Source: an uncultured Anaerolineales bacterium
GTDB lineage: Bacteria > Chloroflexota > Anaerolineae > B4-G1 > SLSP01
Length of the DNA stretch: 64,000 nt
Assembly: GCA_964437445.1 (NCBI GenBank)
Contig: CAYTGR010000014.1
Location: 3,812-67,811, forward strand
Reading direction: 5' to 3'
The notes under the pieces: generated by a model
The model's input: the letters and a program-made list of their open reading frames with translations, nothing else
Database searches by the model: none
Told to the model about the DNA's origin: nothing
Made by a program: the position numbers and the translations under genes
Shown here: piece by piece, positions 1-64,000 of the stretch
Position numbering within the stretch: the first letter of the stretch is position 1
How the letters are laid out: each line of letters opens with the position of its first letter

Positions 1-35
1 CCTATACAGAGCGCATCAGCCTCAATCCGGCCGTC

Positions 36-233
36 ATGGCCGGCAAACCGGTCATTCGCGGCACACGCATCCCGGTGGAGCTGATCGTGCGGATGTTAGC
101 ACAGGGACTCTCGGAGCACGAGATCCTGGCCGAATATCCGCGCCTGGAACCGGCCGACCTGCACGCTGCATTGGCCTATGCCGCCGCTGTCCTGGCCGGC
201 GAGGACGTGTGGCTGCTACCTGTTCCGGCCTGA
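36..233 (+). CDS. DUF433-family small protein (antitoxin-like partner of a DUF5615 protein)
   Basis: 65-aa ORF whose stop lies 4 nt before the next ORF start; residues GKPVIRGTRIPVELIV resemble DUF433 as recalled from memory. The small, tightly coupled two-gene arrangement is typical of type II TA pairs. Confidence 0.55.
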   Translation: MAGKPVIRGTRIPVELIVRMLAQGLSEHEILAEYPRLEPADLHAALAYAAAVLAGEDVWLLPVPA

Positions 234-236
234 GCC

Positions 237-599
237 ATGCGCTTCCTCGTAGACGAATCCACCGGACAGGCCGTCACGGCCTACCTGCGCCGTGCCGGCC
301 ATGATGTGATGGCTGTGGCAGAGTCTCTCCCCCAGGCTGACGACATCACCGTCCTGCAACTGGCCGCCCGTGAATCCCGCATCCTGATCACGAACGATAA
401 AGACTTTGGCGACTTAGTCTACCGCAGTGGATTGTCACATCACGGGATCATCCTACTCCGGCTAAACGATGAAAGTCCGTCCCACCGGGTCGCCATGCTC
501 CAAACTGTGATAGAACACCATGCGGCCCAGCTCCCGGATACCTTCGTGATCGTCACCGAGCGCCACATTCGTTTTCGCTCCGCGCTGCCGCATCCCTGA
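237..599 (+). CDS. DUF5615-family (PIN/Mut7-C-like) putative toxin
   Basis: 120-aa ORF translationally coupled to the DUF433 ORF. Acidic residues (DES…D…ND) are consistent with a PIN-like fold. Confidence 0.5.
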   Translation: MRFLVDESTGQAVTAYLRRAGHDVMAVAESLPQADDITVLQLAARESRILITNDKDFGDLVYRSGLSHHGIILLRLNDESPSHRVAMLQTVIEHHAAQLPDTFVIVTERHIRFRSALPHP

Positions 600-634
600 G
601 CCGGTAAAAACGTCCTCCTTGCTCCAACTGGCCG

Positions 635-2446
635 TTACAACCCCAACGCCGCCAGCGCCTCCGGTGTGGGGAGACCCGTCTCCGCGTCCCAGCCGAGCTC
701 AGCGTAGAAGCCCGCCAGCATGACCGGCAGGTCGGGCACGCGGCCCTCGGTCCCGCCCTCCAACGGGCGGAGCAGCAGCGCCGGCAGCCGGTCGTTGGCC
801 CGCGTCAGCCCGCGCCGCAGGTTGAGCCCCCGCTTGAAGGTGACCAGCTGCTTGCCCAACGTGAGCAGGTCATCCAGCGCCAGCCCCCAGCCGGTCGCAG
901 CGTTGATCACGTCCAGCAGCACCGGGGCGGGCGGATTCTGGAACTCGCAGAGCGTCAGCGCGTTGTAGAGGTTGCGCCAGGCCTGCGAGCGGGCCGCGAC
1001 GTGCCCCTTTTCCTCGGAGGCCTCAAACCGGTCGCCCGGCACAATCCCCAGTTCCGGCGCGAGCGATTGCCCCGTATCCACGCCGAACATGTCGCCCTCT
1101 AAGTGGCAGGCGCCGCGCGGCGAGGTGGCGTAGATCGGCGCCATGCCAAAGAAGGCGCGCGGATCGTGCATCGGGACCTCCAACCGGTTCACCGTCACCG
1201 CCAGTTCGGGGACGCCGTAGTGCTCGGCTAAGGCCGCGTTGCCCTCGGCCAGCAGCGCGCCGAAGCCCTCGCGGTGCGCCAGCAGGGTGATCAACCGGTG
1301 CAACGTCTCGGCATCGCCGTAGCGCGGTTCCAGCCCGCCGGTCTCCGCCGGGGTGAGCAGGCCGCGGGCAAAGAGTTCGCAGGCCAGGGCCAGCGTCCCG
1401 CCGGTGCTGATCGTATCCAGCCCGTAGAGGTTGCAGAGATGGCCGGCGTAGATCACCGCCTCCAGGTCGTCCACCAGCACAAGCGAGCCGAGCGCGCCTA
1501 AGGTCTCGTACTCCGGGCCGTCCACCTTCTCCGCGCCGTAGCGCGGCGCGCGCGTCTCCCGCCCGCAGGCGATGGGGCAGCGGTAACAGGCAGTGGTCCG
1601 GGTCTGGTATTGCGTCGCCATCACCACGCCGGAGAGGTTGCTCCCGGCCTCCCATTCACCTTGCTGATAGTAGCGGATCGGCATATCGCCGTACATCAGC
1701 CCCATGTCCACGTAACCGGCGGTCCCGGCCAGCCGGAGCGCCTGGGCCGCCATGTCGTCTTTCACGCCGGCGGTGATCGTGCGGGTCAGCGCCTGATAGG
1801 CCGCCGGGTCGGCCAGCGGCACTTTCGCCGTGCCGCGCAGCCCGATGGCTTTGAGCTGCCTGGCCCCCATCACCGCGCCCAGGCCGGTGCGCGCCGCCGC
1901 CCGCCCGTGGTCGTTCATGATGGCCGCCAGTTTGACCCGTCGCTCGCCCGCCACGCCGATGCAGGCCACGCGCGCCTTCGGCTCACCCAGCAAGCTGCGC
2001 ACGCGCTCCTGGGTGGCGTAGGTATCCAGCCCCCAGAGCTCCGCCGCGTCGTGTAGCTCCGCCCGGCCCTCCACAATGGAGAGCCAGACCGGCTGTGGAG
2101 CCTGCCCGGTGATGATGATGCCGTCGTAGCCGGCAAAGCGGAGTTCCGGCCCGAGGAAGCCGCCGGTGTTCGCCTCGCCCCACAACCCCGTCAGCGGCGA
2201 GAGCGCGCCGACACTGCACCGTCCCGCCGAGGGCATAGAGGTGCCCACTAACGGCCCGGTCATGAAGATGAGGGGATTCTCCGGCCCTAAGGGATCGGTC
2301 GCCGGCCCGGCCAGGTCCGCCAGATAGCGGGCCGCTAATCCACTCCCGCCGACAAAGGCGCGGGCGTAAGCCTCGTTGAGCGGCTCGTCCCAGAGCCGAC
2401 CGGTGGTCAGGTCCACCCGCAAGAGTTTACCCAGGTAACCGTGCAT
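635..2446 (-). CDS. aor: Tungsten-containing aldehyde:ferredoxin oxidoreductase (AOR family)
   Basis: The N-terminus MHGYLGKLLRVDLTTGRLWDEPL…GGSGLAARYL is typical of AOR-family enzymes. There is a conserved Cys-rich region (CYRCPIACGRE) and the length is ~600 aa. The start is trimmed to the MHGY Met at 2446 because a GGAGG RBS lies 5 nt upstream on the minus strand. Confidence 0.85.
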   Translation of the reverse strand: MHGYLGKLLRVDLTTGRLWDEPLNEAYARAFVGGSGLAARYLADLAGPATDPLGPENPLIFMTGPLVGTSMPSAGRCSVGALSPLTGLWGEANTGGFLGPELRFAGYDGIIITGQAPQPVWLSIVEGRAELHDAAELWGLDTYATQERVRSLLGEPKARVACIGVAGERRVKLAAIMNDHGRAAARTGLGAVMGARQLKAIGLRGTAKVPLADPAAYQALTRTITAGVKDDMAAQALRLAGTAGYVDMGLMYGDMPIRYYQQGEWEAGSNLSGVVMATQYQTRTTACYRCPIACGRETRAPRYGAEKVDGPEYETLGALGSLVLVDDLEAVIYAGHLCNLYGLDTISTGGTLALACELFARGLLTPAETGGLEPRYGDAETLHRLITLLAHREGFGALLAEGNAALAEHYGVPELAVTVNRLEVPMHDPRAFFGMAPIYATSPRGACHLEGDMFGVDTGQSLAPELGIVPGDRFEASEEKGHVAARSQAWRNLYNALTLCEFQNPPAPVLLDVINAATGWGLALDDLLTLGKQLVTFKRGLNLRRGLTRANDRLPALLLRPLEGGTEGRVPDLPVMLAGFYAELGWDAETGLPTPEALAALGL

Positions 2447-2463
2447 GGTGCCTCCTTCAAAAA

Positions 2464-2496
2464 GCAGTGAGCAGTGAATAGTGAGCCGTGAGCCAG
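2464..2496. repeat. GTGAGCAGTGAATAGTGAGC-family repeat, copy 1
   Basis: Shares an exact 20-mer with 50553-50572. A partial inverted copy (GGTGCTCACCCGTGAG) lies nearby at ~2519-2535. Confidence 0.7.
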
Positions 2497-2595
2497 AAGC
2501 CTCCCTCAAAGAGCAGTGGTGCTCACCCGTGAGGGATTGGCTCGTAGTGCCGCGTTTCAGCGCGGCTAAGACAGGGCTTAAGTGCCTGATTGCAA

Positions 2596-2660
2596 ATGAC
2601 CACGGCCACAGGCCACCATTTTTGCGGTGGTCTGTGGTCCGTCGTTCGTGGTCTGCGGTC
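2596..2660. repeat. REP-like imperfect palindromic element, copy 1 (GACCACGGCCACAGGCCACC…GGTGGTCTGTGGTCCGTCGTTCGTGGTCTGCGGTC)
   Basis: Inverted repeat read from the sequence; same family as the elements at 4381-4443 and 10636-10676. Confidence 0.7.
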
Positions 2661-3834
2661 AGAAATCTACGTCCCGCCCGTCGTAGGCATAGAGGAAGAG
2701 CTGGCGCAGTTCCTCATACGAGGGCATCCGGGCCGCGGCGAGGATAGAGCCATCGTTGAAAGCGTTATCTACCAGCGACTCCAATGCCGCCTCGTAGGCC
2801 ACGCGGTCAATCCCCAGGTCGGCCACGCAGGTCGGGTTGCCGACCTCGCGGATAAAGCTTTGGAGGCGATCAGCCAGAAGACAGGCGGCGTCCTCGTCGT
2901 CCTGGTAGCGCAGGTGCAAGGCGTCGGCCAGGAGCGTGAACCGCTCCGGCGCTTCCTGGGCGATGAACTCCACGGTGTAGGGCAGGAACAAGCCCACCGC
3001 GCGCCCATGGGGGACGTGAAAAAGCGCGCCGAGCGCGTGCCCCATCGCATGAGCCAGCGCCGCCAGCGAGTTGCCAAAGCCCAGCCCGGCCAGGGTGGCG
3101 GCGTTGTGCATCCGCTCACGCGCCTCCAGATCGGCACCATCGCCCCGGGCGGTGGCGACGGCGCGCGGCAGGTAACGCAGAACCAGCTCAATCGCCTGGA
3201 GGCAAAGGCCATCGGTCATGTCGTTGTGCCAGGCACAAGTGAAGCCCTCCACGGCGTGCGTCAGCGCATCCAGCCCCGTGTCGGCGGTCAACTGGGGCGG
3301 CATGCCCGCCACCAGCGCCGGGTCCACAATCGCCAGGTCAGCAACGTTGGCGCGGTTGCCCAGGGGCAATTTGCGCTGCTGTTCGGGGTCGGTGAGCACA
3401 ATGGCCCAGGTGACCTCCGAGCCGGTGCCGCTGGTCGTCGGAATCGTGATCAGCCGGGCCTTGTCGCGCAAGCGGAGCGGGACCACCGGGTTGATGGCAG
3501 CCGGCTCCAGTTCCGGGTGCTCATAGAGGACCCAGATGGCTTTGGCAGCGTCCATTACCGAGCCGCCGCCCACCGCTACAATCCAATCCGGGCCGAATGC
3601 CAATGCCGCCTCCGCGCCCCGGCGCACCGTTGACACGCTGGGCTCCGGCTCCACCGCATCAAAGACAGAGATTTCCAGGCCGGCCACGGCCAGGTGCGCC
3701 TTGACCTGCTCCACAATCCCCAGCTTGACCAGCAGCGCATCGGTGACGATGAACGCGCGCCGGCCTTCCAGCTCATCCAGCGCGTTCAGCGCTCCCTCAC
3801 CGAAGACAATCTGCGGCGAGACAAAATACCACAT
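2659..3834 (-). CDS. Iron-containing (group III) alcohol dehydrogenase
   Basis: 391 aa with Fe-ADH motifs (GGGSVMDAAK; metal-binding His-rich HAMGHALG…H). An AAGGAGGG RBS lies upstream of the ATG. Confidence 0.85.
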   Translation of the reverse strand: MWYFVSPQIVFGEGALNALDELEGRRAFIVTDALLVKLGIVEQVKAHLAVAGLEISVFDAVEPEPSVSTVRRGAEAALAFGPDWIVAVGGGSVMDAAKAIWVLYEHPELEPAAINPVVPLRLRDKARLITIPTTSGTGSEVTWAIVLTDPEQQRKLPLGNRANVADLAIVDPALVAGMPPQLTADTGLDALTHAVEGFTCAWHNDMTDGLCLQAIELVLRYLPRAVATARGDGADLEARERMHNAATLAGLGFGNSLAALAHAMGHALGALFHVPHGRAVGLFLPYTVEFIAQEAPERFTLLADALHLRYQDDEDAACLLADRLQSFIREVGNPTCVADLGIDRVAYEAALESLVDNAFNDGSILAAARMPSYEELRQLFLYAYDGRDVDF

Positions 3835-3855
3835 CGCGCCCTCCTTTCATTGAGT

Positions 3856-3876
3856 AAGGATGAAGGATGAGGGATG
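3856..3876. repeat. Heptamer tandem repeat (AAGGATG x2, AGGGATG) upstream of the Fe-ADH RBS
   Basis: Read from the sequence. Confidence 0.6.
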
Positions 3877-3922
3877 AAGTCAAGAAGAGAAGTAGACAGG
3901 TGTAGATTTTTGGTTGATTCGT

Positions 3923-4333
3923 TTAGCCAGCGAACTCGGTGGGGACTTTAGCCGTGCAGGAGACGATCTCCTTGGCCGCTTTGGGGTAGCGCATCACCTT
4001 CATCATATCGCCCTGGAGCTTGAGCTGGCGCGTCATCATCCCCTGGATGGGGTCCAGCTTGCCCTCAATGACACGGCGCCAGGTGCTGTAGGGCGCGGTG
4101 AGGACAAAAGCGGCCCGCTTTTCGTCGGAGCTGCTCACCCGCATCGCGCTGGGGCTTTTCCCGTGCAGGAGATCCAGGTAAAGATAGGTAGTTTCAGGGC
4201 AGGCGGCATCGGCCTGCACGACAAAGAGAAAATCACCCTCCCAGTCTTTGGCCGAGCGCTCGTAGCTTTCGCTGGCATTGAGCATCCGGCTCAGCTCTTT
4301 GATCCATTCATCCGAAGGAAATCTGAACGCCAT
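3923..4333 (-). CDS. SCP2 sterol/lipid-binding domain protein
   Basis: ~136 aa; the ORF is trimmed to the Met of MAFRFPSDEWIKEL. The C-terminal MTRQLKLQGDMMKVM is typical of SCP-2 domains. Confidence 0.55.
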   Translation of the reverse strand: MAFRFPSDEWIKELSRMLNASESYERSAKDWEGDFLFVVQADAACPETTYLYLDLLHGKSPSAMRVSSSDEKRAAFVLTAPYSTWRRVIEGKLDPIQGMMTRQLKLQGDMMKVMRYPKAAKEIVSCTAKVPTEFAG

Positions 4334-4380
4334 GGGTTGCCTCCTTAAATTGAAAATAGTTGTGGATGTGTTTTTTTTGA

Positions 4381-4443
4381 CCACGGACCACAGACCACTT
4401 CACTATACTATCGGTGGTCCGTGGTCCGTCGTCTGCGGTCTGG
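4381..4443. repeat. REP-like palindromic element, copy 2 (perfect 13-bp arms GACCACGGACCAC / GTGGTCCGTGGTC)
   Basis: Read from the sequence; lies between the SCP2 gene and the alpha-oxoamine synthase gene. Confidence 0.75.
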
Positions 4444-4458
4444 ATTCCAGTAGCTGGC

Positions 4459-5637
4459 TTAGATGATCCCCAGATGCTTGCCCACCTGGGCAAAAATCGC
4501 CAGGACCCGTTCCAGCTGCTCATCCGTGTGGGTCGCCATGTAACTGGTCCGCAACAACGTCAGGTCAGGCGGGACGGCGGGTGGGAGTACCGGGTTGCAG
4601 TAGACGCCGGCCTCAAAGAGCGCCTTCCAGGTCAGCAGCGTCTTCTGGTCATCGCGGATGATGATGGGGATAATCGGCGTCTGGCTGACCCCGATGTCAA
4701 AGCCCAGCTCGCGATAGCGGCGGCGCATGAAGTCACCGATCTGGATGAGCCGCTGCACCCGCTCCGGCTCCTGCTCCATGATGTCCAGCGCCGCGAGCGC
4801 CGCCGCCGCGTTGGCCGGCGGGATGCTTGCGCTGAAGATGAGCGACCGCGCGTGGTGTTGAATGTAGTCCACCACCTCGGCGTCACCGGCGATAAAGCCC
4901 CCTAACGAGGCAAACGATTTGCTGAAGGTCCCCATGATCAGGTCCACCTGGTCGGTCAGGCCAAAGTGGGCCGCCGTGCCGCGCCCGCCGCCGAGCACCC
5001 CGATGGAGTGCGCGTCGTCCACCATCAGCCGCGCGCCGTAACGCCGGCAGAGATCCACCAGCTCCGGCAACGGCGCGATGTCGCCGCCCATGCTGAAGAC
5101 CCCATCCACCACCACCAGCTTGCCGGCCTCCTCCGGCAGCGCGCAGAGCAGCCGTTGCAACGCCTCCATGTCGTTGTGCGGGAAGCGCTTCATCTCGCCA
5201 TACGACATCTTGCAGCCATCCACAATGCTGGCGTGATCGTCTTTGTCGGTGATGACGTAGTCGCCGCGCTGGACGATGGCCGAGATCGTCCCCACGTTGA
5301 CCTGGTAGCCGGTGCTGAAGACTAACGCGGCCTCTTTGCCGACCCAGCGGGCCAGACGGCGCTCCAGTTCCAGGTGCAGCTCCAGCGTCCCGTTGAGGAA
5401 GCGGGAGCCGGTGCAACTGGTGCCGTAGATGCGCACCGCGTCCATGGCGGCCTGGCGCACCTGCGGATGGACGGTCAGCCCCAGGTAGTTGTTGGAGCCG
5501 ATCATGAGGAGATGCCGGTCACCGATGGAGACCTCTGTCCCTTCGTTATTAGTCAGGGGGATGAAATAAGGATAAACGCCAGCCGCCCGCGCCTCACGGG
5601 CGGTCGTAAACTCACCACATTTCTGGAAAATGTCCAT
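4459..5637 (-). CDS. Alpha-oxoamine synthase family PLP enzyme (AONS/KBL/serine palmitoyltransferase-like)
   Basis: 392 aa. Class-II aminotransferase motifs are present: SNNYLGL, DDAHSIG, and the TFSKS PLP-lysine region. Confidence 0.8.
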   Translation of the reverse strand: MDIFQKCGEFTTAREARAAGVYPYFIPLTNNEGTEVSIGDRHLLMIGSNNYLGLTVHPQVRQAAMDAVRIYGTSCTGSRFLNGTLELHLELERRLARWVGKEAALVFSTGYQVNVGTISAIVQRGDYVITDKDDHASIVDGCKMSYGEMKRFPHNDMEALQRLLCALPEEAGKLVVVDGVFSMGGDIAPLPELVDLCRRYGARLMVDDAHSIGVLGGGRGTAAHFGLTDQVDLIMGTFSKSFASLGGFIAGDAEVVDYIQHHARSLIFSASIPPANAAAALAALDIMEQEPERVQRLIQIGDFMRRRYRELGFDIGVSQTPIIPIIIRDDQKTLLTWKALFEAGVYCNPVLPPAVPPDLTLLRTSYMATHTDEQLERVLAIFAQVGKHLGII

Positions 5638-5770
5638 CGCAAAATTCCTTTCTGCTTACAGGTTAAATACAATAAGGCCATCACCCCAATCAGCGGAGCA
5701 AATATGCGCCCATTTTAAGTAAGAAACGGCAGGAGTCAAATGGCCGCCCGCTTTCTAACAATATCCCCCA

Positions 5771-6202
5771 TTGACATCCTTGGATCTTTCAAGTACTATG
5801 AATCATATGGCGCACGAACGAATGAGGCTGGGACAGCGCGGGGAGCTGTTAGCGGCGGAGACACTGGCCCGCCATGGCTTTATGGTGATCGCCCGTAACT
5901 GGCGCTGCCCGGCCGGGGAAGCGGATCTGGTCGCCGAGCGCGGCGGGGAGTGGTACTTTTTTGAGGTGCGGACCCGGCGGGGAGCCGCTCACGGGTTGCC
6001 GGAAGAGTCGCTGACCCCCGTCAAGCGAGCTCGCATGGAGGCTGTCGCCCGGCATTACCTGAGCGATCAGAGCAACGCCGCCGAGCTCTCCTGGCACCTC
6101 GGCTTCGTCGCCGTCGCTTTAGACGCCACTGGCCGGCTGTTGCGCATCACCCTGTACCCTGATCTGGCCGGTGAGCCGCTGCTGGACAGCCGACAACCCT
6201 AA
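5771..6202 (+). CDS. yraN: YraN/UPF0102 family endonuclease-like protein
   Basis: Residues GELLAAETLARHGFMVIARNWRC..GEADLVAERGGEWYFFEVRTRR match UPF0102. A TTGACA-N17-TACTAT promoter lies at 5741-5769. The true start may be an internal Met (5798 or 5807). Confidence 0.7.
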   Translation: MTSLDLSSTMNHMAHERMRLGQRGELLAAETLARHGFMVIARNWRCPAGEADLVAERGGEWYFFEVRTRRGAAHGLPEESLTPVKRARMEAVARHYLSDQSNAAELSWHLGFVAVALDATGRLLRITLYPDLAGEPLLDSRQP

Positions 6203-6210
6203 AAGTTGGG

Positions 6211-6238
6211 GATTCTTGATCCCTGATTCTTGATTCTT
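6211..6238. repeat. Heptamer tandem repeat (GATTCTT x3 plus GATCCCT)
   Basis: Read from the sequence; lies between yraN and the M20 peptidase gene. Confidence 0.7.
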
Positions 6239-6257
6239 ACAAGGAGCCGATGAAAAG

Positions 6258-7406
6258 ATGGACTACACGCCCTTGCTGGACTATTTACAGGCCCGCCAGA
6301 CCGCCATGGTAGAAGCAGTGGAATTCCTCGTCAATCTGGAATCACCGAGCACAGACAAGCTGCTGCTGGATCGCCTGGCGCTCCACCTGCAAGCGCGCTT
6401 CGTCGCGCTGGGGGCAGCTGCCACAGTGATCTCTAATCCGACCCACGGCAACCACGTGCAGGTCATTCTGGTGCCCGATGACGCAGCGCCGACGGCACGT
6501 CCGGCACTGCTCCTGGCCCACTTTGACACCGTCTGGGCGGAGGGAACGCTGGCCACCCGCCCCTTCCACGTGGCCGATGGCCGGGCCTGGGGTCCCGGTG
6601 CGTATGACACCAAGGGCGGGATCATCGTAGCCGAGTACGCCTTCCGGGCGCTGACCGCACTGGGTTGGGTGCTGCCCCGTCCCGTCATCCTGCTGCTCAA
6701 CTCCGATGAAGAAATCGGCAGCCACAGTTCGCGCGCCCTGATTGAGGGGCTGGCCCGCCAGGCCGAGTACGTCCTGGTGCTGGAATCCGCCGAGCCGGGA
6801 GATGTGCTCAAAACCGCACGGAAAGGGGTCGGGAGATTCAAATTGGAGGTCACCGGCCGGGCTGCTCACGCCGGGATTGAGCCGGAAAAGGGCGTCAGCG
6901 CAACCGTGGAGCTGGCCCACCAGATCCTGCAGCTGCACAGCCTCAACGATTTCACCCGCGGCACCACCCTCAACGTGGGGATTATCCATGGCGGCACCCG
7001 CGTCAACATCGTGACCGACCACGCCGAAGCCCAGATAGATGTACGGGCCTGGACCCCAGCGGAAGCAGAACGGATCACCGCCGCGCTCCAGCAATTAAGC
7101 CCGGTGCTGCCTGGCGCCCAGCTCAAGCTCAACGGCCGGTTCAACCGGCCACCCATGGAGTGCACCGAGCAGAGCGCCCGGCTCTTCCAGCGCGCTCAGG
7201 AGATCGGCCGTGACCTCGGTCTGAACCTCCAGGCGGGGGCGAGCGGCGGCGGCAGCGACGGCAACTTCACCGCCGCGTTGGGCGTGCCCACCTTAGACGG
7301 CCTGGGGGCCGTGGGCGAGGGTGCCCATGCCGAAAATGAGCAGATCTACGTGGACGCCCTGCCGACCCGGGCGGCCCTGTTAGCGGCGCTCATGCTGAAT
7401 CTGTAA
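6258..7406 (+). CDS. M20-family metallopeptidase (carboxypeptidase G2-like)
   Basis: 382 aa. Metal-binding motifs are HFDTV, GAYDTKGG and NSDEEIGS. Confidence 0.75.
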   Translation: MDYTPLLDYLQARQTAMVEAVEFLVNLESPSTDKLLLDRLALHLQARFVALGAAATVISNPTHGNHVQVILVPDDAAPTARPALLLAHFDTVWAEGTLATRPFHVADGRAWGPGAYDTKGGIIVAEYAFRALTALGWVLPRPVILLLNSDEEIGSHSSRALIEGLARQAEYVLVLESAEPGDVLKTARKGVGRFKLEVTGRAAHAGIEPEKGVSATVELAHQILQLHSLNDFTRGTTLNVGIIHGGTRVNIVTDHAEAQIDVRAWTPAEAERITAALQQLSPVLPGAQLKLNGRFNRPPMECTEQSARLFQRAQEIGRDLGLNLQAGASGGGSDGNFTAALGVPTLDGLGAVGEGAHAENEQIYVDALPTRAALLAALMLNL

Positions 7407-8347
7407 TGGGAGTGGCTGCGATCCCCCTGGTCGCCCTCGTCGGACCGACGGCAGTAGGCAAGACGGCGCTGGCCGTCACCGCAGGTGAGTCCCTCGGCGC
7501 GGAGATCGTCTCCGCCGACTCACGCCAGGTCTACCGCCGGATGGAGATCGGCACCGCCAAACCGACGCCGGAGGAGCGGGCCCGCGTCCCGCACCATTTG
7601 CTGGACGTGGTGGAGCCGGATGAGCCGTTCGGCCTAAGCGACTTTCTGCGGCTGGCCCAGGCCGCCATCACCGACATCGCCGCGCGCGGGCGACTGCCGT
7701 TCCTGGTCGGTGGCACGGGGCAGTACGTCCAGGCCCTCCTGAAGGGCTGGCAGGTCCCGGCCGTGCCGCCCGATCCTGCGCTGCGTGCCGCCCTGGAGGC
7801 CACCGGCCGCACCGACCCCGACGCGCTGTGGGCGCAGCTCCTGGCTTTAGACCCCGGCGCGGCAGAGTTCATTGACCGGCGCAACCTGCGCCGCGTAATC
7901 CGCGCGCTGGAAGTCTGCCTCAAGACCGGGGAACCCTTCTCTACCCAGCGGCGTGCCGGCCCACCCCCCTACCGCGCGTTGATCCTGGGGCTGACGTTGC
8001 CGCGCGCGGCGCTCTACGCCCGCGCCGACGCCCGCGTGGAGGCCATGCTGGCCGCGGGGTTGGCTGACGAAGTCCAGGCGCTGCTGGCCGCCGGCTACAG
8101 CTGGGAGCTCCCCTCCATGTCCAGCCTGGGGTATGCCCAATTCAAACCCTATTTTAGGGAACAGGCTTCATTGGACGACGTGGCGGCACGCATCAAGACC
8201 GACACGCACGATTTCATCCGCCGCCAGTACGCCTGGTTCCGCCCGGGCGACCCGACCATCCACTGGCTGGATGCGGCGGCCGTGACCGGGGCGGACGTGG
8301 TCGCGCTGGTCCAGGCCTGGCAGGCCGAGGCAAAACGTGAAACGTAA
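7406..8347 (+). CDS. miaA: tRNA dimethylallyltransferase
   Basis: A P-loop (GPTAVGKT) is followed by ADSRQVYRRMEIGTAKP, which is diagnostic for MiaA. Confidence 0.9.
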   Translation: MGVAAIPLVALVGPTAVGKTALAVTAGESLGAEIVSADSRQVYRRMEIGTAKPTPEERARVPHHLLDVVEPDEPFGLSDFLRLAQAAITDIAARGRLPFLVGGTGQYVQALLKGWQVPAVPPDPALRAALEATGRTDPDALWAQLLALDPGAAEFIDRRNLRRVIRALEVCLKTGEPFSTQRRAGPPPYRALILGLTLPRAALYARADARVEAMLAAGLADEVQALLAAGYSWELPSMSSLGYAQFKPYFREQASLDDVAARIKTDTHDFIRRQYAWFRPGDPTIHWLDAAAVTGADVVALVQAWQAEAKRET

Positions 8348-8367
8348 AACGTGAAACGTGAAACGTG
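8333..8367. repeat. Heptamer tandem repeat (AAACGTG/AAACGTA) x5, overlapping the miaA stop
   Basis: Read from the sequence. Confidence 0.8.
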
Positions 8368-8434
8368 TTGCGTATTCCGTCTTTTACACACTACGGAACA
8401 CACAACACACCTGGCGTCTCTCCCCAGCGGCTTT

Positions 8435-8461
8435 TTAGCACTCTCCCCCTTTGAGTGCTTG
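8435..8461. promoter_or_regulatory. CIRCE operator copy 1 (TTAGCACTC-N9-GAGTGCTTG)
   Basis: Inverted repeat seen in the sequence; matches the HrcA-binding CIRCE consensus with one mismatch in the right arm. It overlaps the -35 box of the groES promoter. Confidence 0.8.
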
Positions 8462-8487
8462 ACAAATCCCATGTACTATGGTATCAT
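8459..8487 (+). promoter_or_regulatory. sigma70-type promoter of groESL (TTGACA-N17-TATCAT)
   Basis: Hexamers read directly from the sequence and sit between the two CIRCE elements. Confidence 0.6.
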
Positions 8488-8497
8488 TAGGGCATGT

Positions 8498-8524
8498 TTA
8501 GCACTCAAGGCTTGAGAGTGCTAA
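8498..8524. promoter_or_regulatory. CIRCE operator copy 2 (perfect TTAGCACTC-N9-GAGTGCTAA)
   Basis: Perfect consensus CIRCE, 35 nt upstream of the groES ATG. Confidence 0.9.
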
Positions 8525-8558
8525 AAATTTCAACCCTAAGGACAACGGAGGTAAAGAA

Positions 8559-8864
8559 ATGTCCGTGAAAATTCGTCCGCTCGGCGATCGTGTCATTGTT
8601 GAACCCCTCCAGGAAGGGGAAACGACGTTTGCGGGAGGCATGTTGGTGCTCCCCGACACCGCCAAGGAAAAGCCCCAACAGGGCACCGTGATTGCCGTCG
8701 GCCCCGGCGCGCGCGATGAAGATGGCAAGCGCATCCCGATGGAAGTCAAGGCTGGTGACATCATCGTCTACGCCAAGTACGCCGGGACTACCTTCAAAAC
8801 CCGCGACGGCAAAGAACTGCTGATCCTGCGCGAAAGCGACATCCTCGGCGTGGTGGAAAGCTAA
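8559..8864 (+). CDS. groES: Co-chaperonin GroES
   Basis: 101 aa, [16 protein letters not shown]…. Confidence 0.95.
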
Positions 8865-8915
8865 CCACCGCAAACTAATCCCAGAGACTAAACAAGGCAA
8901 CTAAGGAGAGAAACA

Positions 8916-10559
8916 ATGGCAAAGCAACTGGTTTTCGGTAGCGATGCACGCGCTGCTTTGAAGCGTGGTATGGACATTTTGGCCCAGGCCGTCGTCACGA
9001 CCCTCGGCCCCAAGGGGCGCAACGTGGCGCTGGATAAGAAATGGGGCGCCCCCACCATCACCCACGACGGTGTGACCGTCGCCAAAGAGATTGAACTGCA
9101 AGACCCCTTTGAGAACATGGGCGCGCAGCTGCTCAAGGAAGCCGCCACCAAGACGAACGACATCGCCGGTGACGGAACCACCACCGCGACCCTGCTGGCG
9201 CACGTCCTGATTGAAGAGGGTATGAAGAACGTCGCCGCCGGCGCCAACCCGATGCTGCTGAAGAAAGGCATCCTGGCAGCCGCCGAGGCCGTCGCCGCGG
9301 CCCTCAAGGAAGCGGCCGTGGAAGTGACCACCCGTGAAGACATCGCCAACGTCGCCGCCATCTCCGCCCAGGACCGCGAAATCGGTGAGCTCATCGCCGA
9401 GGTCATGGAGAAAGTCGGCAAGGACGGCGTCGTGACCGTGGAAGAGTCCAAGGGTCTGGCCTTTGAGACCGAATACGTTGAGGGTATGCAATTTGATCGC
9501 GGCTACATCAGCGCCTACTTCATGACCAACTCCGACACGATGGAAGCCGTCATTGAGGAACCCTACATCCTCATCTACGACAAGAAGATCTCCGCCGCGC
9601 AAGACCTGGTGCCCATCCTGGAAAAGATGATGCAGCGCGGTTCCCGCAACCTGGTCATCATTGCCGAGGATGTGGACGGTGAAGCGCTGGCGACCCTCGT
9701 CGTCAACAAGCTGCGCGGCCTGCTGAACTGCGTCGCCATCAAGGCCCCCGGCTTCGGGGATCGCCGCAAGGCCATGCTGCAAGACATCGCCATCCTGACC
9801 GGTGGTCACGTCATCACCGAAGAGGAAGGCCGCAAACTGGAAAGCGCCACCTTAGAAGACCTGGGCCGCGCCGACAAGGTCATCGCCAGCAAGGACGAGA
9901 CCACCATCGTCAACGGCCACGGTGACGAGGCCATGATCAAGGCCCGCATTGACCAGATCAAGAAGGAAATTGAGGTCTCCACCTCCGATTACGACAAGGA
10001 GAAGCTGCAGGAGCGCATGGCCAAGCTGGTCGGCGGTGTGGCTATCATCCGCGTCGGTGCGGCGACCGAGACCGAGCTCAAGGAAAAGAAGCATCGCGTG
10101 GAAGACGCCCTGAGCGCCACCCGCGCGGCCGTGGAAGAGGGCATCGTCCCCGGCGGTGGGGTCGCGCTGATCAACGCTATCGCCGCCCTGGACTCCGTCC
10201 ACATGGACTACCCCGATGAGCAGACCGGTGTCACCATCCTGCGCAAGGCGCTGGAGATGCCGATCCGCCGCATCGCCGAGAACGCCGGCATGGACGGCGC
10301 GGTCATCCTCGCCGAGACCCGCCGCAAGCAGGCCGAGCAGGGCGACACCCACATTGGTTACGACGTGATCACCGGCGAGTACGTGGATATGCTGAAAGCC
10401 GGCATCATTGATCCGGCCAAGGTGACCCGGGGCGCGCTGCTCAACGCCGCTTCCGTCGCCGCGATGGTGCTGAGCACCGAGGCGCTCATCACCGACATCC
10501 CGGAGAAGGAAAAGCCGATGCCCGGTGGCCCCGGTGGCGGCGGCGGGATGGACTTCTAA
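8916..10559 (+). CDS. groEL: Chaperonin GroEL
   Basis: 547 aa with [15 protein letters not shown]…, the AGDGTTTAT motif and a C-terminal GGM-type tail. Confidence 0.97.
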
Positions 10560-10635
10560 GTCCTGACCTCCCCTGATCAGTCTACAGACCAGCCCTTGCT
10601 CGTGCGAGCAAGGGCTGGTTAGTTTGACCCCTGAC

Positions 10636-10676
10636 ACAGACCACTCTTTTTAACTGCCGGTGGTCCGTGGTTTCCT
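10636..10676. repeat. REP-like element, copy 3 (CACAGACCAC…GGTGGTCCGTGG)
   Basis: Read from the sequence; lies between the convergent groEL and feoC genes. Confidence 0.6.
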
Positions 10677-10710
10677 GTGAACGCCGTCTTAACCGCGCTG
10701 ACGCGCGTCC

Positions 10711-10977
10711 CTACAAACCTTTTTCGGCGGCCAGCGCCCGCTGACCGCGCTCCGTCAAAGTCCAGACCCGTGCCGTAGAGAAGAGTTGGCAGCCGGCCGC
10801 CACCGCGCAGCTGGCGCAACTCTCGGCGCAAGGCGTCACCGGGCGCAAATAGCCCTGCTGCTCCAGCTGGATCAACATCTGCTGCACCAGCGCCTCGGGC
10901 AGAGCCAGGGTTTGCGCCAGCGCCGGCACCGTTTGCAGCCCTCCGGCGCCCACCAGTCTCAACAGCTGCTGTAACAT
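10711..10977 (-). CDS. feoC: FeoC-like winged-helix protein
   Basis: ~89 aa after trimming to the Met of MLQQLLRLVG…; it starts 3 nt after the feoB stop. The Cys cluster (CAESCASCAVAAGC) plus a wHTH is typical of FeoC. Confidence 0.5.
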   Translation of the reverse strand: MLQQLLRLVGAGGLQTVPALAQTLALPEALVQQMLIQLEQQGYLRPVTPCAESCASCAVAAGCQLFSTARVWTLTERGQRALAAEKGL

Positions 10978-10979
10978 CG

Positions 10980-13280
10980 CTATCCCCCTCCCCACAGCAA
11001 GCCCACCTGGTAAACCCCCATCCCGACCCCCAGCGAGAGCGCCAGGAAAAAGAGCAGGCTCCCCAACGTCCACCCCCAGGAGCGCGTCTCCTGCCGGATC
11101 GTCGCCACGGTGCCAATGCAGGGAATAAAGAGCAACTGCACCACCAGGAAAGCCAGGGCCGCCAGGGGGGTTAACACCGTCGGCAACACGGTCTCCACAT
11201 CCCCATAGAGCACGCCTAACGTGGCAATGGTGTTCTCCTTCGCCACAAAACTGGTCAGCAACGCCACCAGCACCGGCCAGGGCAATCCCAGCCAGCGTCC
11301 TACCGGCTCCAAAGCGTGCCCTACCTGCGCCAGATAGCTCTCCGTCACCTCACCGCTGGGGAAGAACGAGAGCGCCCAGATCAACAGCGAGGCCACTAAG
11401 ATCACCGTCCCGGCCTTCTGCAAAAAAGCCACCACGTTCTTCCAGATGTAAAGCCCGATGGTTCTGAGGTTAGGCAGATGGTAAAGCGGCAATTCCATCA
11501 CAAACGCCACCACCTCGCCCTTGAAGAAAAACCGGTTGAGCAGGAACCCCAACCCCGAAAGCAGGCCCAGGTTGAGCGCCACCAATCCCCAGGTGACCCA
11601 GCCGGCTGCCCGGCCAAAGAAGAGCGGCGCCAGCACCGCCACCACCGCCATCCGCGCCGCACAAGGGATGAAAGGGGCCAGCAAAATCGTCAGCAGCCGC
11701 GCCCGCCGGGATTCAATGATCCGCGCCCCCAAGACCGCCGGCACATTGCAGCCGAACCCCAACAACAGCGGCAGGAAGCTTTTGCCGTGCAACCCCATCA
11801 GATGCATCCAGCGGTCGGTCAGGTAGGCCGCGCGGGCCAGGTAGCCGGTATCCTCCAGAAAAGCCAGCGCCGCAAAGAAAATCACCAAGATCGGCAGGAA
11901 GGTCAACACCAGCCCCACGCCCCCCAACAGCCCGTCGGCCACCAGGTCCACCAGCCAGACCGGTGCGCCGGCCAGCTGCCCACGCAGCGAGGCCGCCAGC
12001 GCCTCCACCAGCCCGCCCAGCCAGCTCTGAAGCGGCCCACCCACGGTATAGGTCAGCCAGAAGACCACCCCCAGCACCCCGATCAGCGCCGCCAGCCCCC
12101 AGAACGGATGGGTCAGCACGTGATCCAGGCGCGCGGTCAGCCCCACTCGCCCCACCCGGGGCCGGACAACCGCCGCGCGCACCATGCGGGCGATCCACTC
12201 ATAACGGGCGCCGGCAATGTCTAAAATGGCATCTTCATGCTGATAGAGCAGGGCGTGGACTTTCTCCCAGCGTTCCGGCGGGAGAGCGGCTTGCAGCAGC
12301 CCGGTCAGTTCCTCATCCCCCTCCAGCAGCTTGAGGGCTACCCAATCGGCCGGATAGGGTTCGGGCACGTCGTCGGCAATCAGCGTCAACAGCTCGGCCA
12401 GCACCAGCTGATGGGCCGGCAGGATGGTAGGGCGGCGCGGTTCGTAGGTGACTTCGCCCCGCAACAAGCGCCCCAACATCTCCACCAGCTCCTGCACGCC
12501 CTGATTGCGCGTGGCCGCCATCGGCACCACCGGAATGCCCAGCGCCGCCGACAGCACATGCGGTTCCACCTGGATCCCCTCCTGCTCAGCCACATCCATC
12601 ATATTGAGCGCCAGCACCACCGGCGCCGGTAACAACAACAATTCGGCCACCAGGTAGAGATTGCGTTCCAACGTCGCGGCATCCACCACTGCCACCACAA
12701 TGTCAGGCCGCTCACGCAGGATAAAATCCCGGGCGATGCGTTCCTCTTCGGAATTAGCCGTGAGGCTATAGGTGCCGGGCAGATCTACCAATCGGAAGGC
12801 CGTCCCGCCAACGGCAAACTGGCCCTCCTTCCGTTCCACGGTTTTCCCGGGCCAATTGCCCACATGCTGATTGAGACCGGTCAGCAGATTGAACACCGTA
12901 GACTTGCCCACATTCGGCTGCCCGGCCAGGGCCACCGTCACGGAACGCACGACCGGCTCAGTGGCACAGGTCTCCGTTTCGACCAAAGTCACCTGGATAT
13001 GCGCCGCTTCGCCCCGGCCGAGGGCCACCTGGGTTCCCCGCAGGGAGACGATCAGCGGACCGTGGCTATCATTGCGCGTCACGCAAACCAGCGCTCCCGG
13101 GGTAAAACCGAGGGCAGCCAGACGCGAAATAAAAAAACGATGGCCGTCCAGGTGACGCACCAGGCCACTCTGCCCCGGCTCTAAACTGAGTAACGAAACT
13201 ATCCCACCGCCAGGAGCCGGCGCAGTTCTCAAAGCCCTCCTGGAAGAAAAGATATGATCGTGAATATGACGATCTCTCAC
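10980..13280 (-). CDS. feoB: Ferrous iron transporter, FeoA–FeoB fusion
   Basis: The N-terminal SH3-like FeoA segment is followed by a G-protein domain (GQPNVGKSTVFN, DLPG) and the polytopic FeoB membrane domain. The start codon is uncertain: a GTG at 13280, or a downstream TTG. Confidence 0.85.
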   Translation of the reverse strand: MRDRHIHDHIFSSRRALRTAPAPGGGIVSLLSLEPGQSGLVRHLDGHRFFISRLAALGFTPGALVCVTRNDSHGPLIVSLRGTQVALGRGEAAHIQVTLVETETCATEPVVRSVTVALAGQPNVGKSTVFNLLTGLNQHVGNWPGKTVERKEGQFAVGGTAFRLVDLPGTYSLTANSEEERIARDFILRERPDIVVAVVDAATLERNLYLVAELLLLPAPVVLALNMMDVAEQEGIQVEPHVLSAALGIPVVPMAATRNQGVQELVEMLGRLLRGEVTYEPRRPTILPAHQLVLAELLTLIADDVPEPYPADWVALKLLEGDEELTGLLQAALPPERWEKVHALLYQHEDAILDIAGARYEWIARMVRAAVVRPRVGRVGLTARLDHVLTHPFWGLAALIGVLGVVFWLTYTVGGPLQSWLGGLVEALAASLRGQLAGAPVWLVDLVADGLLGGVGLVLTFLPILVIFFAALAFLEDTGYLARAAYLTDRWMHLMGLHGKSFLPLLLGFGCNVPAVLGARIIESRRARLLTILLAPFIPCAARMAVVAVLAPLFFGRAAGWVTWGLVALNLGLLSGLGFLLNRFFFKGEVVAFVMELPLYHLPNLRTIGLYIWKNVVAFLQKAGTVILVASLLIWALSFFPSGEVTESYLAQVGHALEPVGRWLGLPWPVLVALLTSFVAKENTIATLGVLYGDVETVLPTVLTPLAALAFLVVQLLFIPCIGTVATIRQETRSWGWTLGSLLFFLALSLGVGMGVYQVGLLWGGG

Positions 13281-13296
13281 TTTTCCTTAACCCTCC

Positions 13297-13944
13297 TCAT
13301 ATAAATTCAGAAGTAACCCAAACTACCTGGGCCAGCGCTCCCTCCAACGTCAACGGAACGCCTTCCCGCGCCACCGTCAACGTCCCCTCGGCGCGTCCGA
13401 TCAGCTGCAAATTGACGCCGGGAGTGATCCCTATGGCCTGCAACCGCCGTAACAGGTCCGGCAATTCGGGGCTGATGCAGGAGACCAGCAGGGGGGTGCC
13501 CAGCGGCGACTCGCTCAACCGCACGCCGCGCGTCGTCGCCGTCTGCGGCGGGATCGGGGCCCCGTGCGGACAGCGGTCCGGCTCCCCCAGCAGCTGCGCC
13601 AGCCGTTCCGTGACCAGCTGAGGAGCCGCGTGCTCCAACGCGCCGGCGATTTCGTGCGCCTCGTCCCACGGCACGCCCAGCAAGTCGGTCAAAAAGCGCT
13701 CCCACAGGCGATGGCGGCGCACCAGCGCTTCGGCCATTGCCCGCCCGGCCTCCGTCAACATCACGCCGCGGTAGGGCTGATAAATCACCAACGCGCGCTC
13801 GGCCAGCTTCCGCACCATCTCGTGGATAGAAATGGGGGAAAAGCCAAAGTACTCCTGCAACCGCGCCAGCGGGACCGGCACATCCGCCCCTTCCCACAGC
13901 CGGTAGATAGCACCCAAATAATCTTCAACACTTTCGTGGCTCAC
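13297..13944 (-). CDS. DtxR/MntR-family metal-dependent repressor with C-terminal FeoA-like domain
   Basis: N-terminal DtxR HTH (VEDYLGAIYRL…ARLQEYFGFSPISIHEMVRKLAERAL) and a metal-binding/dimerisation region. The C-terminal SH3-like FeoA fold appears as ITPGVNLQLIGRAEG. It lies directly upstream of feoAB. Confidence 0.8.
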   Translation of the reverse strand: MSHESVEDYLGAIYRLWEGADVPVPLARLQEYFGFSPISIHEMVRKLAERALVIYQPYRGVMLTEAGRAMAEALVRRHRLWERFLTDLLGVPWDEAHEIAGALEHAAPQLVTERLAQLLGEPDRCPHGAPIPPQTATTRGVRLSESPLGTPLLVSCISPELPDLLRRLQAIGITPGVNLQLIGRAEGTLTVAREGVPLTLEGALAQVVWVTSEFI

Positions 13945-14099
13945 CAGACTGCTCCGGACCGCTCTTAATGATAAGGTATACCTTATAATTGATTATAATT
14001 GGGTTAAAGAATATGTCAATAGCCCGGCCCGGACCTGCCGGAACTATCGTCGCCGTTGTAACGTCTAAGTTGAATATCCACTCACCAGGAGGCACGCCT

Positions 14100-14546
14100 G
14101 TGAACGCAAGAATTACCGGTATCGTATGGGTCATCCTTTTGTTGGCCGGATTGCTGAGCGCCTGCACCATGACGCCAACGCCCTCTCAATCGCCGGTCTC
14201 CCCGCCCCCCACCACCGGCAACGTGCTGCGCGGTCTGGCAGCGGTAGAGCGCGTGGATCTGATGCAGCTGGAAAGCTTCCCGGTCCAGGTTCACGCCCGA
14301 ATCCAGGGCGAGCTGAGCGATAGCTGCACGCAGCTGGGCCCCATTACCCAAACGCGCGAAGGGGGCACTATCACCGTGGTGGTGCCCACCGTGCGCCCGG
14401 CCGACGCCGTCTGCACCACCATCGTCGGCGAGTTTGACCAAACGGTCCCCCTGGAGGTCAACGGCCTGCCGGCCGGCGAATACACCGTGGACGTCAATGG
14501 CGTGCGCGCCACCTTCACGTTGACACGGGATAACCGACTGCCCTGA
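14100..14546 (+). CDS. Hypothetical secreted lipoprotein
   Basis: ORF trimmed to the GTG preceding the signal peptide ITGIVWVILLLAGLLSAC (lipobox LSAC), followed by a Pro/Thr-rich linker. No recognisable domain. Confidence 0.35.
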   Translation: MNARITGIVWVILLLAGLLSACTMTPTPSQSPVSPPPTTGNVLRGLAAVERVDLMQLESFPVQVHARIQGELSDSCTQLGPITQTREGGTITVVVPTVRPADAVCTTIVGEFDQTVPLEVNGLPAGEYTVDVNGVRATFTLTRDNRLP

Positions 14547-14576
14547 ACCGCTGTCAAAGGAAAAAGTTAAAAAACC

Positions 14577-14605
14577 TTGACGCAAATTATCTCCTGTGTT
14601 ATAAT
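14577..14605 (+). promoter_or_regulatory. sigma70-type promoter (TTGACG-N17-TATAAT, extended -10 TGTTATAAT)
   Basis: Read directly; 35 nt upstream of the yceD-like start. Confidence 0.55.
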
Positions 14606-14640
14606 GATCAATGTTAGTAGCCCGTTGGAGGGGCTTACTC

Positions 14641-15150
14641 ATGATCCGAATTGATCTGAGTGGACTGGTCAACGCCAAAGCCGGGCATCGCGAAGGGATA
14701 GCACTGGATTTAGGCGATTTGATCCTGGATGACCTGCATCTGGGGTATCTGAAGGGCGAAATTCGGTTCACTCGCCTGGCTAATGGCATCCTGGTAGAAG
14801 GTGTGCTGGATGCCGAAGCCGAGACAGAATGCACGCGCTGTTTGACCTCTTTTTTTGAACCGGTTACAATTGAGTTAGAGGATGTCATCAGTCTTCCCGG
14901 TGCGGATCTGACCCCTGAACGTCCGGTCCGAGTCACCGAAGACGGTTGGGCCGATCTCTCCCCCTTGATCCGCGAATATGCCTGGCTGGAGCTGCCCATG
15001 AACCCGCTCTGCTCCCCGGATTGCCAGGGGCTTTGCGTCCGCTGTGGCGGCAATTTGAATCGCGGAGAATGCACTTGCGACACGGCTGCCCCGATAGACC
15101 CGCGCTGGGAGACATTACGCCCTCTGCTGGGGCAAACCGACCGTCCCTAA
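14641..15150 (+). CDS. YceD/DUF177 family protein
   Basis: ORF trimmed to the MIRIDLSGL Met. A C-terminal Cys cluster ([23 protein letters not shown]) is typical of DUF177. Confidence 0.65.
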
Positions 15151-15188
15151 ACCCAAGCCGGCCTGTTGCCATTGAAGGAGGCCGAAGT

Positions 15189-16349
15189 ATGAATATCGTG
15201 AATGAGCTGTTGGAAAAAGCAGAAATTCAGGGCTATTTGACGATTGAAGATGTGTTGGAAGCATTGGAAGGCGTAGAAGAGGACGAAATTATAGAGGAAC
15301 TACTGGTAGACCTGCGGCGGGAAGGGGTGGAAATTGACGCGGCCGGGATAAAGGATGACGAAGAAGAAACTCCTCTCCCGGAAGATCTGGAAGCGGTGGA
15401 TGAAACCTGGGACGAAGAAGCTTACAACCTGGATGGGATCGGCGTGGACGACACGCTGGCTCTCTATTTACGGGAGATGTCTCGCGTTCCTCTACTGACC
15501 ACCGAAGAAGAGGTCGTGCTGGCCAAACGGATTGAGGCCGGGCGCGCCGCGGAGAAAACTTTACGCAACAACGGGCACGACCAGGAAGAACGCGGGCGGC
15601 TACAGACGACCATTGAACAGGGGCGCGATTCGCGCGACCACCTGATCCGCGCCAACACCCGGCTTGTGGTCAGCATTGCCAAGAAGTACATCGGCCGCGG
15701 TGTCCCGTTCCAGGATTTGATCCAGGAGGGGAACCTGGGGCTGATGAAAGCCGTGGAGAAGTTTGAGTACCAGCGCGGCTACCGCTTCAGCACCTATGCG
15801 ACCTGGTGGATCCGGCAGACGATCACCCGCTCCATCGCCGATCAGGGGCGGACCATCCGCGTGCCGGTGCACATGACCGACCGCATCCGCCGGCTCTACC
15901 GCCGGGTACAGGAGATTGAGCAGGAGCGCGGCTACCGCCCTTCGCCGGAAGAGCTGGCCGAGGAGCTCAACTTAGAGCCGCGCAAGGTCCAGTGGATGAT
16001 GCGCGTCTCGTGGCAGCCGCTCAGCCTGGAACATCCGGTCCGTGAGGACGACGAGGACAGCGAGCTGAGCAATTTCATTGAGGATGACCACACGCCGACG
16101 CCGCCCGACACGTTGTACCATGCCATGCTGCGCGAGAAAATTGAGGAGATCCTGACGACGCTCAGCCCGCGCGAGGTCCGCATCCTCCGGATGCGTTTCG
16201 GCCTGCAAAACGGGCGCAGCTACACGTTAGAGGAAGTGGGCCAAAAGTTCGGCCTCACCCGCGAGCGGATCCGTCAGATTGAAGGGCAGGCGCTGCGGCG
16301 CCTCCGCCATCCCAGCCGCAGCCGCGAGCTGCGCGAGTATCTGCAATGA
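15189..16349 (+). CDS. rpoD: Primary RNA polymerase sigma factor (SigA/RpoD)
   Basis: Start at [16 protein letters not shown] with a GGAGG RBS at 15176-15180. The acidic region 1.1, regions 2-4 (e.g. [17 protein letters not shown]) and a C-terminal HTH are all present. Confidence 0.9.
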
Positions 16350-16450
16350 ACCAGGGTTGGATTGACACCATGCTGATGTCGGGCGCGCCGGGGCGCTGGG
16401 GGAGTGAGGCCCCCTGAGCGCCCGGCCCGTCGTGAACGGGAACGGACCCA

Positions 16451-16477
16451 CCCGCCAGCCTCACTGGCGGGTTTTTA
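16451..16477 (+). terminator. Rho-independent terminator after rpoD
   Basis: CCCGCCAG-loop-CTGGCGGG followed by TTTTT. Confidence 0.6.
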
Positions 16478-16561
16478 TTGCCCGCCGACCGGCTTTTTTG
16501 AGATGAATTCATCACGACCCTGCAATTCACCAGGAGGGGATGAAAATTGGCTTGTAGCAAC

Positions 16562-16595
16562 GCGCTTGAGCGCCGCTCAGACGGCGCTCAAGCGC
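16562..16595 (+). promoter_or_regulatory. 14-bp perfect inverted repeat (GCGCTTGAGCGCCG-ctcaga-CGGCGCTCAAGCGC) in the metG leader
   Basis: Read from the sequence, 42 nt upstream of the metG ATG. Confidence 0.5.
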
Positions 16596-16637
16596 CTGAC
16601 CACTAACTCGGAGCGTTATTTTTATTAGGAGGCAATC

Positions 16638-18404
16638 ATGAGCAAGAAAATTTTAGTCGCCGTGGCCTGGCCTTATGCTAATGGGGATTTGCACGTGGGG
16701 CACCTGGCGGGTGCTTATCTGCCCGCTGACATCTTCGCCCGCTATCATCGCCTGGCGGGCAACGAGGTGCTGATGGTTTCCGGCTCCGATTCTCACGGGA
16801 CGCCGATCACCGTCCGCGCCGAGAAGGAGGGAATCAGCCCGCGCGAGGTCTTTGAGCGCTACCACCGCCGCTTTCTGGAGACGCAGCGCGCCATCGGTAT
16901 CTCCTACGACCTCTACACGCACACCGACACCCCCAACCATCATCAAGTCTCCCAGGACCTCTTCTTGCAGCTGTTGAAAAACGGCTACCTCTACACGGAA
17001 CGCCAGCAACAGTTTTATTCGGAGACGCTCCAACGCTTCCTGCCCGACCGCTACGTGGAGGGGACCTGCCCGCACTGTGGGTACCCAGAGGCCCGCGGCG
17101 ATCAGTGTGACAACTGCGGGCGGCTTCTGGATGCGCTGGAGCTCGGCAACCCGCGCTGCAAGATTGACGGCTCCGTCCCGGTGATTCGGGAAACGGAGCA
17201 CTTCTTCCTGGATTTAGCCCGGTTGGAGCCGCAGGTGCTCGCTTACCTGAGTGAGGGCAAAGACCACTGGCGTCCCAACGTCATCAAATTCTCGCGCAAC
17301 TACGTCCAGGGGGGACTGCGCGGGCGGCCAATCACCCGCGACCTGGAATGGGGCATCCCGTTGCCGTTGCCGGGCTATCCGGGCAAGCGACTTTACGTCT
17401 GGTTTGAGGCCGTCATCGGTTATCTCTCCGCCAGCATTGAGTGGGCCAAACACTCCGGCAACGCCGAAGCCTGGAAGGCCTGGTGGTATGACCCGGCCGC
17501 GCTGACCTACTACTTCATCGGCAAGGACAACATCCCCTTCCATGCCGTGATCTGGCCGGCCGAGCTGCTGGGGGCCGGCCAGCTCTACGAGTCCGATCCT
17601 ACCCGGCGCTTCAACCTGCCCTACGACGTCCCCGCCAACGAATTCATGAATATTGAAGGGGCGCAGGCCTCCAAAAGCCGCAACTGGGCGATCTGGATCC
17701 CCGACCTCCTGAGCCGCTATACCCCAGACGCCATCCGTTTCTACCTGGCGACGGCCATGCCGGAGACCAACGACAGTGATTTTTCGTGGACCGAATTCGT
17801 CCAACGGAACAACAACGAGCTGGTGGCCACCTGGGGCAACCTGGCACACCGCGTACTCTCGTTCACCTACAAGCACTTCGGCGCTGTGCCGGAGCCAGGG
17901 ACGTTAGACCTCACCGACCAGGCCTTGCTGGCGCAGGCCACGGCGGCCTTTGAAACGGTGGGCGCAAAACTGGCGGCGGCGCAGTTCCGCGCCGCGCTCG
18001 CCGACGCGCTCGCCCTGGCCCGCGAGACCAACCGTTACCTGGATGTAAAAGCACCCTGGTTCCAGATCAAAACCGACCGGGCGGCCGCCGGGACCAGCCT
18101 CTACGTTGCGCTGCGGGTCATCGACTCGCTCAAAGTGTTGTTAGCGCCCTTCCTGCCCTTCTCGGCGGAACAATTGCACCGGTCACTGGGTTACCCGGCG
18201 CCGCTCTTCGGCACCCAGGTGATTGAAGAAGTCACCGATGGAGCCGCCACCTACCCCGTCCTGCGGTACGACGCCGGCACCGCCACCGGCCGCTGGGAGC
18301 CGAGCCAGTTGCCGGTCGGCCAGACGCTGCAAAAACCGGAGCCGCTCTTCGTCAAGCTGGACGAAGCGATCGCGGCAGAGGAGTTCGCCCGCCTCGGCAC
18401 GTAA
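16638..18404 (+). CDS. metG: Methionyl-tRNA synthetase
   Basis: A HVGH motif (PYANGDLHVGH), a zinc knuckle (CPHCGY…CDNCG) and KSRNW in the KMSKS region. Confidence 0.95.
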   Translation: MSKKILVAVAWPYANGDLHVGHLAGAYLPADIFARYHRLAGNEVLMVSGSDSHGTPITVRAEKEGISPREVFERYHRRFLETQRAIGISYDLYTHTDTPNHHQVSQDLFLQLLKNGYLYTERQQQFYSETLQRFLPDRYVEGTCPHCGYPEARGDQCDNCGRLLDALELGNPRCKIDGSVPVIRETEHFFLDLARLEPQVLAYLSEGKDHWRPNVIKFSRNYVQGGLRGRPITRDLEWGIPLPLPGYPGKRLYVWFEAVIGYLSASIEWAKHSGNAEAWKAWWYDPAALTYYFIGKDNIPFHAVIWPAELLGAGQLYESDPTRRFNLPYDVPANEFMNIEGAQASKSRNWAIWIPDLLSRYTPDAIRFYLATAMPETNDSDFSWTEFVQRNNNELVATWGNLAHRVLSFTYKHFGAVPEPGTLDLTDQALLAQATAAFETVGAKLAAAQFRAALADALALARETNRYLDVKAPWFQIKTDRAAAGTSLYVALRVIDSLKVLLAPFLPFSAEQLHRSLGYPAPLFGTQVIEEVTDGAATYPVLRYDAGTATGRWEPSQLPVGQTLQKPEPLFVKLDEAIAAEEFARLGT

Positions 18405-18429
18405 CGCGGTCACCTCAGTGACGTCAAAC

Positions 18430-18462
18430 GTGACCCGCGAGCAACCGCACGGGTCACGTTTT
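18430..18462 (+). terminator. Rho-independent terminator after metG
   Basis: GTGACCCG-N12-CGGGTCAC followed by GTTTT. Confidence 0.6.
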
Positions 18463-18483
18463 ACGTTTTGCGTTTTACGTTTT
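18456..18483. repeat. Heptamer tandem repeat (ACGTTTT/GCGTTTT) x4, reverse-complement of the 8333 family; abuts a TATAAT box at 18483-18488
   Basis: Read from the sequence. Confidence 0.8.
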
Positions 18484-18534
18484 ATAATGGCGGGCGGGGT
18501 TGCGCCCCACACCTGGAACCTTAGGGAGCATGGC

Positions 18535-21500
18535 ATGTTGGGAGAACGCTTTAGCCGCTGGGAGCGGATTTTAATCGTGGTCATCCTGGTCCTGGCCCTC
18601 GCCAGCCGGTTTTACCTGCTTGGAGCCCGCACCATGAGCCACGACGAAAGCTTACACACGAAATATTCGTGGTATCTTTACAGTGGGAGCGGTTATCAGC
18701 ACAACCCGATGATGCACGGGCCAATCCTTTTCCACCTGACGGCCCTGGCCTATTTTATCTTCGGTGTGAACGATTTCGCCGCGCGGCTTTTCCCGGCCCT
18801 GTTCGGGATTGCCCTGATCTTCATGCCGCTGCTCTTCCGCCGTTATCTGGGCCGCAGCGGGGCGCTGATCGCCAGCGTCCTGCTGCTCCTCTCGCCCTCT
18901 ATCACCTACCACTCACGCTATATTCGCCACGATATCTTCCTCATGGCGTTCGGTGTGCTGGTAGTGTGGACCTTGTTCAAATACCTGGAGGAAGGGCGTG
19001 CTCGCTGGCTCTACTGGTTTGCCGGCTGCTTCGCGTTGATGTACACGACGATGGAAGGGTATTACATTTATACCCTGATCTTCGGCGCGTTGTTCTTCCT
19101 TCCACTGCTGGATTGGGTCTTGACGGCCCCCTGGCAGCGACCGCGCCTCTTCTATGCTTTCCTGGTGGTGATTGTGCTGGTAGTGGTACTCTTAGGGGCC
19201 TTCGGCCTGGCGCTGACCGGCGCAGAATCTCAGGAGCGCCCCCTGGACGCAGCGGGCAACACCCGCGTCGCCGACCTGGTCCTCCCTCTCTGGGGGCGGG
19301 CAGCCGCCGTGGCCGCCCTTGTGTTCCTGGTAGCAGCGGTGGTCCTGGTCTTCTACGGCCTGGGCGAAGAGACCATCCGCCACGCCCGCCTGTTTGACGC
19401 CTTGATGGTCATGGGGACGTTGGTGCTGCCGTTGGGGTCCGCGTTCCTCATCAGCATGGCAGGCTTTGACCCGCTGGATTATTCCACTAACGGGCTGCTC
19501 CACTCCGCGCTGATCATTGTGCCGATCTTCCTGGGGGCGATCATGTTAGGGCTGTGGTGGGACGCCCGGCGCTGGCCCATCATCGCCGCCATCTTCTACG
19601 CGATTTTCTTCACCCTCTACACCACCATTTTCACCAACGGCACCGGCATCGCCAGCGGCCTGGTCGGCGCCCTCGGTTACTGGATGGCCCAACAAGGCGT
19701 CCAGCGGGGCCAACAGCCCTGGTACTATTACCTGCTGACGATGTCACTTTATGAGTATCTGGTGGGACTCGGCTCTATCGGGGCAGGGATAGGGGTCATT
19801 GTCTGGCTCTTCCGGCGACCCGCCAACGGTGGCTCCCGGCCAACCGCCGAGGCCCTCACGGCAGACTCCCCAGCGCCGGCCTCTCCCGCCAATACGCCGG
19901 CTGTCCCCCACCCATCACCCGCCACTGCACTGCCCTCAGGAGACCGGCTATTCCCGTTCTTCCTGTTAGGCTGGACGGTCCTGGCGTGGATCGCTTTCTC
20001 TTATGCCGGCGAGAAGATGCCCTGGCTGACGGTGCACCTGGCGCTGCCGAGCAGTCTCCTCTCGGCCTGGGGGCTGGGCCGCCTGGTGGACAGAGTATCG
20101 TGGTCGCGGGTGCGCGAGCGCATGGGCTGGCTGGTACCGCTGGCGCTCCCCTTCGTCGTGACCGCGTTCGTCGTGCTGACGATGTCACTGAGCCAGCTCT
20201 TTCCGCTCCTGCGCCAGGGGGTCTCCCCGGCCGGGCTGTCGCTCACCCAATTAGAGCTGGTCGGACGCGCCCTGGGCGGGTTCCTGGCGCTCCTGGGCTT
20301 CGGCGGGCTGTTGCTTTGGGCCGCCGAGCGGATCGGGGTGGGAACGGCCCTGCGCCTGAGCGCTCTGACCGGGGCGCTCGTCCTGGCCGTCTTCACCGCG
20401 CGCACCATGGTGATGCTCAACTACATCAACTACGACCTGGCGAAGGAATTCCTGGTCTATGCCCATTCCACGCCGGACGTGAAGATCGCGCTGCGCCAGA
20501 TTGACGACGTCTCCTGGCGCACTACCGGCACCCCTCACGAGGTCAAGGTAGCCTACAGCGAGGACGGCTCCTGGCCCATCGGCTGGTACATGACGGCCTA
20601 CCCCAACGCTTACTTCTACGGCACCAATCCCGACCCCGATACGTTGCGCAGCTGCCCGGTGGTGATCGCCGGACGCGAACAATGGAACGCCGTGGAAACC
20701 ATCTTGGGCAGCCAGTATATCCATTTTGACTACAGATACCTCTGGTGGCCGATCCAGGATTACTTCAACCTGACCCCGCAACGCATCCGGTATGCGTTGA
20801 CCGACCCGACGATGCGCGCCGCCCTGTTTGACATCCTCTGGGATCGGGATTATCGCAAATACGCGCTGGCCACTAACCAGACCATTGATATGAATCAATG
20901 GCCGCTGCGTAAGGAGTTCCGGCTCTACGTGCGGCAGGACCTGGCCGAGCAGACCTGGAGCTATCGCCTGGGAGCAACGGGGGTGCAGGTCAGCCAACCG
21001 GCAGTGGTGGAGGCCACGTCGGCCCCTGATCCCTACGCCAGCGGGACGCGCGAGCTGCCCGTGGTCGTGAACATCGCGCTGCCGGGCGCCGGCTCTCGCG
21101 GCCTGGCCGTCGCCCCCGACGGTTCGCTCTACGTCTCCGACACCACCAACCACCGCATCTGGCACGTCAGTGCGCAAGGGGCCGTCCTGGGTTCCTGGGG
21201 CAAAGCAGGGACCGGGCCGGGCCAGTTCAACGAGCCGTGGGGCGTGGCGGTGGATCAGGATGGCAATGTTTATGTCGCCGATACCTGGAACCATCGCGTC
21301 CAGAAGTTTGATCCGCAGGGCACCTTCCTGCTGCAATGGGGGCGCAACGGGCTTTACGCCGTGGGAGATCCGGCCGGGGCGGGTGCTTTCTACGGGCCGC
21401 GCGGGATCGCCGTCGGCCCTGACGGCAACCTCTACGTGACCGATACCGGCAACAAGCGCATCCAGGTCTTCACACCAGAGGGACAGTTCGTGCGGGATTT

Positions 21501-21906
21501 CGGCGGGTCGGGCCGTGAATTGGGCCAGCTGGACGAGCCGGTGGGCCTCGCGGTCGGCACCGGCGGTGAGGTCTTCGTCGCCGATACCTGGAATCAGCGG
21601 GTACAGGTTTTCTCATCCGATGGCGTCTTCCGCCGGCAGTGGCAGGTCCCGGTGTGGGCCGCCAACCCGGAGGAAAAGCCCTACATTGCCCTGGACCGCG
21701 AAGGGCGGGCCTTCGTCAGCGATCCGCTCCGCGCGCGGGTGCTGGCCTTCGTCGGCGATGGCGCCTTCCTCTGGTCGGTCGGCAAGTACGGCGAAACCGG
21801 TGACACCCTCGGTTTCCCCCAGGGGGTAGCGCTCTCGGCCAATGGGGAAACGCTCTACGTGGCCGATGCTCACAGCGGGCGCATTTTAGGCTACCAGCTC
21901 CCCTGA
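18535..21906 (+). CDS. Polytopic membrane protein (TIGR03663/PMT_2 dolichyl-phosphate-mannose mannosyltransferase-like) fused to a C-terminal NHL-repeat beta-propeller
   Basis: Start MLGERFSRWERIL with an AGGGAG RBS 5 nt upstream. The N-terminal ~650 aa are highly hydrophobic with a GT-C-like loop (MSHDESLH). The C-terminal ~350 aa carry at least 5 NHL repeats (YV[ST]DT.NHR[IV]Q.F). Confidence 0.7.
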   Translation: MLGERFSRWERILIVVILVLALASRFYLLGARTMSHDESLHTKYSWYLYSGSGYQHNPMMHGPILFHLTALAYFIFGVNDFAARLFPALFGIALIFMPLLFRRYLGRSGALIASVLLLLSPSITYHSRYIRHDIFLMAFGVLVVWTLFKYLEEGRARWLYWFAGCFALMYTTMEGYYIYTLIFGALFFLPLLDWVLTAPWQRPRLFYAFLVVIVLVVVLLGAFGLALTGAESQERPLDAAGNTRVADLVLPLWGRAAAVAALVFLVAAVVLVFYGLGEETIRHARLFDALMVMGTLVLPLGSAFLISMAGFDPLDYSTNGLLHSALIIVPIFLGAIMLGLWWDARRWPIIAAIFYAIFFTLYTTIFTNGTGIASGLVGALGYWMAQQGVQRGQQPWYYYLLTMSLYEYLVGLGSIGAGIGVIVWLFRRPANGGSRPTAEALTADSPAPASPANTPAVPHPSPATALPSGDRLFPFFLLGWTVLAWIAFSYAGEKMPWLTVHLALPSSLLSAWGLGRLVDRVSWSRVRERMGWLVPLALPFVVTAFVVLTMSLSQLFPLLRQGVSPAGLSLTQLELVGRALGGFLALLGFGGLLLWAAERIGVGTALRLSALTGALVLAVFTARTMVMLNYINYDLAKEFLVYAHSTPDVKIALRQIDDVSWRTTGTPHEVKVAYSEDGSWPIGWYMTAYPNAYFYGTNPDPDTLRSCPVVIAGREQWNAVETILGSQYIHFDYRYLWWPIQDYFNLTPQRIRYALTDPTMRAALFDILWDRDYRKYALATNQTIDMNQWPLRKEFRLYVRQDLAEQTWSYRLGATGVQVSQPAVVEATSAPDPYASGTRELPVVVNIALPGAGSRGLAVAPDGSLYVSDTTNHRIWHVSAQGAVLGSWGKAGTGPGQFNEPWGVAVDQDGNVYVADTWNHRVQKFDPQGTFLLQWGRNGLYAVGDPAGAGAFYGPRGIAVGPDGNLYVTDTGNKRIQVFTPEGQFVRDFGGSGRELGQLDEPVGLAVGTGGEVFVADTWNQRVQVFSSDGVFRRQWQVPVWAANPEEKPYIALDREGRAFVSDPLRARVLAFVGDGAFLWSVGKYGETGDTLGFPQGVALSANGETLYVADAHSGRILGYQLP

Positions 21907-21935
21907 GCGCAGAAAGTTAAAGGCAGAGGGATTTT

Positions 21936-22682
21936 ATGGATCTGTTTGAGGCGTATCCCCACCTGCGCGACGTCCCGGCCTTACGCGGCCGGCGGCTGCG
22001 GCTGATTGCATTATCGGGCATCGGCTACGACGCTCAGGCCTTCTATTTTGAGCTCGCCGACGAACGGTTCTGGGCCCGCCCACCGGCCGGCGACATTTTC
22101 ATCGGCGTGGGTGGGGCGCAATGCCGGCCCGATCCGGCCACACCGCCGCTGGAACAGTTGCTCTCTAATGTGCGCCGCCAGTGGCAATGCGAACTGGCCT
22201 ATTTCCCGGCCGGGATCGCCTACGTCCTGGAAGAAAAGCCTTCCCAACGGGCGGCCAGCAAAAAATCACGCTCCCGCCATGGCAAAGCCGACGCCCGCCC
22301 GCCCGCCCCAACCCTGGCGGCTTTCACGCCCTTGCCGGCCAGCTCCACCCCCTTCCTCACCATCCTGACGCCGCCATTGTTGGGCGGCGGGGATGAAGTG
22401 CCGGATGCGCTGGCTCAGGCCGTTTACCTGATCCCCTTGCCGACACCGCCGGCGAGCGGGCGAGTCCCCGGCATCCTGCGGATTGAACAGGCAGCCCTGG
22501 GCGAGTTTCTGACGCCACCGACCTGGACGTTAGAGGCCCTGCAGGGCCAGCCCTGGGCCACCCTGGAAACGGCGCGCTCCCTCCCCCCCGCCGCGCAGCT
22601 GCGGGCGGTGCTGGCGCTGCGCGGCCTGCAACGGCTCTGGCAAGCCGGGGTGTTCCCTTTGAAAGACTCCGCGCATCCATGA
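21936..22682 (+). CDS. Hypothetical protein (Pro/Ala-rich)
   Basis: 248-aa ORF with GC-typical codon usage; no recognisable domain. Confidence 0.35.
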   Translation: MDLFEAYPHLRDVPALRGRRLRLIALSGIGYDAQAFYFELADERFWARPPAGDIFIGVGGAQCRPDPATPPLEQLLSNVRRQWQCELAYFPAGIAYVLEEKPSQRAASKKSRSRHGKADARPPAPTLAAFTPLPASSTPFLTILTPPLLGGGDEVPDALAQAVYLIPLPTPPASGRVPGILRIEQAALGEFLTPPTWTLEALQGQPWATLETARSLPPAAQLRAVLALRGLQRLWQAGVFPLKDSAHP

Positions 22683-22718
22683 ATCGGAAAGCCAAGACCA
22701 TACACCAAGGATTTAAAC

Positions 22719-23327
22719 GTGACCGCTAATGCTGTAACCCTGTCGCGCATCCCCTTGTTAGGATTCATCCTCTACCTGCTCTACCAGCCGCAGCCCACCT
22801 GGCGGCTGATTGCTGCGCCGTTAATCTTCATTCTCATCATCCTGGATACGGTGGACGGCATCTTAGCCCGGGCCTGGAAGGAGACCAGCTTGCTGGGCAG
22901 CGTATTAGATATCGCCGCCGACCGGGCGGTGGAATACGCCCTGTGGATCATGTTTGCGCACCTGCGACTCATCCCGGTACTGATCCCGCTGCTGGTCGTG
23001 ATCCGCGGGACCTTTGTGGATACCATCCGCTCCGTCGCCCCAACACGCGGCACCACCCCCTTTGAGATGATGCAGACGAAGCTGGGGCGCTTCCTGGTCA
23101 AATCAGCGTGGATGCGAACCGGCTACGGGATCGCCAAGGGGACGGCGTTCGTGCTGCTGGCCTGGGCGCACGGGGCCCTCACGGCCGGACAGGCCGCCGG
23201 GCCGGGACTGCACTTGGCGGCACAAATCGCCGCCTGGATCGCGCTGGTCATCTGCTTAGCGCGGGGGCTACCGGTGCTCATGGAGGCCCCCCGCGCGCTC
23301 CAGGAACCGCCGAAGCAAAACAGTTAG
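22719..23327 (+). CDS. CDP-alcohol phosphatidyltransferase family protein
   Basis: The D-G-x2-AR…G…D-x3-D motif (DTVDGILARAW…LDIAADRAVE) is present with multiple TM helices. Confidence 0.7.
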   Translation: MTANAVTLSRIPLLGFILYLLYQPQPTWRLIAAPLIFILIILDTVDGILARAWKETSLLGSVLDIAADRAVEYALWIMFAHLRLIPVLIPLLVVIRGTFVDTIRSVAPTRGTTPFEMMQTKLGRFLVKSAWMRTGYGIAKGTAFVLLAWAHGALTAGQAAGPGLHLAAQIAAWIALVICLARGLPVLMEAPRALQEPPKQNS

Positions 23328-23346
23328 GGAGTGTCGCGTCGCTCCG

Positions 23347-23979
23347 TTACAAGAGTTGCCGGCCCACCGCGTCGTAAGCGGCCAGCGCCGCGGCCGCAGC
23401 CGAGCTGGCAGGATACTCGTCCGCCAAAAGGGTCCACACCAGCACATTATGCCGCGAGCCGTCGGGATCGGTGATCCGCTGCCGGAGCGTGGTTTCCAAC
23501 GTGTAGCCCAGTTTGCGCGGGACAGCGGCGCTGCGGACGTTGCGCGCGTCGCAGCGGATCTCCACGCGGCTCATCCGATCTATCTCAAAAGCCACCCTGG
23601 TCAAAGCGGCTGCCACCTCGGTAGCGAGCCCCTGATTGATGTAAGCGGCGTGAATCCAGTAGCCGATCTCGCGCGCCTCCTCGCCAACGCGGGTATGCAG
23701 GCCGGTGCCGCCGAGCACCTGCGTTTCGGCGCGGTCCAGAATGCCGTAGGTGAAATCCTCTCCCAGGTCAAACCGGCCGCGGAAGCGCCGCAACAGGTCA
23801 ATTTTAGCCTGCAGATCGGTCGGTTCCTGATCAGCCCAGGGCATCCAGGGCCGGAGATGTTCCACACTGGCATCCACCGCTGCTTTGAGCAGCGGCGCGT
23901 CGGCGGGGTTCCAGCAACGGATGACCGTGCGGGCCGTCTCTACACGGTACGCAGGACCCGGAAACGCTAATAAGTTCAT
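23347..23979 (-). CDS. GNAT family N-acetyltransferase (RimJ/RimL-like)
   Basis: ORF trimmed to MNLLAF. An acetyl-CoA motif (R..GEEAREIGYWI, GLATE) is present. Confidence 0.7.
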   Translation of the reverse strand: MNLLAFPGPAYRVETARTVIRCWNPADAPLLKAAVDASVEHLRPWMPWADQEPTDLQAKIDLLRRFRGRFDLGEDFTYGILDRAETQVLGGTGLHTRVGEEAREIGYWIHAAYINQGLATEVAAALTRVAFEIDRMSRVEIRCDARNVRSAAVPRKLGYTLETTLRQRITDPDGSRHNVLVWTLLADEYPASSAAAAALAAYDAVGRQLL

Positions 23980-24059
23980 TTCATCTCCCCCATAAGTCAA
24001 ATTTAAACGCTGAGTTCACCGAAGCCGCAGAGATATGTTTGAATCCGCTGCAAAAACTC

Positions 24060-24086
24060 ACCGCAGAGAACGCGGAGAGCGCAGAG
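24060..24086. repeat. Nonamer tandem repeat (ACCGCAGAG-AACGCGGAG-AGCGCAGAG), 3' of hypF; a related AACGCGGAGGCCGCAGAG lies at 50778-50795
   Basis: Read from the sequence. Confidence 0.65.
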
Positions 24087-24136
24087 TTTTTCAAGTTATT
24101 TTTCTGTAACCTCCCAGGAGATCATTTTTGAAAACT

Positions 24137-26596
24137 CTACGCTCTGGTATCCCCGCCCAGAAACGGCGCGCGGGCTCGTCCCCCCGCTAGCTTCTGCCAG
24201 CGGGCCGCCGCCACCGCCACCTGTCCCAGGCTGATCCCACCGTCGTTCGGCGGGACCTGGCGGTGCAGGAGCACCTCAAAGCCGGCCGCGCCCAACGCCC
24301 CGGCCGCCCGCTCGGTCAGCCAGCGGTTCTGGAAAACGCCGCCGGTCAGCGCGACCCGGCGCTCGCCGACCGCGCGCGCGACCGCGACCAGCGCCGCCAC
24401 CAGCGCGTTGTGGAAGCGCGCCGCCATCCGGTCTGGTGTCATGCCAGCTTGCAGATCGGCAAGCACCGCCTCCACCAGGGGCCCCCAATCCAGGAGGGTC
24501 GCTGACGTTGGCGGCTGGACCTGCGCGGCGGATTGCGGATTCCGGGTTGCGTCATCCGTTCTGAGGGGCAACGGGTAAGCGTCCGGCTCTGCCGGATCGG
24601 CGGCAAATTCCAGCGCCATCGCGGCCTGTCCCTCAAAGCTGACCCGCTGGTGCAGGCCGACGAGCGCAGCGACGCCATCGAACAAACGCCCCATGCTGGT
24701 AGTGACCGGCGCATTGACGCCGCGCCGCAGCATCCCGGCGAGCAACCGCCGCTCGGCCGGCGGGGTGGCCTGCACAGGGGCCAGCTCGTCACGCTCAAAG
24801 GCCGCATCGCCATAGAGTTCCCACAGCAACGCCAACGCGACGCGGTGCGGCTCCTTGATTGCGCTATCCCCGCCGGGCAGCCGGAAGGGACGCAGATGGG
24901 CCACCCGCTCAAAACCGGCCGCGTCCCCTAACAAGAACTCCCCGCCCCAGATCGTGCCATCCAGGCCGTAGCCGGTCCCGTCCCAGGTCGCCCCCAACGC
25001 CGGGCCGGTCACGCCGTTCTCGGCCAGGCAGGCCGCGAGATGGGCATGGTGATGCTGCACCGGAATCAGGGGGGTGGCGAAATGAGAGGCCGGGGCCTCT
25101 TTGCCCCCCGGCTCCCCGGCTCCCCGGCTTTTCCCCTGTTCCAGTGCCCAGTGGGTGGAAAGGTAATCCGGGTGCAGGTCGTGCGCGATGGCGACCGGGG
25201 TGGCCTCATAGAGCCGGAGGAAATCGGCAATGACGCGCTCAAAAGCAGCCATCGCCTCCGGCGTCTCCAGGTCACCGATGTGCTGGCTGATAAAGACCTG
25301 GCGACCAACGCTCAGCGCGACGGTGTTCTTCAAGTGCGCACCGACGGCCAGAATGGTCGGCAGCTCTCGCTCAACCAGCACCGGCAGCGGGGCATAGCCG
25401 CGCGCCCGCCGCAGCAGGCGTGGCTCATCGTGCAGGATCCAGGCGACGCTGTCGTCTACGTGGCGGGCGATGGGTCGGTCGTGGACCAGGAAGCATTCGG
25501 CGACGTGGCCGAGCCGCGTCAACGCCTCGCGCTCATCGGTGCAGATCGGTTCGTCGGCCAGGTTGCCGCTGGTGGCGACGACGGGGAACTCTACGGCACG
25601 CAGCAGCAAGTGATGGAGCGGCGTATAGGGCAACATCACGCCAAGGGTCGGGTTGCCGGGCGCGACGTTCACGGCGACGGGCGCGGTGGCCCGGCGGCGC
25701 AACAATACGATTGGCGCTTCCGGGGAGGTCAACAGCGTCTCCGCCACCGGCGAGAGCTCCACCAGCGCGCCGGCCTGCTCCAGATCGCGGGCCATCAGCG
25801 CGAAGGGCTTCTCGTGGCGGGGCTTGCGCGCGCGCAGGCGCTCAATCGCGGCGGCGTTGCGCGCGTCCACCATCAGGTGAAAGCCCCCCAGCCCCTTGAC
25901 GGCGACGATCTGGCCGGCGCCCAGCGCTTCCGCCGCGCCGGAGAGAGCGGCGTCGCGCTCGGCCAGCACCTCACCGGCGGGGGTCCATAGCTCCAGATGC
26001 GGCCCGCAGACGGGACAGGCGTTCGGCTGGGCATGGAAACGGCGATCCGGCGGAGCTTCATACTCGTGCCGGCAGGTCGGGCAAAGGACGAAACGCCGCA
26101 TGGTCGTGTTAGGACGGTCGTAGGGCAACGCCTGGATAATGGTGAAACGCGGACCGCAGTTCGTGCAGTTGGTGAAGGGGTAGCGATAGCGCCGGTCGGC
26201 CGGATTGAAGACCTCGGCGAGACACTCCGAGCAGGCGGCGATGTCGGGCAGCACCAGCGCCGTCTTAGCTCCCTGCGCGTCGCTGTGGCGGATCTCAAAC
26301 CGGTCATAGCCCGCCGGCGCCAACCATTCCGTCGTCAGTGAATGGATCAACGCCCGGGGCGGCTTCTCGGCCGCGACCCGCGCCACAAAGTGTTCCAGGG
26401 CGGGCCGCGGTCCTTCAACCTCAATGAAAACACCGCGGGTGTCGTTGCTGACCCAGCCGGTCAGCGCCAGTTCGGTCGCCAGGCGGTAAACAAATGGCCG
26501 GAAACCGACCCCTTGCACTGCGCCGTGCAGCTCCACACGCACGCGGGCGGCGTCTGCCGCCCGCCCCTCACCTGCCCATCGCGCTTTGTCGTCCAT
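24137..26596 (-). CDS. hypF: [NiFe]-hydrogenase maturation carbamoyltransferase HypF
   Basis: ORF trimmed to MDDKARW. An acylphosphatase domain (VQGVGFRPFVYRLA) is followed by two CxxC zinc-finger pairs (FTNCTNCGPRF, LCPTCRHEYE), YrdC-like and Kae1-like domains. Confidence 0.88.
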   Translation of the reverse strand: MDDKARWAGEGRAADAARVRVELHGAVQGVGFRPFVYRLATELALTGWVSNDTRGVFIEVEGPRPALEHFVARVAAEKPPRALIHSLTTEWLAPAGYDRFEIRHSDAQGAKTALVLPDIAACSECLAEVFNPADRRYRYPFTNCTNCGPRFTIIQALPYDRPNTTMRRFVLCPTCRHEYEAPPDRRFHAQPNACPVCGPHLELWTPAGEVLAERDAALSGAAEALGAGQIVAVKGLGGFHLMVDARNAAAIERLRARKPRHEKPFALMARDLEQAGALVELSPVAETLLTSPEAPIVLLRRRATAPVAVNVAPGNPTLGVMLPYTPLHHLLLRAVEFPVVATSGNLADEPICTDEREALTRLGHVAECFLVHDRPIARHVDDSVAWILHDEPRLLRRARGYAPLPVLVERELPTILAVGAHLKNTVALSVGRQVFISQHIGDLETPEAMAAFERVIADFLRLYEATPVAIAHDLHPDYLSTHWALEQGKSRGAGEPGGKEAPASHFATPLIPVQHHHAHLAACLAENGVTGPALGATWDGTGYGLDGTIWGGEFLLGDAAGFERVAHLRPFRLPGGDSAIKEPHRVALALLWELYGDAAFERDELAPVQATPPAERRLLAGMLRRGVNAPVTTSMGRLFDGVAALVGLHQRVSFEGQAAMALEFAADPAEPDAYPLPLRTDDATRNPQSAAQVQPPTSATLLDWGPLVEAVLADLQAGMTPDRMAARFHNALVAALVAVARAVGERRVALTGGVFQNRWLTERAAGALGAAGFEVLLHRQVPPNDGGISLGQVAVAAARWQKLAGGRARAPFLGGDTRA

Positions 26597-26826
26597 TGGT
26601 CCGGCACTTCCACGCCCCATTATACCAGACTTGACAGCAAGCAAGTCAAGGGATGAGGGAATTTTCAGAGCTATCGCACTTGGAAAATAGCAGGGGCCGG
26701 CAGCCAGCCCGGCGCGGCACGCGGGAAGAAAAACGCTTCCAGGCCAAATGCAATCGCCCTTTCTTCGGGACAAAAACCCGGCTTCGTGACGAAGCCGGGT
26801 CTCAGTGCCAACTGTAGGAAGACGGC

Positions 26827-27309
26827 TCAGATTTTGCGCTTACCAAAATCAGCATGGATGCTGTCCCAGGCATCCCGATAGCGGGCGCATTCCGGAATCG
26901 GCTCGCGCCGGCGATCCAGCTCCAGCGTGAAGCGCCAGCGGGCCAGGCTGCCCGGCGGCAGTTCTTGCAGATCGGCCTTGGGCACAATATAGAAGGCGTT
27001 ATCGTCCATGAAATAAGCTACCAGGAAGTCGCAGGATTGGTATTCGTCCTCGGTCAGGGAGAACTTGATCCGCCGGCGTGGACGCCCGACCACGTACATC
27101 CCCTGGCGCGTCTTAACCTTGACGCGAATGCGGTCGCCGTTAGCGGTGTTCAGCAAAAGCAGGCTGTAGCTGGCCTCACCCAGGTTTTGAAAGACCTGCC
27201 AGGGAGTGTTCTGGACCAGCAAGAAGAAACGTAACAAGACCTGTTTTTCACCAATCTCCGCGGTCAGCGATTGGATGTTCTGCAATAGCTTATCTTCAGG
27301 ATTCAGCAT
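26827..27309 (-). CDS. Hypothetical protein
   Basis: 160 aa; no confident family assignment. Confidence 0.35.
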   Translation of the reverse strand: MLNPEDKLLQNIQSLTAEIGEKQVLLRFFLLVQNTPWQVFQNLGEASYSLLLLNTANGDRIRVKVKTRQGMYVVGRPRRRIKFSLTEDEYQSCDFLVAYFMDDNAFYIVPKADLQELPPGSLARWRFTLELDRRREPIPECARYRDAWDSIHADFGKRKI

Positions 27310-27370
27310 GGCCTTTCACTCCTCAGCACGCGCCCTGATGGTTTGCTTCTATCTGTCATTATATACGCAC

Positions 27371-28615
27371 TTACCCCCAACGCAACAGTACCAACGCGAC
27401 CAACAGCCGCAACAAAGCCGCCAGGGCCAAAGCCGGCCCCACGGTTAACCACTCTCCCAACCACGGACCGAGCAAAGAGGCCAGCAGGATCGCCCCATTG
27501 AGGGCCAGGTTGTACCAGGCGAGATGGGCCGGACGGTCATCGGCCGGCACTTTCTCCAGCAGATAATTCCCTACGGCGGCCCCCAGCAGCGACCAGGCCA
27601 GACCGCCCACTGCTGACGCGACCAGGAAGAGCCCCACCCCGCGGCTTAACGCCAGCAGGGCCGGATAGCCACTCAGCAGGGTGGCACCCAGGCCCACGAG
27701 TCGCCGGTTGCCCAGCCGCCGGGTCAGCCGTTCCAACTGTAGCGAGCCGAGAAAGACCATGACGTAGAAAAGCGCCGTGCCCAGGCTGATCTGTTGGTCG
27801 GAAAGGTGTAGCTGCCCCACCTGGTACAAAGGGAACAATGACATGGGAATGTACTGGACCAGGTGAAAAGCAAAGAGTCCCACCAATACTCGCGCAAAAG
27901 ATGTACGCAAGATATCAAGCCGGATCAACCGGGAACGGCGTGCCGGTGAGGCCGGCACCGGGACAGAGGCGTTTTCCGGTTCCGCCAGAGGATGTACGGC
28001 CTTCAGGTAAACGCTGCTCAACAGGGCGCCCAGAAAGCCAACACCGAAGACGAGCTGGTACCCCACGGGCAGGCCCAAGGTCGTCAAGACATGCCCCGAG
28101 ACGAGCGAGGTGATGATAAAGATCACGGCCGAGAGGGCATTGCGCACCCCGGCGACACGCCCTCGCCATTCATGGGGGACAGCACCGGCAAAAAGGGCGT
28201 TGAAGCCAATGGTCAGGGCCGTCGCCGGGATACTCCCCAACAACGTCAGGCCCACCAGCGCCCAGATCTGGGCCTGCGCTCCCAGGAAAAAAGGGAGCAG
28301 CGCCCACAGGAGGTAGCCGGACCGCTGCACCAGCGAAGTCCAGAAAACGGCCTTATCCACCGGACGCTTCTCCAACCACCGGCCGGCCGGCAGTGTGAGC
28401 AACAGGTTAACTACGGCCGGGCCAGCGTTAAACAGGCCCAGCTGGAAAGCGGTCGCCCCCAGCCGGGCCGCATAGACGGTGACAAAATTCAGCGCACTAC
28501 CGGCCAGCACACTGTACCCGGCTATATCCAGGTATAAATTTTTGAAGTTGGCGCGATGTTCAGCCGGGACCGGCTGGCCAGAACGACCGACGAGCAGAAA
28601 TTTGATGCCACGCAT
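27371..28615 (-). CDS. MFS transporter
   Basis: ORF trimmed to MRGIKF; ~12 predicted TM helices. Confidence 0.75.
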   Translation of the reverse strand: MRGIKFLLVGRSGQPVPAEHRANFKNLYLDIAGYSVLAGSALNFVTVYAARLGATAFQLGLFNAGPAVVNLLLTLPAGRWLEKRPVDKAVFWTSLVQRSGYLLWALLPFFLGAQAQIWALVGLTLLGSIPATALTIGFNALFAGAVPHEWRGRVAGVRNALSAVIFIITSLVSGHVLTTLGLPVGYQLVFGVGFLGALLSSVYLKAVHPLAEPENASVPVPASPARRSRLIRLDILRTSFARVLVGLFAFHLVQYIPMSLFPLYQVGQLHLSDQQISLGTALFYVMVFLGSLQLERLTRRLGNRRLVGLGATLLSGYPALLALSRGVGLFLVASAVGGLAWSLLGAAVGNYLLEKVPADDRPAHLAWYNLALNGAILLASLLGPWLGEWLTVGPALALAALLRLLVALVLLRWG

Positions 28616-28692
28616 ACAGGTTCCTCGCCAAACAAACACCCGGTAGGGTGCTACCATACCGGGTGTCTCGGTTAACCGAAATTATATCACAC

Positions 28693-30999
28693 TCAAGGGG
28701 TGAGAGGAACCGTCGGAGTGGGCGTCGGGGTAGGCGACGGTGTGGGAGTCGCGGTAGGTGATGGCGGCGGCGTATCCGTAGGTGGTGGCGTCCATGTCGG
28801 CGTGGGAGCGCTCACCGGGGGCGTTGAGGTCGGCGTCGGCACGCTGAGGGTCGGGGTAGCCGTCGGTGACGGCAGGGGCGTCACCGTCGGCGTGACCAAG
28901 TCCCCCACCCGATCCACCCAGACCTGGGCCAGCGCACCGCCGGTCCCCTCAAAGTATTCCACCACGACCGTATGATTGCCGGCCCCCAGCGGCAGATCCA
29001 CCACATAGGTCCGATCGCCGCTGCTGGTGTGCCACTCGCTGATGTACAGGGTATTATCCACGTAGAGCCGGATACCGTCGTCGGCCCGCGCCGAGAAACG
29101 ATAGACACCCGCCCCCAGGGCCAGGGTGCGGCTCCAGCGTACCGAGAAGTTGTCCGACGGCAGGCCACTGGCCGGCTCCTTCGTGCCCCACACGAAATCT
29201 ATCTTGGGATCGTTGCGGACCAGCACCGGATTGCCGCTCAGATTGGGGTTAGACCAGTATTCGCCTTTCCAGTCGGGGTAGGTGGGCTGGGCCACTTTCT
29301 CCCACCAGACCCGCAGGCGGGCATTCCCCTTCTTCTCGTAATAATCCACCTGTACAGTGTGCGCGCCTACACTGAGCGCCAGATCGGTCACTACCTCACG
29401 GGGCGAACCATCGCGCCACTCATCAATGATCGGCTGGTTATCCACCCAGAGCCGCGCCCCGTCATCTACCAGTATGTGGAAACGGTAGGTCGCGGCCTCA
29501 AAAGTCGCCGCACGGGTCCAGCGAGCAGAGAAGTTATCCACCGGCAGCACCGGGTCGGGTGCTGCCTGCCCCCAGGTGAAATCCAACGCCGTGTCGTTGC
29601 GGATCAGCACGGGGCCGCCCGCCTGACTGGAGTTCGGCCAGAACTCGCCGCGCCAATCGGGGTAAGTCGCGCCCTTTTCCCACCAAACACGGACGGCCGC
29701 CACGTCACTGGCCTCATAGTAATCTATCTGGATCAAATGGTAGCCAGCCGCCAGCCGGTAATCTACCACCATCTCGCGCAAGGTACCGTCGCGCCACTCG
29801 TTGACCAGCAACGCGCCATCCACCCACAACCGCACCCCATCGTCGGCCTGCACATGGAAGCGATACAGCGCCGCGTCAAAGGGCAACGTCCGGGTCCAGC
29901 GCACAGAGAACTGGTCGGCCGGCAAACCGGAGGCCGGACTGTTGCGCCCCCAGTTGAAATCAACGGCCACGTCATTACGCACTAACACCGGCGCGCCGCT
30001 GAATGCAGGCTGGTTAAAATATTCACCGCGCCATTGGGGGAAATCACCTAAACGCTCCCACCAGACCTGCAGGGCAGCACGCCCCAGGTTTTCGTAGTAC
30101 TCCACACGCAGGGAATGCGTGCCGGCAGTCAGAACCTGATCCACAGCGTAGACCACACCGGCGGCGTTATGCCATTGATCTATGACCAGTTGCCCATCCA
30201 CCCAGAGCCGCACGCCGTCGTCGCTCAGCGCGTAGAAGCGGTAAGTCCCGGCCGAGAAGTTGAGCGACCGCGTCCAGCGGGCAGAGAAAAGATCCACCGG
30301 CAATTCCGCGGCCGGACCGCCCTCCCCCCAATTGAAACTGAGCTCGGCATCGTCCCGCACCAGTGCCGGCGCGCCGGTCAGGTCACGGTTGGCGTAATAC
30401 TCACCTCGCCACCCCACAATCACCGACGGAACCGTGGGAGTCGGGGTGGCCGTGGGCAAAGTGGGAGACGGGGTGGCGGTGACGGTCAATGTCGCCGTCG
30501 GCCCGGCGGCCACGAGCCGGAAAAGCGCTTGCGCGCGCTGCGCCGTCGTCGGCGACCAGGCCACCACCGCGGCTTCGGGCAGCCCAGTCAGCGCCGGATC
30601 GGGGGGGAAGGCAAAGGCGGCGGCGAAGCTGCCATCCTCCTTGACCACCGCGCTCGTCAAGGCTGCCTGAGGTGCCCCCGTGGCCTTGGGGGCACTCACC
30701 CCGACAAAGACGGTTTCGCCCGGTTGCCACCGCCGTCCAATGGCGGTGACCAAGGTACCCGGGCCGCCTTCGGCCGGCAAGACGGTTAATGTCGGACCGG
30801 TACCCGGCTTAGGATTGGGGCCGGGGATCCAGCCACTGCTGCGCAAGGCAAAGACCGCCAACACGACAGCCGCCAGGATCAATACAAAGATCACCCCACC
30901 TCCCAGCAACAACAACCAGGGAAAGCCTCCTGGCGGCGCCGGGCTGGTCAATTCCTCCTCTTCTTCACCTAATAACTCAATCTCGTTTTCATCTTCCAT
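28693..30999 (-). CDS. Membrane-anchored protein with four tandem PA14 domains and a Pro/Thr-rich C-terminus
   Basis: An N-terminal acidic segment precedes one TM helix. Four ~140-aa repeats start [GD]W[RK]GE[YF][YFW].N…G.P and end …[LV][RQ]V[WE]. The C-terminal PTxTP low-complexity tail is ~70 aa. Confidence 0.7.
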   Translation of the reverse strand: MEDENEIELLGEEEEELTSPAPPGGFPWLLLLGGGVIFVLILAAVVLAVFALRSSGWIPGPNPKPGTGPTLTVLPAEGGPGTLVTAIGRRWQPGETVFVGVSAPKATGAPQAALTSAVVKEDGSFAAAFAFPPDPALTGLPEAAVVAWSPTTAQRAQALFRLVAAGPTATLTVTATPSPTLPTATPTPTVPSVIVGWRGEYYANRDLTGAPALVRDDAELSFNWGEGGPAAELPVDLFSARWTRSLNFSAGTYRFYALSDDGVRLWVDGQLVIDQWHNAAGVVYAVDQVLTAGTHSLRVEYYENLGRAALQVWWERLGDFPQWRGEYFNQPAFSGAPVLVRNDVAVDFNWGRNSPASGLPADQFSVRWTRTLPFDAALYRFHVQADDGVRLWVDGALLVNEWRDGTLREMVVDYRLAAGYHLIQIDYYEASDVAAVRVWWEKGATYPDWRGEFWPNSSQAGGPVLIRNDTALDFTWGQAAPDPVLPVDNFSARWTRAATFEAATYRFHILVDDGARLWVDNQPIIDEWRDGSPREVVTDLALSVGAHTVQVDYYEKKGNARLRVWWEKVAQPTYPDWKGEYWSNPNLSGNPVLVRNDPKIDFVWGTKEPASGLPSDNFSVRWSRTLALGAGVYRFSARADDGIRLYVDNTLYISEWHTSSGDRTYVVDLPLGAGNHTVVVEYFEGTGGALAQVWVDRVGDLVTPTVTPLPSPTATPTLSVPTPTSTPPVSAPTPTWTPPPTDTPPPSPTATPTPSPTPTPTPTVPLTP

Positions 31000-31380
31000 G
31001 TTTCCCCTCCTCTAAAAGCGTGTCGTAACCTGTGGCGTCTCTACTATGGGTGATGTGCGATGGATAATCCGTAAACACTCCTATCATACCACAAAAATAA
31101 CTGTTATGGGGGCGTTAGAATGACAGGGAAAAGAAACCTGGTATCCTTAGCTCACCTGAAAGTTAAATTAGAGTTACATAGTTGACCAAGAAAAGGCCCG
31201 TGATCAGCCGGCGGGTTGTCAGCTGCTTACCTGCTGGACTTGCATGTTTTGCACCTTGCCCCTGGCCCGTTCAAGGGTATAATAAAAGCGCACAAGAATT
31301 CATGCACGGGCTGAGGGTTGACTTTCTACCTGCTCAAACCCTCATCGGGGACCAAAGCCAGAAATAGCGAGGTAACAAGT

Positions 31381-31845
31381 ATGGAACTGCCACCCGGATT
31401 GCTACATACGATTGCTCAAACCCGGCTGTTTACCGACGCCCAGACTTACACCATCCTCAGTGTCCCGTTGACTCAGACCACGGAAGCGCTGCGTTTTTTG
31501 GTGCAACTGGACGAACCTTTCTCGGCCCTGGTGCGCGACAAAGACGAAGTAACCGTAGTGCTGCCCCGTGCGATCTGGGATGAGGCCCGGCCGGCCCTGG
31601 ATGCTATCGCCGAATCCGGTGACTACCGGCTCATCACCTTTGATCTGCCGCTGGACCTGGGACTGGTGGGCTACCTGGCGACGCTGACCTCCGTGGTGGC
31701 CGAACAAGGCGTCAGTGTCTTCCCTGTTTCCGCCTTTGCGCGCGATCACATCCTCGTACCGGTAGACGATTTTGACCGGGCCTGGGAGGCCTTGCGCGCC
31801 TTCATCCGCGCCTGCCGGACAAAGGAAGCTGCTGAAAAAGCCTGA
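31381..31845 (+). CDS. ACT-domain-containing protein
   Basis: ORF trimmed to MELPPG; weak ACT-like fold only. Confidence 0.45.
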   Translation: MELPPGLLHTIAQTRLFTDAQTYTILSVPLTQTTEALRFLVQLDEPFSALVRDKDEVTVVLPRAIWDEARPALDAIAESGDYRLITFDLPLDLGLVGYLATLTSVVAEQGVSVFPVSAFARDHILVPVDDFDRAWEALRAFIRACRTKEAAEKA

Positions 31846-31860
31846 GCCACGGAGCCAAGC

Positions 31861-33864
31861 GTGAGTAGTGTCCTCTTCCTCATCGGCAAAACGCTGGGTA
31901 AGTACCAGGTCGTTGAACATTTGGGCCACGGCGGCATGGCCGAGGTGTACAAGGCTCAACATGAACGCCTGGACCGCATGGTCGCGCTCAAAGTCCTCCA
32001 TCCTTTCCTGGCAGAAGACGAAGGCTTCATCACCCGCTTTGAGCGCGAGGCTCGCATCGTCGCCACCCTGCGGCACCCCAACATCGTCCAGGTCTTTGAC
32101 TTTGACCACAGCCAGGAGTTGGATCTCTATTACATGGTCATGGAGTACATTGAGGGGTCAACCCTCAAAGCACGTCTGACCGAGGGGCCGCTGCCGCCGG
32201 ATGAAGCTACCCGAATTGTGGCCGCCATTGCTGATGCGCTGGATTACGCGCATCGCCGCGGGATGATCCACCGCGACATCAAACCGGCTAACATCATGTT
32301 CACCGCCGATGGGCAACCCGTTTTGACCGATTTCGGGATTGCGCGCATCATCAGCCTATCAGGGTTGACCGCCAGCGGGGCCATGGTCGGAACCCCCGCC
32401 TACATGGCCCCGGAGGTAGGGCTGGGGCAGCCGAGCACCCCAGCCTCTGACATCTACTCGCTGGGGGTCGTCCTGTACCAGCTGATCACGGGGCGGCTGC
32501 CCTTTGAAAGCGACAGTCCCATGGGACTGGTGATGCAGCACATCAACGATCCGGTCCCACCCCCCTCACGTTTTGCCCCCAAGCTGCCGGGTCCGTTGGA
32601 AGCGATTATCCTCAAAACGTTGGCCAAACGGCCCGAAGCCCGCTATGCCAGCGCCAGCGCGCTCGCCTTGGAGTTGCGTAACGCGATGCGGCTGGAGTCG
32701 CCGGCCGTCACGACGACGACGGTTTCCATGCCCACTGTCGGTCAGGAGGCGGCCGCTCCCCCTACCCCGCCCACGCCGACAACGCCGGTGGTCAAAAGCG
32801 CCGCCCAGGCCGGCCTGGCAGCCGAAGAAGAGCCGCTGCTGCGCACCTGGCCGCCCCGTTCGGCCAGTGAAGCCACCCCGGCAACGCCTCGCCTTGAAGA
32901 GGAAAAGAAACCGGCCACCCCCGCGCCCCGGCCGGCGCGCCGCCGTCTGGGCTGGCTCCGTACGTTGGTAATTTTGTCGGCATTGGCGCTGGTAGCCCTC
33001 TTGGGTTGGCAACGCTGGGGTGACACACTCACCAGTTTATTAAGGGGCACCATGATTTTGACCTCGGTTCCCCCGGCGGAAGGCTTCACCCCGACGCCAA
33101 CTCCCAGGACCGAAAGACCTGCCGGTACCCTCACCCCGGCTCCAGAGACCGCCTTGCCGGCCACGGTAGCGCCCCCCACCGTCCCTTGCACGTTCCGCGG
33201 CGCGGCCGAACGGGTCTACACCACCCCCAGCAGTAAAGAGGTCGCTCCAGGGACTCAATTGATCGCCTACCTCACGTTGCGCAACACCGGCGAATGTGCC
33301 TGGCCGGCCGAGACCCAGCTGGCCTTTGCCACTGGCGAGCCGCTGAACGCGCCAGACAGCCTGCCGGTGGAACCACTGGCGCCGGGCAGCCTGATGCAGG
33401 TCGTGTTGCCCCTGCGCGCCCCGGCCGCGGTCGGCGTTTACACTTCCACGTGGGAGATCCGGTTACCCAACGGGGAAGCGGTGGGACCGCCGATTGTCCT
33501 CCAGATTGTGGTGAGCGACCTGCCGACTGCCACGCCCAACACAGTCAAGACGACGCCTCAGCCGACCACTACGTCGCTTCCCCCCCTGACCCTGGCCGCG
33601 CCCGCCCTGTTGGACTGGCAGGACGACCCGACCCAGGGAACATGGTCGGCCCGCTTAGTAGTGCAGCCCAGCGGCGGCACAGGCCAGTACCGCAGCTATC
33701 GGGGCGCCATTCACGCCGGGACCGAGCTCCAGCAGGGCATTGTGGAGATCCGAGGCACGCGCTGCCAGGAGGTCCCGCTCACGCTCTGGGTAGTCTCCGG
33801 CGAGCAAGTCGCGAGCTGGGATGGCCTGATCCCCTACCCCGCACCCGAGCGTTGTACCCCCTGA
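31861..33864 (+). CDS. Hanks-type Ser/Thr protein kinase with TM segment and extracytoplasmic C-terminal domain
   Basis: GxGxxG-like loop with AEVYKA, HRDIKPANIM, DFG and APE motifs. A Pro-rich linker precedes a TM helix (LRTLVILSALALVALLGW). Confidence 0.85.
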   Translation: MSSVLFLIGKTLGKYQVVEHLGHGGMAEVYKAQHERLDRMVALKVLHPFLAEDEGFITRFEREARIVATLRHPNIVQVFDFDHSQELDLYYMVMEYIEGSTLKARLTEGPLPPDEATRIVAAIADALDYAHRRGMIHRDIKPANIMFTADGQPVLTDFGIARIISLSGLTASGAMVGTPAYMAPEVGLGQPSTPASDIYSLGVVLYQLITGRLPFESDSPMGLVMQHINDPVPPPSRFAPKLPGPLEAIILKTLAKRPEARYASASALALELRNAMRLESPAVTTTTVSMPTVGQEAAAPPTPPTPTTPVVKSAAQAGLAAEEEPLLRTWPPRSASEATPATPRLEEEKKPATPAPRPARRRLGWLRTLVILSALALVALLGWQRWGDTLTSLLRGTMILTSVPPAEGFTPTPTPRTERPAGTLTPAPETALPATVAPPTVPCTFRGAAERVYTTPSSKEVAPGTQLIAYLTLRNTGECAWPAETQLAFATGEPLNAPDSLPVEPLAPGSLMQVVLPLRAPAAVGVYTSTWEIRLPNGEAVGPPIVLQIVVSDLPTATPNTVKTTPQPTTTSLPPLTLAAPALLDWQDDPTQGTWSARLVVQPSGGTGQYRSYRGAIHAGTELQQGIVEIRGTRCQEVPLTLWVVSGEQVASWDGLIPYPAPERCTP

Positions 33865-33873
33865 CGAGGCCTC

Positions 33874-34545
33874 ATGGTCGCCGTACCGGCCGCTCAACAA
33901 GAGGAGCAATGGACCGCCGAGCGGATTGCCATGGTGGAGTTGATCCGCTCCCGGGGCGTGCGGGACGTTGCCGTGCTCCAAGCGATGGCGCGAGTTCCGC
34001 GCCATCGTTTTGTTCCTGAGGACGTCCAACGTCACGCCTATGGGGATTATCCACTGCCCATCGGCCACCGGCAAACCATCTCGCAGCCCTACATTGTCGC
34101 CCTGATGACCGAGGCCCTGGCACTCAAACCGGGAGATAAGGTGCTGGAGCTGGGCACCGGCTCGGGCTACCAAACCGCCATTTTGGCCGAAATGGGCATG
34201 GAAGTTTATTCCATAGAGATCATTGCCGCGCTCCATGCGGGCGCGCTGGCACGGCTGACCGAGCTGGGATACACTACCGTCCATCTGCGATTGGGCGACG
34301 GTCACCAGGGTTGGGCTGAACAGGCCCCCTATGTCGGCATCATCGCCACGGCCGCGCCGCTGGCAGTCCCGCCCGCGCTGTTAGAGCAACTGGCGCAGGG
34401 GGGGCGTCTGGTCATCCCGGTGGGGGTCAGCGGCGATTACCAAACCTTGTGGAAAATCGTCAAAACCGGGGAGCATTTCCAGTACCAGGATTTAGGGGGT
34501 GTGGCCTTCGTGCCGCTGGTCCCCGGCTCGCCGTGGAGCGGATAA
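33874..34545 (+). CDS. pcm: Protein-L-isoaspartate O-methyltransferase
   Basis: VPRHRFVPE…TISQPYIVALM…LELGTGSGYQTA match PCMT. Confidence 0.85.
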   Translation: MVAVPAAQQEEQWTAERIAMVELIRSRGVRDVAVLQAMARVPRHRFVPEDVQRHAYGDYPLPIGHRQTISQPYIVALMTEALALKPGDKVLELGTGSGYQTAILAEMGMEVYSIEIIAALHAGALARLTELGYTTVHLRLGDGHQGWAEQAPYVGIIATAAPLAVPPALLEQLAQGGRLVIPVGVSGDYQTLWKIVKTGEHFQYQDLGGVAFVPLVPGSPWSG

Positions 34546-34588
34546 CCCCGCAGGGCGCAGCTCAGCCGGGCCAGCCGCGACCGGCGCA

Positions 34589-35479
34589 TCACAGGTCTAA
34601 CCGCATCTCCACCCGCCGGAAAGTCTCCAGAAAGTGAAAACTCTGCATGGCGGGCCAATGGGGATCATCGGCAGGCAGGTTCTCCATTTTGGTATCCAGC
34701 AGCGGATGTTGCGTATAAAGCGCGTGCAGTAACGCCCGTCCGACCTCAAAGGGATCGCCGGCTTCAGTCTGCAACACCATCCGGCCCAGCTGGAAGATCG
34801 TATTTTGGTAAACAATCCACCCTTGCCCGCCGTTTTCCAGTTCCACCATCAAACCGGCCATGTAGCCGGCCTTGTAGAGCGAAGGGGCCTCATCCAGCCA
34901 TGAAGGAATGCTGCGCCGTTGGGCCAGCAGTTCCAGTGCTGTGGATGAAGGCAACAGGCGGGCCAGGTAAGGCGGCACTTCCACGCGGGGGGGACCAGGA
35001 GGGCGCCGGACTACCAATAGCTCACGGACTTCCACAAAGCCCAGCTTAAGAAAGAGCCGATAGGCCGGCTCGTTGTGCTGAATGACTTCCAGAATGATAT
35101 GGTCGGCCCGCAAGCGGCAGGAATGACCGATCAGGTAGCGCATGAGCATCTCACCGGTCCCCCGGCGGCGGGTGGTGGGCAACACGCCCAGGCGGGTGAT
35201 CCAGGTGTAGCCAGGACGGACACCCAACATGGCCAGCCCCAACATTTCCCCATCGGCCATGGCGACCCCGGAGAGATCCAGGTCCACATCATAAATGTGG
35301 ATATACTCGCGCAAGCGCGCCACGTTCATCGGCATGGGCACGATGTAATCAATGCGCGTCTGGTTGTAAGCCTCCGTCAACTGTTCCAGCGTGAACCGGC
35401 TGGCAGGGAGCAAGGTCACGGCCTCATCGGCCGGCGGGTAGAAATCAAGACAGGGGGAACCAGCAAGTAGAGGGATCAA
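34589..35479 (-). CDS. GNAT family acetyltransferase
   Basis: A core acetyl-CoA motif (RRRGTGEMLM) is present; 296 aa. Confidence 0.6.
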   Translation of the reverse strand: MIPLLAGSPCLDFYPPADEAVTLLPASRFTLEQLTEAYNQTRIDYIVPMPMNVARLREYIHIYDVDLDLSGVAMADGEMLGLAMLGVRPGYTWITRLGVLPTTRRRGTGEMLMRYLIGHSCRLRADHIILEVIQHNEPAYRLFLKLGFVEVRELLVVRRPPGPPRVEVPPYLARLLPSSTALELLAQRRSIPSWLDEAPSLYKAGYMAGLMVELENGGQGWIVYQNTIFQLGRMVLQTEAGDPFEVGRALLHALYTQHPLLDTKMENLPADDPHWPAMQSFHFLETFRRVEMRLDL

Positions 35480-35564
35480 AATGACAATTCCTCATCAGGC
35501 TTTCTTACAGCGTTTTAGTTTTAACAATCACGGTTCACTTTTTACGCTAATTCACTTGCCACGC

Positions 35565-35942
35565 CTACTTGCCACTTGAGTCTCTGAAGAAAGAGGTCAC
35601 CTGGAGAGCAAAATCTTTGACATTAATGGGCTTAGAGATAAAACCAGTACAACCGTAGGCCTCGGCCATCTGGCGAGCGGTATCGGGCGGCCAGGCGGTC
35701 ACCACCACCACCGGCACATCGGTGAGCTCCGGCAACATTTTGATCAGGGCGGCCACCGTCTGCCCATCTAAATCGGGGAGTCCCATGTCCAGCAGAATTA
35801 AGTCCGGCCTTTCTTGCATCGCCATTTGCAGGCCGGCGTTGGCCTCTGTCGCATGGAGCATACGATATCCCAAAATTTCCAGTAAGCGGATAATCAAACG
35901 GGCATCGTAGGGGTTATCTTCCATCAAGAGAATAGTTTTCAT
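35565..35942 (-). CDS. Single-domain response regulator (REC only)
   Basis: DD…D phospho-acceptor (LLDMGLPDLDG), T, and K (ISKP). Confidence 0.85.
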   Translation of the reverse strand: MKTILLMEDNPYDARLIIRLLEILGYRMLHATEANAGLQMAMQERPDLILLDMGLPDLDGQTVAALIKMLPELTDVPVVVVTAWPPDTARQMAEAYGCTGFISKPINVKDFALQVTSFFRDSSGK

Positions 35943-36023
35943 GCCCTATCCTTCGTCAAGTGAAAAAAAGCCAAGAGGTCGGTTCGCCCATACCGGTCCA
36001 GCAATCCACGCGGCGACCGGGGT

Positions 36024-36401
36024 TCACTGAGGAGGCGCCAGGTAGAATCCTACCTTGGCCAATAATTCCATGGCCTGGACCGGTTTGGACAGGTAATCAT
36101 CGCAGCCAGCGGCCAGAAAACGTTCCCGGTCCCCCACCATGGCCGAAGCGGTCAACGCAATGACCAATGTCTGGCGCAGGTCGGGGTCGCTCTTAATGCG
36201 CGAAACCACCTCAATCCCGTCCATGCCTGGTAACCCAATATCCAACAAGACCAGAGCCGGCCGGAGCTCACGCACCATGGTCAAACCGGTCGGCCCATCT
36301 TCAGCCTCATGGAGCACATAGCCGCGCGACGAGAGGATTTTACGGACCAATCGGCGGTTATGGTAATTATCTTCGATATACAAAATGTTATCGTCTGGCA
36401 T
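36024..36401 (-). CDS. Single-domain response regulator (REC only)
   Basis: LLDIGLPGMDG…LTASA…YLSKP. Confidence 0.85.
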   Translation of the reverse strand: MPDDNILYIEDNYHNRRLVRKILSSRGYVLHEAEDGPTGLTMVRELRPALVLLDIGLPGMDGIEVVSRIKSDPDLRQTLVIALTASAMVGDRERFLAAGCDDYLSKPVQAMELLAKVGFYLAPPQ

Positions 36402-36406
36402 TAAGC

Positions 36407-38488
36407 CTACTCCGACAATAAATTTTCCACATAGGTCAACAGGTGGCTGCGATCCAGGGTCGTCTTGTCCCAGACCGATTCCACCTGTGTCCCGAGCTGC
36501 CCCCGCGCCTCCGGGGTGAGTTCCTTGCTCGTGATGACGATCACCGGAATGTTCCGGCTCTGCTCACGAGTTCGCAGGGCCGCCAACAGTTGCTCGCCGC
36601 TCATATCCGGCAACAACAAATCCAGCAGGATCAAATCGGGCAGCGTCTGCTCAACCAGTTCCAACGCCTCTTTGCCGGAGTAGGCCTCCAACACCTCAAA
36701 CCGCTGGCGGGACTCCAGCAACCGTCGCATGAGCCGCGACTCCCATACATTATCCTCAACTACCAGAATATGCAAACGGCGGGTCCGGCCAAAAGCAGCC
36801 ACCGGTCGCTCCTCGGCCGGATGAGGTGAGGTCAGGTGTTGGAAGGCAGCGTCGTCGTCGCCCAGCAATTCGGAAACATGCCGGACCAGTTCACGCCCGC
36901 TAAAGCTGCCCTTCTGCCAGACCGAATCGCTATAATCCCTCAAATAATCGGCCTCCTCCGACGTCAAGGTCTTGGCCGAAATGACAATCACGGGAATATC
37001 CCGGGTGCGCTCATCGGCCTTGAGCGCTGAAAGGACCGCCATCCCGTCCATGTCCGGCAGGGTGAGGTCCAGCAGGACCAGGCCGGGCCGGCGCTGGCGC
37101 ACGAGGTCAATTCCATCCACCCCCGTATAGGCTTCCAAGACGCGGTAGTTTTTGTAGCTTTGCAAGAGCCGGCGGATCAGCCGATTGTCGTGAGGATTGT
37201 CGTCAATCACCACTAACGTGGTAATCTGTTCATCCAGCTGCTCCAGGGCCGCCGCCAACCCCTCTACCGGGCGGCGACCGGCCGGGGCCTGGGGCGCTTC
37301 CAGGCTAACAAAGTAGCGATCCTCCAGAGCATGTTTTTCGGCGCTGAAGGTATGGCCGGAGCAGTTAATCACGACCCGTTCCCCAGGCCGAATGTGGCCC
37401 AGCGCCAGCAGCTTGTCCAGGCCGGCAAAGGCCACGCTGGCCGCCGGTTCCATGGAGAACCCCTCCAGGCGCGCAATCCGGCGCATCGTGCGAAAAGCGT
37501 CGCCATCACTGACCGCCACCATCGCCCCACCGTACTGATCCACCATCCGCTTCAGCAGCGAATACGAGAAACCGGGGTTACCGGTCGCCAACACGGTGAT
37601 GAGGCTATCGGGTTGCACCGGCGTCGCTTTATCCAGCCCCTGTTCCCAGGCGCGGACCATTGGCGCACAACCTTCGGTTTGCACGATCCCCAGGTGGGGA
37701 ACGCGGTCGGTCAAGCCGGCGGCGTGCAGCTCTATGAAGCCCTTGAGCACCCCCAGCGGGCCAATCCCGCCGGAGACAGCCTGAATGTACCAGTCGGGGG
37801 CCTGCCAGCCCAGCTGCTCGGCAATCTCAAAAGCGATCGTCTTCATACTTTCCTTGCACGGGATCGCCTTCGCCCCACCATCCATCAGGAGATGATGACG
37901 GGCGGCAAAATCGGCCGCGATTTCTTTAGCCTGATCGTAGGTGCCGGTAATTTTGACGACCTCGGCCCCGTAGAGCGCCAGTTCACGCATTTTCTCCACC
38001 GGCACGCTGCTGGTGAGAAAAACCCACAGTTTGATGCCCGCGCGGGCACAGTAAGCGGCGTAAGCCGCCGCCGCATTGCCGGTCGAGGCCAGCACTAATT
38101 CCTTGATCCCCTGAGTGCGCAGGGCGGTGACGGCGACCGAGGCTTGCCGGTCCTTGAAAGAGCCGGTCGGCTGCTGGCGTTCGTCCTTGATCCAGAGTTC
38201 CCCGTGGCCGCTTTCGCGCTCCAATCCTTCCGCGCGGGTCAACGGCGTCCACCCCTCCCCCAGCGAGAGCACGGAAATGTCATCGGGAAAGGGCAGCAGC
38301 TCGGTGTAACGCCAGAGCGTCGTGGCCCGCTGCTTGACCAGGGCCGGCCAGTCGGCCGGCAAGGCCGCGCAGTCATAGACGGCATCCAGCCAGGGGCTGC
38401 CACAACCAGCGCACTTGGTGATGAAGGGACTGGCAGCCATCAGCTGGCCACATTCCAGGCACCGCACCGCGGTTAAAAGCGTACTCAT
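36407..38488 (-). CDS. Threonine-synthase-like PLP enzyme fused to two C-terminal REC receiver domains
   Basis: An N-terminal zinc ribbon (CLECG…CAGCG) precedes the PLP-lysine motif TGSFKDRQASV, a Gly-rich loop (SGGIGPLG) and a tryptophan-synthase-beta-like fold of ~400 aa. Two complete REC domains follow (VVIDDNPHDNRL…LLDLTLPDMDG…VISAK and LVVEDNVWESRL…LLDLLLPDMSG…VITSK). Confidence 0.75.
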   Translation of the reverse strand: MSTLLTAVRCLECGQLMAASPFITKCAGCGSPWLDAVYDCAALPADWPALVKQRATTLWRYTELLPFPDDISVLSLGEGWTPLTRAEGLERESGHGELWIKDERQQPTGSFKDRQASVAVTALRTQGIKELVLASTGNAAAAYAAYCARAGIKLWVFLTSSVPVEKMRELALYGAEVVKITGTYDQAKEIAADFAARHHLLMDGGAKAIPCKESMKTIAFEIAEQLGWQAPDWYIQAVSGGIGPLGVLKGFIELHAAGLTDRVPHLGIVQTEGCAPMVRAWEQGLDKATPVQPDSLITVLATGNPGFSYSLLKRMVDQYGGAMVAVSDGDAFRTMRRIARLEGFSMEPAASVAFAGLDKLLALGHIRPGERVVINCSGHTFSAEKHALEDRYFVSLEAPQAPAGRRPVEGLAAALEQLDEQITTLVVIDDNPHDNRLIRRLLQSYKNYRVLEAYTGVDGIDLVRQRRPGLVLLDLTLPDMDGMAVLSALKADERTRDIPVIVISAKTLTSEEADYLRDYSDSVWQKGSFSGRELVRHVSELLGDDDAAFQHLTSPHPAEERPVAAFGRTRRLHILVVEDNVWESRLMRRLLESRQRFEVLEAYSGKEALELVEQTLPDLILLDLLLPDMSGEQLLAALRTREQSRNIPVIVITSKELTPEARGQLGTQVESVWDKTTLDRSHLLTYVENLLSE

Positions 38489-38695
38489 TGGTTATACCTC
38501 GTGGCGTCACTCTCTTTTGGGACGATTGCTTGCCTGCCCCGAAAAACCCGGCCCTGAACACGCAGCAGGCGCGGAGGTTTCATTTAAACAACAACCAACA
38601 ACCAATCTCTGCGTATTCAGCGCGCTCGGCGATAAAAAGGCTCTTGCAGCAAAATCAGCTCATGTCGTGCGCCGGCAACGACCTGAACGCTGCAA

Positions 38696-38745
38696 CGCAC
38701 TTCCGGTGGCCCCTACCCACGTTATTCTTCGCCACCGGAAGTGCG
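38696..38745. promoter_or_regulatory. Perfect 15-bp inverted repeat CGCACTTCCGGTGGC-N20-GCCACCGGAAGTGCG
   Basis: Read from the sequence. It lies in the 288-bp spacer between the REC-cyclase gene and the ThrC-REC-REC gene and has no flanking U-tract on either strand. Confidence 0.5.
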
Positions 38746-38775
38746 CCGCCCCCCAACAACCAGCGTCCACCGCCC

Positions 38776-39852
38776 CTATTCCGCGTAACCCGGCTTGAGG
38801 CCCAACACCTCATAGGCCCGGATCGGCGTCGTGATCCCTTTGCCGTACAAGGGTAACACTTCCCTGGCCTCGGCAACCGCTGTAACCGCTTCATAAGTCG
38901 GGCTATCCACCAGGATCTGACCGGCTTCGGCGTTTTCCTGCAACCGCTTGGCCAGATTGGGAATATGGCCGATCACGGTATAATCCATAAACTGATCCGA
39001 CCCAATGTTGCCCACCACGGCTTCGCCAGTGCCGATCCCCACCCCCAACCCCAGCTCTCGCATCAGCGGCCGCTCCCGGCAGAGTTGGGCAAAGCGCTGT
39101 TGCATGACGCAGGCCGTAATCACTGCCTGTTGGGCACCATTGACCAGGATCAGCGGGGCCCCGTAGACCGCCATGATGGCATCCCCCAGATATTTATCCA
39201 ACATGCCGTGATGCTCAAAGACCACCGGCGTCAACCGGTTGAAAACGTAATTGAGCATTTCAATGACCTCACCCGCCTCACGGGTCTCCGAAAAGTGGGT
39301 AAAGCCCCGAATATCGGCAAAGAGCACACTGACCGTGCAGCTCCGTCCCCCCAGTTGCAGGTTCTGTTCGGGATTGCTGAGGATCTCCAGGGCGACGTCG
39401 CGGGAGACGTACCGCGTCAGCACCCGCTCCAGCAGCGCGTTTTTGACCTGCAGTTCGTCGGTCAGCTGCTTGATCCGCAACAACGAACGGACCCGGGCCA
39501 ACAGCTCCACGGCGTTGAACGGCTTAACCAAAAAGTCGTCAGCTCCGGCCTCCAGGCCCCGGACCTTGTCCTCCATTTCCCGGAGCGCGGTCAACATCAG
39601 GACGGGGATGGCCCGGCTCTCCGGTGCACTCCGCAGAGCGCGGGCCACCTCATAACCATCCAATCCCGGCATCATCACATCCAGCACCACCAGGTCAGGT
39701 AGATTCTGGTGGACCATCTCCAACGCCTGCAGCCCATCGGACGCCGTGAGCACGACATAGCCCTGCCGGGAAAGCAACGATTCCAGCAACCGGATGTTGC
39801 GTTCGTTATCGTCCACTACCAGGACCTGGGCATGTCCATCTGGGTTGGGCAT
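38776..39852 (-). CDS. Response regulator with class III adenylate/guanylate cyclase output domain
   Basis: A REC domain (VLVVDDNERNIRLL…VLDVMMPGLDG) precedes a CYCc domain (VLFADIRGFT…KYLGDAIMAVYGAP…GIGTGEAVVGNIGS). Confidence 0.85.
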   Translation of the reverse strand: MPNPDGHAQVLVVDDNERNIRLLESLLSRQGYVVLTASDGLQALEMVHQNLPDLVVLDVMMPGLDGYEVARALRSAPESRAIPVLMLTALREMEDKVRGLEAGADDFLVKPFNAVELLARVRSLLRIKQLTDELQVKNALLERVLTRYVSRDVALEILSNPEQNLQLGGRSCTVSVLFADIRGFTHFSETREAGEVIEMLNYVFNRLTPVVFEHHGMLDKYLGDAIMAVYGAPLILVNGAQQAVITACVMQQRFAQLCRERPLMRELGLGVGIGTGEAVVGNIGSDQFMDYTVIGHIPNLAKRLQENAEAGQILVDSPTYEAVTAVAEAREVLPLYGKGITTPIRAYEVLGLKPGYAE

Positions 39853-39879
39853 AATTTGTCCGTATCCCTCATCCTGAGG

Positions 39880-42800
39880 TTATCCGGCACCGCCCTCAGG
39901 ATCTGCCGGGGCAGTTTGGATGGGCAAACGGACCGTAAAGACGCTCCCCTTACCCAACTCACTGCTCACTTCAATAGTGCCGCCGTGCATCTCCACCAGA
40001 TAGCGGGTGATCGCCAGCCCCAGTCCTGTCCCCTCGGCGCGCCGCTTGCTGGAACCATCTACCTGCCGGAACTTCTCAAAGATTTGCTCCAGCTGATTAG
40101 CCGGGATGCCAATGCCGCTATCGGCGACTTCAATGCAGACCCACGGATCGCTGCGGTAGGCGCGGACCTGGACGTAGCCATGTTCGGTGAACTTCATGGC
40201 GTTGCTGATCAGGTTGTTGAGCACCTGGTTGAGCCGGATGCGGTCGGCGTGGAGCAGCGGCAGGTCTGGTTCCGATGCAATCCGCAACTCCACCGCCTCG
40301 GTCCGCTGGTACTTGCGGAGCAACCCGGTGCCGCTGGATTTCACCTCATCCAGCAGCTGGTCTACTTCTACCTCTTCCATCTTGAGCACCATGCGGCCGG
40401 CCTCAATCTTGGCCAGATCCAACACATCGTTGATCATGCTGAGCAGGTGCTGCCCGTTTTCATGGATAGCCTTGACATCTTCCAGCGTATCCCCTTCCAG
40501 CTCACCATCAATGCCCATGAGCAGCACTTCGGCGTAACCGATGATAGAGTTGAGCGGCGTCCGCAGCTCATGGCTCATGTTGGCCAGGAACTCGCTCTTT
40601 AGCCGGTCCAACTCGCGGAACCGCTCGGCCACGTGCTGAAGTTCCTCTACGTAGCCGGCATTCTGGAAGGCGGTCGCGATCTGACCGGCCAGGGTGCGGA
40701 AGACGTCCAGCTCAGCTGGGCCGAAGCGAGCCGGTTCGTCGTCCTGCACATCAAAGACGCCCAACACCCGGTCGCCGTACACAGCCGGCACCGCCACCTC
40801 CGACCGGGTAAGTGGAAGCAACGGGTTCGGCAGGTGATCGGGAGACTTGGTGACATCGTCCACCACGACAACTTCCTTGGTGCGGGCCGCCCGGGCCACC
40901 AGACTCCGTTCCGTGTTGAGCGGGATGCGGTGCCCCCGGGCTACCATGACGCGGCCAGGCTCGCCGTATCCGGCTTGCAGCACTAACTCCTGGGTCTCCT
41001 CGTCTACCACGTATACCTGGACGTGGTAGATGTCAAACCGCTCTTTGATCAAGGAGACTACCCGGCTGAACAGGGCCTGCGGATCCAGGATAGAAGCGAC
41101 CTGAGTGGAGATATCCGCCGCCGTGCGCAACTGAGCCGTCAGCCGGGCGCGCTCCTCCTCGGCCCGTTTGCGGGCGGTGATGTCGCGGATGATAGAGACA
41201 AAGCCGCTGGGCGCGCCTGTGGCATCACGCAGCAGCGCCGCGTTCATTTCCGCCTCAAACTCACTCCCGTCGCGGCGCACCATCCGGTACTCGGCCGTCT
41301 GGCTGGTGCCGGTCTCCAGAGCCCGCCGGACACTCTCGGCAGCTTTGGACCAGAAGGGGCGGGTAAAGAGCTGCATGGAGCTGCGACCCAACAGGTCGTC
41401 GCGGCCACTGTAGCCATAGAGCCGCAGCGTCGCTTCGTTCAAGTCCTCAATCTTGCCCATCATGTTGGTGACGGTGATCCCTTCGGTCATCGCGTCAAAC
41501 ATGGCCCGGATCTTCTCCGCCGCCTCACGTTGAGCCGCTTCCGCCTGGCGCTGCTGCTCAAAGAGCCGGGCACTCTGGAAGGCGTTGGCGATCTGACCGG
41601 CCAGAGTCCGGTAGACATCCAGGTCCGATTCGGTGAAGTAGTCCGCCTGATCGGATTGGACGTCAAAGACGCCCAAGAGCCGATCACCGATCATGGCCGG
41701 CACTGCCACCTCAGCCCGTGTATCGGGCAGCAGCAGGTTCGGCATGAAGTCCGGGTCCTGCGTCACATCGTTGGCCAGCGCGATCTGCCGGGTGCGAGCC
41801 GCCCGGGCTACCAGGCTTTGTTCCTGATCCAGGGTGATCTTGAAGCCCTGCTGCCGCATGATCCGTCCTACCTGGCCGTAGCCGGCTCGCAGCACCAACT
41901 CTTGGCGGGCCTCGTCCATGACATAGAAGTGGACATGGTAGAGATTAAACCGTTCTTTCAGCAGCGGGATCACCTCGTCAAGCAGCTCGTCGGTATCCAG
42001 AATGGCACCGACCTGCGCGGAGATCTCGGCCGCGGTGCTCAGCTGGGTGACAAACCGTTCCCGCTGCGCCTCTGCCCGTTTGCGTTCGGTGAGGTCAATC
42101 CCGGCACCAACCAGGTAGACCTGGTCGCCCACCGCCAGCCGTGTCCCGGTCACGAGATAGGGAACCGGGCGACCCGTCTTGCTCAGAAGATGCGCTTCCG
42201 CCTCTGCATAACCGGTGGTAAACACCTCATTCATACGGGCGACGATCAGGGCGCGATCCAGCTCGGCAATGGTGTCCAGGACCTTCACCTGGGGCATCTC
42301 GGCCGGGGTGTATCCCAACACCTCTTCATAGCGGCGGTTCCAGCGCACCAGGGAGCCGGCCTGATCATAAAGGTAGAAGATGACCGGCAAACTGTTGATC
42401 AGAGCGTTAGAGAAGTCGCGTTCGCCCGCCACCGCCGCTTCCGCCTGCTTGCGCTCCGTGATATCGCGCACGTTAGCGAGTACCATGTCGCGCCCGCCCA
42501 ACGTGACCCGGCGCAAGAAAACCTCAGCGTCAAAGGTCGTACCATCATGAGGGCGCTTGGCTTTCCATTCAAAGAGCTGCGGCTGGCCAGCCATCACCCG
42601 CTGCCAGAGAACACCCAGCTGGTCCAATGGATTGTCCGGGCTGGAGTAATCATCGGCGATGGAGAGCCGAGTGGCCTCCTCCCGGCTAACGCCGTACATC
42701 TCCAGGATTTTGTCGTTCACGTCCACGATGGCCCCCTCCGCTGTGTGCAGGAAAATGCCATCGTAAACGCTGTTAAAGACTGTGCGTAAGAGCAGTTCCG

Positions 42801-45800
42801 ACCGCTGAATTCTCTCTTCCGCCTGCTTGCGCTCGGTGATGTCGCGGACCAGAGCGAGGGCCTGATCGGTGCCGACGCGGCTCATACGGGCCTCGTAACT
42901 GTGCATGGTCTCGCCGAGGGGAGCCTCGTATTCATAAGTGACCGGTTCGCCGGTCGCCAGTACCTGCTTCAGGTACTTCAACGTTGGCTCCGCAATCTGC
43001 GGCGGCAGGACCGTCCCCAGGGGCTTGCCCAGGAAGAGCTCGGGCGGCACCAGCAGTTCCTGCCCGGCCTCGGCCTTGAAGTCCTGGAAGATGCCCGCGG
43101 CATCAAAGACGAACATCATATCAGGAACCGTCTGCAACAACGCCCGGTTACGGGCGGCACTCGCCTCGGTAGCAACGTAGAGACTGGCATTCTGGAAGGC
43201 GGTGGCGATCTGCCCGGCCAGCGCCCGGAAGACGTCCAGGTCCGCCTCGGTGAAGTAACCCGGCACATCGTGCTGCACGTCAAACACCCCGATCACCTGC
43301 CCACCCGCGATGGCCGGCACCGCCACCTCCGACCGCGTCTCCGGCAACAACGGGTTCGGCAGGAAGTCCGGCGCGGCCGTCACGTCCTCCACCACCACGA
43401 CCTCCTGCGTCCGTGCGGCGCGCGCCACCAGGCTCTTCTCCGCCTCCAGCGGGATGCTGTGCCCCCGCTCCAGCATGATCCGTCCGGGTTCCCCGTACCC
43501 GGCCCGCAACTTCAGCGCCTCGCCCTCCAGCGTGTAGACGTGCACGTAGTACAACCCAAACCGCTCTTTGATCAGCGGGATCACCGCCTGCAACAACTCG
43601 TCCGGGTCCAGGATGGACTGCACCCGTGCTGCAATCTCCGCCGCTACACTCAACCGTTGCGCAAACCGCTCCCGCTCCGCTTCCGCTTGCTTGCGCTCGG
43701 TAATGTCAAAGAAAGCGGAAAGCAGCACTGGTTCCCCCTCCAGTTCAAACGGATCAATGGAGAGGTCGCTCCAGAACATCCGGCCATCATCCAACCGCTT
43801 GAGCCGTAGCTCGTAGTGACTCAGCCGCCCCTCGGTCTGGACTGTACTCACTACCTGTTGCCGCTCCGCCGGATCATAGTAGAGATCCACCGTCGTCTGG
43901 CCGAGCATGTCGGCCGCAGACTTACCGAACATCACACTGAATTGTTCGTTGGCGTAGAGGATCGTCCCATCAGCCACGCGGCTCACCACCAGACTTACCG
44001 GCACGGTCCCCAACACCTGCCGCTGCCGTGCCTCCGCCTCCCGGAGCGCCTGCTCGGCCCGCTTGCGCTCCGTGACGTCTTCAAAGGTGCCATCCAGATA
44101 CTCGGGTTGGCCCGCAGCATCGTAAACCAGGCGGCCACTGAGCGCAATGGTGATCACGCTACCATCGGCACGGCGGAACAGTACTTCAAAGTCGGTGACC
44201 GGACCCTGGGCCAGCGTCTCCAACAGCCGCTGGCGTTCCTGGGGATCAACATAGAGGTTGGACAACCCAACCTTATTGATCGCCGCCACCGAATCAAAGC
44301 CGAGAATGCGTAACATGGCCGGGTTGGCGGCCACTACCTGCCCGGCCGGGGTCGTGCGGAAGATGCCGACCAGCGCGCTATTCACCAACTCCTGGAATCT
44401 ACTCGCCGCCTCCGCCGCCCGCTCCCGCAATTGCGCCGCTTGCAGCGCGACCGCCCCCTCTTCTACCAACGCCCGATACAACGCCAGTTTGGCCTCATCA
44501 AAATACCCCGGAATGGCCGCGGCCAGAGAGAGCACTCCCAACCATTCCTCGCCCGCGGTAATCGGCAACAGCGCCAGGCTGGCCGAGCCCTGCTGCACCA
44601 GCAACTGCCGCGTCGCCTCATCCAAATGCGGATCGGTGGTCGCATCGGCAATCACAAAAGACCGATCCCGCCCGACCGCTCTGAGCAACGGCAGTTGTTT
44701 GGCCGTGAAGCGCGTACCCAAGGGAATGACCGCCGAAAGGCCGCTCTCCGCCCCTGCTGCCCGCACCAACACCGTGGTCAGCTCTTCCGCCGTAGCGTCT
44801 ATCAGGTGCAGCGTCACCCGTGCCGCCGGGAAAATGGTGGCCTGTTCCGCCAGCGTATCCAACACGGCCGCCTCGGTCTGGGCTCCCGCCAGGGCCTGGC
44901 TGATGCGCAGCCGCAACTGCGCTTCGGTGTACAACTGCGCGTTCTGGAAAGCGGTGGCGATCTGCCCGGCCAGCGCCCGGAAGACGTCCAGGTCCGCCTC
45001 GGTGAAGTAACCCGGCACATCGTGCTGCACGTCAAACACCCCGATCACCTGCCCACCCGCGATGGCCGGCACCGCCACCTCCGACCGCGTCTCCGGCAAC
45101 AACGGGTTCGGCAGGAAGTCCGGCGCGGCCGTCACGTCCTCCACCACCACGACCTCCTGCGTCCGTGCGGCGCGCGCCACCAGGCTCTTCTCCGCCTCCA
45201 GCGGGATGCTGTGCCCCCGCTCCAGCATGATCCGTCCGGGTTCCCCGTACCCGGCCCGCAACTTCAGCGCCTCGCCCTCCAGCGTGTAGACGTGCACGTA
45301 GTACAACCCAAACCGCTCTTTGATCAGCGGGATCACCGCCTGCAACAACTCGTCCGGGTCCAGGATGGACTGCACCCGCGCTGCGATCTCCGCCGCTACA
45401 CTTAATCGCTGCGTGTACCGTTCACGCTCCTCATCCGCCTGCTTGCGTTGGATGACCTGCCACAGCCCGGTCGCCAGCAACGTCAATTGCTGCACATCGC
45501 TGTCCGTATAGTCTTCTGGCTTGTTGCCTACCCCCACCACCATGACGATGTGTTCCCCGTCAAAGATCGGGGCATTCATGTGCCGCTTGACTTCTACGTG
45601 CCCCTGAGGATAGCCGCGCTTCCAGGGGTTGGGCTCGTCGTAATCGTTAGTGATAATGGCTCGCCGCTGGCGTATCGCCTCTCCCCACAGCCCGGTCGTG
45701 ACTACTGGATATACAATCGGCTTATCAATGATCTTGCACTGCGCCATGGCTCCACCCGACCAGGCATGCATGGTCATCACCGATTCATCGGCATTAACAA

Positions 45801-48366
45801 ATGCCAGGTAACTAATAGGGCTGTCGGTAATGTGCCCAAACTCTTCAATGGCGTAATCCAGGATCTCCTTGAGCGGCGCCTCCGCCATCTGGCTCAACCG
45901 CAACAGTGCTCGCTGGCGGATGTCATCCAACTGCATCGCTTTCTCCGCCTGCTTGCGCTCGGTGATATCCAGGAAGGCCCCCTGCGTGGCCGGCCGCCCC
46001 TCGTAGCTGATGATGGAGCTGTACATCATCACATCCATGGCGGTCCCGTCCTTGCGCAGCAAACGGGACTCGTAAGTATCTGGCACCGCTTCACCGGCAA
46101 CACGCTGGCGAGCAATGGTCCCCACTCGCTCTCGCTCATCGGGATGGATCAAGTCCAAAATAGAGCGGCCAGCCACTTCCGCCGGATCACTGTACCCCAA
46201 CAGGCGCGCGGCCTCATGGCCCAGGTATTTGATAATCCCATCTTGATGGACGAAAATCCCCACCGCAATGTTGTCCGCTAAAACCCGGAACTTTTCCTCC
46301 GATTCCCGCAACGCCTGCTCGGCCGCTTTCCGTTCGGTAACATCGCGGCTGTTCACCACAATGCCGGCAATGCCCGCTACGGTAGAAGCCTGTGCCGAGC
46401 CTTCCATGGTGCGCCAGGAGCCGTCTTTATGGCGGAAGATGTACTCGGCGTGAACTACTGCTCCCGGCTGCTGGCCTATCCCGGCCAGCAAAGCAGCGAT
46501 CCCCGGCACGGTTTCCGGCGGGATGAATTCCACGACTGAACGGCCAATCAGTTCCTCCGGTTCATAGCCCAGGATGCGTTTGAGGGAGGGGCTTTGGTAA
46601 GCAATCAGGCCTTCAGGGCTGACAATGGTGATCAGATCGGAGGAGTTCTCAATCAGCGCCCGGAACCGCTGTTCATTCTCGTGCAGGGCGGCCTCCGCCT
46701 GGACCCGGTCGGTGATATCGGTGATCAGGCCCTCCAAAGCAACAACGTTGCCTTCTTCATCCTCAATGCCACGTCCCTGCTCCCACACCCAACGGATGGT
46801 GCCATCGCGGTGCACAATACGGTAGGTAGCCTGGTAAGGTTGGTGGGCCTGAAGCGCGGCCTGAACCGTTTCCCAAACAGCGTTCTGATCTTCGGGATAG
46901 ATGAGATCCCCAAAGGAGATTTCTCCGCCCAGCATCAACGCTTCAGGGGCGTAACCAGTGAGCGCCAGGCTGCCCTCACTGACAAACTCTGCCGGCCAGT
47001 CCGGCCGGTTCAACATCCGATAAACCATGCCGACCAGGTTCCCCATCAGGGTCGTCAGACGGCGCTGGCTTTCACGCACAGTGGCCTCCGCCTGCCGCTG
47101 CGCCTCAAACAGTTGCGCGTTTTCCAAGGCCACCGCAATCTGCCCGGCCAGCGTTCGGAAGACATCCAGGTCCGCCTCGGTGAAGTAACCAGGAGTATCA
47201 TGCTGGACGTCAAAAACGCCCAATACTTTGCCTCCCGCGATGGCCGGCACGGCCACTTCCGATTTCGTTTGGGGGAGCAAGGGGTTGGGCAGGAAATCCG
47301 GCTCAGCCGTCACATCGTTTACCAGTACCGGGACCTGAGTCCGGGCAGCGCGGGCTACCAGGCTCTGCTCGGCCAACAACGGGATGCGGTGTCCCTGCGC
47401 CACCATGATCCGCCCCGGTTCACCGTAGCCGGCCCGTAGCTCCAGCGTTTCGCCTTCCAGCGTGTAAACATGCACGTAGTAGAGCCCGAACCGCTCCTTG
47501 ATCAACGGGATCACCGCCTGCAACAACTCATCCGGATCCAGGATGGACTGCACCCGCGCCGCGATCTCTGCCGCCACACTTAACTGCCGGGTATACCGCT
47601 CCCGTTCGGCTTCTGCTCGTTTGCGCTCGGTAATATCTTTGACGGTCCCCAAACTGGCAACCTGTCCGCCCAGCTGCACCAGGCCGACGGTCATATTGAC
47701 ATCCACGCGGGTGACCCCATCCTTGCGCAGCATCCGCCACTCGTAAGCGGGCGGCACCGGTTCACCGGCCTGCCGGCGCCGATAGCTCTCCGCCACTTTC
47801 GGCAGATCCTCCGGCGCAATCAACCGGGTGAATTCCATCCCGATGATTTCCTCCACGGTGTACCCGACAATGTCAGCAAAGGCCTGGTTGGCAAAGATCA
47901 TCTTCGCGTTTTGGATGATAAAAACGCCATCCTGGATATTTTCTGCCAACACGCGGTATTGAGATTCTGACTGGGCGAGGGCTATTTCGGCCTGTTTGTG
48001 TTCGGTGATATCCATCAAGGTAGTCAAATAAGCCGCTTCGCCCTGATAAGTGACCGCCTGTACAACCAGCGATAACCAGACCGGACTGCCATCGCTCAAC
48101 CGCCGGCCCCGCATTTCATAATCCTGCACCAGGCCGCGTTCCTGCAAAGTCGCCAACAACGCTGTGCGCTCGGCCGGATCGTAATAGAAATCTGGCGTGA
48201 CATGGCCGACCAGCTCGGCCGGCGGTTTGCCGGCCAGCGCCCCAAAGCGCTCATTGGCGTACAAAACCTGACCGTCCTCGCGGCGGCTGATCAGCGCCGC
48301 GACCGGTAAGGCCTCCAGCAGCCAATACTGCTGTTCAATCTCCTTGTTGACCTCAACAGCGTTCAT
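39880..48366 (-). CDS. Giant (2828-aa) multi-PAS/multi-GAF sensor histidine kinase
   Basis: About 9 PAS/PAC and about 6-7 GAF domains (GAF openers such as ERERYTRQLSVAAEIAARVQSILDPDELL recur five times) are followed by HisKA (NMSHELRTPLNSIIGY) and HATPase_c (DSGIGIP…GTGLGLAI). There is no REC domain. Long near-identical internal DNA repeats are present. Confidence 0.85.
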   Translation of the reverse strand: MNAVEVNKEIEQQYWLLEALPVAALISRREDGQVLYANERFGALAGKPPAELVGHVTPDFYYDPAERTALLATLQERGLVQDYEMRGRRLSDGSPVWLSLVVQAVTYQGEAAYLTTLMDITEHKQAEIALAQSESQYRVLAENIQDGVFIIQNAKMIFANQAFADIVGYTVEEIIGMEFTRLIAPEDLPKVAESYRRRQAGEPVPPAYEWRMLRKDGVTRVDVNMTVGLVQLGGQVASLGTVKDITERKRAEAERERYTRQLSVAAEIAARVQSILDPDELLQAVIPLIKERFGLYYVHVYTLEGETLELRAGYGEPGRIMVAQGHRIPLLAEQSLVARAARTQVPVLVNDVTAEPDFLPNPLLPQTKSEVAVPAIAGGKVLGVFDVQHDTPGYFTEADLDVFRTLAGQIAVALENAQLFEAQRQAEATVRESQRRLTTLMGNLVGMVYRMLNRPDWPAEFVSEGSLALTGYAPEALMLGGEISFGDLIYPEDQNAVWETVQAALQAHQPYQATYRIVHRDGTIRWVWEQGRGIEDEEGNVVALEGLITDITDRVQAEAALHENEQRFRALIENSSDLITIVSPEGLIAYQSPSLKRILGYEPEELIGRSVVEFIPPETVPGIAALLAGIGQQPGAVVHAEYIFRHKDGSWRTMEGSAQASTVAGIAGIVVNSRDVTERKAAEQALRESEEKFRVLADNIAVGIFVHQDGIIKYLGHEAARLLGYSDPAEVAGRSILDLIHPDERERVGTIARQRVAGEAVPDTYESRLLRKDGTAMDVMMYSSIISYEGRPATQGAFLDITERKQAEKAMQLDDIRQRALLRLSQMAEAPLKEILDYAIEEFGHITDSPISYLAFVNADESVMTMHAWSGGAMAQCKIIDKPIVYPVVTTGLWGEAIRQRRAIITNDYDEPNPWKRGYPQGHVEVKRHMNAPIFDGEHIVMVVGVGNKPEDYTDSDVQQLTLLATGLWQVIQRKQADEERERYTQRLSVAAEIAARVQSILDPDELLQAVIPLIKERFGLYYVHVYTLEGEALKLRAGYGEPGRIMLERGHSIPLEAEKSLVARAARTQEVVVVEDVTAAPDFLPNPLLPETRSEVAVPAIAGGQVIGVFDVQHDVPGYFTEADLDVFRALAGQIATAFQNAQLYTEAQLRLRISQALAGAQTEAAVLDTLAEQATIFPAARVTLHLIDATAEELTTVLVRAAGAESGLSAVIPLGTRFTAKQLPLLRAVGRDRSFVIADATTDPHLDEATRQLLVQQGSASLALLPITAGEEWLGVLSLAAAIPGYFDEAKLALYRALVEEGAVALQAAQLRERAAEAASRFQELVNSALVGIFRTTPAGQVVAANPAMLRILGFDSVAAINKVGLSNLYVDPQERQRLLETLAQGPVTDFEVLFRRADGSVITIALSGRLVYDAAGQPEYLDGTFEDVTERKRAEQALREAEARQRQVLGTVPVSLVVSRVADGTILYANEQFSVMFGKSAADMLGQTTVDLYYDPAERQQVVSTVQTEGRLSHYELRLKRLDDGRMFWSDLSIDPFELEGEPVLLSAFFDITERKQAEAERERFAQRLSVAAEIAARVQSILDPDELLQAVIPLIKERFGLYYVHVYTLEGEALKLRAGYGEPGRIMLERGHSIPLEAEKSLVARAARTQEVVVVEDVTAAPDFLPNPLLPETRSEVAVPAIAGGQVIGVFDVQHDVPGYFTEADLDVFRALAGQIATAFQNASLYVATEASAARNRALLQTVPDMMFVFDAAGIFQDFKAEAGQELLVPPELFLGKPLGTVLPPQIAEPTLKYLKQVLATGEPVTYEYEAPLGETMHSYEARMSRVGTDQALALVRDITERKQAEERIQRSELLLRTVFNSVYDGIFLHTAEGAIVDVNDKILEMYGVSREEATRLSIADDYSSPDNPLDQLGVLWQRVMAGQPQLFEWKAKRPHDGTTFDAEVFLRRVTLGGRDMVLANVRDITERKQAEAAVAGERDFSNALINSLPVIFYLYDQAGSLVRWNRRYEEVLGYTPAEMPQVKVLDTIAELDRALIVARMNEVFTTGYAEAEAHLLSKTGRPVPYLVTGTRLAVGDQVYLVGAGIDLTERKRAEAQRERFVTQLSTAAEISAQVGAILDTDELLDEVIPLLKERFNLYHVHFYVMDEARQELVLRAGYGQVGRIMRQQGFKITLDQEQSLVARAARTRQIALANDVTQDPDFMPNLLLPDTRAEVAVPAMIGDRLLGVFDVQSDQADYFTESDLDVYRTLAGQIANAFQSARLFEQQRQAEAAQREAAEKIRAMFDAMTEGITVTNMMGKIEDLNEATLRLYGYSGRDDLLGRSSMQLFTRPFWSKAAESVRRALETGTSQTAEYRMVRRDGSEFEAEMNAALLRDATGAPSGFVSIIRDITARKRAEEERARLTAQLRTAADISTQVASILDPQALFSRVVSLIKERFDIYHVQVYVVDEETQELVLQAGYGEPGRVMVARGHRIPLNTERSLVARAARTKEVVVVDDVTKSPDHLPNPLLPLTRSEVAVPAVYGDRVLGVFDVQDDEPARFGPAELDVFRTLAGQIATAFQNAGYVEELQHVAERFRELDRLKSEFLANMSHELRTPLNSIIGYAEVLLMGIDGELEGDTLEDVKAIHENGQHLLSMINDVLDLAKIEAGRMVLKMEEVEVDQLLDEVKSSGTGLLRKYQRTEAVELRIASEPDLPLLHADRIRLNQVLNNLISNAMKFTEHGYVQVRAYRSDPWVCIEVADSGIGIPANQLEQIFEKFRQVDGSSKRRAEGTGLGLAITRYLVEMHGGTIEVSSELGKGSVFTVRLPIQTAPADPEGGAG
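43181..43650. repeat. Intragenic direct repeat copy A (~470 bp, near-identical to 44933-45402)
   Basis: Identical antisense ORF translations at 43310-43537 and 45062-45289. Direct comparison shows only a handful of mismatches near the ends. Confidence 0.85.
44933..45402. repeat. Intragenic direct repeat copy B (1752-bp offset from copy A)
   Basis: As above; it encodes a duplicated GAF-PAS module of the kinase. Confidence 0.85.
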
Positions 48367-48492
48367 ATAGATCCACTCCTTTGCTTCTACTGGCGAAAGC
48401 AGTAAACGTCCTGGTAAAATGATGAGTTCAAACTATTTTCTATCATACAACAAATCAGCGGCCTTGTCCGTTCCAGTTCCGTTAAGGCACAA

Positions 48493-49602
48493 TTAACGGT
48501 CCTGGACCAGGCGGTTGACCAGGGCCAACAACGCCTCCATAGTCACCGGCTTTTCCAGGTAAAAATCAACGTCCAGCTCATTACAGAGCTCCCGATATTG
48601 AGCGTGGCCGGAGATGACGATCACCTGCACTTCGTTCTGTCGGAAGGTCATGAGCTGCTCCTGCAACAAATCGGTGCCCCGCTCATTGCCGAGGTGAATG
48701 TCGCACACAAAAACATCAAAGCGATGCTGAGCCAACAAACTGCGCGCGGCCTGCAGCGTAGTCGCCAGGCTAACCTGATATCCGGCTTTGGAAAAAGCCT
48801 TCCCGTAAAGCCGCTGGAGCGATTCGTCGTCTTCCAATACCAGAACCCGCCAGTGTTTCAAGTTTGCCAGGGCCTGGCAAAGGGTTGCAGCGGACTCGGG
48901 CCGATGGACGAGATCGCTCAACGTCAGGCTACCCAAGGCGCGCAGCTGGCCCAAGAGCTCCGGGGATTCAGGAGGATTCAACAAGACGATGCGCGTTGGC
49001 GGGCTGAGCTGGTGCGCCCGCCGGATGAAATCCAGCCCATTGAGGGACCCGATGTGCATCCCGGTGACAATCCAGTCAAACTGCTCCCGCCTGAGGCTAT
49101 TCAACGCTTCATCCAACAACATCGTGATTTTAACGTAATGTTCTTTGCTTAGCGCCTGGTAGAGCGTGATAGCCTCTTGGGGATCATCTTCTATGATCAA
49201 GACCTGTTGCCGTTTAACCTGGGTTGAAACCGGCGGTAATAACGCCTCCAAAGCTGCCTCGCGGATTTCCGCAATATCCAGGGGCTTCTGTAAGCAGCGT
49301 TGCACCGCCAGGCGCTGGGCGTCGGCGTCACGCCGGCCATAGGCGGTCATCCAGATCACTCTGGTCTCCGGTGCCACTCCCCGGATGGCTTCCGTCAAGG
49401 CCACCCCATCCATCCCTGGCATCCGCAAATCGGTAATGATCAGATCAAACGGAGCCGCACGGAACTTCTCCAGCGCTTCCTGGCCGTCCCGTGCGGTGAC
49501 AACCTCGTAATCGGCACCCAGCTTCATCAAGCTCCCGTTAACGACAAAAAGCACTCTTTCGTCATCATCAACAGCCAAAATTCGTTTTGGGGCGCTCATC
49601 AA
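48493..49602 (-). CDS. Triple-REC protein (three tandem receiver domains, the middle one degenerate)
   Basis: REC1 is ILAVDDDERV…ITDLRMPGMDG…MTAY. REC2 is LIIEDD… and lacks the canonical DxxD…D. REC3 is VLVLEDDESL…VCDIHLGNERG…ISGH. Confidence 0.75.
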   Translation of the reverse strand: MMSAPKRILAVDDDERVLFVVNGSLMKLGADYEVVTARDGQEALEKFRAAPFDLIITDLRMPGMDGVALTEAIRGVAPETRVIWMTAYGRRDADAQRLAVQRCLQKPLDIAEIREAALEALLPPVSTQVKRQQVLIIEDDPQEAITLYQALSKEHYVKITMLLDEALNSLRREQFDWIVTGMHIGSLNGLDFIRRAHQLSPPTRIVLLNPPESPELLGQLRALGSLTLSDLVHRPESAATLCQALANLKHWRVLVLEDDESLQRLYGKAFSKAGYQVSLATTLQAARSLLAQHRFDVFVCDIHLGNERGTDLLQEQLMTFRQNEVQVIVISGHAQYRELCNELDVDFYLEKPVTMEALLALVNRLVQDR

Positions 49603-49749
49603 TGTGTTTCCTCATGTAACTCACGCCAATACAGCCCTTGAAGCCAGGGCGACCTCTTACTATTTTAAAACAAAAACCCGCCCTAACGGTGATGCAGACT
49701 GTTAGGGCCGGGTTGAATTGGAGCAGGGAATCGTTAGGGTTTGGTTGGC

Positions 49750-50496
49750 TCAGGTTTGTCCGACCCCCTTAGCAACCGGCGAGGCCGGTGCGCCAGCCGC
49801 CCGGAACATGTAGCCGACTCCCCGTACATTGAGCAGGAATTGGGGATTGGCCGGATCAGGTTCCACTTTGCGCCGCAAACCGTAGACATACCACTTGACG
49901 ATGTCCCGCGCCTCCTGCTCGTGCAAGTCGGTGTACCCCTGCACCGCTTGCGCCAGTTCCGCGGGTGCCAGCACCTTCTCATTATGTTGCAGCAGATAGA
50001 CCAGCAGCCGAAACTCGGCCGGGGTCAGCTCCAATAACCGCCCGGCCAACCGCACCTCGTGCTTCTCCAGGTCGGCCTGGAAAAGGCCCTCCTGGAGCAG
50101 CGGCATTTCGCGGGCGGCGGTGCCGGCCAGCCGCCGGCGCCGGCCCTGAGCCTCACGCACGGCCTGACTGAGCTGTTCACGGCTCACCGGCTTTTTCAGG
50201 TAGCCGTCCACCCCTTCCTGGATAGCCGCCATGGCCGATTCCAGCGAAGCGTAGGCGGTGAGGATGATCACCACGGTCTCCGGCCAGCGCCAGCGGACCT
50301 TCTGCAGCAAGTCCTGACCATCCACCCGCCCCCCCAACCGCAAATCCACCACCAGCACGTCAAAGAAAGTGTCCCGTAGCAGTTCCAGCGCCTCTTCACC
50401 GCTGGCGGCAGTCACTGTCTGGTAGCCCTCTGTCTCCAGAATTTGGGCCAGCGTCAGCCGGATGTTTTTCTCATCGTCCACCACCAGGGCTCGCAT
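49750..50496 (-). CDS. OmpR/PhoB-family response regulator (REC + winged-helix Trans_reg_C)
   Basis: ORF trimmed to MRALVVDDEKNIR. VVDLRLGG…LTAY precedes a C-terminal wHTH (LTPAEFRLLVYLLQH…VYGLRRKVE…VRGVGY). Confidence 0.85.
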   Translation of the reverse strand: MRALVVDDEKNIRLTLAQILETEGYQTVTAASGEEALELLRDTFFDVLVVDLRLGGRVDGQDLLQKVRWRWPETVVIILTAYASLESAMAAIQEGVDGYLKKPVSREQLSQAVREAQGRRRRLAGTAAREMPLLQEGLFQADLEKHEVRLAGRLLELTPAEFRLLVYLLQHNEKVLAPAELAQAVQGYTDLHEQEARDIVKWYVYGLRRKVEPDPANPQFLLNVRGVGYMFRAAGAPASPVAKGVGQT

Positions 50497-50550
50497 AGCA
50501 TCAGCCACCTACGTTCCTCCTTGCTTGTTAAGTTTGTTAAGGTAGTAACG

Positions 50551-50590
50551 GGTGAGCAGTGAATAGTGAGCAGTGAGTGGTGAGTAGTTT
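50551..50590. repeat. GTGAGCAGTGAATAGTGAGC-family repeat, copy 2, with an inverted partial copy at 50688-50709
   Basis: Read from the sequence. Confidence 0.7.
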
Positions 50591-50803
50591 GGAGGTGGCG
50601 AACTCTGTACTGCTCATAGTTCTCCTCATAAAATATAGAAACCAGTTAAGGGGTGAGCAGAAAGCAACCGGTAGAAATTCCTGTTTCCTGCTCACCGCTC
50701 ACGGCTCACATTTTCATCCCACGGCTGGTAAACGCCCGTTCATGGGGAATTCCCCTGAAAGCCAGATTTAACACAAAAACGCGGAGGCCGCAGAGTCCTC
50801 TTC

Positions 50804-50838
50804 TTCGCCATTCGCCATTCGCCATTCGCTATTCGCTA
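50804..50838. repeat. Heptamer tandem repeat (TTCGCCA x3, TTCGCTA x2) immediately 3' of the MEDS-HK stop
   Basis: Read from the sequence. Confidence 0.8.
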
Positions 50839-50839
50839 T

Positions 50840-53800
50840 TCACCCAGGCCGGACCGGCAGCCAGACGATAAAGGTGCTCCCCTGCCCCGGCTGGCTCTCC
50901 ACTTCAATGCGCCCGCCATGCTGTTCCACAATCCCGGCGCTGATCGCTAACCCCAACCCGGTTCCCCCGGCTTTGGTGCTGTAAAAAGGTTCAAAGATGT
51001 GGGGCATCACCTCAGGCGCGATCCCGGTCCCCGTATCGCTAAACTGGACGGCGACACGCGGTGGGGCGGGGAGCAGCTGTGTCTTGATCTCCAACTGGCC
51101 GCCCTCAGGCATGGCAGCGACGGCGTTCAGCAGCAGATTCCAAAACACCTGCTTGACTCGCTCCGGCACAACCAACAGGGTGGGCAGGTCAGGGGCCGGC
51201 GACCAGACCAGCACGACACGATTATCACGGCAAAGTTTGTGGCTTAATTCCAACACCTCTTCCACCAGTTGGTTGATGTCGGCCGGCTCTTTTTCTTCGG
51301 ATTCCGGGCGGTAGAGATCGCCCATCCGGGCCACAATGCGGGCGATACGCCGCACTTCTTCAGCGGCGATCTGCAGGTAGGGACCGGCCGGCTGACCTTC
51401 CAACAACGCCTCCTGGGCCAACCCCAGACCGCCCAGGATAGATTGTAGCGGGTTGTTGATCTCATGAGCCACTGAAGCAGCCAGCCGGCCGGCCAGCGCC
51501 AGCCGCTCCACCCGGATCAGATCCTGCTCCAGCTGCTTACGCTGGGTGATATCCCGCGCAATCCCGCTGATGGCTGTCACCGCGCCCAGCTCGTCTTTGA
51601 TCGGGGAGAAGGAGACAGAGAGATAAAGCCGCTCTTCCGGCAACTCCAAGGCCCATTCAAACGTACAAGGGGCCCCCGTCTCAATCACCTGGCGGCTCTT
51701 GAGCCGATAGACCGCCAGAGAGTCAGGCGGCAATGCTTCCACCACCGGCCGCCCCAACATGTTGGTCGCGGACCAGCCGTAACGCTCCGGCACGTGCAAG
51801 AAGGTAAATCGCTCTTCCGGCAAACCGATCATGAAAATAAGATCGTCCGCCGAGGCAATGAGCGCACTCAACCGCTGTTCAGAGGCACGCAACGCCTCTT
51901 CCATCCACCGGCGCTCAGTGATGTCTTGCGCCGCGCCTAAGATCCGTACCACCTGCCGGCCGCTGGCATCCCAAACCGGGCGTTCGTGCTGGCGCAGCCA
52001 GCGAAGCTCGCCCTGCCTGGTGATGATCCGGAACTGGCTGACCTGTTGCTGACCGGCCAACAACAGCTGGAGATTCAGATGTAGGATAGGCAGGTCGTCA
52101 GGGGCCACCAGGGCCGCCAGCCCCCCCGCCGCTTCCAGTTCGTCCGGCGTGTAACCGGTGATCCGGGTAAAAGCATCCGTCACCCATTCAAAGTGCAGAT
52201 GGCCTTCAGCATCTACCGTCAGGGCATAAGCATAATCCGAAGTCAACTCTGAGACCGCCTGATATTGCTGCCGGGAGTAGCGCAGGGCCTGTTCCATCCG
52301 CCGCTGTTCGGTGACATCCATCCCAATGCCGATCAGGTACTCCGGCACTCCCTGGGCATCCCGCAACACCGTATCAGACCAGGCAATGAGACGGCGACTA
52401 CCGTCGCGCAGCAGACAATCGTTCTCATGGTATTGCGGGGCCGCCCCGGCCAGCAGATCGGCAAACCGCTCTTTGACCAGTTCTTGCTGTTCCGGCGGGA
52501 CCAGTACCTCCCAGAAACAACGCCCTTGCAATTCGGCGGTTGTCCAGCCGGTCATCTGCTCGTTGGTCCGGTTCAGACGCACCACCCGGCCCTGCCGATC
52601 TATCACGTCCAGCAAAACGCCAGCGCTGTCCAGCACGGCCGCGGTAAAGTCACGTTCCTGTCGCAGGGTTTCTTCCATTTGCCGGCGGTCGGTAATATCT
52701 TCCCCGATGCTGGCAACAGCGGTGATCCGCCCCTGCGGATCGCGTAACACGGCATTGTTCCAGGCAGTCAGCCGGCGTTCTCCGGCCCGGGTTACAATGG
52801 CATTCTCATAATAGGGCGGGATGATCCCCTCTGCCAGGCCTTGGCGGAACATTGCTCTCACCGTTTCACGTTGGTCGGCGGGCACAAAATAATCAAACCA
52901 GTTACACCCGCTGACTTCCTCCCATTGCCAGCCGGTCAGCTCCAGCACGAACTGATTGCAAAAAGTAAGCCCCCCTTCCTCGTCCAGGATCACCGCCGCC
53001 ATCCGCACGTTATCTAACAGCTTGCGGAAACGCTGCTCCGAGGCCCGGCGCGCTTCCTCGGCCCGCTTGCGTTCGGTGATGTCGGTCAACACCGAGAGGA
53101 GTCCCACCACCCGATCGCCCTCTAACAAAGGCTGGGCACTGACCAAAACAGAGATTTTGTCACCCCCTGTCGTCACCAGTTCCACCTCATCCTGGCTGGC
53201 AACGCCAGGCCGGTGAGGGAGAACTTCCGCCGCCCCCGGAGCGCGGGATTCCGGCGCTAAGAGCTGGCCCCAGGAACGCCCCCTGAGCGCCTCCGGCGTT
53301 GTGCCGAGCATGGCCGCGGCACTGGCATTAGCAAAGGTAATGTGCCCCCCGGCATCCTCCAGGATGATCCCCTCCTGCATCCCCTGGACAATGGTCTCAT
53401 TGAAGGCACGCAGCCGTTCGGTCTCCTGGTAGAGACGCGCGTTTTCCACCGCGGACGCGGCCGCGGCGGCCAGCGGCTCAATCGCCTCCAGGTCCTCCCC
53501 ACTGAAGCGAGCCAGTTCAGTATCCAACGCCTCCAGCACTCCGATGACGCGCCCGTGAACCCGCAACGGTACGCTCAGAATGGAGCGCATGATTAATCCC
53601 ACCTGCCGGTCGACACCCATAAAGTGGCGGCCATCCTGCACAGCGTCGGAAACGATCAGCCCCTCATTGTGCTGAAGTGTCCACCCCACCAGTCCCTGAC
53701 CAGGCTTCAGCCGCCAGCCGATCACCTGTTCATAACCGTAGCCGGTCGCCTGGCGACAAACCGCCTCGCCAGTCTGCGGATCAACCAGCCAGACCGAGCA

Positions 53801-55348
53801 GGCTACCACATGGAGCAGGCGGCGGGTCTCCTCCAGCATCGTCACCAGCACCCGATCCAGATCCAGCGTGGAATTAAGCGCCTGACCAGCCCGGTTAAGC
53901 AATGTCAAGAGCTGATTCTGGCGTGTAATCTTTGCTTCAGCAACTTTCCGCTCGGTGACATCTATCACCACCAGCTGTAAGGCCGGCCGGCCGTGGTAGG
54001 TTGCCCGCACAATAAAATGCTCCAGCCAGTGTTCCTTTCCCTGGCGATCCAGCACACGATATTCCTGGTGCAAGAACGGGAGGTGGCCAGCCAGACAGGC
54101 TTCCATCTTCTCAAGCACAGCGGGCCGGTCAGCCGGGTGAATCATGGCCGCAATTTCATCCCCGCTCAGGGCCGTCAAAGTGTCCACCGTATACCCTAAC
54201 AGATCGGCGAAGACGGTGTTGGCAAAGACAATGCGCTCATTCTGGAGAATAGCCAGTCCTTGCAGAGAATGATCCACGAGCAAGCGATACCGCTCTTCGG
54301 CCCATTGGCGCTTGGTGCTGTCCCGGTTGCTGGCCCGGCGTCCCAACCACCGGCCATCCCGCCCGTAGACCGGCTGACATTTGTGCTCAATCCACCGCTC
54401 TTCGCCATCGCGCGCGATAATCCGGAAATCCAGGCTGCCGACGTCAGTCAGCTGGAGCTCGGCGAACAGATGGTCAGCGACGCGGGCCCGGTCATCGGGA
54501 TGAACAATGGCCTCCAGCAGGCCGGGGTCGCGCATGAATTCTTCGGCCCGGTAGCCCGTCGTGCGTTCACAGGCCGGCGAAACGTAGTGAAAGCGGCCAT
54601 CCACGCCGGTCCAATATTCCCAGTCGTAATCAAATTCCACGGCCAGCCGGAACTGTTCTTCGCTGGCCTGCAGCGCATCTTCCAATTGTTGCTGCGCGAC
54701 GAGGCTCTGAAGCCATTGTTGCAGGTTGAGAGCTGCCTGGTCCTGATCCGCCAAACGTTCCGGCGGGACATAACCGACATTCTCGTAGACGGTGGAATCC
54801 AGCACTAACCAGGGGTGAACCCGTAGCCGATCCAGCAGCCAGGCCGGATCAAAACGGCGGCGGTCATAGAGGCACACGATCAAACCGGTCCCCTCAGCGG
54901 CGAGCTCATGCCAGCGAGCCTCCGCCGCCAGTCCGGCAGCCGTGTTCAGCCGCTCACCCACGGGTGCTTCAGCAATCACCCGCAAGGCCAGATAATTCCC
55001 AGCTGCCACCTGGGCCGTCGCGGTACGCAGCCAGTCCGGCAACTCGTGGGGCTCAGCGCCGCCGGACACACCCTCAACCGCATCCGCGATCAACACCAGC
55101 TGGCCGTTGCGCAGGGCCGGCTCATAGGCCACGTCCGCAGCACGCAACACCTGCAGCAGCACCTCCCCCTGACCGGGTGCGGCCAGGTGGATCACCAGTT
55201 CGCCCTGTTCCAGGCCCTGGCGCACCAGCAGAGGCACCACCGTCCCATACGCCTCGTCCGTTTCATACAAAAAACAGGCGTGGTCGCCCGCTCGCAGCTC
55301 GGCCACAGATCGGCCTCCGGTAGCGGTCATAGCACCTCCCCATCCCAT
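50840..55348 (-). CDS. MEDS-domain–multi-PAS–GAF sensor histidine kinase (1502 aa)
   Basis: The N-terminal ~190 aa resemble a MEDS domain (GDHACFLYETDEAY…). They are followed by about 8 PAS/PAC domains, one GAF (LDRVLVTMLEETRRLL…), HisKA (SVAHEINNPLQSI) and HATPase_c (DTGTGI…GTGLGLAIS). No REC domain. Confidence 0.8.
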   Translation of the reverse strand: MGWGGAMTATGGRSVAELRAGDHACFLYETDEAYGTVVPLLVRQGLEQGELVIHLAAPGQGEVLLQVLRAADVAYEPALRNGQLVLIADAVEGVSGGAEPHELPDWLRTATAQVAAGNYLALRVIAEAPVGERLNTAAGLAAEARWHELAAEGTGLIVCLYDRRRFDPAWLLDRLRVHPWLVLDSTVYENVGYVPPERLADQDQAALNLQQWLQSLVAQQQLEDALQASEEQFRLAVEFDYDWEYWTGVDGRFHYVSPACERTTGYRAEEFMRDPGLLEAIVHPDDRARVADHLFAELQLTDVGSLDFRIIARDGEERWIEHKCQPVYGRDGRWLGRRASNRDSTKRQWAEERYRLLVDHSLQGLAILQNERIVFANTVFADLLGYTVDTLTALSGDEIAAMIHPADRPAVLEKMEACLAGHLPFLHQEYRVLDRQGKEHWLEHFIVRATYHGRPALQLVVIDVTERKVAEAKITRQNQLLTLLNRAGQALNSTLDLDRVLVTMLEETRRLLHVVACSVWLVDPQTGEAVCRQATGYGYEQVIGWRLKPGQGLVGWTLQHNEGLIVSDAVQDGRHFMGVDRQVGLIMRSILSVPLRVHGRVIGVLEALDTELARFSGEDLEAIEPLAAAAASAVENARLYQETERLRAFNETIVQGMQEGIILEDAGGHITFANASAAAMLGTTPEALRGRSWGQLLAPESRAPGAAEVLPHRPGVASQDEVELVTTGGDKISVLVSAQPLLEGDRVVGLLSVLTDITERKRAEEARRASEQRFRKLLDNVRMAAVILDEEGGLTFCNQFVLELTGWQWEEVSGCNWFDYFVPADQRETVRAMFRQGLAEGIIPPYYENAIVTRAGERRLTAWNNAVLRDPQGRITAVASIGEDITDRRQMEETLRQERDFTAAVLDSAGVLLDVIDRQGRVVRLNRTNEQMTGWTTAELQGRCFWEVLVPPEQQELVKERFADLLAGAAPQYHENDCLLRDGSRRLIAWSDTVLRDAQGVPEYLIGIGMDVTEQRRMEQALRYSRQQYQAVSELTSDYAYALTVDAEGHLHFEWVTDAFTRITGYTPDELEAAGGLAALVAPDDLPILHLNLQLLLAGQQQVSQFRIITRQGELRWLRQHERPVWDASGRQVVRILGAAQDITERRWMEEALRASEQRLSALIASADDLIFMIGLPEERFTFLHVPERYGWSATNMLGRPVVEALPPDSLAVYRLKSRQVIETGAPCTFEWALELPEERLYLSVSFSPIKDELGAVTAISGIARDITQRKQLEQDLIRVERLALAGRLAASVAHEINNPLQSILGGLGLAQEALLEGQPAGPYLQIAAEEVRRIARIVARMGDLYRPESEEKEPADINQLVEEVLELSHKLCRDNRVVLVWSPAPDLPTLLVVPERVKQVFWNLLLNAVAAMPEGGQLEIKTQLLPAPPRVAVQFSDTGTGIAPEVMPHIFEPFYSTKAGGTGLGLAISAGIVEQHGGRIEVESQPGQGSTFIVWLPVRPG

Positions 55349-55420
55349 ATGACCCTCAGAAATTCAACCACGACTGTCCTGAAAAAACTCACCGCCGAGG
55401 TCGTGGAGGACACAAAGTTT

Positions 55421-56182
55421 TCAAGCGAGTTCACTGATCAAGGTCAACGTCCGGCGTCCCGGAATCTGGCTGAAGGTTGCCGCCTGGCTGACCGCCCAGA
55501 GCGCGCCGTGCGGATCGGTCAGCCGGGTGCCGGCGACGGCGCTCAATCCATATTCCAACAACAACGGCGTCAAGGGAGCGGTGCCCCCCAACATGACGGC
55601 AAAAGCGTCAGGCCGCCAGAGCGGCCACAACCCCTCAAACGTGTGGTTGAGCAGAGCCGTCCCGGTGATGGCGACTACATCGGCCTGGGGCAGGATCACC
55701 GCCGCCTGGGAGGCGGGGAGGTCGCCCTCGCGGGGGTGGAGTTCCAGCACCCAGAGCTCCGCCGCCAGCTCGCGCAGGCGCGGCACAAAGGGGAAATGGC
55801 CCACCACGGCGATGCGGCGGCCGGCCCCCCGCTCGGCGATCACATCAGCCGCGTTGACCGCAAGGCAGGCCCGCTCGTCCACGTCCAACAGGGCATTGAC
55901 GGTCGCCATGCCGACACTGGCTTCCACGGGACTCTCCGACAAAAGGAGCGCCGCCAGGTCCGTGACCGGCAGCTCTTGCAGCCGCCCCGCCGCCGTGACG
56001 GGCAGGCGGCCGCCCCAATGGTGGCTGCCGGGATCATCCAGCTGGGTGGCCGAGATACCGGCCCGAAGTTCACCGTTGAGTTCCACAGCCACCACCGTGG
56101 AATGCGTCCCGATGCGTACGTCCACCGCTTGCGCCCCGGCGGCCGCTCCGGCCACCTGCGCCAAAAGTGCTTCCAGAACCAT
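55421..56182 (-). CDS. DUF364/DUF4213-like (putative metal-chelation Rossmann-like) protein
   Basis: 253 aa; weak family-level resemblance only. Confidence 0.4.
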   Translation of the reverse strand: MVLEALLAQVAGAAAGAQAVDVRIGTHSTVVAVELNGELRAGISATQLDDPGSHHWGGRLPVTAAGRLQELPVTDLAALLLSESPVEASVGMATVNALLDVDERACLAVNAADVIAERGAGRRIAVVGHFPFVPRLRELAAELWVLELHPREGDLPASQAAVILPQADVVAITGTALLNHTFEGLWPLWRPDAFAVMLGGTAPLTPLLLEYGLSAVAGTRLTDPHGALWAVSQAATFSQIPGRRTLTLISELA

Positions 56183-56270
56183 ACCGTGCTTCTCCTTGAA
56201 AAAAGTAGTAATTTCTCCGAAGATAACGGGGCGTTGAATCGCCAGCCTTTGCTGCCCCGCTTTGGTTCTT

Positions 56271-56310
56271 TGATTCGTTGATTCCCCGATTCGCCGATTC
56301 TCTGATTCAT
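56271..56310. repeat. Octamer tandem repeat ([TC]GATTCNN x5), followed by a TATAAT box at 56314-56319
   Basis: Read from the sequence. Confidence 0.7.
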
Positions 56311-56326
56311 ATTATAATCTGACTCC

Positions 56327-56908
56327 ATGAAACTGCTACTGACACGCCATGGACAATCACGCTGGCAGGTAGAAGGCGACAGCGCCGGCCCGAACGCCCC
56401 CCTGACCGCTTTGGGGCGCTTACAGGCCCACCGGCTGGGCGCCTACCTCCAGCACCACGAACAGATAGAGCGCATCGTCGCCAGCCCACTGCTGCGCGCC
56501 CAACAGACCGCCACCATCATCGCCACCTACCTGGCGCTACCGGTGTTCACCGATCCCGACCTGCGCGAATATGATGACTGGGAAGCCGGCTATGCCCCCC
56601 GTCCCACCTCCCCCTGGGATCTGACGCCGGCGGAGGAGCAGGCCGAGGTCTATTGTGCCTTCCGCGCGCGGGTGGTCGGAGCCGTGCAACGGGCGCTGGC
56701 CGCTGAGAACGGCAGCGACCCAACCGTGCTGATCGTCGCCCACGGCGGCACCCTGGGAACCCTGCTGCGCCATCTCTTCGGCGCGGCCACGCTGCGCCTG
56801 TGGACTTCCAACACCGGGCTCCATGCCCTGGACTGGAATGGTGAATTCTGGTCGGCCCACTACCTCAACTGGCAGGAGCACCTGCCGTTTTACTTGCGGA
56901 GTTCGTGA
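56327..56908 (+). CDS. Histidine phosphatase superfamily protein (phosphoglycerate-mutase-like)
   Basis: The N-terminal catalytic LTRHGQS…W motif is present, with a second His in VAHGGTL. Confidence 0.75.
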   Translation: MKLLLTRHGQSRWQVEGDSAGPNAPLTALGRLQAHRLGAYLQHHEQIERIVASPLLRAQQTATIIATYLALPVFTDPDLREYDDWEAGYAPRPTSPWDLTPAEEQAEVYCAFRARVVGAVQRALAAENGSDPTVLIVAHGGTLGTLLRHLFGAATLRLWTSNTGLHALDWNGEFWSAHYLNWQEHLPFYLRSS

Positions 56909-56911
56909 GTC

Positions 56912-57745
56912 ATGGACCGGCCGACGTCTCCCCCGCCGTTTCCCCGGGCCTGGGCCTGGAGCGGCCTGCTCCTGGCACTGATCGCCGTCGCGGTTTTTGT
57001 TTTCGCACTGCCGCCCTCATTCTTGGGCCACCTGGATTACATAGGCGCGGCGGTCTGCCACCGCCTGCCGGAACACTCCTTCTTCCTCGGCGGCGAGCAG
57101 CTCCCCCTCTGTCAACGTTGCACAGGGACCTTCCCTGGGGCATTGACCGGGCTGCTGCTCCAGTGGGGTGTGCTGCGGCGTCGGCGGGCCGCGCGCTTCC
57201 CGGCGCTCTGGGTTTGGGGCGTGGTGATCCTCTGTGTCGGCCTCTTCGGGCTGGATGGGATCAATTCTTACACCACCCTGCTCACCGGCAACGCCCGCGG
57301 CCTGCTGGGGTATGCCCCCCAGCCCTGGCTGCGCCTGTTGACCGGCACGCTGACGGGGCTTTCCATGAGCATCGTGCTGGTGCCGGCCTTTAACCAGACG
57401 TTGTGGCGCGACAACGACCCAGAGGTGCGCACTCTGCGCAATGCGGGCGATCTGGCCGTGCTGGTGGGAGTGGAGCTGGCCCAGGCGGCGGTGATCTACT
57501 CCTTAGAACCCTGGCTGCTCTACCCCATCGCGCTTTACAGTACGCTGGGGGTGGTCGCGATGTTCGTTCTACTGGGCGCGATGGTTTTTGTGATGGCCCT
57601 GGGACGCGATGCCAGCTGCGCCGGTTGGCGTGAGGCGGCCGTCCCGTTCCTGTGGGGCGTCGTCTTTGCCGCGCTGCTCATCGGCGGGATGGACTTCTTC
57701 CGGCTCTGGCTGACCGGGACGCTGGTCGGGGTGCCGGGGCTATAA
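56912..57745 (+). CDS. DUF2085 family membrane protein
   Basis: The CHRLPEHSF…G..LPLCQRCTG motif is followed by several TM helices. Confidence 0.55.
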   Translation: MDRPTSPPPFPRAWAWSGLLLALIAVAVFVFALPPSFLGHLDYIGAAVCHRLPEHSFFLGGEQLPLCQRCTGTFPGALTGLLLQWGVLRRRRAARFPALWVWGVVILCVGLFGLDGINSYTTLLTGNARGLLGYAPQPWLRLLTGTLTGLSMSIVLVPAFNQTLWRDNDPEVRTLRNAGDLAVLVGVELAQAAVIYSLEPWLLYPIALYSTLGVVAMFVLLGAMVFVMALGRDASCAGWREAAVPFLWGVVFAALLIGGMDFFRLWLTGTLVGVPGL

Positions 57746-58159
57746 CGGCGACGGCCGGGTGGCAGCCGCAACCTTGACCTTCAGGCAGCCACCCATCCTA
57801 CGAGCAAACTCTTTTCACTACCGCGGGCGCTGAGTTTTCCTGGCGCTCTACCTCCTAACACCGAACGGACAGGCGCGGTGCCGCGAGTAGAATAGCCGGC
57901 TCCCACAACCGTGCCACTGCCAGGCGGGTTACGTTCCCACTACAAGATCGCACAAGTGCGTGTATAATAAAAGTATGCCCGTTTCAAACTGGGTAACCCA
58001 GATCAGCCAGTCACAGAGTTTACCGGCCAACCGGTAAGGGTTTCCCCGACACAGGGATAACCCCGGCGGCTGGAGACCACTGATTGACGAGGGGCCCATC
58101 CCATAGCGTGCGCCGGGTTGACCAGCGCAAGGTCGCCAGCATAAGGTGAGGAACCGTCC

Positions 58160-61100
58160 ATGAGAGATCTGGCCATCACGCTCCTCCTGATTGAAGATGA
58201 CCTGGCGGATGCCCGGTTGATTCGCACGCTGCTGGCGGAAGTCAACGCGGCCGAGCCCGCGCTGCTGCACACCAAGCTTCACGAAGCCTCCACCCTTGCG
58301 GCCGGGCTGGAACGACTGGCCGCCGGCGACATCCAGCTGACCTTGCTGGATTTGACCTTGCCCGACAGCGACGGCTCCGCAGCTTTCACCCAGGTCTTGC
58401 AGAGCTACCCCAACGTCCCCTTGATTGTGCTGACCGGTGTGACCGATGACGCCCTGGCTGTGTCCGCCGTTCGCGCCGGGGCCCAGGACTATCTGAGCAA
58501 AACCGGGCTCAGTGGGCCACTACTGGCACGGGCCATCCGTTATGCCGTGGAACGCCAGCACATCCTAACCGAGCTCCTCCAGAGCGAGCAACGCTTCCGT
58601 GCCCTGGTGGAAAACGTCTCCGACATTATCCTGGTACTGAACCCCGACCGGACCATCCGCTATGCCAGCCCGGCGGTGGAACGCCTCACCGGCCACCCGC
58701 CGGCAACGTGGGAAGGCCAGGACCTGCTCAGGATCCTCGCCCCGGAAGAGCAGGAACCGTTGGCCCTGCTCTTCAACCACCTCCTTCAGCACCCCGGTCT
58801 AACGCTGCCGGTCTCGGCACGGTTGGCACACGGCAGCACCTGGCGAACGGTAGAAGGGGTGGCCCACAACCTGCTGGCCGATCCGGCAGTGGACGGAATT
58901 ATCCTGAGCCTGCACGACGTCACCCGGCGCGTGCAGGCTGAAGTGGCCCTGGCCCACTCCCGCGATTTTTATCTGACCCTGTTTAACCATCTGCCCACCC
59001 TGATCTGGCGCTCCGGTCCCGATGCCAAGTGCACCTACGTCAACCAGACCGCCCTGGCCTTCACCGGCCGTTCCTCAGAGGCAGTGCGGGGCGACGGGTG
59101 GTTGAGCGACCTGCATCCTCAAGATCAGCAACGCTGCCTGGAGACCTACCTGGAAGCTTTCCTGGCCCGCCAGCCCTACACCATAGAATACCGCCTCCGC
59201 CGTCACGACGGCCAATACCGCCATGTCCTGGAGGTGGGACAGCCCTACGCCGACATGGACGGTCTCTTTGCCGGCTACCTCCGCTCGGCCTACGACATTA
59301 CCGAACGTTACCAGGCGGAAGAGCTGCAAGCCTTCCTGGCGGCCATCGTCACCTCTTCGGACAACGCCATCATCGGCAAAACGCTGGCGGGGGAAATTCG
59401 CAGCTGGAACGCCGGTGCTGAACGCATCTACGGTTACTCAGCCGCCGAAGCCATCGGCCGTCCGGTGACCATGCTCCTCGCCCCCGACCGGCCCGCGGAG
59501 GTCCAGCAAATTCTGGCCCGGATCCGCCAGGGGGAACGGGTAGAACACTATGAAACAGTTCGCCGCCGCAAGGACGGCACGGCCGTCATCGTTTCCCTGA
59601 CGACCTCGCCCATCTACAACGCGGCCGGGGAAATTGTCGGCGCTTCCACCATCGCGCACGACATCACCGCCCGCCGGCAAATGGAGCAGGCCCTGCACGA
59701 GAGCGAGGCCAGATTTCGCAGCATCGTAGAACAACTGCACGACGGTATCGTCATTACCAACCCGGAAGGGCGCATTTTAGAGTGGAACCCTGGCGAAGAA
59801 CGGCTCACCGGTATCCCCAGAGCCGAGGCCATCGGACGCTATATCTGGGAGCTGCAATGGCAGCTCGCCACCGAAGAACGCCGGGCCATCCTCACCTATG
59901 AAAGTTACGTGGCAAAGGTCAAAGAGTTCTACACCCAGGAGCAGGTCACCTGGCCTACCCAGCCCCAGGAAGCCGTCATCCGCCACCGTGATGGCAGCCA
60001 GCGCATTATCCAAACTCTGATTTTCCCCTTGCTCACCGCCCAGGGATTGGGTGTGGGCAGTGTCAGCCATGACATCACCGCGCAAAAAAAGGCCGAACAG
60101 GCCCTGCGGGAATCTGAGGAGCTCTACCGCAAGCTGGTCAGCACCTCGCCGGATGGCATCGTCCTCACCGATTTAGAGGGTGCTATCCTCTATCTTTCGC
60201 CGCGTACGCTGGCACTCTTCAACGCGACGCAGGCGGAAGGGGCCCTGGGCCATAATGTCCTGGAATGGATAAGCCCGGAAGATCGTCCCCGGGCGGCGGC
60301 CGATCTCCAAGCCGTCAGCCAGACCCCCCGGGTGGGCCAGACATACACGTTGGTGCGGCGGGATGGCAGCCGGTTCTATGGCGAGATCACCGCCGCCGCC
60401 GTGCTGGATGCCACCGGCCGCCCCTACCGGATCATCTCCACCGTCCGCGACGTCACCGAACGGGTGCACAGGGAGGCCGCCCTCCGCGCCAGCGAGGCCC
60501 AATTGCGCAGCATGATTGACCAATCCCACGACAGTATCATCCTGTGCGACGAGCAAGGCTTGATTGTGGAATGGAACCGGGCCCAGGAACAATTGAGCGG
60601 TCTGCCGCGCGCTCGCGCTCTCGGCCGGTATGCCTGGGACGTGATGTTTGAAATGGCATCCTCTGAAATGCGAACGCCTGAGGCTTACACCCGGCTCAAA
60701 GCTGATTTCATGGCCACCCTGGCAACCGGCCGGCCCCCCTGGTCCGAACCGCTCCATGAGCAGCTCATCCAGCGGCCCGACGGCAGCCGGCGCAGCGCAG
60801 AACTCCGCGTCTTTCCCATTCGTACCGACAGCGGATTCATGATATGCAGCATTAGCCGGGACATCACCGAACGCAAAAGGGCCGAGGAGGCGTGGCGTGA
60901 AAGCGAAGCCCGTTTCCGCAGCCTGTTTGAACATTCTCCCCTGGCGTTGGGACAATACGACGCCGAGGGCCGGCTGCTGGCGATGAATCCGGCCGGGCTA
61001 CGCCTGTTCGGGGCGACCGATCTGGCCGCGGCCCAGGCGACGCTGCCCTTGGCCGCCCTCAACGTCCCGCCGGCAGCGCTGCAACAGGGCCAACCGGTCC

Positions 61101-61630
61101 GGTATGAAATGGCGCTTGAGATAGGCCAGGCGCAGGGACCGGGTCTGCCAACGGCCCCCGGTAAGCTCAGCCGTCTGGATGTTCAAATCACTCCCCTCAC
61201 CGGGCCAGACCGCGGCTATCTGGTGCAAATCCAGGACGTCACCGAGCAACGCGCCGTTGAGGAGCAGGTCTGGTTCCAGGCGCACCTGCTGGATAAGGTA
61301 CAGGAGGCCATTATCGCTACCGACCTGCAGGGCCGGATCATCTACTGGAATCGTGCCACAGAAACACTGTACGGCTGGTCGGCGGCCGAGCTGTTGCACC
61401 GGGACGTGGCCGAGTTGATCGTGCCGCACCACGAGACGGCGAGGCTGCGCGCCGTGTTGAAACAGCTGGCCCAGGGCGGCACCTGGTCAGGAGAAATCCA
61501 CATCCGGCGCAAGGAGGGCAGCCCGGTGTTAGTGTTACTCACGGCCGGCCCGCTGGACAACGAAGCCGGGCAGCAGATCGGTATCATCAGCCTCGCCACC
61601 GACATCAGTAAGTACCCCAGGGAGGAGTAG
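58160..61630 (+). CDS. Response regulator with REC domain followed by an array of ~8 PAS/PAC domains, no recognisable output domain
   Basis: REC is LLLIEDDLADARL…LLDLTLPDSDG…LTGV…YLSKT. It is followed by repeated PAS/PAC signatures (DIT[AE]R[KR]Q[AM]E). The ORF ends without a kinase, GGDEF or HTH domain. Confidence 0.8.
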   Translation: MRDLAITLLLIEDDLADARLIRTLLAEVNAAEPALLHTKLHEASTLAAGLERLAAGDIQLTLLDLTLPDSDGSAAFTQVLQSYPNVPLIVLTGVTDDALAVSAVRAGAQDYLSKTGLSGPLLARAIRYAVERQHILTELLQSEQRFRALVENVSDIILVLNPDRTIRYASPAVERLTGHPPATWEGQDLLRILAPEEQEPLALLFNHLLQHPGLTLPVSARLAHGSTWRTVEGVAHNLLADPAVDGIILSLHDVTRRVQAEVALAHSRDFYLTLFNHLPTLIWRSGPDAKCTYVNQTALAFTGRSSEAVRGDGWLSDLHPQDQQRCLETYLEAFLARQPYTIEYRLRRHDGQYRHVLEVGQPYADMDGLFAGYLRSAYDITERYQAEELQAFLAAIVTSSDNAIIGKTLAGEIRSWNAGAERIYGYSAAEAIGRPVTMLLAPDRPAEVQQILARIRQGERVEHYETVRRRKDGTAVIVSLTTSPIYNAAGEIVGASTIAHDITARRQMEQALHESEARFRSIVEQLHDGIVITNPEGRILEWNPGEERLTGIPRAEAIGRYIWELQWQLATEERRAILTYESYVAKVKEFYTQEQVTWPTQPQEAVIRHRDGSQRIIQTLIFPLLTAQGLGVGSVSHDITAQKKAEQALRESEELYRKLVSTSPDGIVLTDLEGAILYLSPRTLALFNATQAEGALGHNVLEWISPEDRPRAAADLQAVSQTPRVGQTYTLVRRDGSRFYGEITAAAVLDATGRPYRIISTVRDVTERVHREAALRASEAQLRSMIDQSHDSIILCDEQGLIVEWNRAQEQLSGLPRARALGRYAWDVMFEMASSEMRTPEAYTRLKADFMATLATGRPPWSEPLHEQLIQRPDGSRRSAELRVFPIRTDSGFMICSISRDITERKRAEEAWRESEARFRSLFEHSPLALGQYDAEGRLLAMNPAGLRLFGATDLAAAQATLPLAALNVPPAALQQGQPVRYEMALEIGQAQGPGLPTAPGKLSRLDVQITPLTGPDRGYLVQIQDVTEQRAVEEQVWFQAHLLDKVQEAIIATDLQGRIIYWNRATETLYGWSAAELLHRDVAELIVPHHETARLRAVLKQLAQGGTWSGEIHIRRKEGSPVLVLLTAGPLDNEAGQQIGIISLATDISKYPREE

Positions 61631-61801
61631 AAGCAGCACAGCAGGGTATCTAAAGGTGGCTGCCGAGGGCGCCCAAAATCAGGCCCGACGCCGGGAGCCG
61701 CCCGCCCCATATCCAACGCCTGGGGAGTATCCCGGCCGTTGGACATGCAGACCCTCACACACCCGTCCAGGGGAGCCTCAAGTCAGGATGAGGAGTCGCC
61801 T

Positions 61802-64000
61802 ATGAGCCAGGAAATCGCGGATCAGCAATCGGACGAAGCGCAGCACGCGCAAGCGTTGGCTGCCAGCGAAGGCCGCTTCCGGATGCTGGCCGAGAGCAGC
61901 CAGGACGGGGTCCTCATCACTGACGGTGAGGGCTGCATCCTCTACGCCAACCCGGCGGCCGCGGCCCTGCTCGGCCATCCTCAGGCCGAACTGTTGGGAC
62001 AACCGTGCGGTTTTCCCCTCACCCCAGCACCGAGCGGCCCACTCTCGCTCCCGCCAGGCAACGGCCGGCTCCAGCTGGTTGATGTCCACCTCAGCGAAAC
62101 CGGTTGGAACAACGCGCCGGCCTGGCTGGTTCTGCTGCGCCCCCGGCCGCCCCTGCCCATCTCGGTTGCGCCGGAGCAGCACTTTGCCCCACCGCCGCCG
62201 TCAGTGGAACCGGCAACCTTGCGCTTCACCGACATTGTAAACACGGCCCGGCTCCAACAGCTGATGGGACTCTTCTACCAGGCCACACAAATTCCCATCG
62301 GGATCATTGATGTAGACGGCACCGTCCTGGTTGGCTCCGGCTGGCAGGAGATCTGCACACGTTTCCACCGTGTTCATCCGGTGACGGCAGCCCGGTGCCG
62401 GGAGAGCGATGCCTACATCCAATCCCACCTGAACGCAGGGAAATACGTCCAGTACAAATGTCAAAACGGCCTCTGGGATATAGCCATTCCCATCATAGTG
62501 GAAGGCCGGCAGCTGGCCACTCTGTTTGTTGGCCAGTTCTTCTATGCCGACGAACAGCCCGATGAAGCGTTCTTCCGTGCCCAGGCAGAGCAATTCGGCT
62601 TTGACGTGGAGGCCTATCTGGCCGCGCTCAAACGGATTCGGGTTTTCACCCGCGAGCAAATTCACCACATCATGGAGTACTACGCCGAGTTTGCACGCCT
62701 GCTCGCCGAACTGGGCCATAAGAATCTCCTGTTGGCCCGCGACATGGCCCGGCGCCAGCAGGCCGAACTGGCGCTGTCGGAGACTGAACAGCGCTTTCGC
62801 GCCCTCATTGAGCACGCCACCGATATCATCATCGTCATCGGGCCAGACCGGCAGATCCATTACGTGAGTCCCTCGGTGAAATGGATTCTGGGCTACGACC
62901 CCGACCAGGCGACTCAGTCCAATTGGTTGGCTATCCTGGCCCCCGAGGAAATAGCCAAAATCCGCCTGGTCGCCGCCCAAGCGCTCCAGCACCCGGAATT
63001 GTCTTTCCCCATTGAAGTACAGGTGCGCCACCGCGACGGCTCCTGGCGCGTGCTGGAAGGAACCGTGCAAAGCCGCTTGGAAGACCCGGTAGTGAACGGC
63101 ACCATCGTCATCCTCAACGACGCGACCCACCATCGGCGGACCGAGGCCGCGCTGAGCCGGGCCCGCGACTTCTATCTCTCATTATTGGATAAGTTCCCCA
63201 GTCCGATCTGGCGCACCACGCCCAACGGCAAGGTCAATTACGTCAATCAGGCCTGGATGGAGCTCACCGGCTACTCGCTTGAACAGGCCCGGGGCGACGG
63301 CTGGCTGGAAGCCCTCCACCCTGAGGACCAGCAATACTGCCTGGAAACCTACCTGGAAGCCTTTCACGCCCGGCAGCCCATTGAATTAGAATATCGCCTG
63401 CGTCGCCACGATGGCACTTACCGCCGGGTGTTGGACCTGGCCCACCCTTTCACCGACCTGGAAGGGCAATTTGCCGGCTACCTGGGCATCATCTACGACC
63501 TGACCGAGCGTTACGAGGCCGGGCGGGCACTCCAGGAGAGCCGGGATCTGCTAAACAGCATCTTCAGGGCCGCGCCGGTGGGGATCGGGTTGACCGCCGA
63601 CCGGGTGATACTGGAAGCGAATGACCGGCTCTGTGCGATGGTGGGCTATACCCGCGAGGAACTGGTGGGAAAGAGCGCCCGCCTGCTCTATCCCACCCAG
63701 GAAGAATTTGAGTGGGTCGGCACGGAAAAATACCGGCAGATCGCCGAACGGGGTACTGGCACCGTGGAAACCCGTTGGATTACCCAGGGAGGACAGCTGC
63801 TGAACGTCCTGCTGAGCTCAACGCCACTGGATCCGCACGATCTAAGCAAAGGAGTTACCTTCACCGCGTTAGACATCACCGCGCGCAAACAGACGGAAGC
63901 GGCACTCCAGGCCAGCGAGGCCCAATATCGCCTGCTGGCAGAATCCATCAACGACGTAGTCAGTCTGGTAGACCTGGAAACGACACTCTTATACATGAGT
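61802..64000 (+). CDS. PAS–PocR–multi-PAS sensor protein, 3'-truncated by the window end (likely a sensor kinase)
   Basis: Open reading frame from the ATG at 61802 to the window end with no stop; I translated it manually. It is absent from the ORF track because it has no in-window stop. A PocR-like sensory domain (IGIIDVDGTVL…ICTRF…CRESD…YKCQNGLWDIAIPI…GQFF) is flanked by PAS domains. One of these is a close paralogue of a PAS domain in the 58160-61630 protein (…IWR[ST].P[DN][AG]K..YVNQ…GDGWL..LHP[QE]DQQ.CLETYLEAF.ARQP…EYRLRRHDG.YR.VL…). Confidence 0.7.
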   Translation, partial: MSQEIADQQSDEAQHAQALAASEGRFRMLAESSQDGVLITDGEGCILYANPAAAALLGHPQAELLGQPCGFPLTPAPSGPLSLPPGNGRLQLVDVHLSETGWNNAPAWLVLLRPRPPLPISVAPEQHFAPPPPSVEPATLRFTDIVNTARLQQLMGLFYQATQIPIGIIDVDGTVLVGSGWQEICTRFHRVHPVTAARCRESDAYIQSHLNAGKYVQYKCQNGLWDIAIPIIVEGRQLATLFVGQFFYADEQPDEAFFRAQAEQFGFDVEAYLAALKRIRVFTREQIHHIMEYYAEFARLLAELGHKNLLLARDMARRQQAELALSETEQRFRALIEHATDIIIVIGPDRQIHYVSPSVKWILGYDPDQATQSNWLAILAPEEIAKIRLVAAQALQHPELSFPIEVQVRHRDGSWRVLEGTVQSRLEDPVVNGTIVILNDATHHRRTEAALSRARDFYLSLLDKFPSPIWRTTPNGKVNYVNQAWMELTGYSLEQARGDGWLEALHPEDQQYCLETYLEAFHARQPIELEYRLRRHDGTYRRVLDLAHPFTDLEGQFAGYLGIIYDLTERYEAGRALQESRDLLNSIFRAAPVGIGLTADRVILEANDRLCAMVGYTREELVGKSARLLYPTQEEFEWVGTEKYRQIAERGTGTVETRWITQGGQLLNVLLSSTPLDPHDLSKGVTFTALDITARKQTEAALQASEAQYRLLAESINDVVSLVDLETTLLYMS

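Follow-up and report, generated by a model that had tools for sequence, protein, structure and literature searches.

Two stretches of a single histidine kinase gene, 1752 bp apart, are almost identical at the DNA level, and the question raised by this locus is how they came to be so: by a recent duplication of a sensor module, by gene conversion between older paralogous domains, or by an error of assembly. The gene lies in a 64-kb stretch of DNA from an uncultured Anaerolineae bacterium, and by "the window" we mean this whole stretch.

Domain architecture of the kinase

The gene occupies positions 39880-48366 on the minus strand (8487 bp) and, from its ATG start, encodes a multi-sensor histidine kinase of 2828 residues. 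The initial annotation had read it as a sensor kinase made of serial GAF and PAS domains, among them at least five GAF domains that open with nearly the same peptide, and had recommended per-domain profile searches. The ORF list, the translation and Pfam searches (whole protein and 19 segments) agree on this picture: 11 PAS and 7 GAF segments all scored above the Pfam gathering score, and five GAF domains indeed share the opening ER[EA]R[YFL].... Segment by segment, the order in the N-terminal half is PAS1-PAS2-GAFa1-PAS3-PAS4-PAS5-GAFb-GAFa2-GAFc-PAS6-PAS7, and the remainder reads GAFa3-PAS8-PAS9-PAS10-GAFa4-PAS11-GAFa5-HisKA-HATPase_c. The same protein, identical throughout, is present in an NCBI record (P0121, on an 86.7-kb contig), although an exact search for it among contigs gave no match. 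The maximum Kyte-Doolittle value across all 19-residue stretches is 1.35, so no transmembrane helix is predicted and the product is expected to be soluble.

The transmitter core (39883-40641, minus strand) consists of a HisKA domain (aa 2590-2657; 78 bits against a Pfam cut-off of 26.9), with an HELRTP motif and the H-box histidine His2599, followed by a HATPase_c domain (111 bits) in which the N, G1 and G2 boxes are present (NLISNAMKF, DSGIG and GTGLGL). With these two domains, a putative cognate receiver partner next door and what looks like an intact catalytic core, the protein is, judged from its sequence, a HisKA-type sensor histidine kinase.

Five of the seven GAF domains form one subfamily, GAFa, whose members share 58-98% amino acid and 64-95% DNA identity. 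All lie on the minus strand: GAFa1 (aa 251-430; 47077-47616), GAFa2 (aa 979-1150; 44917-45432), GAFa3 (aa 1561-1735; 43162-43686), GAFa4 (aa 2098-2275; 41542-42075) and GAFa5 (aa 2402-2575; 40642-41163). GAFa2 and GAFa3 (a2 and a3 below), each matched by Pfam GAF_2 at 2e-19, are the closest pair; GAFa1 comes third, with 77-78% DNA identity to both and 89-96% over its first third, followed by GAFa5 (about 68%) and GAFa4 (about 67-68%). The two other GAF domains, also on the minus strand, are unrelated to the subfamily. GAFb (aa 807-978; 45433-45948; GAF_2, 8e-29) aligns with GAFa over just 22-77 residues at 27-32% identity, and the divergent GAFc (aa 1151-1310; 44437-44916; Pfam GAF, 3e-08), placed between a2 and PAS6, is about 31% identical to it. 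The 11 PAS domains are 21-47% identical to each other in all alignments of more than 50 residues. A sequence search of solved structures in the PDB returned no match for GAFb and, for GAFa, weak, generic and functionally mixed ones (a chemoreceptor GAF, free Met-R-sulfoxide reductase and the PDE10A GAF, 2zmf, 6e-05), so we propose no ligand.

Neighbouring genes and the likely signalling partner

Only 27 nt downstream of the kinase, and on the same strand, lies a gene for a receiver fused to a class III nucleotidyl cyclase (38776-39852; Pfam Response_reg and Guanylate_cyc), whose relatives in the PDB are the PleD receiver and the adenylate cyclase CyaB (3r5g, 4e-31). This gene also follows the kinase in three other contigs (L002, L032 and L036). 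Beyond it lies a threonine-synthase-like PLP enzyme carrying two receiver domains (36407-38488, minus strand; PALP and two Response_reg domains), part of a conserved downstream set that is syntenic in L032 and L036; its score against the NCBIfam threonine synthase is 277 bits for a cut-off of 303 bits, and none of the kinase neighbours reached the cut-off of any NCBIfam family. Just upstream of the kinase, a protein with three receiver stretches by Pfam (48493-49602, minus strand) is confined to the lineage of the window, according to the gene tables of L001 and L036. Besides the adjacent receiver-cyclase, receiver proteins flank the kinase on both sides. A search of the 64-kb window against Rfam gave no match. 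The 27-nt spacing and the conserved synteny make the receiver-cyclase most likely the phosphotransfer partner and the output of the kinase, and the cluster's remaining receiver proteins are possibly further targets of phosphorylation.

The repeat is confined to a GAF core

The repeat had been described as two GAF-PAS modules identical over some 470 bp. The near-identity is real: 43181-43650 and 44933-45402, at the offset of 1752 bp, agree at 461 of 470 bases (98.1%), and within them 43199-43626 (a3) and 44951-45378 (a2) are 100% identical over 428 bp; when the aligned a2/a3 columns were permuted 10,000 times, no permutation gave a run as long. The pair is also the sole repeat at megablast level within the window. 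The module is not part of it. The perfect tract covers the GAF core alone (aa 997-1139 and aa 1581-1723), and outside about 43183-43695 identity at the same offset falls to 16-38%, as for random sequence. The neighbouring domains differ, since a2 is flanked by GAFb and GAFc and a3 by PAS7 and PAS8; GAFc-PAS6-PAS7, which follow a2, are 26-33% identical to PAS8-PAS9-PAS10, which follow a3, in every alignment of more than 50 residues. When the kinase gene was compared with itself by BLAST, matches were limited to GAFa segments of roughly 500 bp. Because the flanks are unrelated at the same offset, the repeat is neither a GAF-PAS module nor a tandem duplication.

Variation between strains

Two relatives allow a2 and a3 to be followed at short range: J (L001), an independent JGI metagenome contig from the same strain, and K (L033), about 97.4% identical. 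The window and J align without gaps over 27,022 bp, with an 8487-bp kinase gene and the same domain order in both. They differ at 22 sites in these 27,022, and a 288-bp part of a3 accounts for 17 of the 22 (binomial tail 7e-30). Across this minimal converted tract (43267-43554) the window a3 carries the a2 base at 17 of 17 sites. GAFa2 itself is 100% identical in the window and in J, and the a3 allele of J is about 94% identical to a2. Twelve of the 16 affected codons differ synonymously, which argues that the a3 of J is a genuine functional paralogue and not an error. The other five differences form a second cluster, at 55070-55187, in a segment with no paralogue in the window. In K a patch of the reverse kind occurs, with six variable sites in a row in a2 showing a3-type bases; the differences between K and the window are patchy, as is typical of inter-strain recombination, and PAS1 to PAS7 stand in the same order in both, as far as the K contig reaches.

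The fully converted a3 is present in one assembly only. A protein search with PAS7-GAFa3-PAS8 for more a3 alleles of the species returned only proteins of at most 70% identity. The window and J might not be two clones but different consensus paths taken through a single mixed population.

Concerted evolution among orthologues

At longer range we compared two syntenic orthologues, O (full-length on L036, truncated on the contig L002) and M. L032 and L033 were among the matches listed by a metagenome-contig scan with the GAFa3-PAS8 alignment, which yields poor patterns; a genome-contig scan with the whole kinase, whose peptide patterns are very specific, reached only distant PAS/GAF kinases of Bacteroidota, Proteobacteria and others. 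The orthologues differ in length (2828 residues in the window, 2012 in O, 1699 in M), one of them lacks PAS9, and M contains a true duplication of a GAF-PAS module (887 bp at 90%). The comparison of orthologues proposed in the initial annotation thus supports, at the level of sequence, its suggestion that module number varies, as far as lineages are concerned. Among near-identical strains such variation was not seen: the gene is equally long in J, and in K the domain order is unchanged within the contig.

The GAF cores and their linkers have different histories. In a four-way comparison of a2 and a3 from the lineage of the window and from O, 35 informative sites join the paralogues within a genome, 9 join the orthologues and 2 favour the remaining pairing. 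Of the 9 orthology-supporting sites, eight belong to the C-terminal linker and one sits near the N-terminal edge. In the comparison with the 2012-aa orthologue, core sequences cluster by genome (35 sites against 0-1) and linkers by position. As read from these alignments, intragenic gene conversion has led to concerted evolution. The GAFa pair of O contains a perfect run of 150 bp in the full-length copies, and of 125 bp on L002 (reached by 0 of 10,000 shuffles); that of M contains a run of 74 bp, reached by 0.0003 of shuffles. GAFa4 behaves as an ordinary orthologue, with 93% DNA identity between the window and the O lineage, and GAFa5 of the window shares only some 65% identity with its counterparts in O and M.

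In a wider set, a GAFa HMM followed by pairwise alignment identified GAFa pairs with 90% identity or more in 14 of 117 homologues; in some the identity is limited to the GAF domain and in others it spans the whole module, as in P0036, P0054 and P0117. Searching the homologues against themselves by blastp gave no off-diagonal matches.

Alternative explanations

Could the perfect identity have been made by the assembler? The true a3 would then be of the J type, and the assembler or polisher would have merged the paralogous paths as a bubble and passed through the repeat twice, so that a2 was written in both places; the copy number would be right and the perfect identity unreal. The window evidently comes from a metagenome-derived contig, with MAGs as its relatives, and the converted allele stands in a single record, P0121. 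Moreover, in the J allele identical runs of 68 and 72 bp flank the 17 sites, and interior runs are of at most 59 bp, so a de Bruijn assembler with a k of about 60-68 could merge a2 and a3 as a single bubble. Short-read contigs do break at the GAFa repeats, as is clear from L002, which begins inside a GAFa copy. However, all 17 sites are in the a2 state and a2 itself is unchanged, whereas a smaller k would have led to independent popping and a mosaic would be expected. The contig also runs through the repeat for at least 64 kb without Ns. Furthermore, exchange between a2 and a3 is seen in a third assembly (K), and concerted evolution in O and M, which come from other groups' assemblies of other samples; a process able to make the window allele is thus demonstrably active at this locus. 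We consider an artefact unlikely, though it is an alternative to be taken seriously.

Identity of a2 and a3 may instead be the older state, in which case both the J-type a3 cluster and the cluster at 55070-55187 would have been imported from a diverged strain by homologous recombination. The existence of a second tight cluster of differences in a segment with no paralogue in the window, and the patchiness of the differences between the window and K, are in keeping with such an import. Yet it merely swaps which allele is derived: the synonymous identity of a2 and a3 and their unrelated flanks would still call for a past conversion between them. Besides, J-type a3 bases reappear in the a2 of K, which indicates that variants circulate between the two paralogous positions. 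On these grounds import seems improbable to us.

Tandem duplication of a 1752-bp GAF-PAS module in the very recent past, with copies too young to have diverged, fits a direct repeat at a fixed offset and has parallels in the true module duplications of M, P0036, P0054 and P0117, but the whole 1752 bp should then match, the domains after a2 and after a3 should not be unrelated and the same-strain contig J should not have a diverged a3, so that, barring misassembled flanks, the flank comparison refutes it and its likelihood is very small; the linkers show the a2 and a3 positions to be orthologous to those of the O lineage, which places the duplication before the lineage split.

A collapse of copy number during assembly, of which the initial annotation had warned, is likewise rejected, since the gene is 8487 bp long in two independent assemblies, which align without gaps, and K keeps the order from PAS1 to PAS7.

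Probable gene conversion and module remodelling

Intragenic gene conversion together with module remodelling is, in our view, the probable explanation for the kinase as a whole. Three marks of gene conversion are found: paralogues closer than orthologues between linkers that are themselves orthologous, an overlong tract with abrupt edges, and a strain-specific switch to the a2 state. Between duplication and conversion, which had been left side by side, the GAF-limited identity and the evidence of J, K and O speak for conversion and against tandem duplication of a module.

The following scheme may be suggested. A cytoplasmic kinase would feed 18 PAS/GAF inputs, through helical linkers, into a single HisKA/HATPase_c transmitter, predicted to pass its phosphate to the receiver-cyclase and possibly to other receivers of the cluster. 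The five GAFa paralogues would be sufficiently alike in DNA to recombine with one another, and non-reciprocal homologous recombination would repeatedly write one GAFa core over part of another. In the window strain, a tract of 288-428 bp from the putative donor GAFa2 would have replaced the matching part of GAFa3, leaving the 428-bp perfect repeat and sparing the position-specific linkers and all the adjoining PAS and GAF domains. Over longer times, crossovers between GAFa repeats may have deleted, duplicated and reshuffled whole modules, resulting in the orthologues of 2828, 2012 and 1699 residues.

Domain-level gene conversion within a bacterial signalling gene is here caught nearly in the act, in that the window and J, near-identical over 27 kb, differ almost exclusively within the converted tract. 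The same GAFa repeats appear to underlie the differences in module number between orthologues, which helps us to understand how Chloroflexota build and remodel their very large multi-PAS/GAF kinases. It is tempting to go further and to see in GAFa a built-in recombination cassette of these giant kinases, kept similar by frequent conversion and driving the rapid gain, loss and reshuffling of the sensor modules between its copies; we offer this tentatively, as something possible rather than expected. If true, sensor architecture would vary at or near the level of strains, and this would be a general mode of signalling-protein evolution in Chloroflexota and not a one-off. In practice, in-gene domains that are 94-100% identical break short-read contigs and can be silently homogenised by assemblers, so domain counts and sequences taken from MAGs call for caution.

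Relation to known systems

The locus illustrates a known process clearly, but as an ordinary case, and does not amount to a new type of system. Gene conversion is familiar as a cause of concerted evolution in bacterial repeats such as rRNA operons, tufA/tufB and repeat-domain surface proteins. As in those cases, paralogues within a genome are closer than orthologues, tracts are mosaic and sharp-edged, and flanks keep their own history; what differs is that donor and recipient are sensor domains in one reading frame of a signalling protein, 1752 bp apart and with unrelated domains between them. For PAS/GAF kinases, a literature search turned up no report of gene conversion. Tandem-GAF photoreceptors and cyclic-nucleotide tandem GAFs (cyanobacteriochromes, phosphodiesterases, CyaB-type GAF-A/GAF-B) likewise place serial GAFs upstream of an output domain; apart from the weak PDE10A match, sequence comparison of GAFa gave no sign of bilin or cyclic-nucleotide binding.

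The closest company is that of the "PAS domain S-box" kinases of Anaerolineae and other Chloroflexota MAGs (e.g. P0002, 3978 aa; P0010, 3147 aa; P0012, 1964 aa), which use the same vocabulary of PAS, GAF, HisKA and HATPase_c. These kinases are typically 2000-4000 residues long, with 2-11 GAFa-type domains per protein, and their best local alignments with the window kinase show 40-60% identity. The downstream order of receiver-cyclase, PALP-receiver, two further receiver genes and a GNAT gene is common to O and M only, and the order of the 11 PAS and 7 GAF domains is that of the kinase's own strain cluster alone.

Domain architecture of the kinase

The open reading frame at 39880-48366 (minus strand) is intact and encodes a protein of 2828 residues. 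Pfam searches of the full protein and of the 19 pieces delimited by its recurring D[IV]TERK linkers gave the order PAS1-PAS2-GAFa1-PAS3-PAS4-PAS5-GAFb-GAFa2-GAFc-PAS6-PAS7-GAFa3-PAS8-PAS9-PAS10-GAFa4-PAS11-GAFa5-HisKA-HATPase_c. The initial annotation had counted at least five similar GAF domains: these are the five GAFa copies (a1-a5), a single subfamily with 58-98% amino-acid identity, but the per-domain search, which confirmed both domain types, corrects the full content to 7 GAF and 11 PAS domains. GAFc (~31% identity) and GAFb (27-32%, in alignments of just 22-77 residues) are unrelated to GAFa, and the PAS domains share 21-47% identity in all alignments longer than 50 residues. GAFb (45433-45948) has a strong Pfam GAF_2-type score (8e-29), has no relative among PDB sequences at E<=0.01 and is missing from the two orthologues described below. 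Hydrophobicity reveals no membrane helix (19-residue windows peak at 1.35) and the transmitter retains its H-box (His2599) as well as N, G1 and G2 boxes, which makes this a soluble kinase with a seemingly competent catalytic core.

Probable gene conversion between GAFa copies

Two GAF-PAS modules had initially been described as identical over ~470 bp at an offset of 1752 bp. The near-identity stands (461 of the 470 bases match) and includes a perfect core of 428 bp, at 43199-43626 in a3 and 44951-45378 in a2; when the aligned a2/a3 columns were permuted 10,000 times, no run of this length appeared. This pair is the sole megablast-level repeat within the 64-kb window, which contains no Ns. The module, in contrast, did not hold: the perfect tract corresponds to the GAF core alone (aa 1581-1723 in a3, 997-1139 in a2), and self-BLAST of the gene returned the five GAFa segments only (~500 bp each), with no PAS-PAS similarity.

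P0121, recorded at NCBI on a contig of 86.7 kb, has the same sequence as the window protein. A same-strain JGI metagenome contig (L001, sample 3300022666; hereafter J), spanning window positions 29880-56901, aligns without gaps over 27,022 bp with 22 mismatches, 17 of which fall in 288 bp of GAFa3 (43267-43554; binomial tail 7e-30). At 17/17 of these sites the window's a3 carries the a2 base and J's a3 another base. The differences are synonymous in 12 of the 16 codons they touch, so J's a3 is a genuine copy under purifying selection and not noise. Most simply, a stretch of 288-428 bp from a2 has overwritten a3 in the lineage of the window. A third strain, K (contig L033; ~97.4% identical, more diverged than J), shares the window's domain order over PAS1-PAS7, its contig ending there. 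Its a2 differs from the window's at clustered sites, and six consecutive variable sites in the cluster bear J-type a3 bases, a patch indicative of exchange in the opposite direction (a3-type into a2).

Two further, more distant loci among the matches listed, O (L036, protein P0126) and M (L032, P0004 cluster), keep the downstream gene order. When a2 and a3 of the window lineage (using J's a3) were compared with their O counterparts a2' and a3', 35 informative sites grouped the same-genome copies, 9 grouped orthologous positions (8 in the C-terminal linker, 1 near the N-terminal edge) and 2 backed the third grouping. This distribution argues that the a2 and a3 positions are orthologous to O's and that the GAF cores were homogenised per lineage, i.e. 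concerted evolution. O's own GAFa pair has a 150-bp perfect run, M's a 74-bp run reached by 0.0003 of shuffles. The gene conversion originally proposed is thus supported by the a3 switch, the patch in K and the concerted cores.

The perfect identity itself might be an artefact if a de Bruijn assembler popped the a3 path as a bubble and wrote a2 into both places. We consider this unlikely: a smaller k predicts a mosaic, whereas a clean switch is observed, and a2/a3 exchange is also seen in K, O and M, whose samples and assemblers were different. On the other hand, the converted a3 is present in one record only (a protein search found no further assembly of the fully converted copy), and popping of a single bubble would be feasible at k ~60-68, because a2 and a3 of the J allele share two identical runs, of 68 and 72 bp, between which no identical run exceeds 59 bp. 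Concerted evolution of the GAFa cores would hold even then. Repeat collapse, an early concern, is contradicted by the equal copy number and gene length in the window and J assemblies. Tandem duplication as the source of the a2/a3 identity, whether of the 1752-bp unit or of a GAF-PAS module, is excluded because the flanks at equal offset are 16-38% identical, a random level, and the neighbouring domains differ (GAFb and GAFc for a2, PAS7 and PAS8 for a3).

Module number across lineages and homologues

The O protein (2012 aa) reads PAS3'-PASx-GAFa2'-GAFx-PASy-PASz-GAFa3'-PAS8'-PAS10'-GAFa4'-PAS11'-GAFa5'-HK and the M protein (1699 aa) PAS3'-PASx-[GAFa-PAS8']-PASw-[GAFa-PAS8'']-GAFa4'-PAS11'-GAFa5'-HK. 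O lacks PAS9, and M has a genuine duplication of the GAFa-PAS8 module (887 bp, 90% identity), so the number of modules at this conserved locus varies from lineage to lineage; the anticipated strain-to-strain variation did not show up among near-identical strains. The architectural breakpoints coincide with GAFa copies, the pattern expected if crossovers between GAFa repeats delete or duplicate the modules in between.

Position 1 of a short-read contig of the O lineage (L002, Ga0116238_10020073; truncated protein P0009) lies inside a GAFa copy, and over 197 bp from there it matches the following copy at 95% identity, including 125 bp without a mismatch, which suggests that the contig broke at the repeat. 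GAFa5 (40642-41163), the last GAF before the transmitter, is just ~65% (DNA) and 62% (protein) identical to its O and M counterparts. As these are 94% identical to each other, and the orthologues match the window far better in PAS11 (82%) and the kinase core (73%), it appears that GAFa5 was either replaced or diverged rapidly in one of the lineages.

Among database proteins, the nearest are PAS/GAF kinases encoded in MAGs of Anaerolineae and other Chloroflexota, with typical lengths of 2000-4000 aa. The 120 best homologues were scanned with a GAFa HMM, and 117 contain 2-11 GAFa-like domains; among these 117, the closest pair reaches 90% identity or more in 14 proteins and 80% or more in 27. 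Identity is GAF-limited, as in the window, in P0014, P0026, P0049, P0002 and P0016 and reaches into the neighbouring PAS in P0004, P0036, P0054, P0117 and P0102. Such recurrence marks the window repeat as one case of a feature common in the PAS/GAF kinase family. Our literature search found no paper on domain-level conversion inside a sensor kinase; neither the kinase type nor the conversion process nor the assembly hazard is new, and conversion in a sensor kinase is not surprising.

Neighbouring genes and predicted function

The order kinase, receiver (REC)-class III cyclase, PLP enzyme-REC-REC, REC, REC, GNAT is conserved in the window, O and M. The kinase stop codon lies 27 nt from the start of the receiver-cyclase gene, whose cyclase domain matches the adenylate cyclase CyaB (3r5g, 4e-31), and the pairing is kept in O and M. 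We infer that the kinase may integrate many cytoplasmic signals via its PAS and GAF domains and control cyclic-nucleotide synthesis by phosphorylating the downstream receiver; the cluster's other receiver proteins are possible further targets. No GAF ligand was assignable from PDB relatives, the GAFa matches being weak and functionally mixed and GAFb having none. Directly after the receiver-cyclase gene, all three lineages encode a threonine-synthase-like PLP enzyme fused to two receiver domains (693-706 aa; window 36407-38488, minus strand; L032 10357-12477; L036 13159-15279), an unusual enzyme-receiver fusion.

The window is densely packed with signalling genes and also includes a 1502-aa MEDS-PAS-GAF kinase (50840-55348, minus strand), a 1156-aa protein with a receiver and seven PAS domains (58160-61630, plus strand) and a second PAS protein that runs off the window end (about 62900-64000, plus strand). 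A four-PA14-domain protein (28693-30999, minus strand) and a Ser/Thr protein kinase with an Ig-like N_BRCA1_IG domain (31861-33864, plus strand) flank the signalling cluster. PAS segments of the two plus-strand PAS proteins form a weak repeat (58880-59316 and 63083-63519, 68% DNA similarity). The other five mismatches with J all lie within 118 bp (55070-55187) of the N-terminal MEDS region, three being non-synonymous (V63A, V67A, R69H); as the window contains no paralogue of this segment, the cluster looks to be either a polymorphism or a small patch of recombination between strains. Compared with K, the largely intergenic 500 bp at 50479-50978, between the gene for an OmpR-type regulator and the MEDS kinase gene's 3' end, are hypervariable, with 109 differences or indels; most other 250-bp bins have 0-15.
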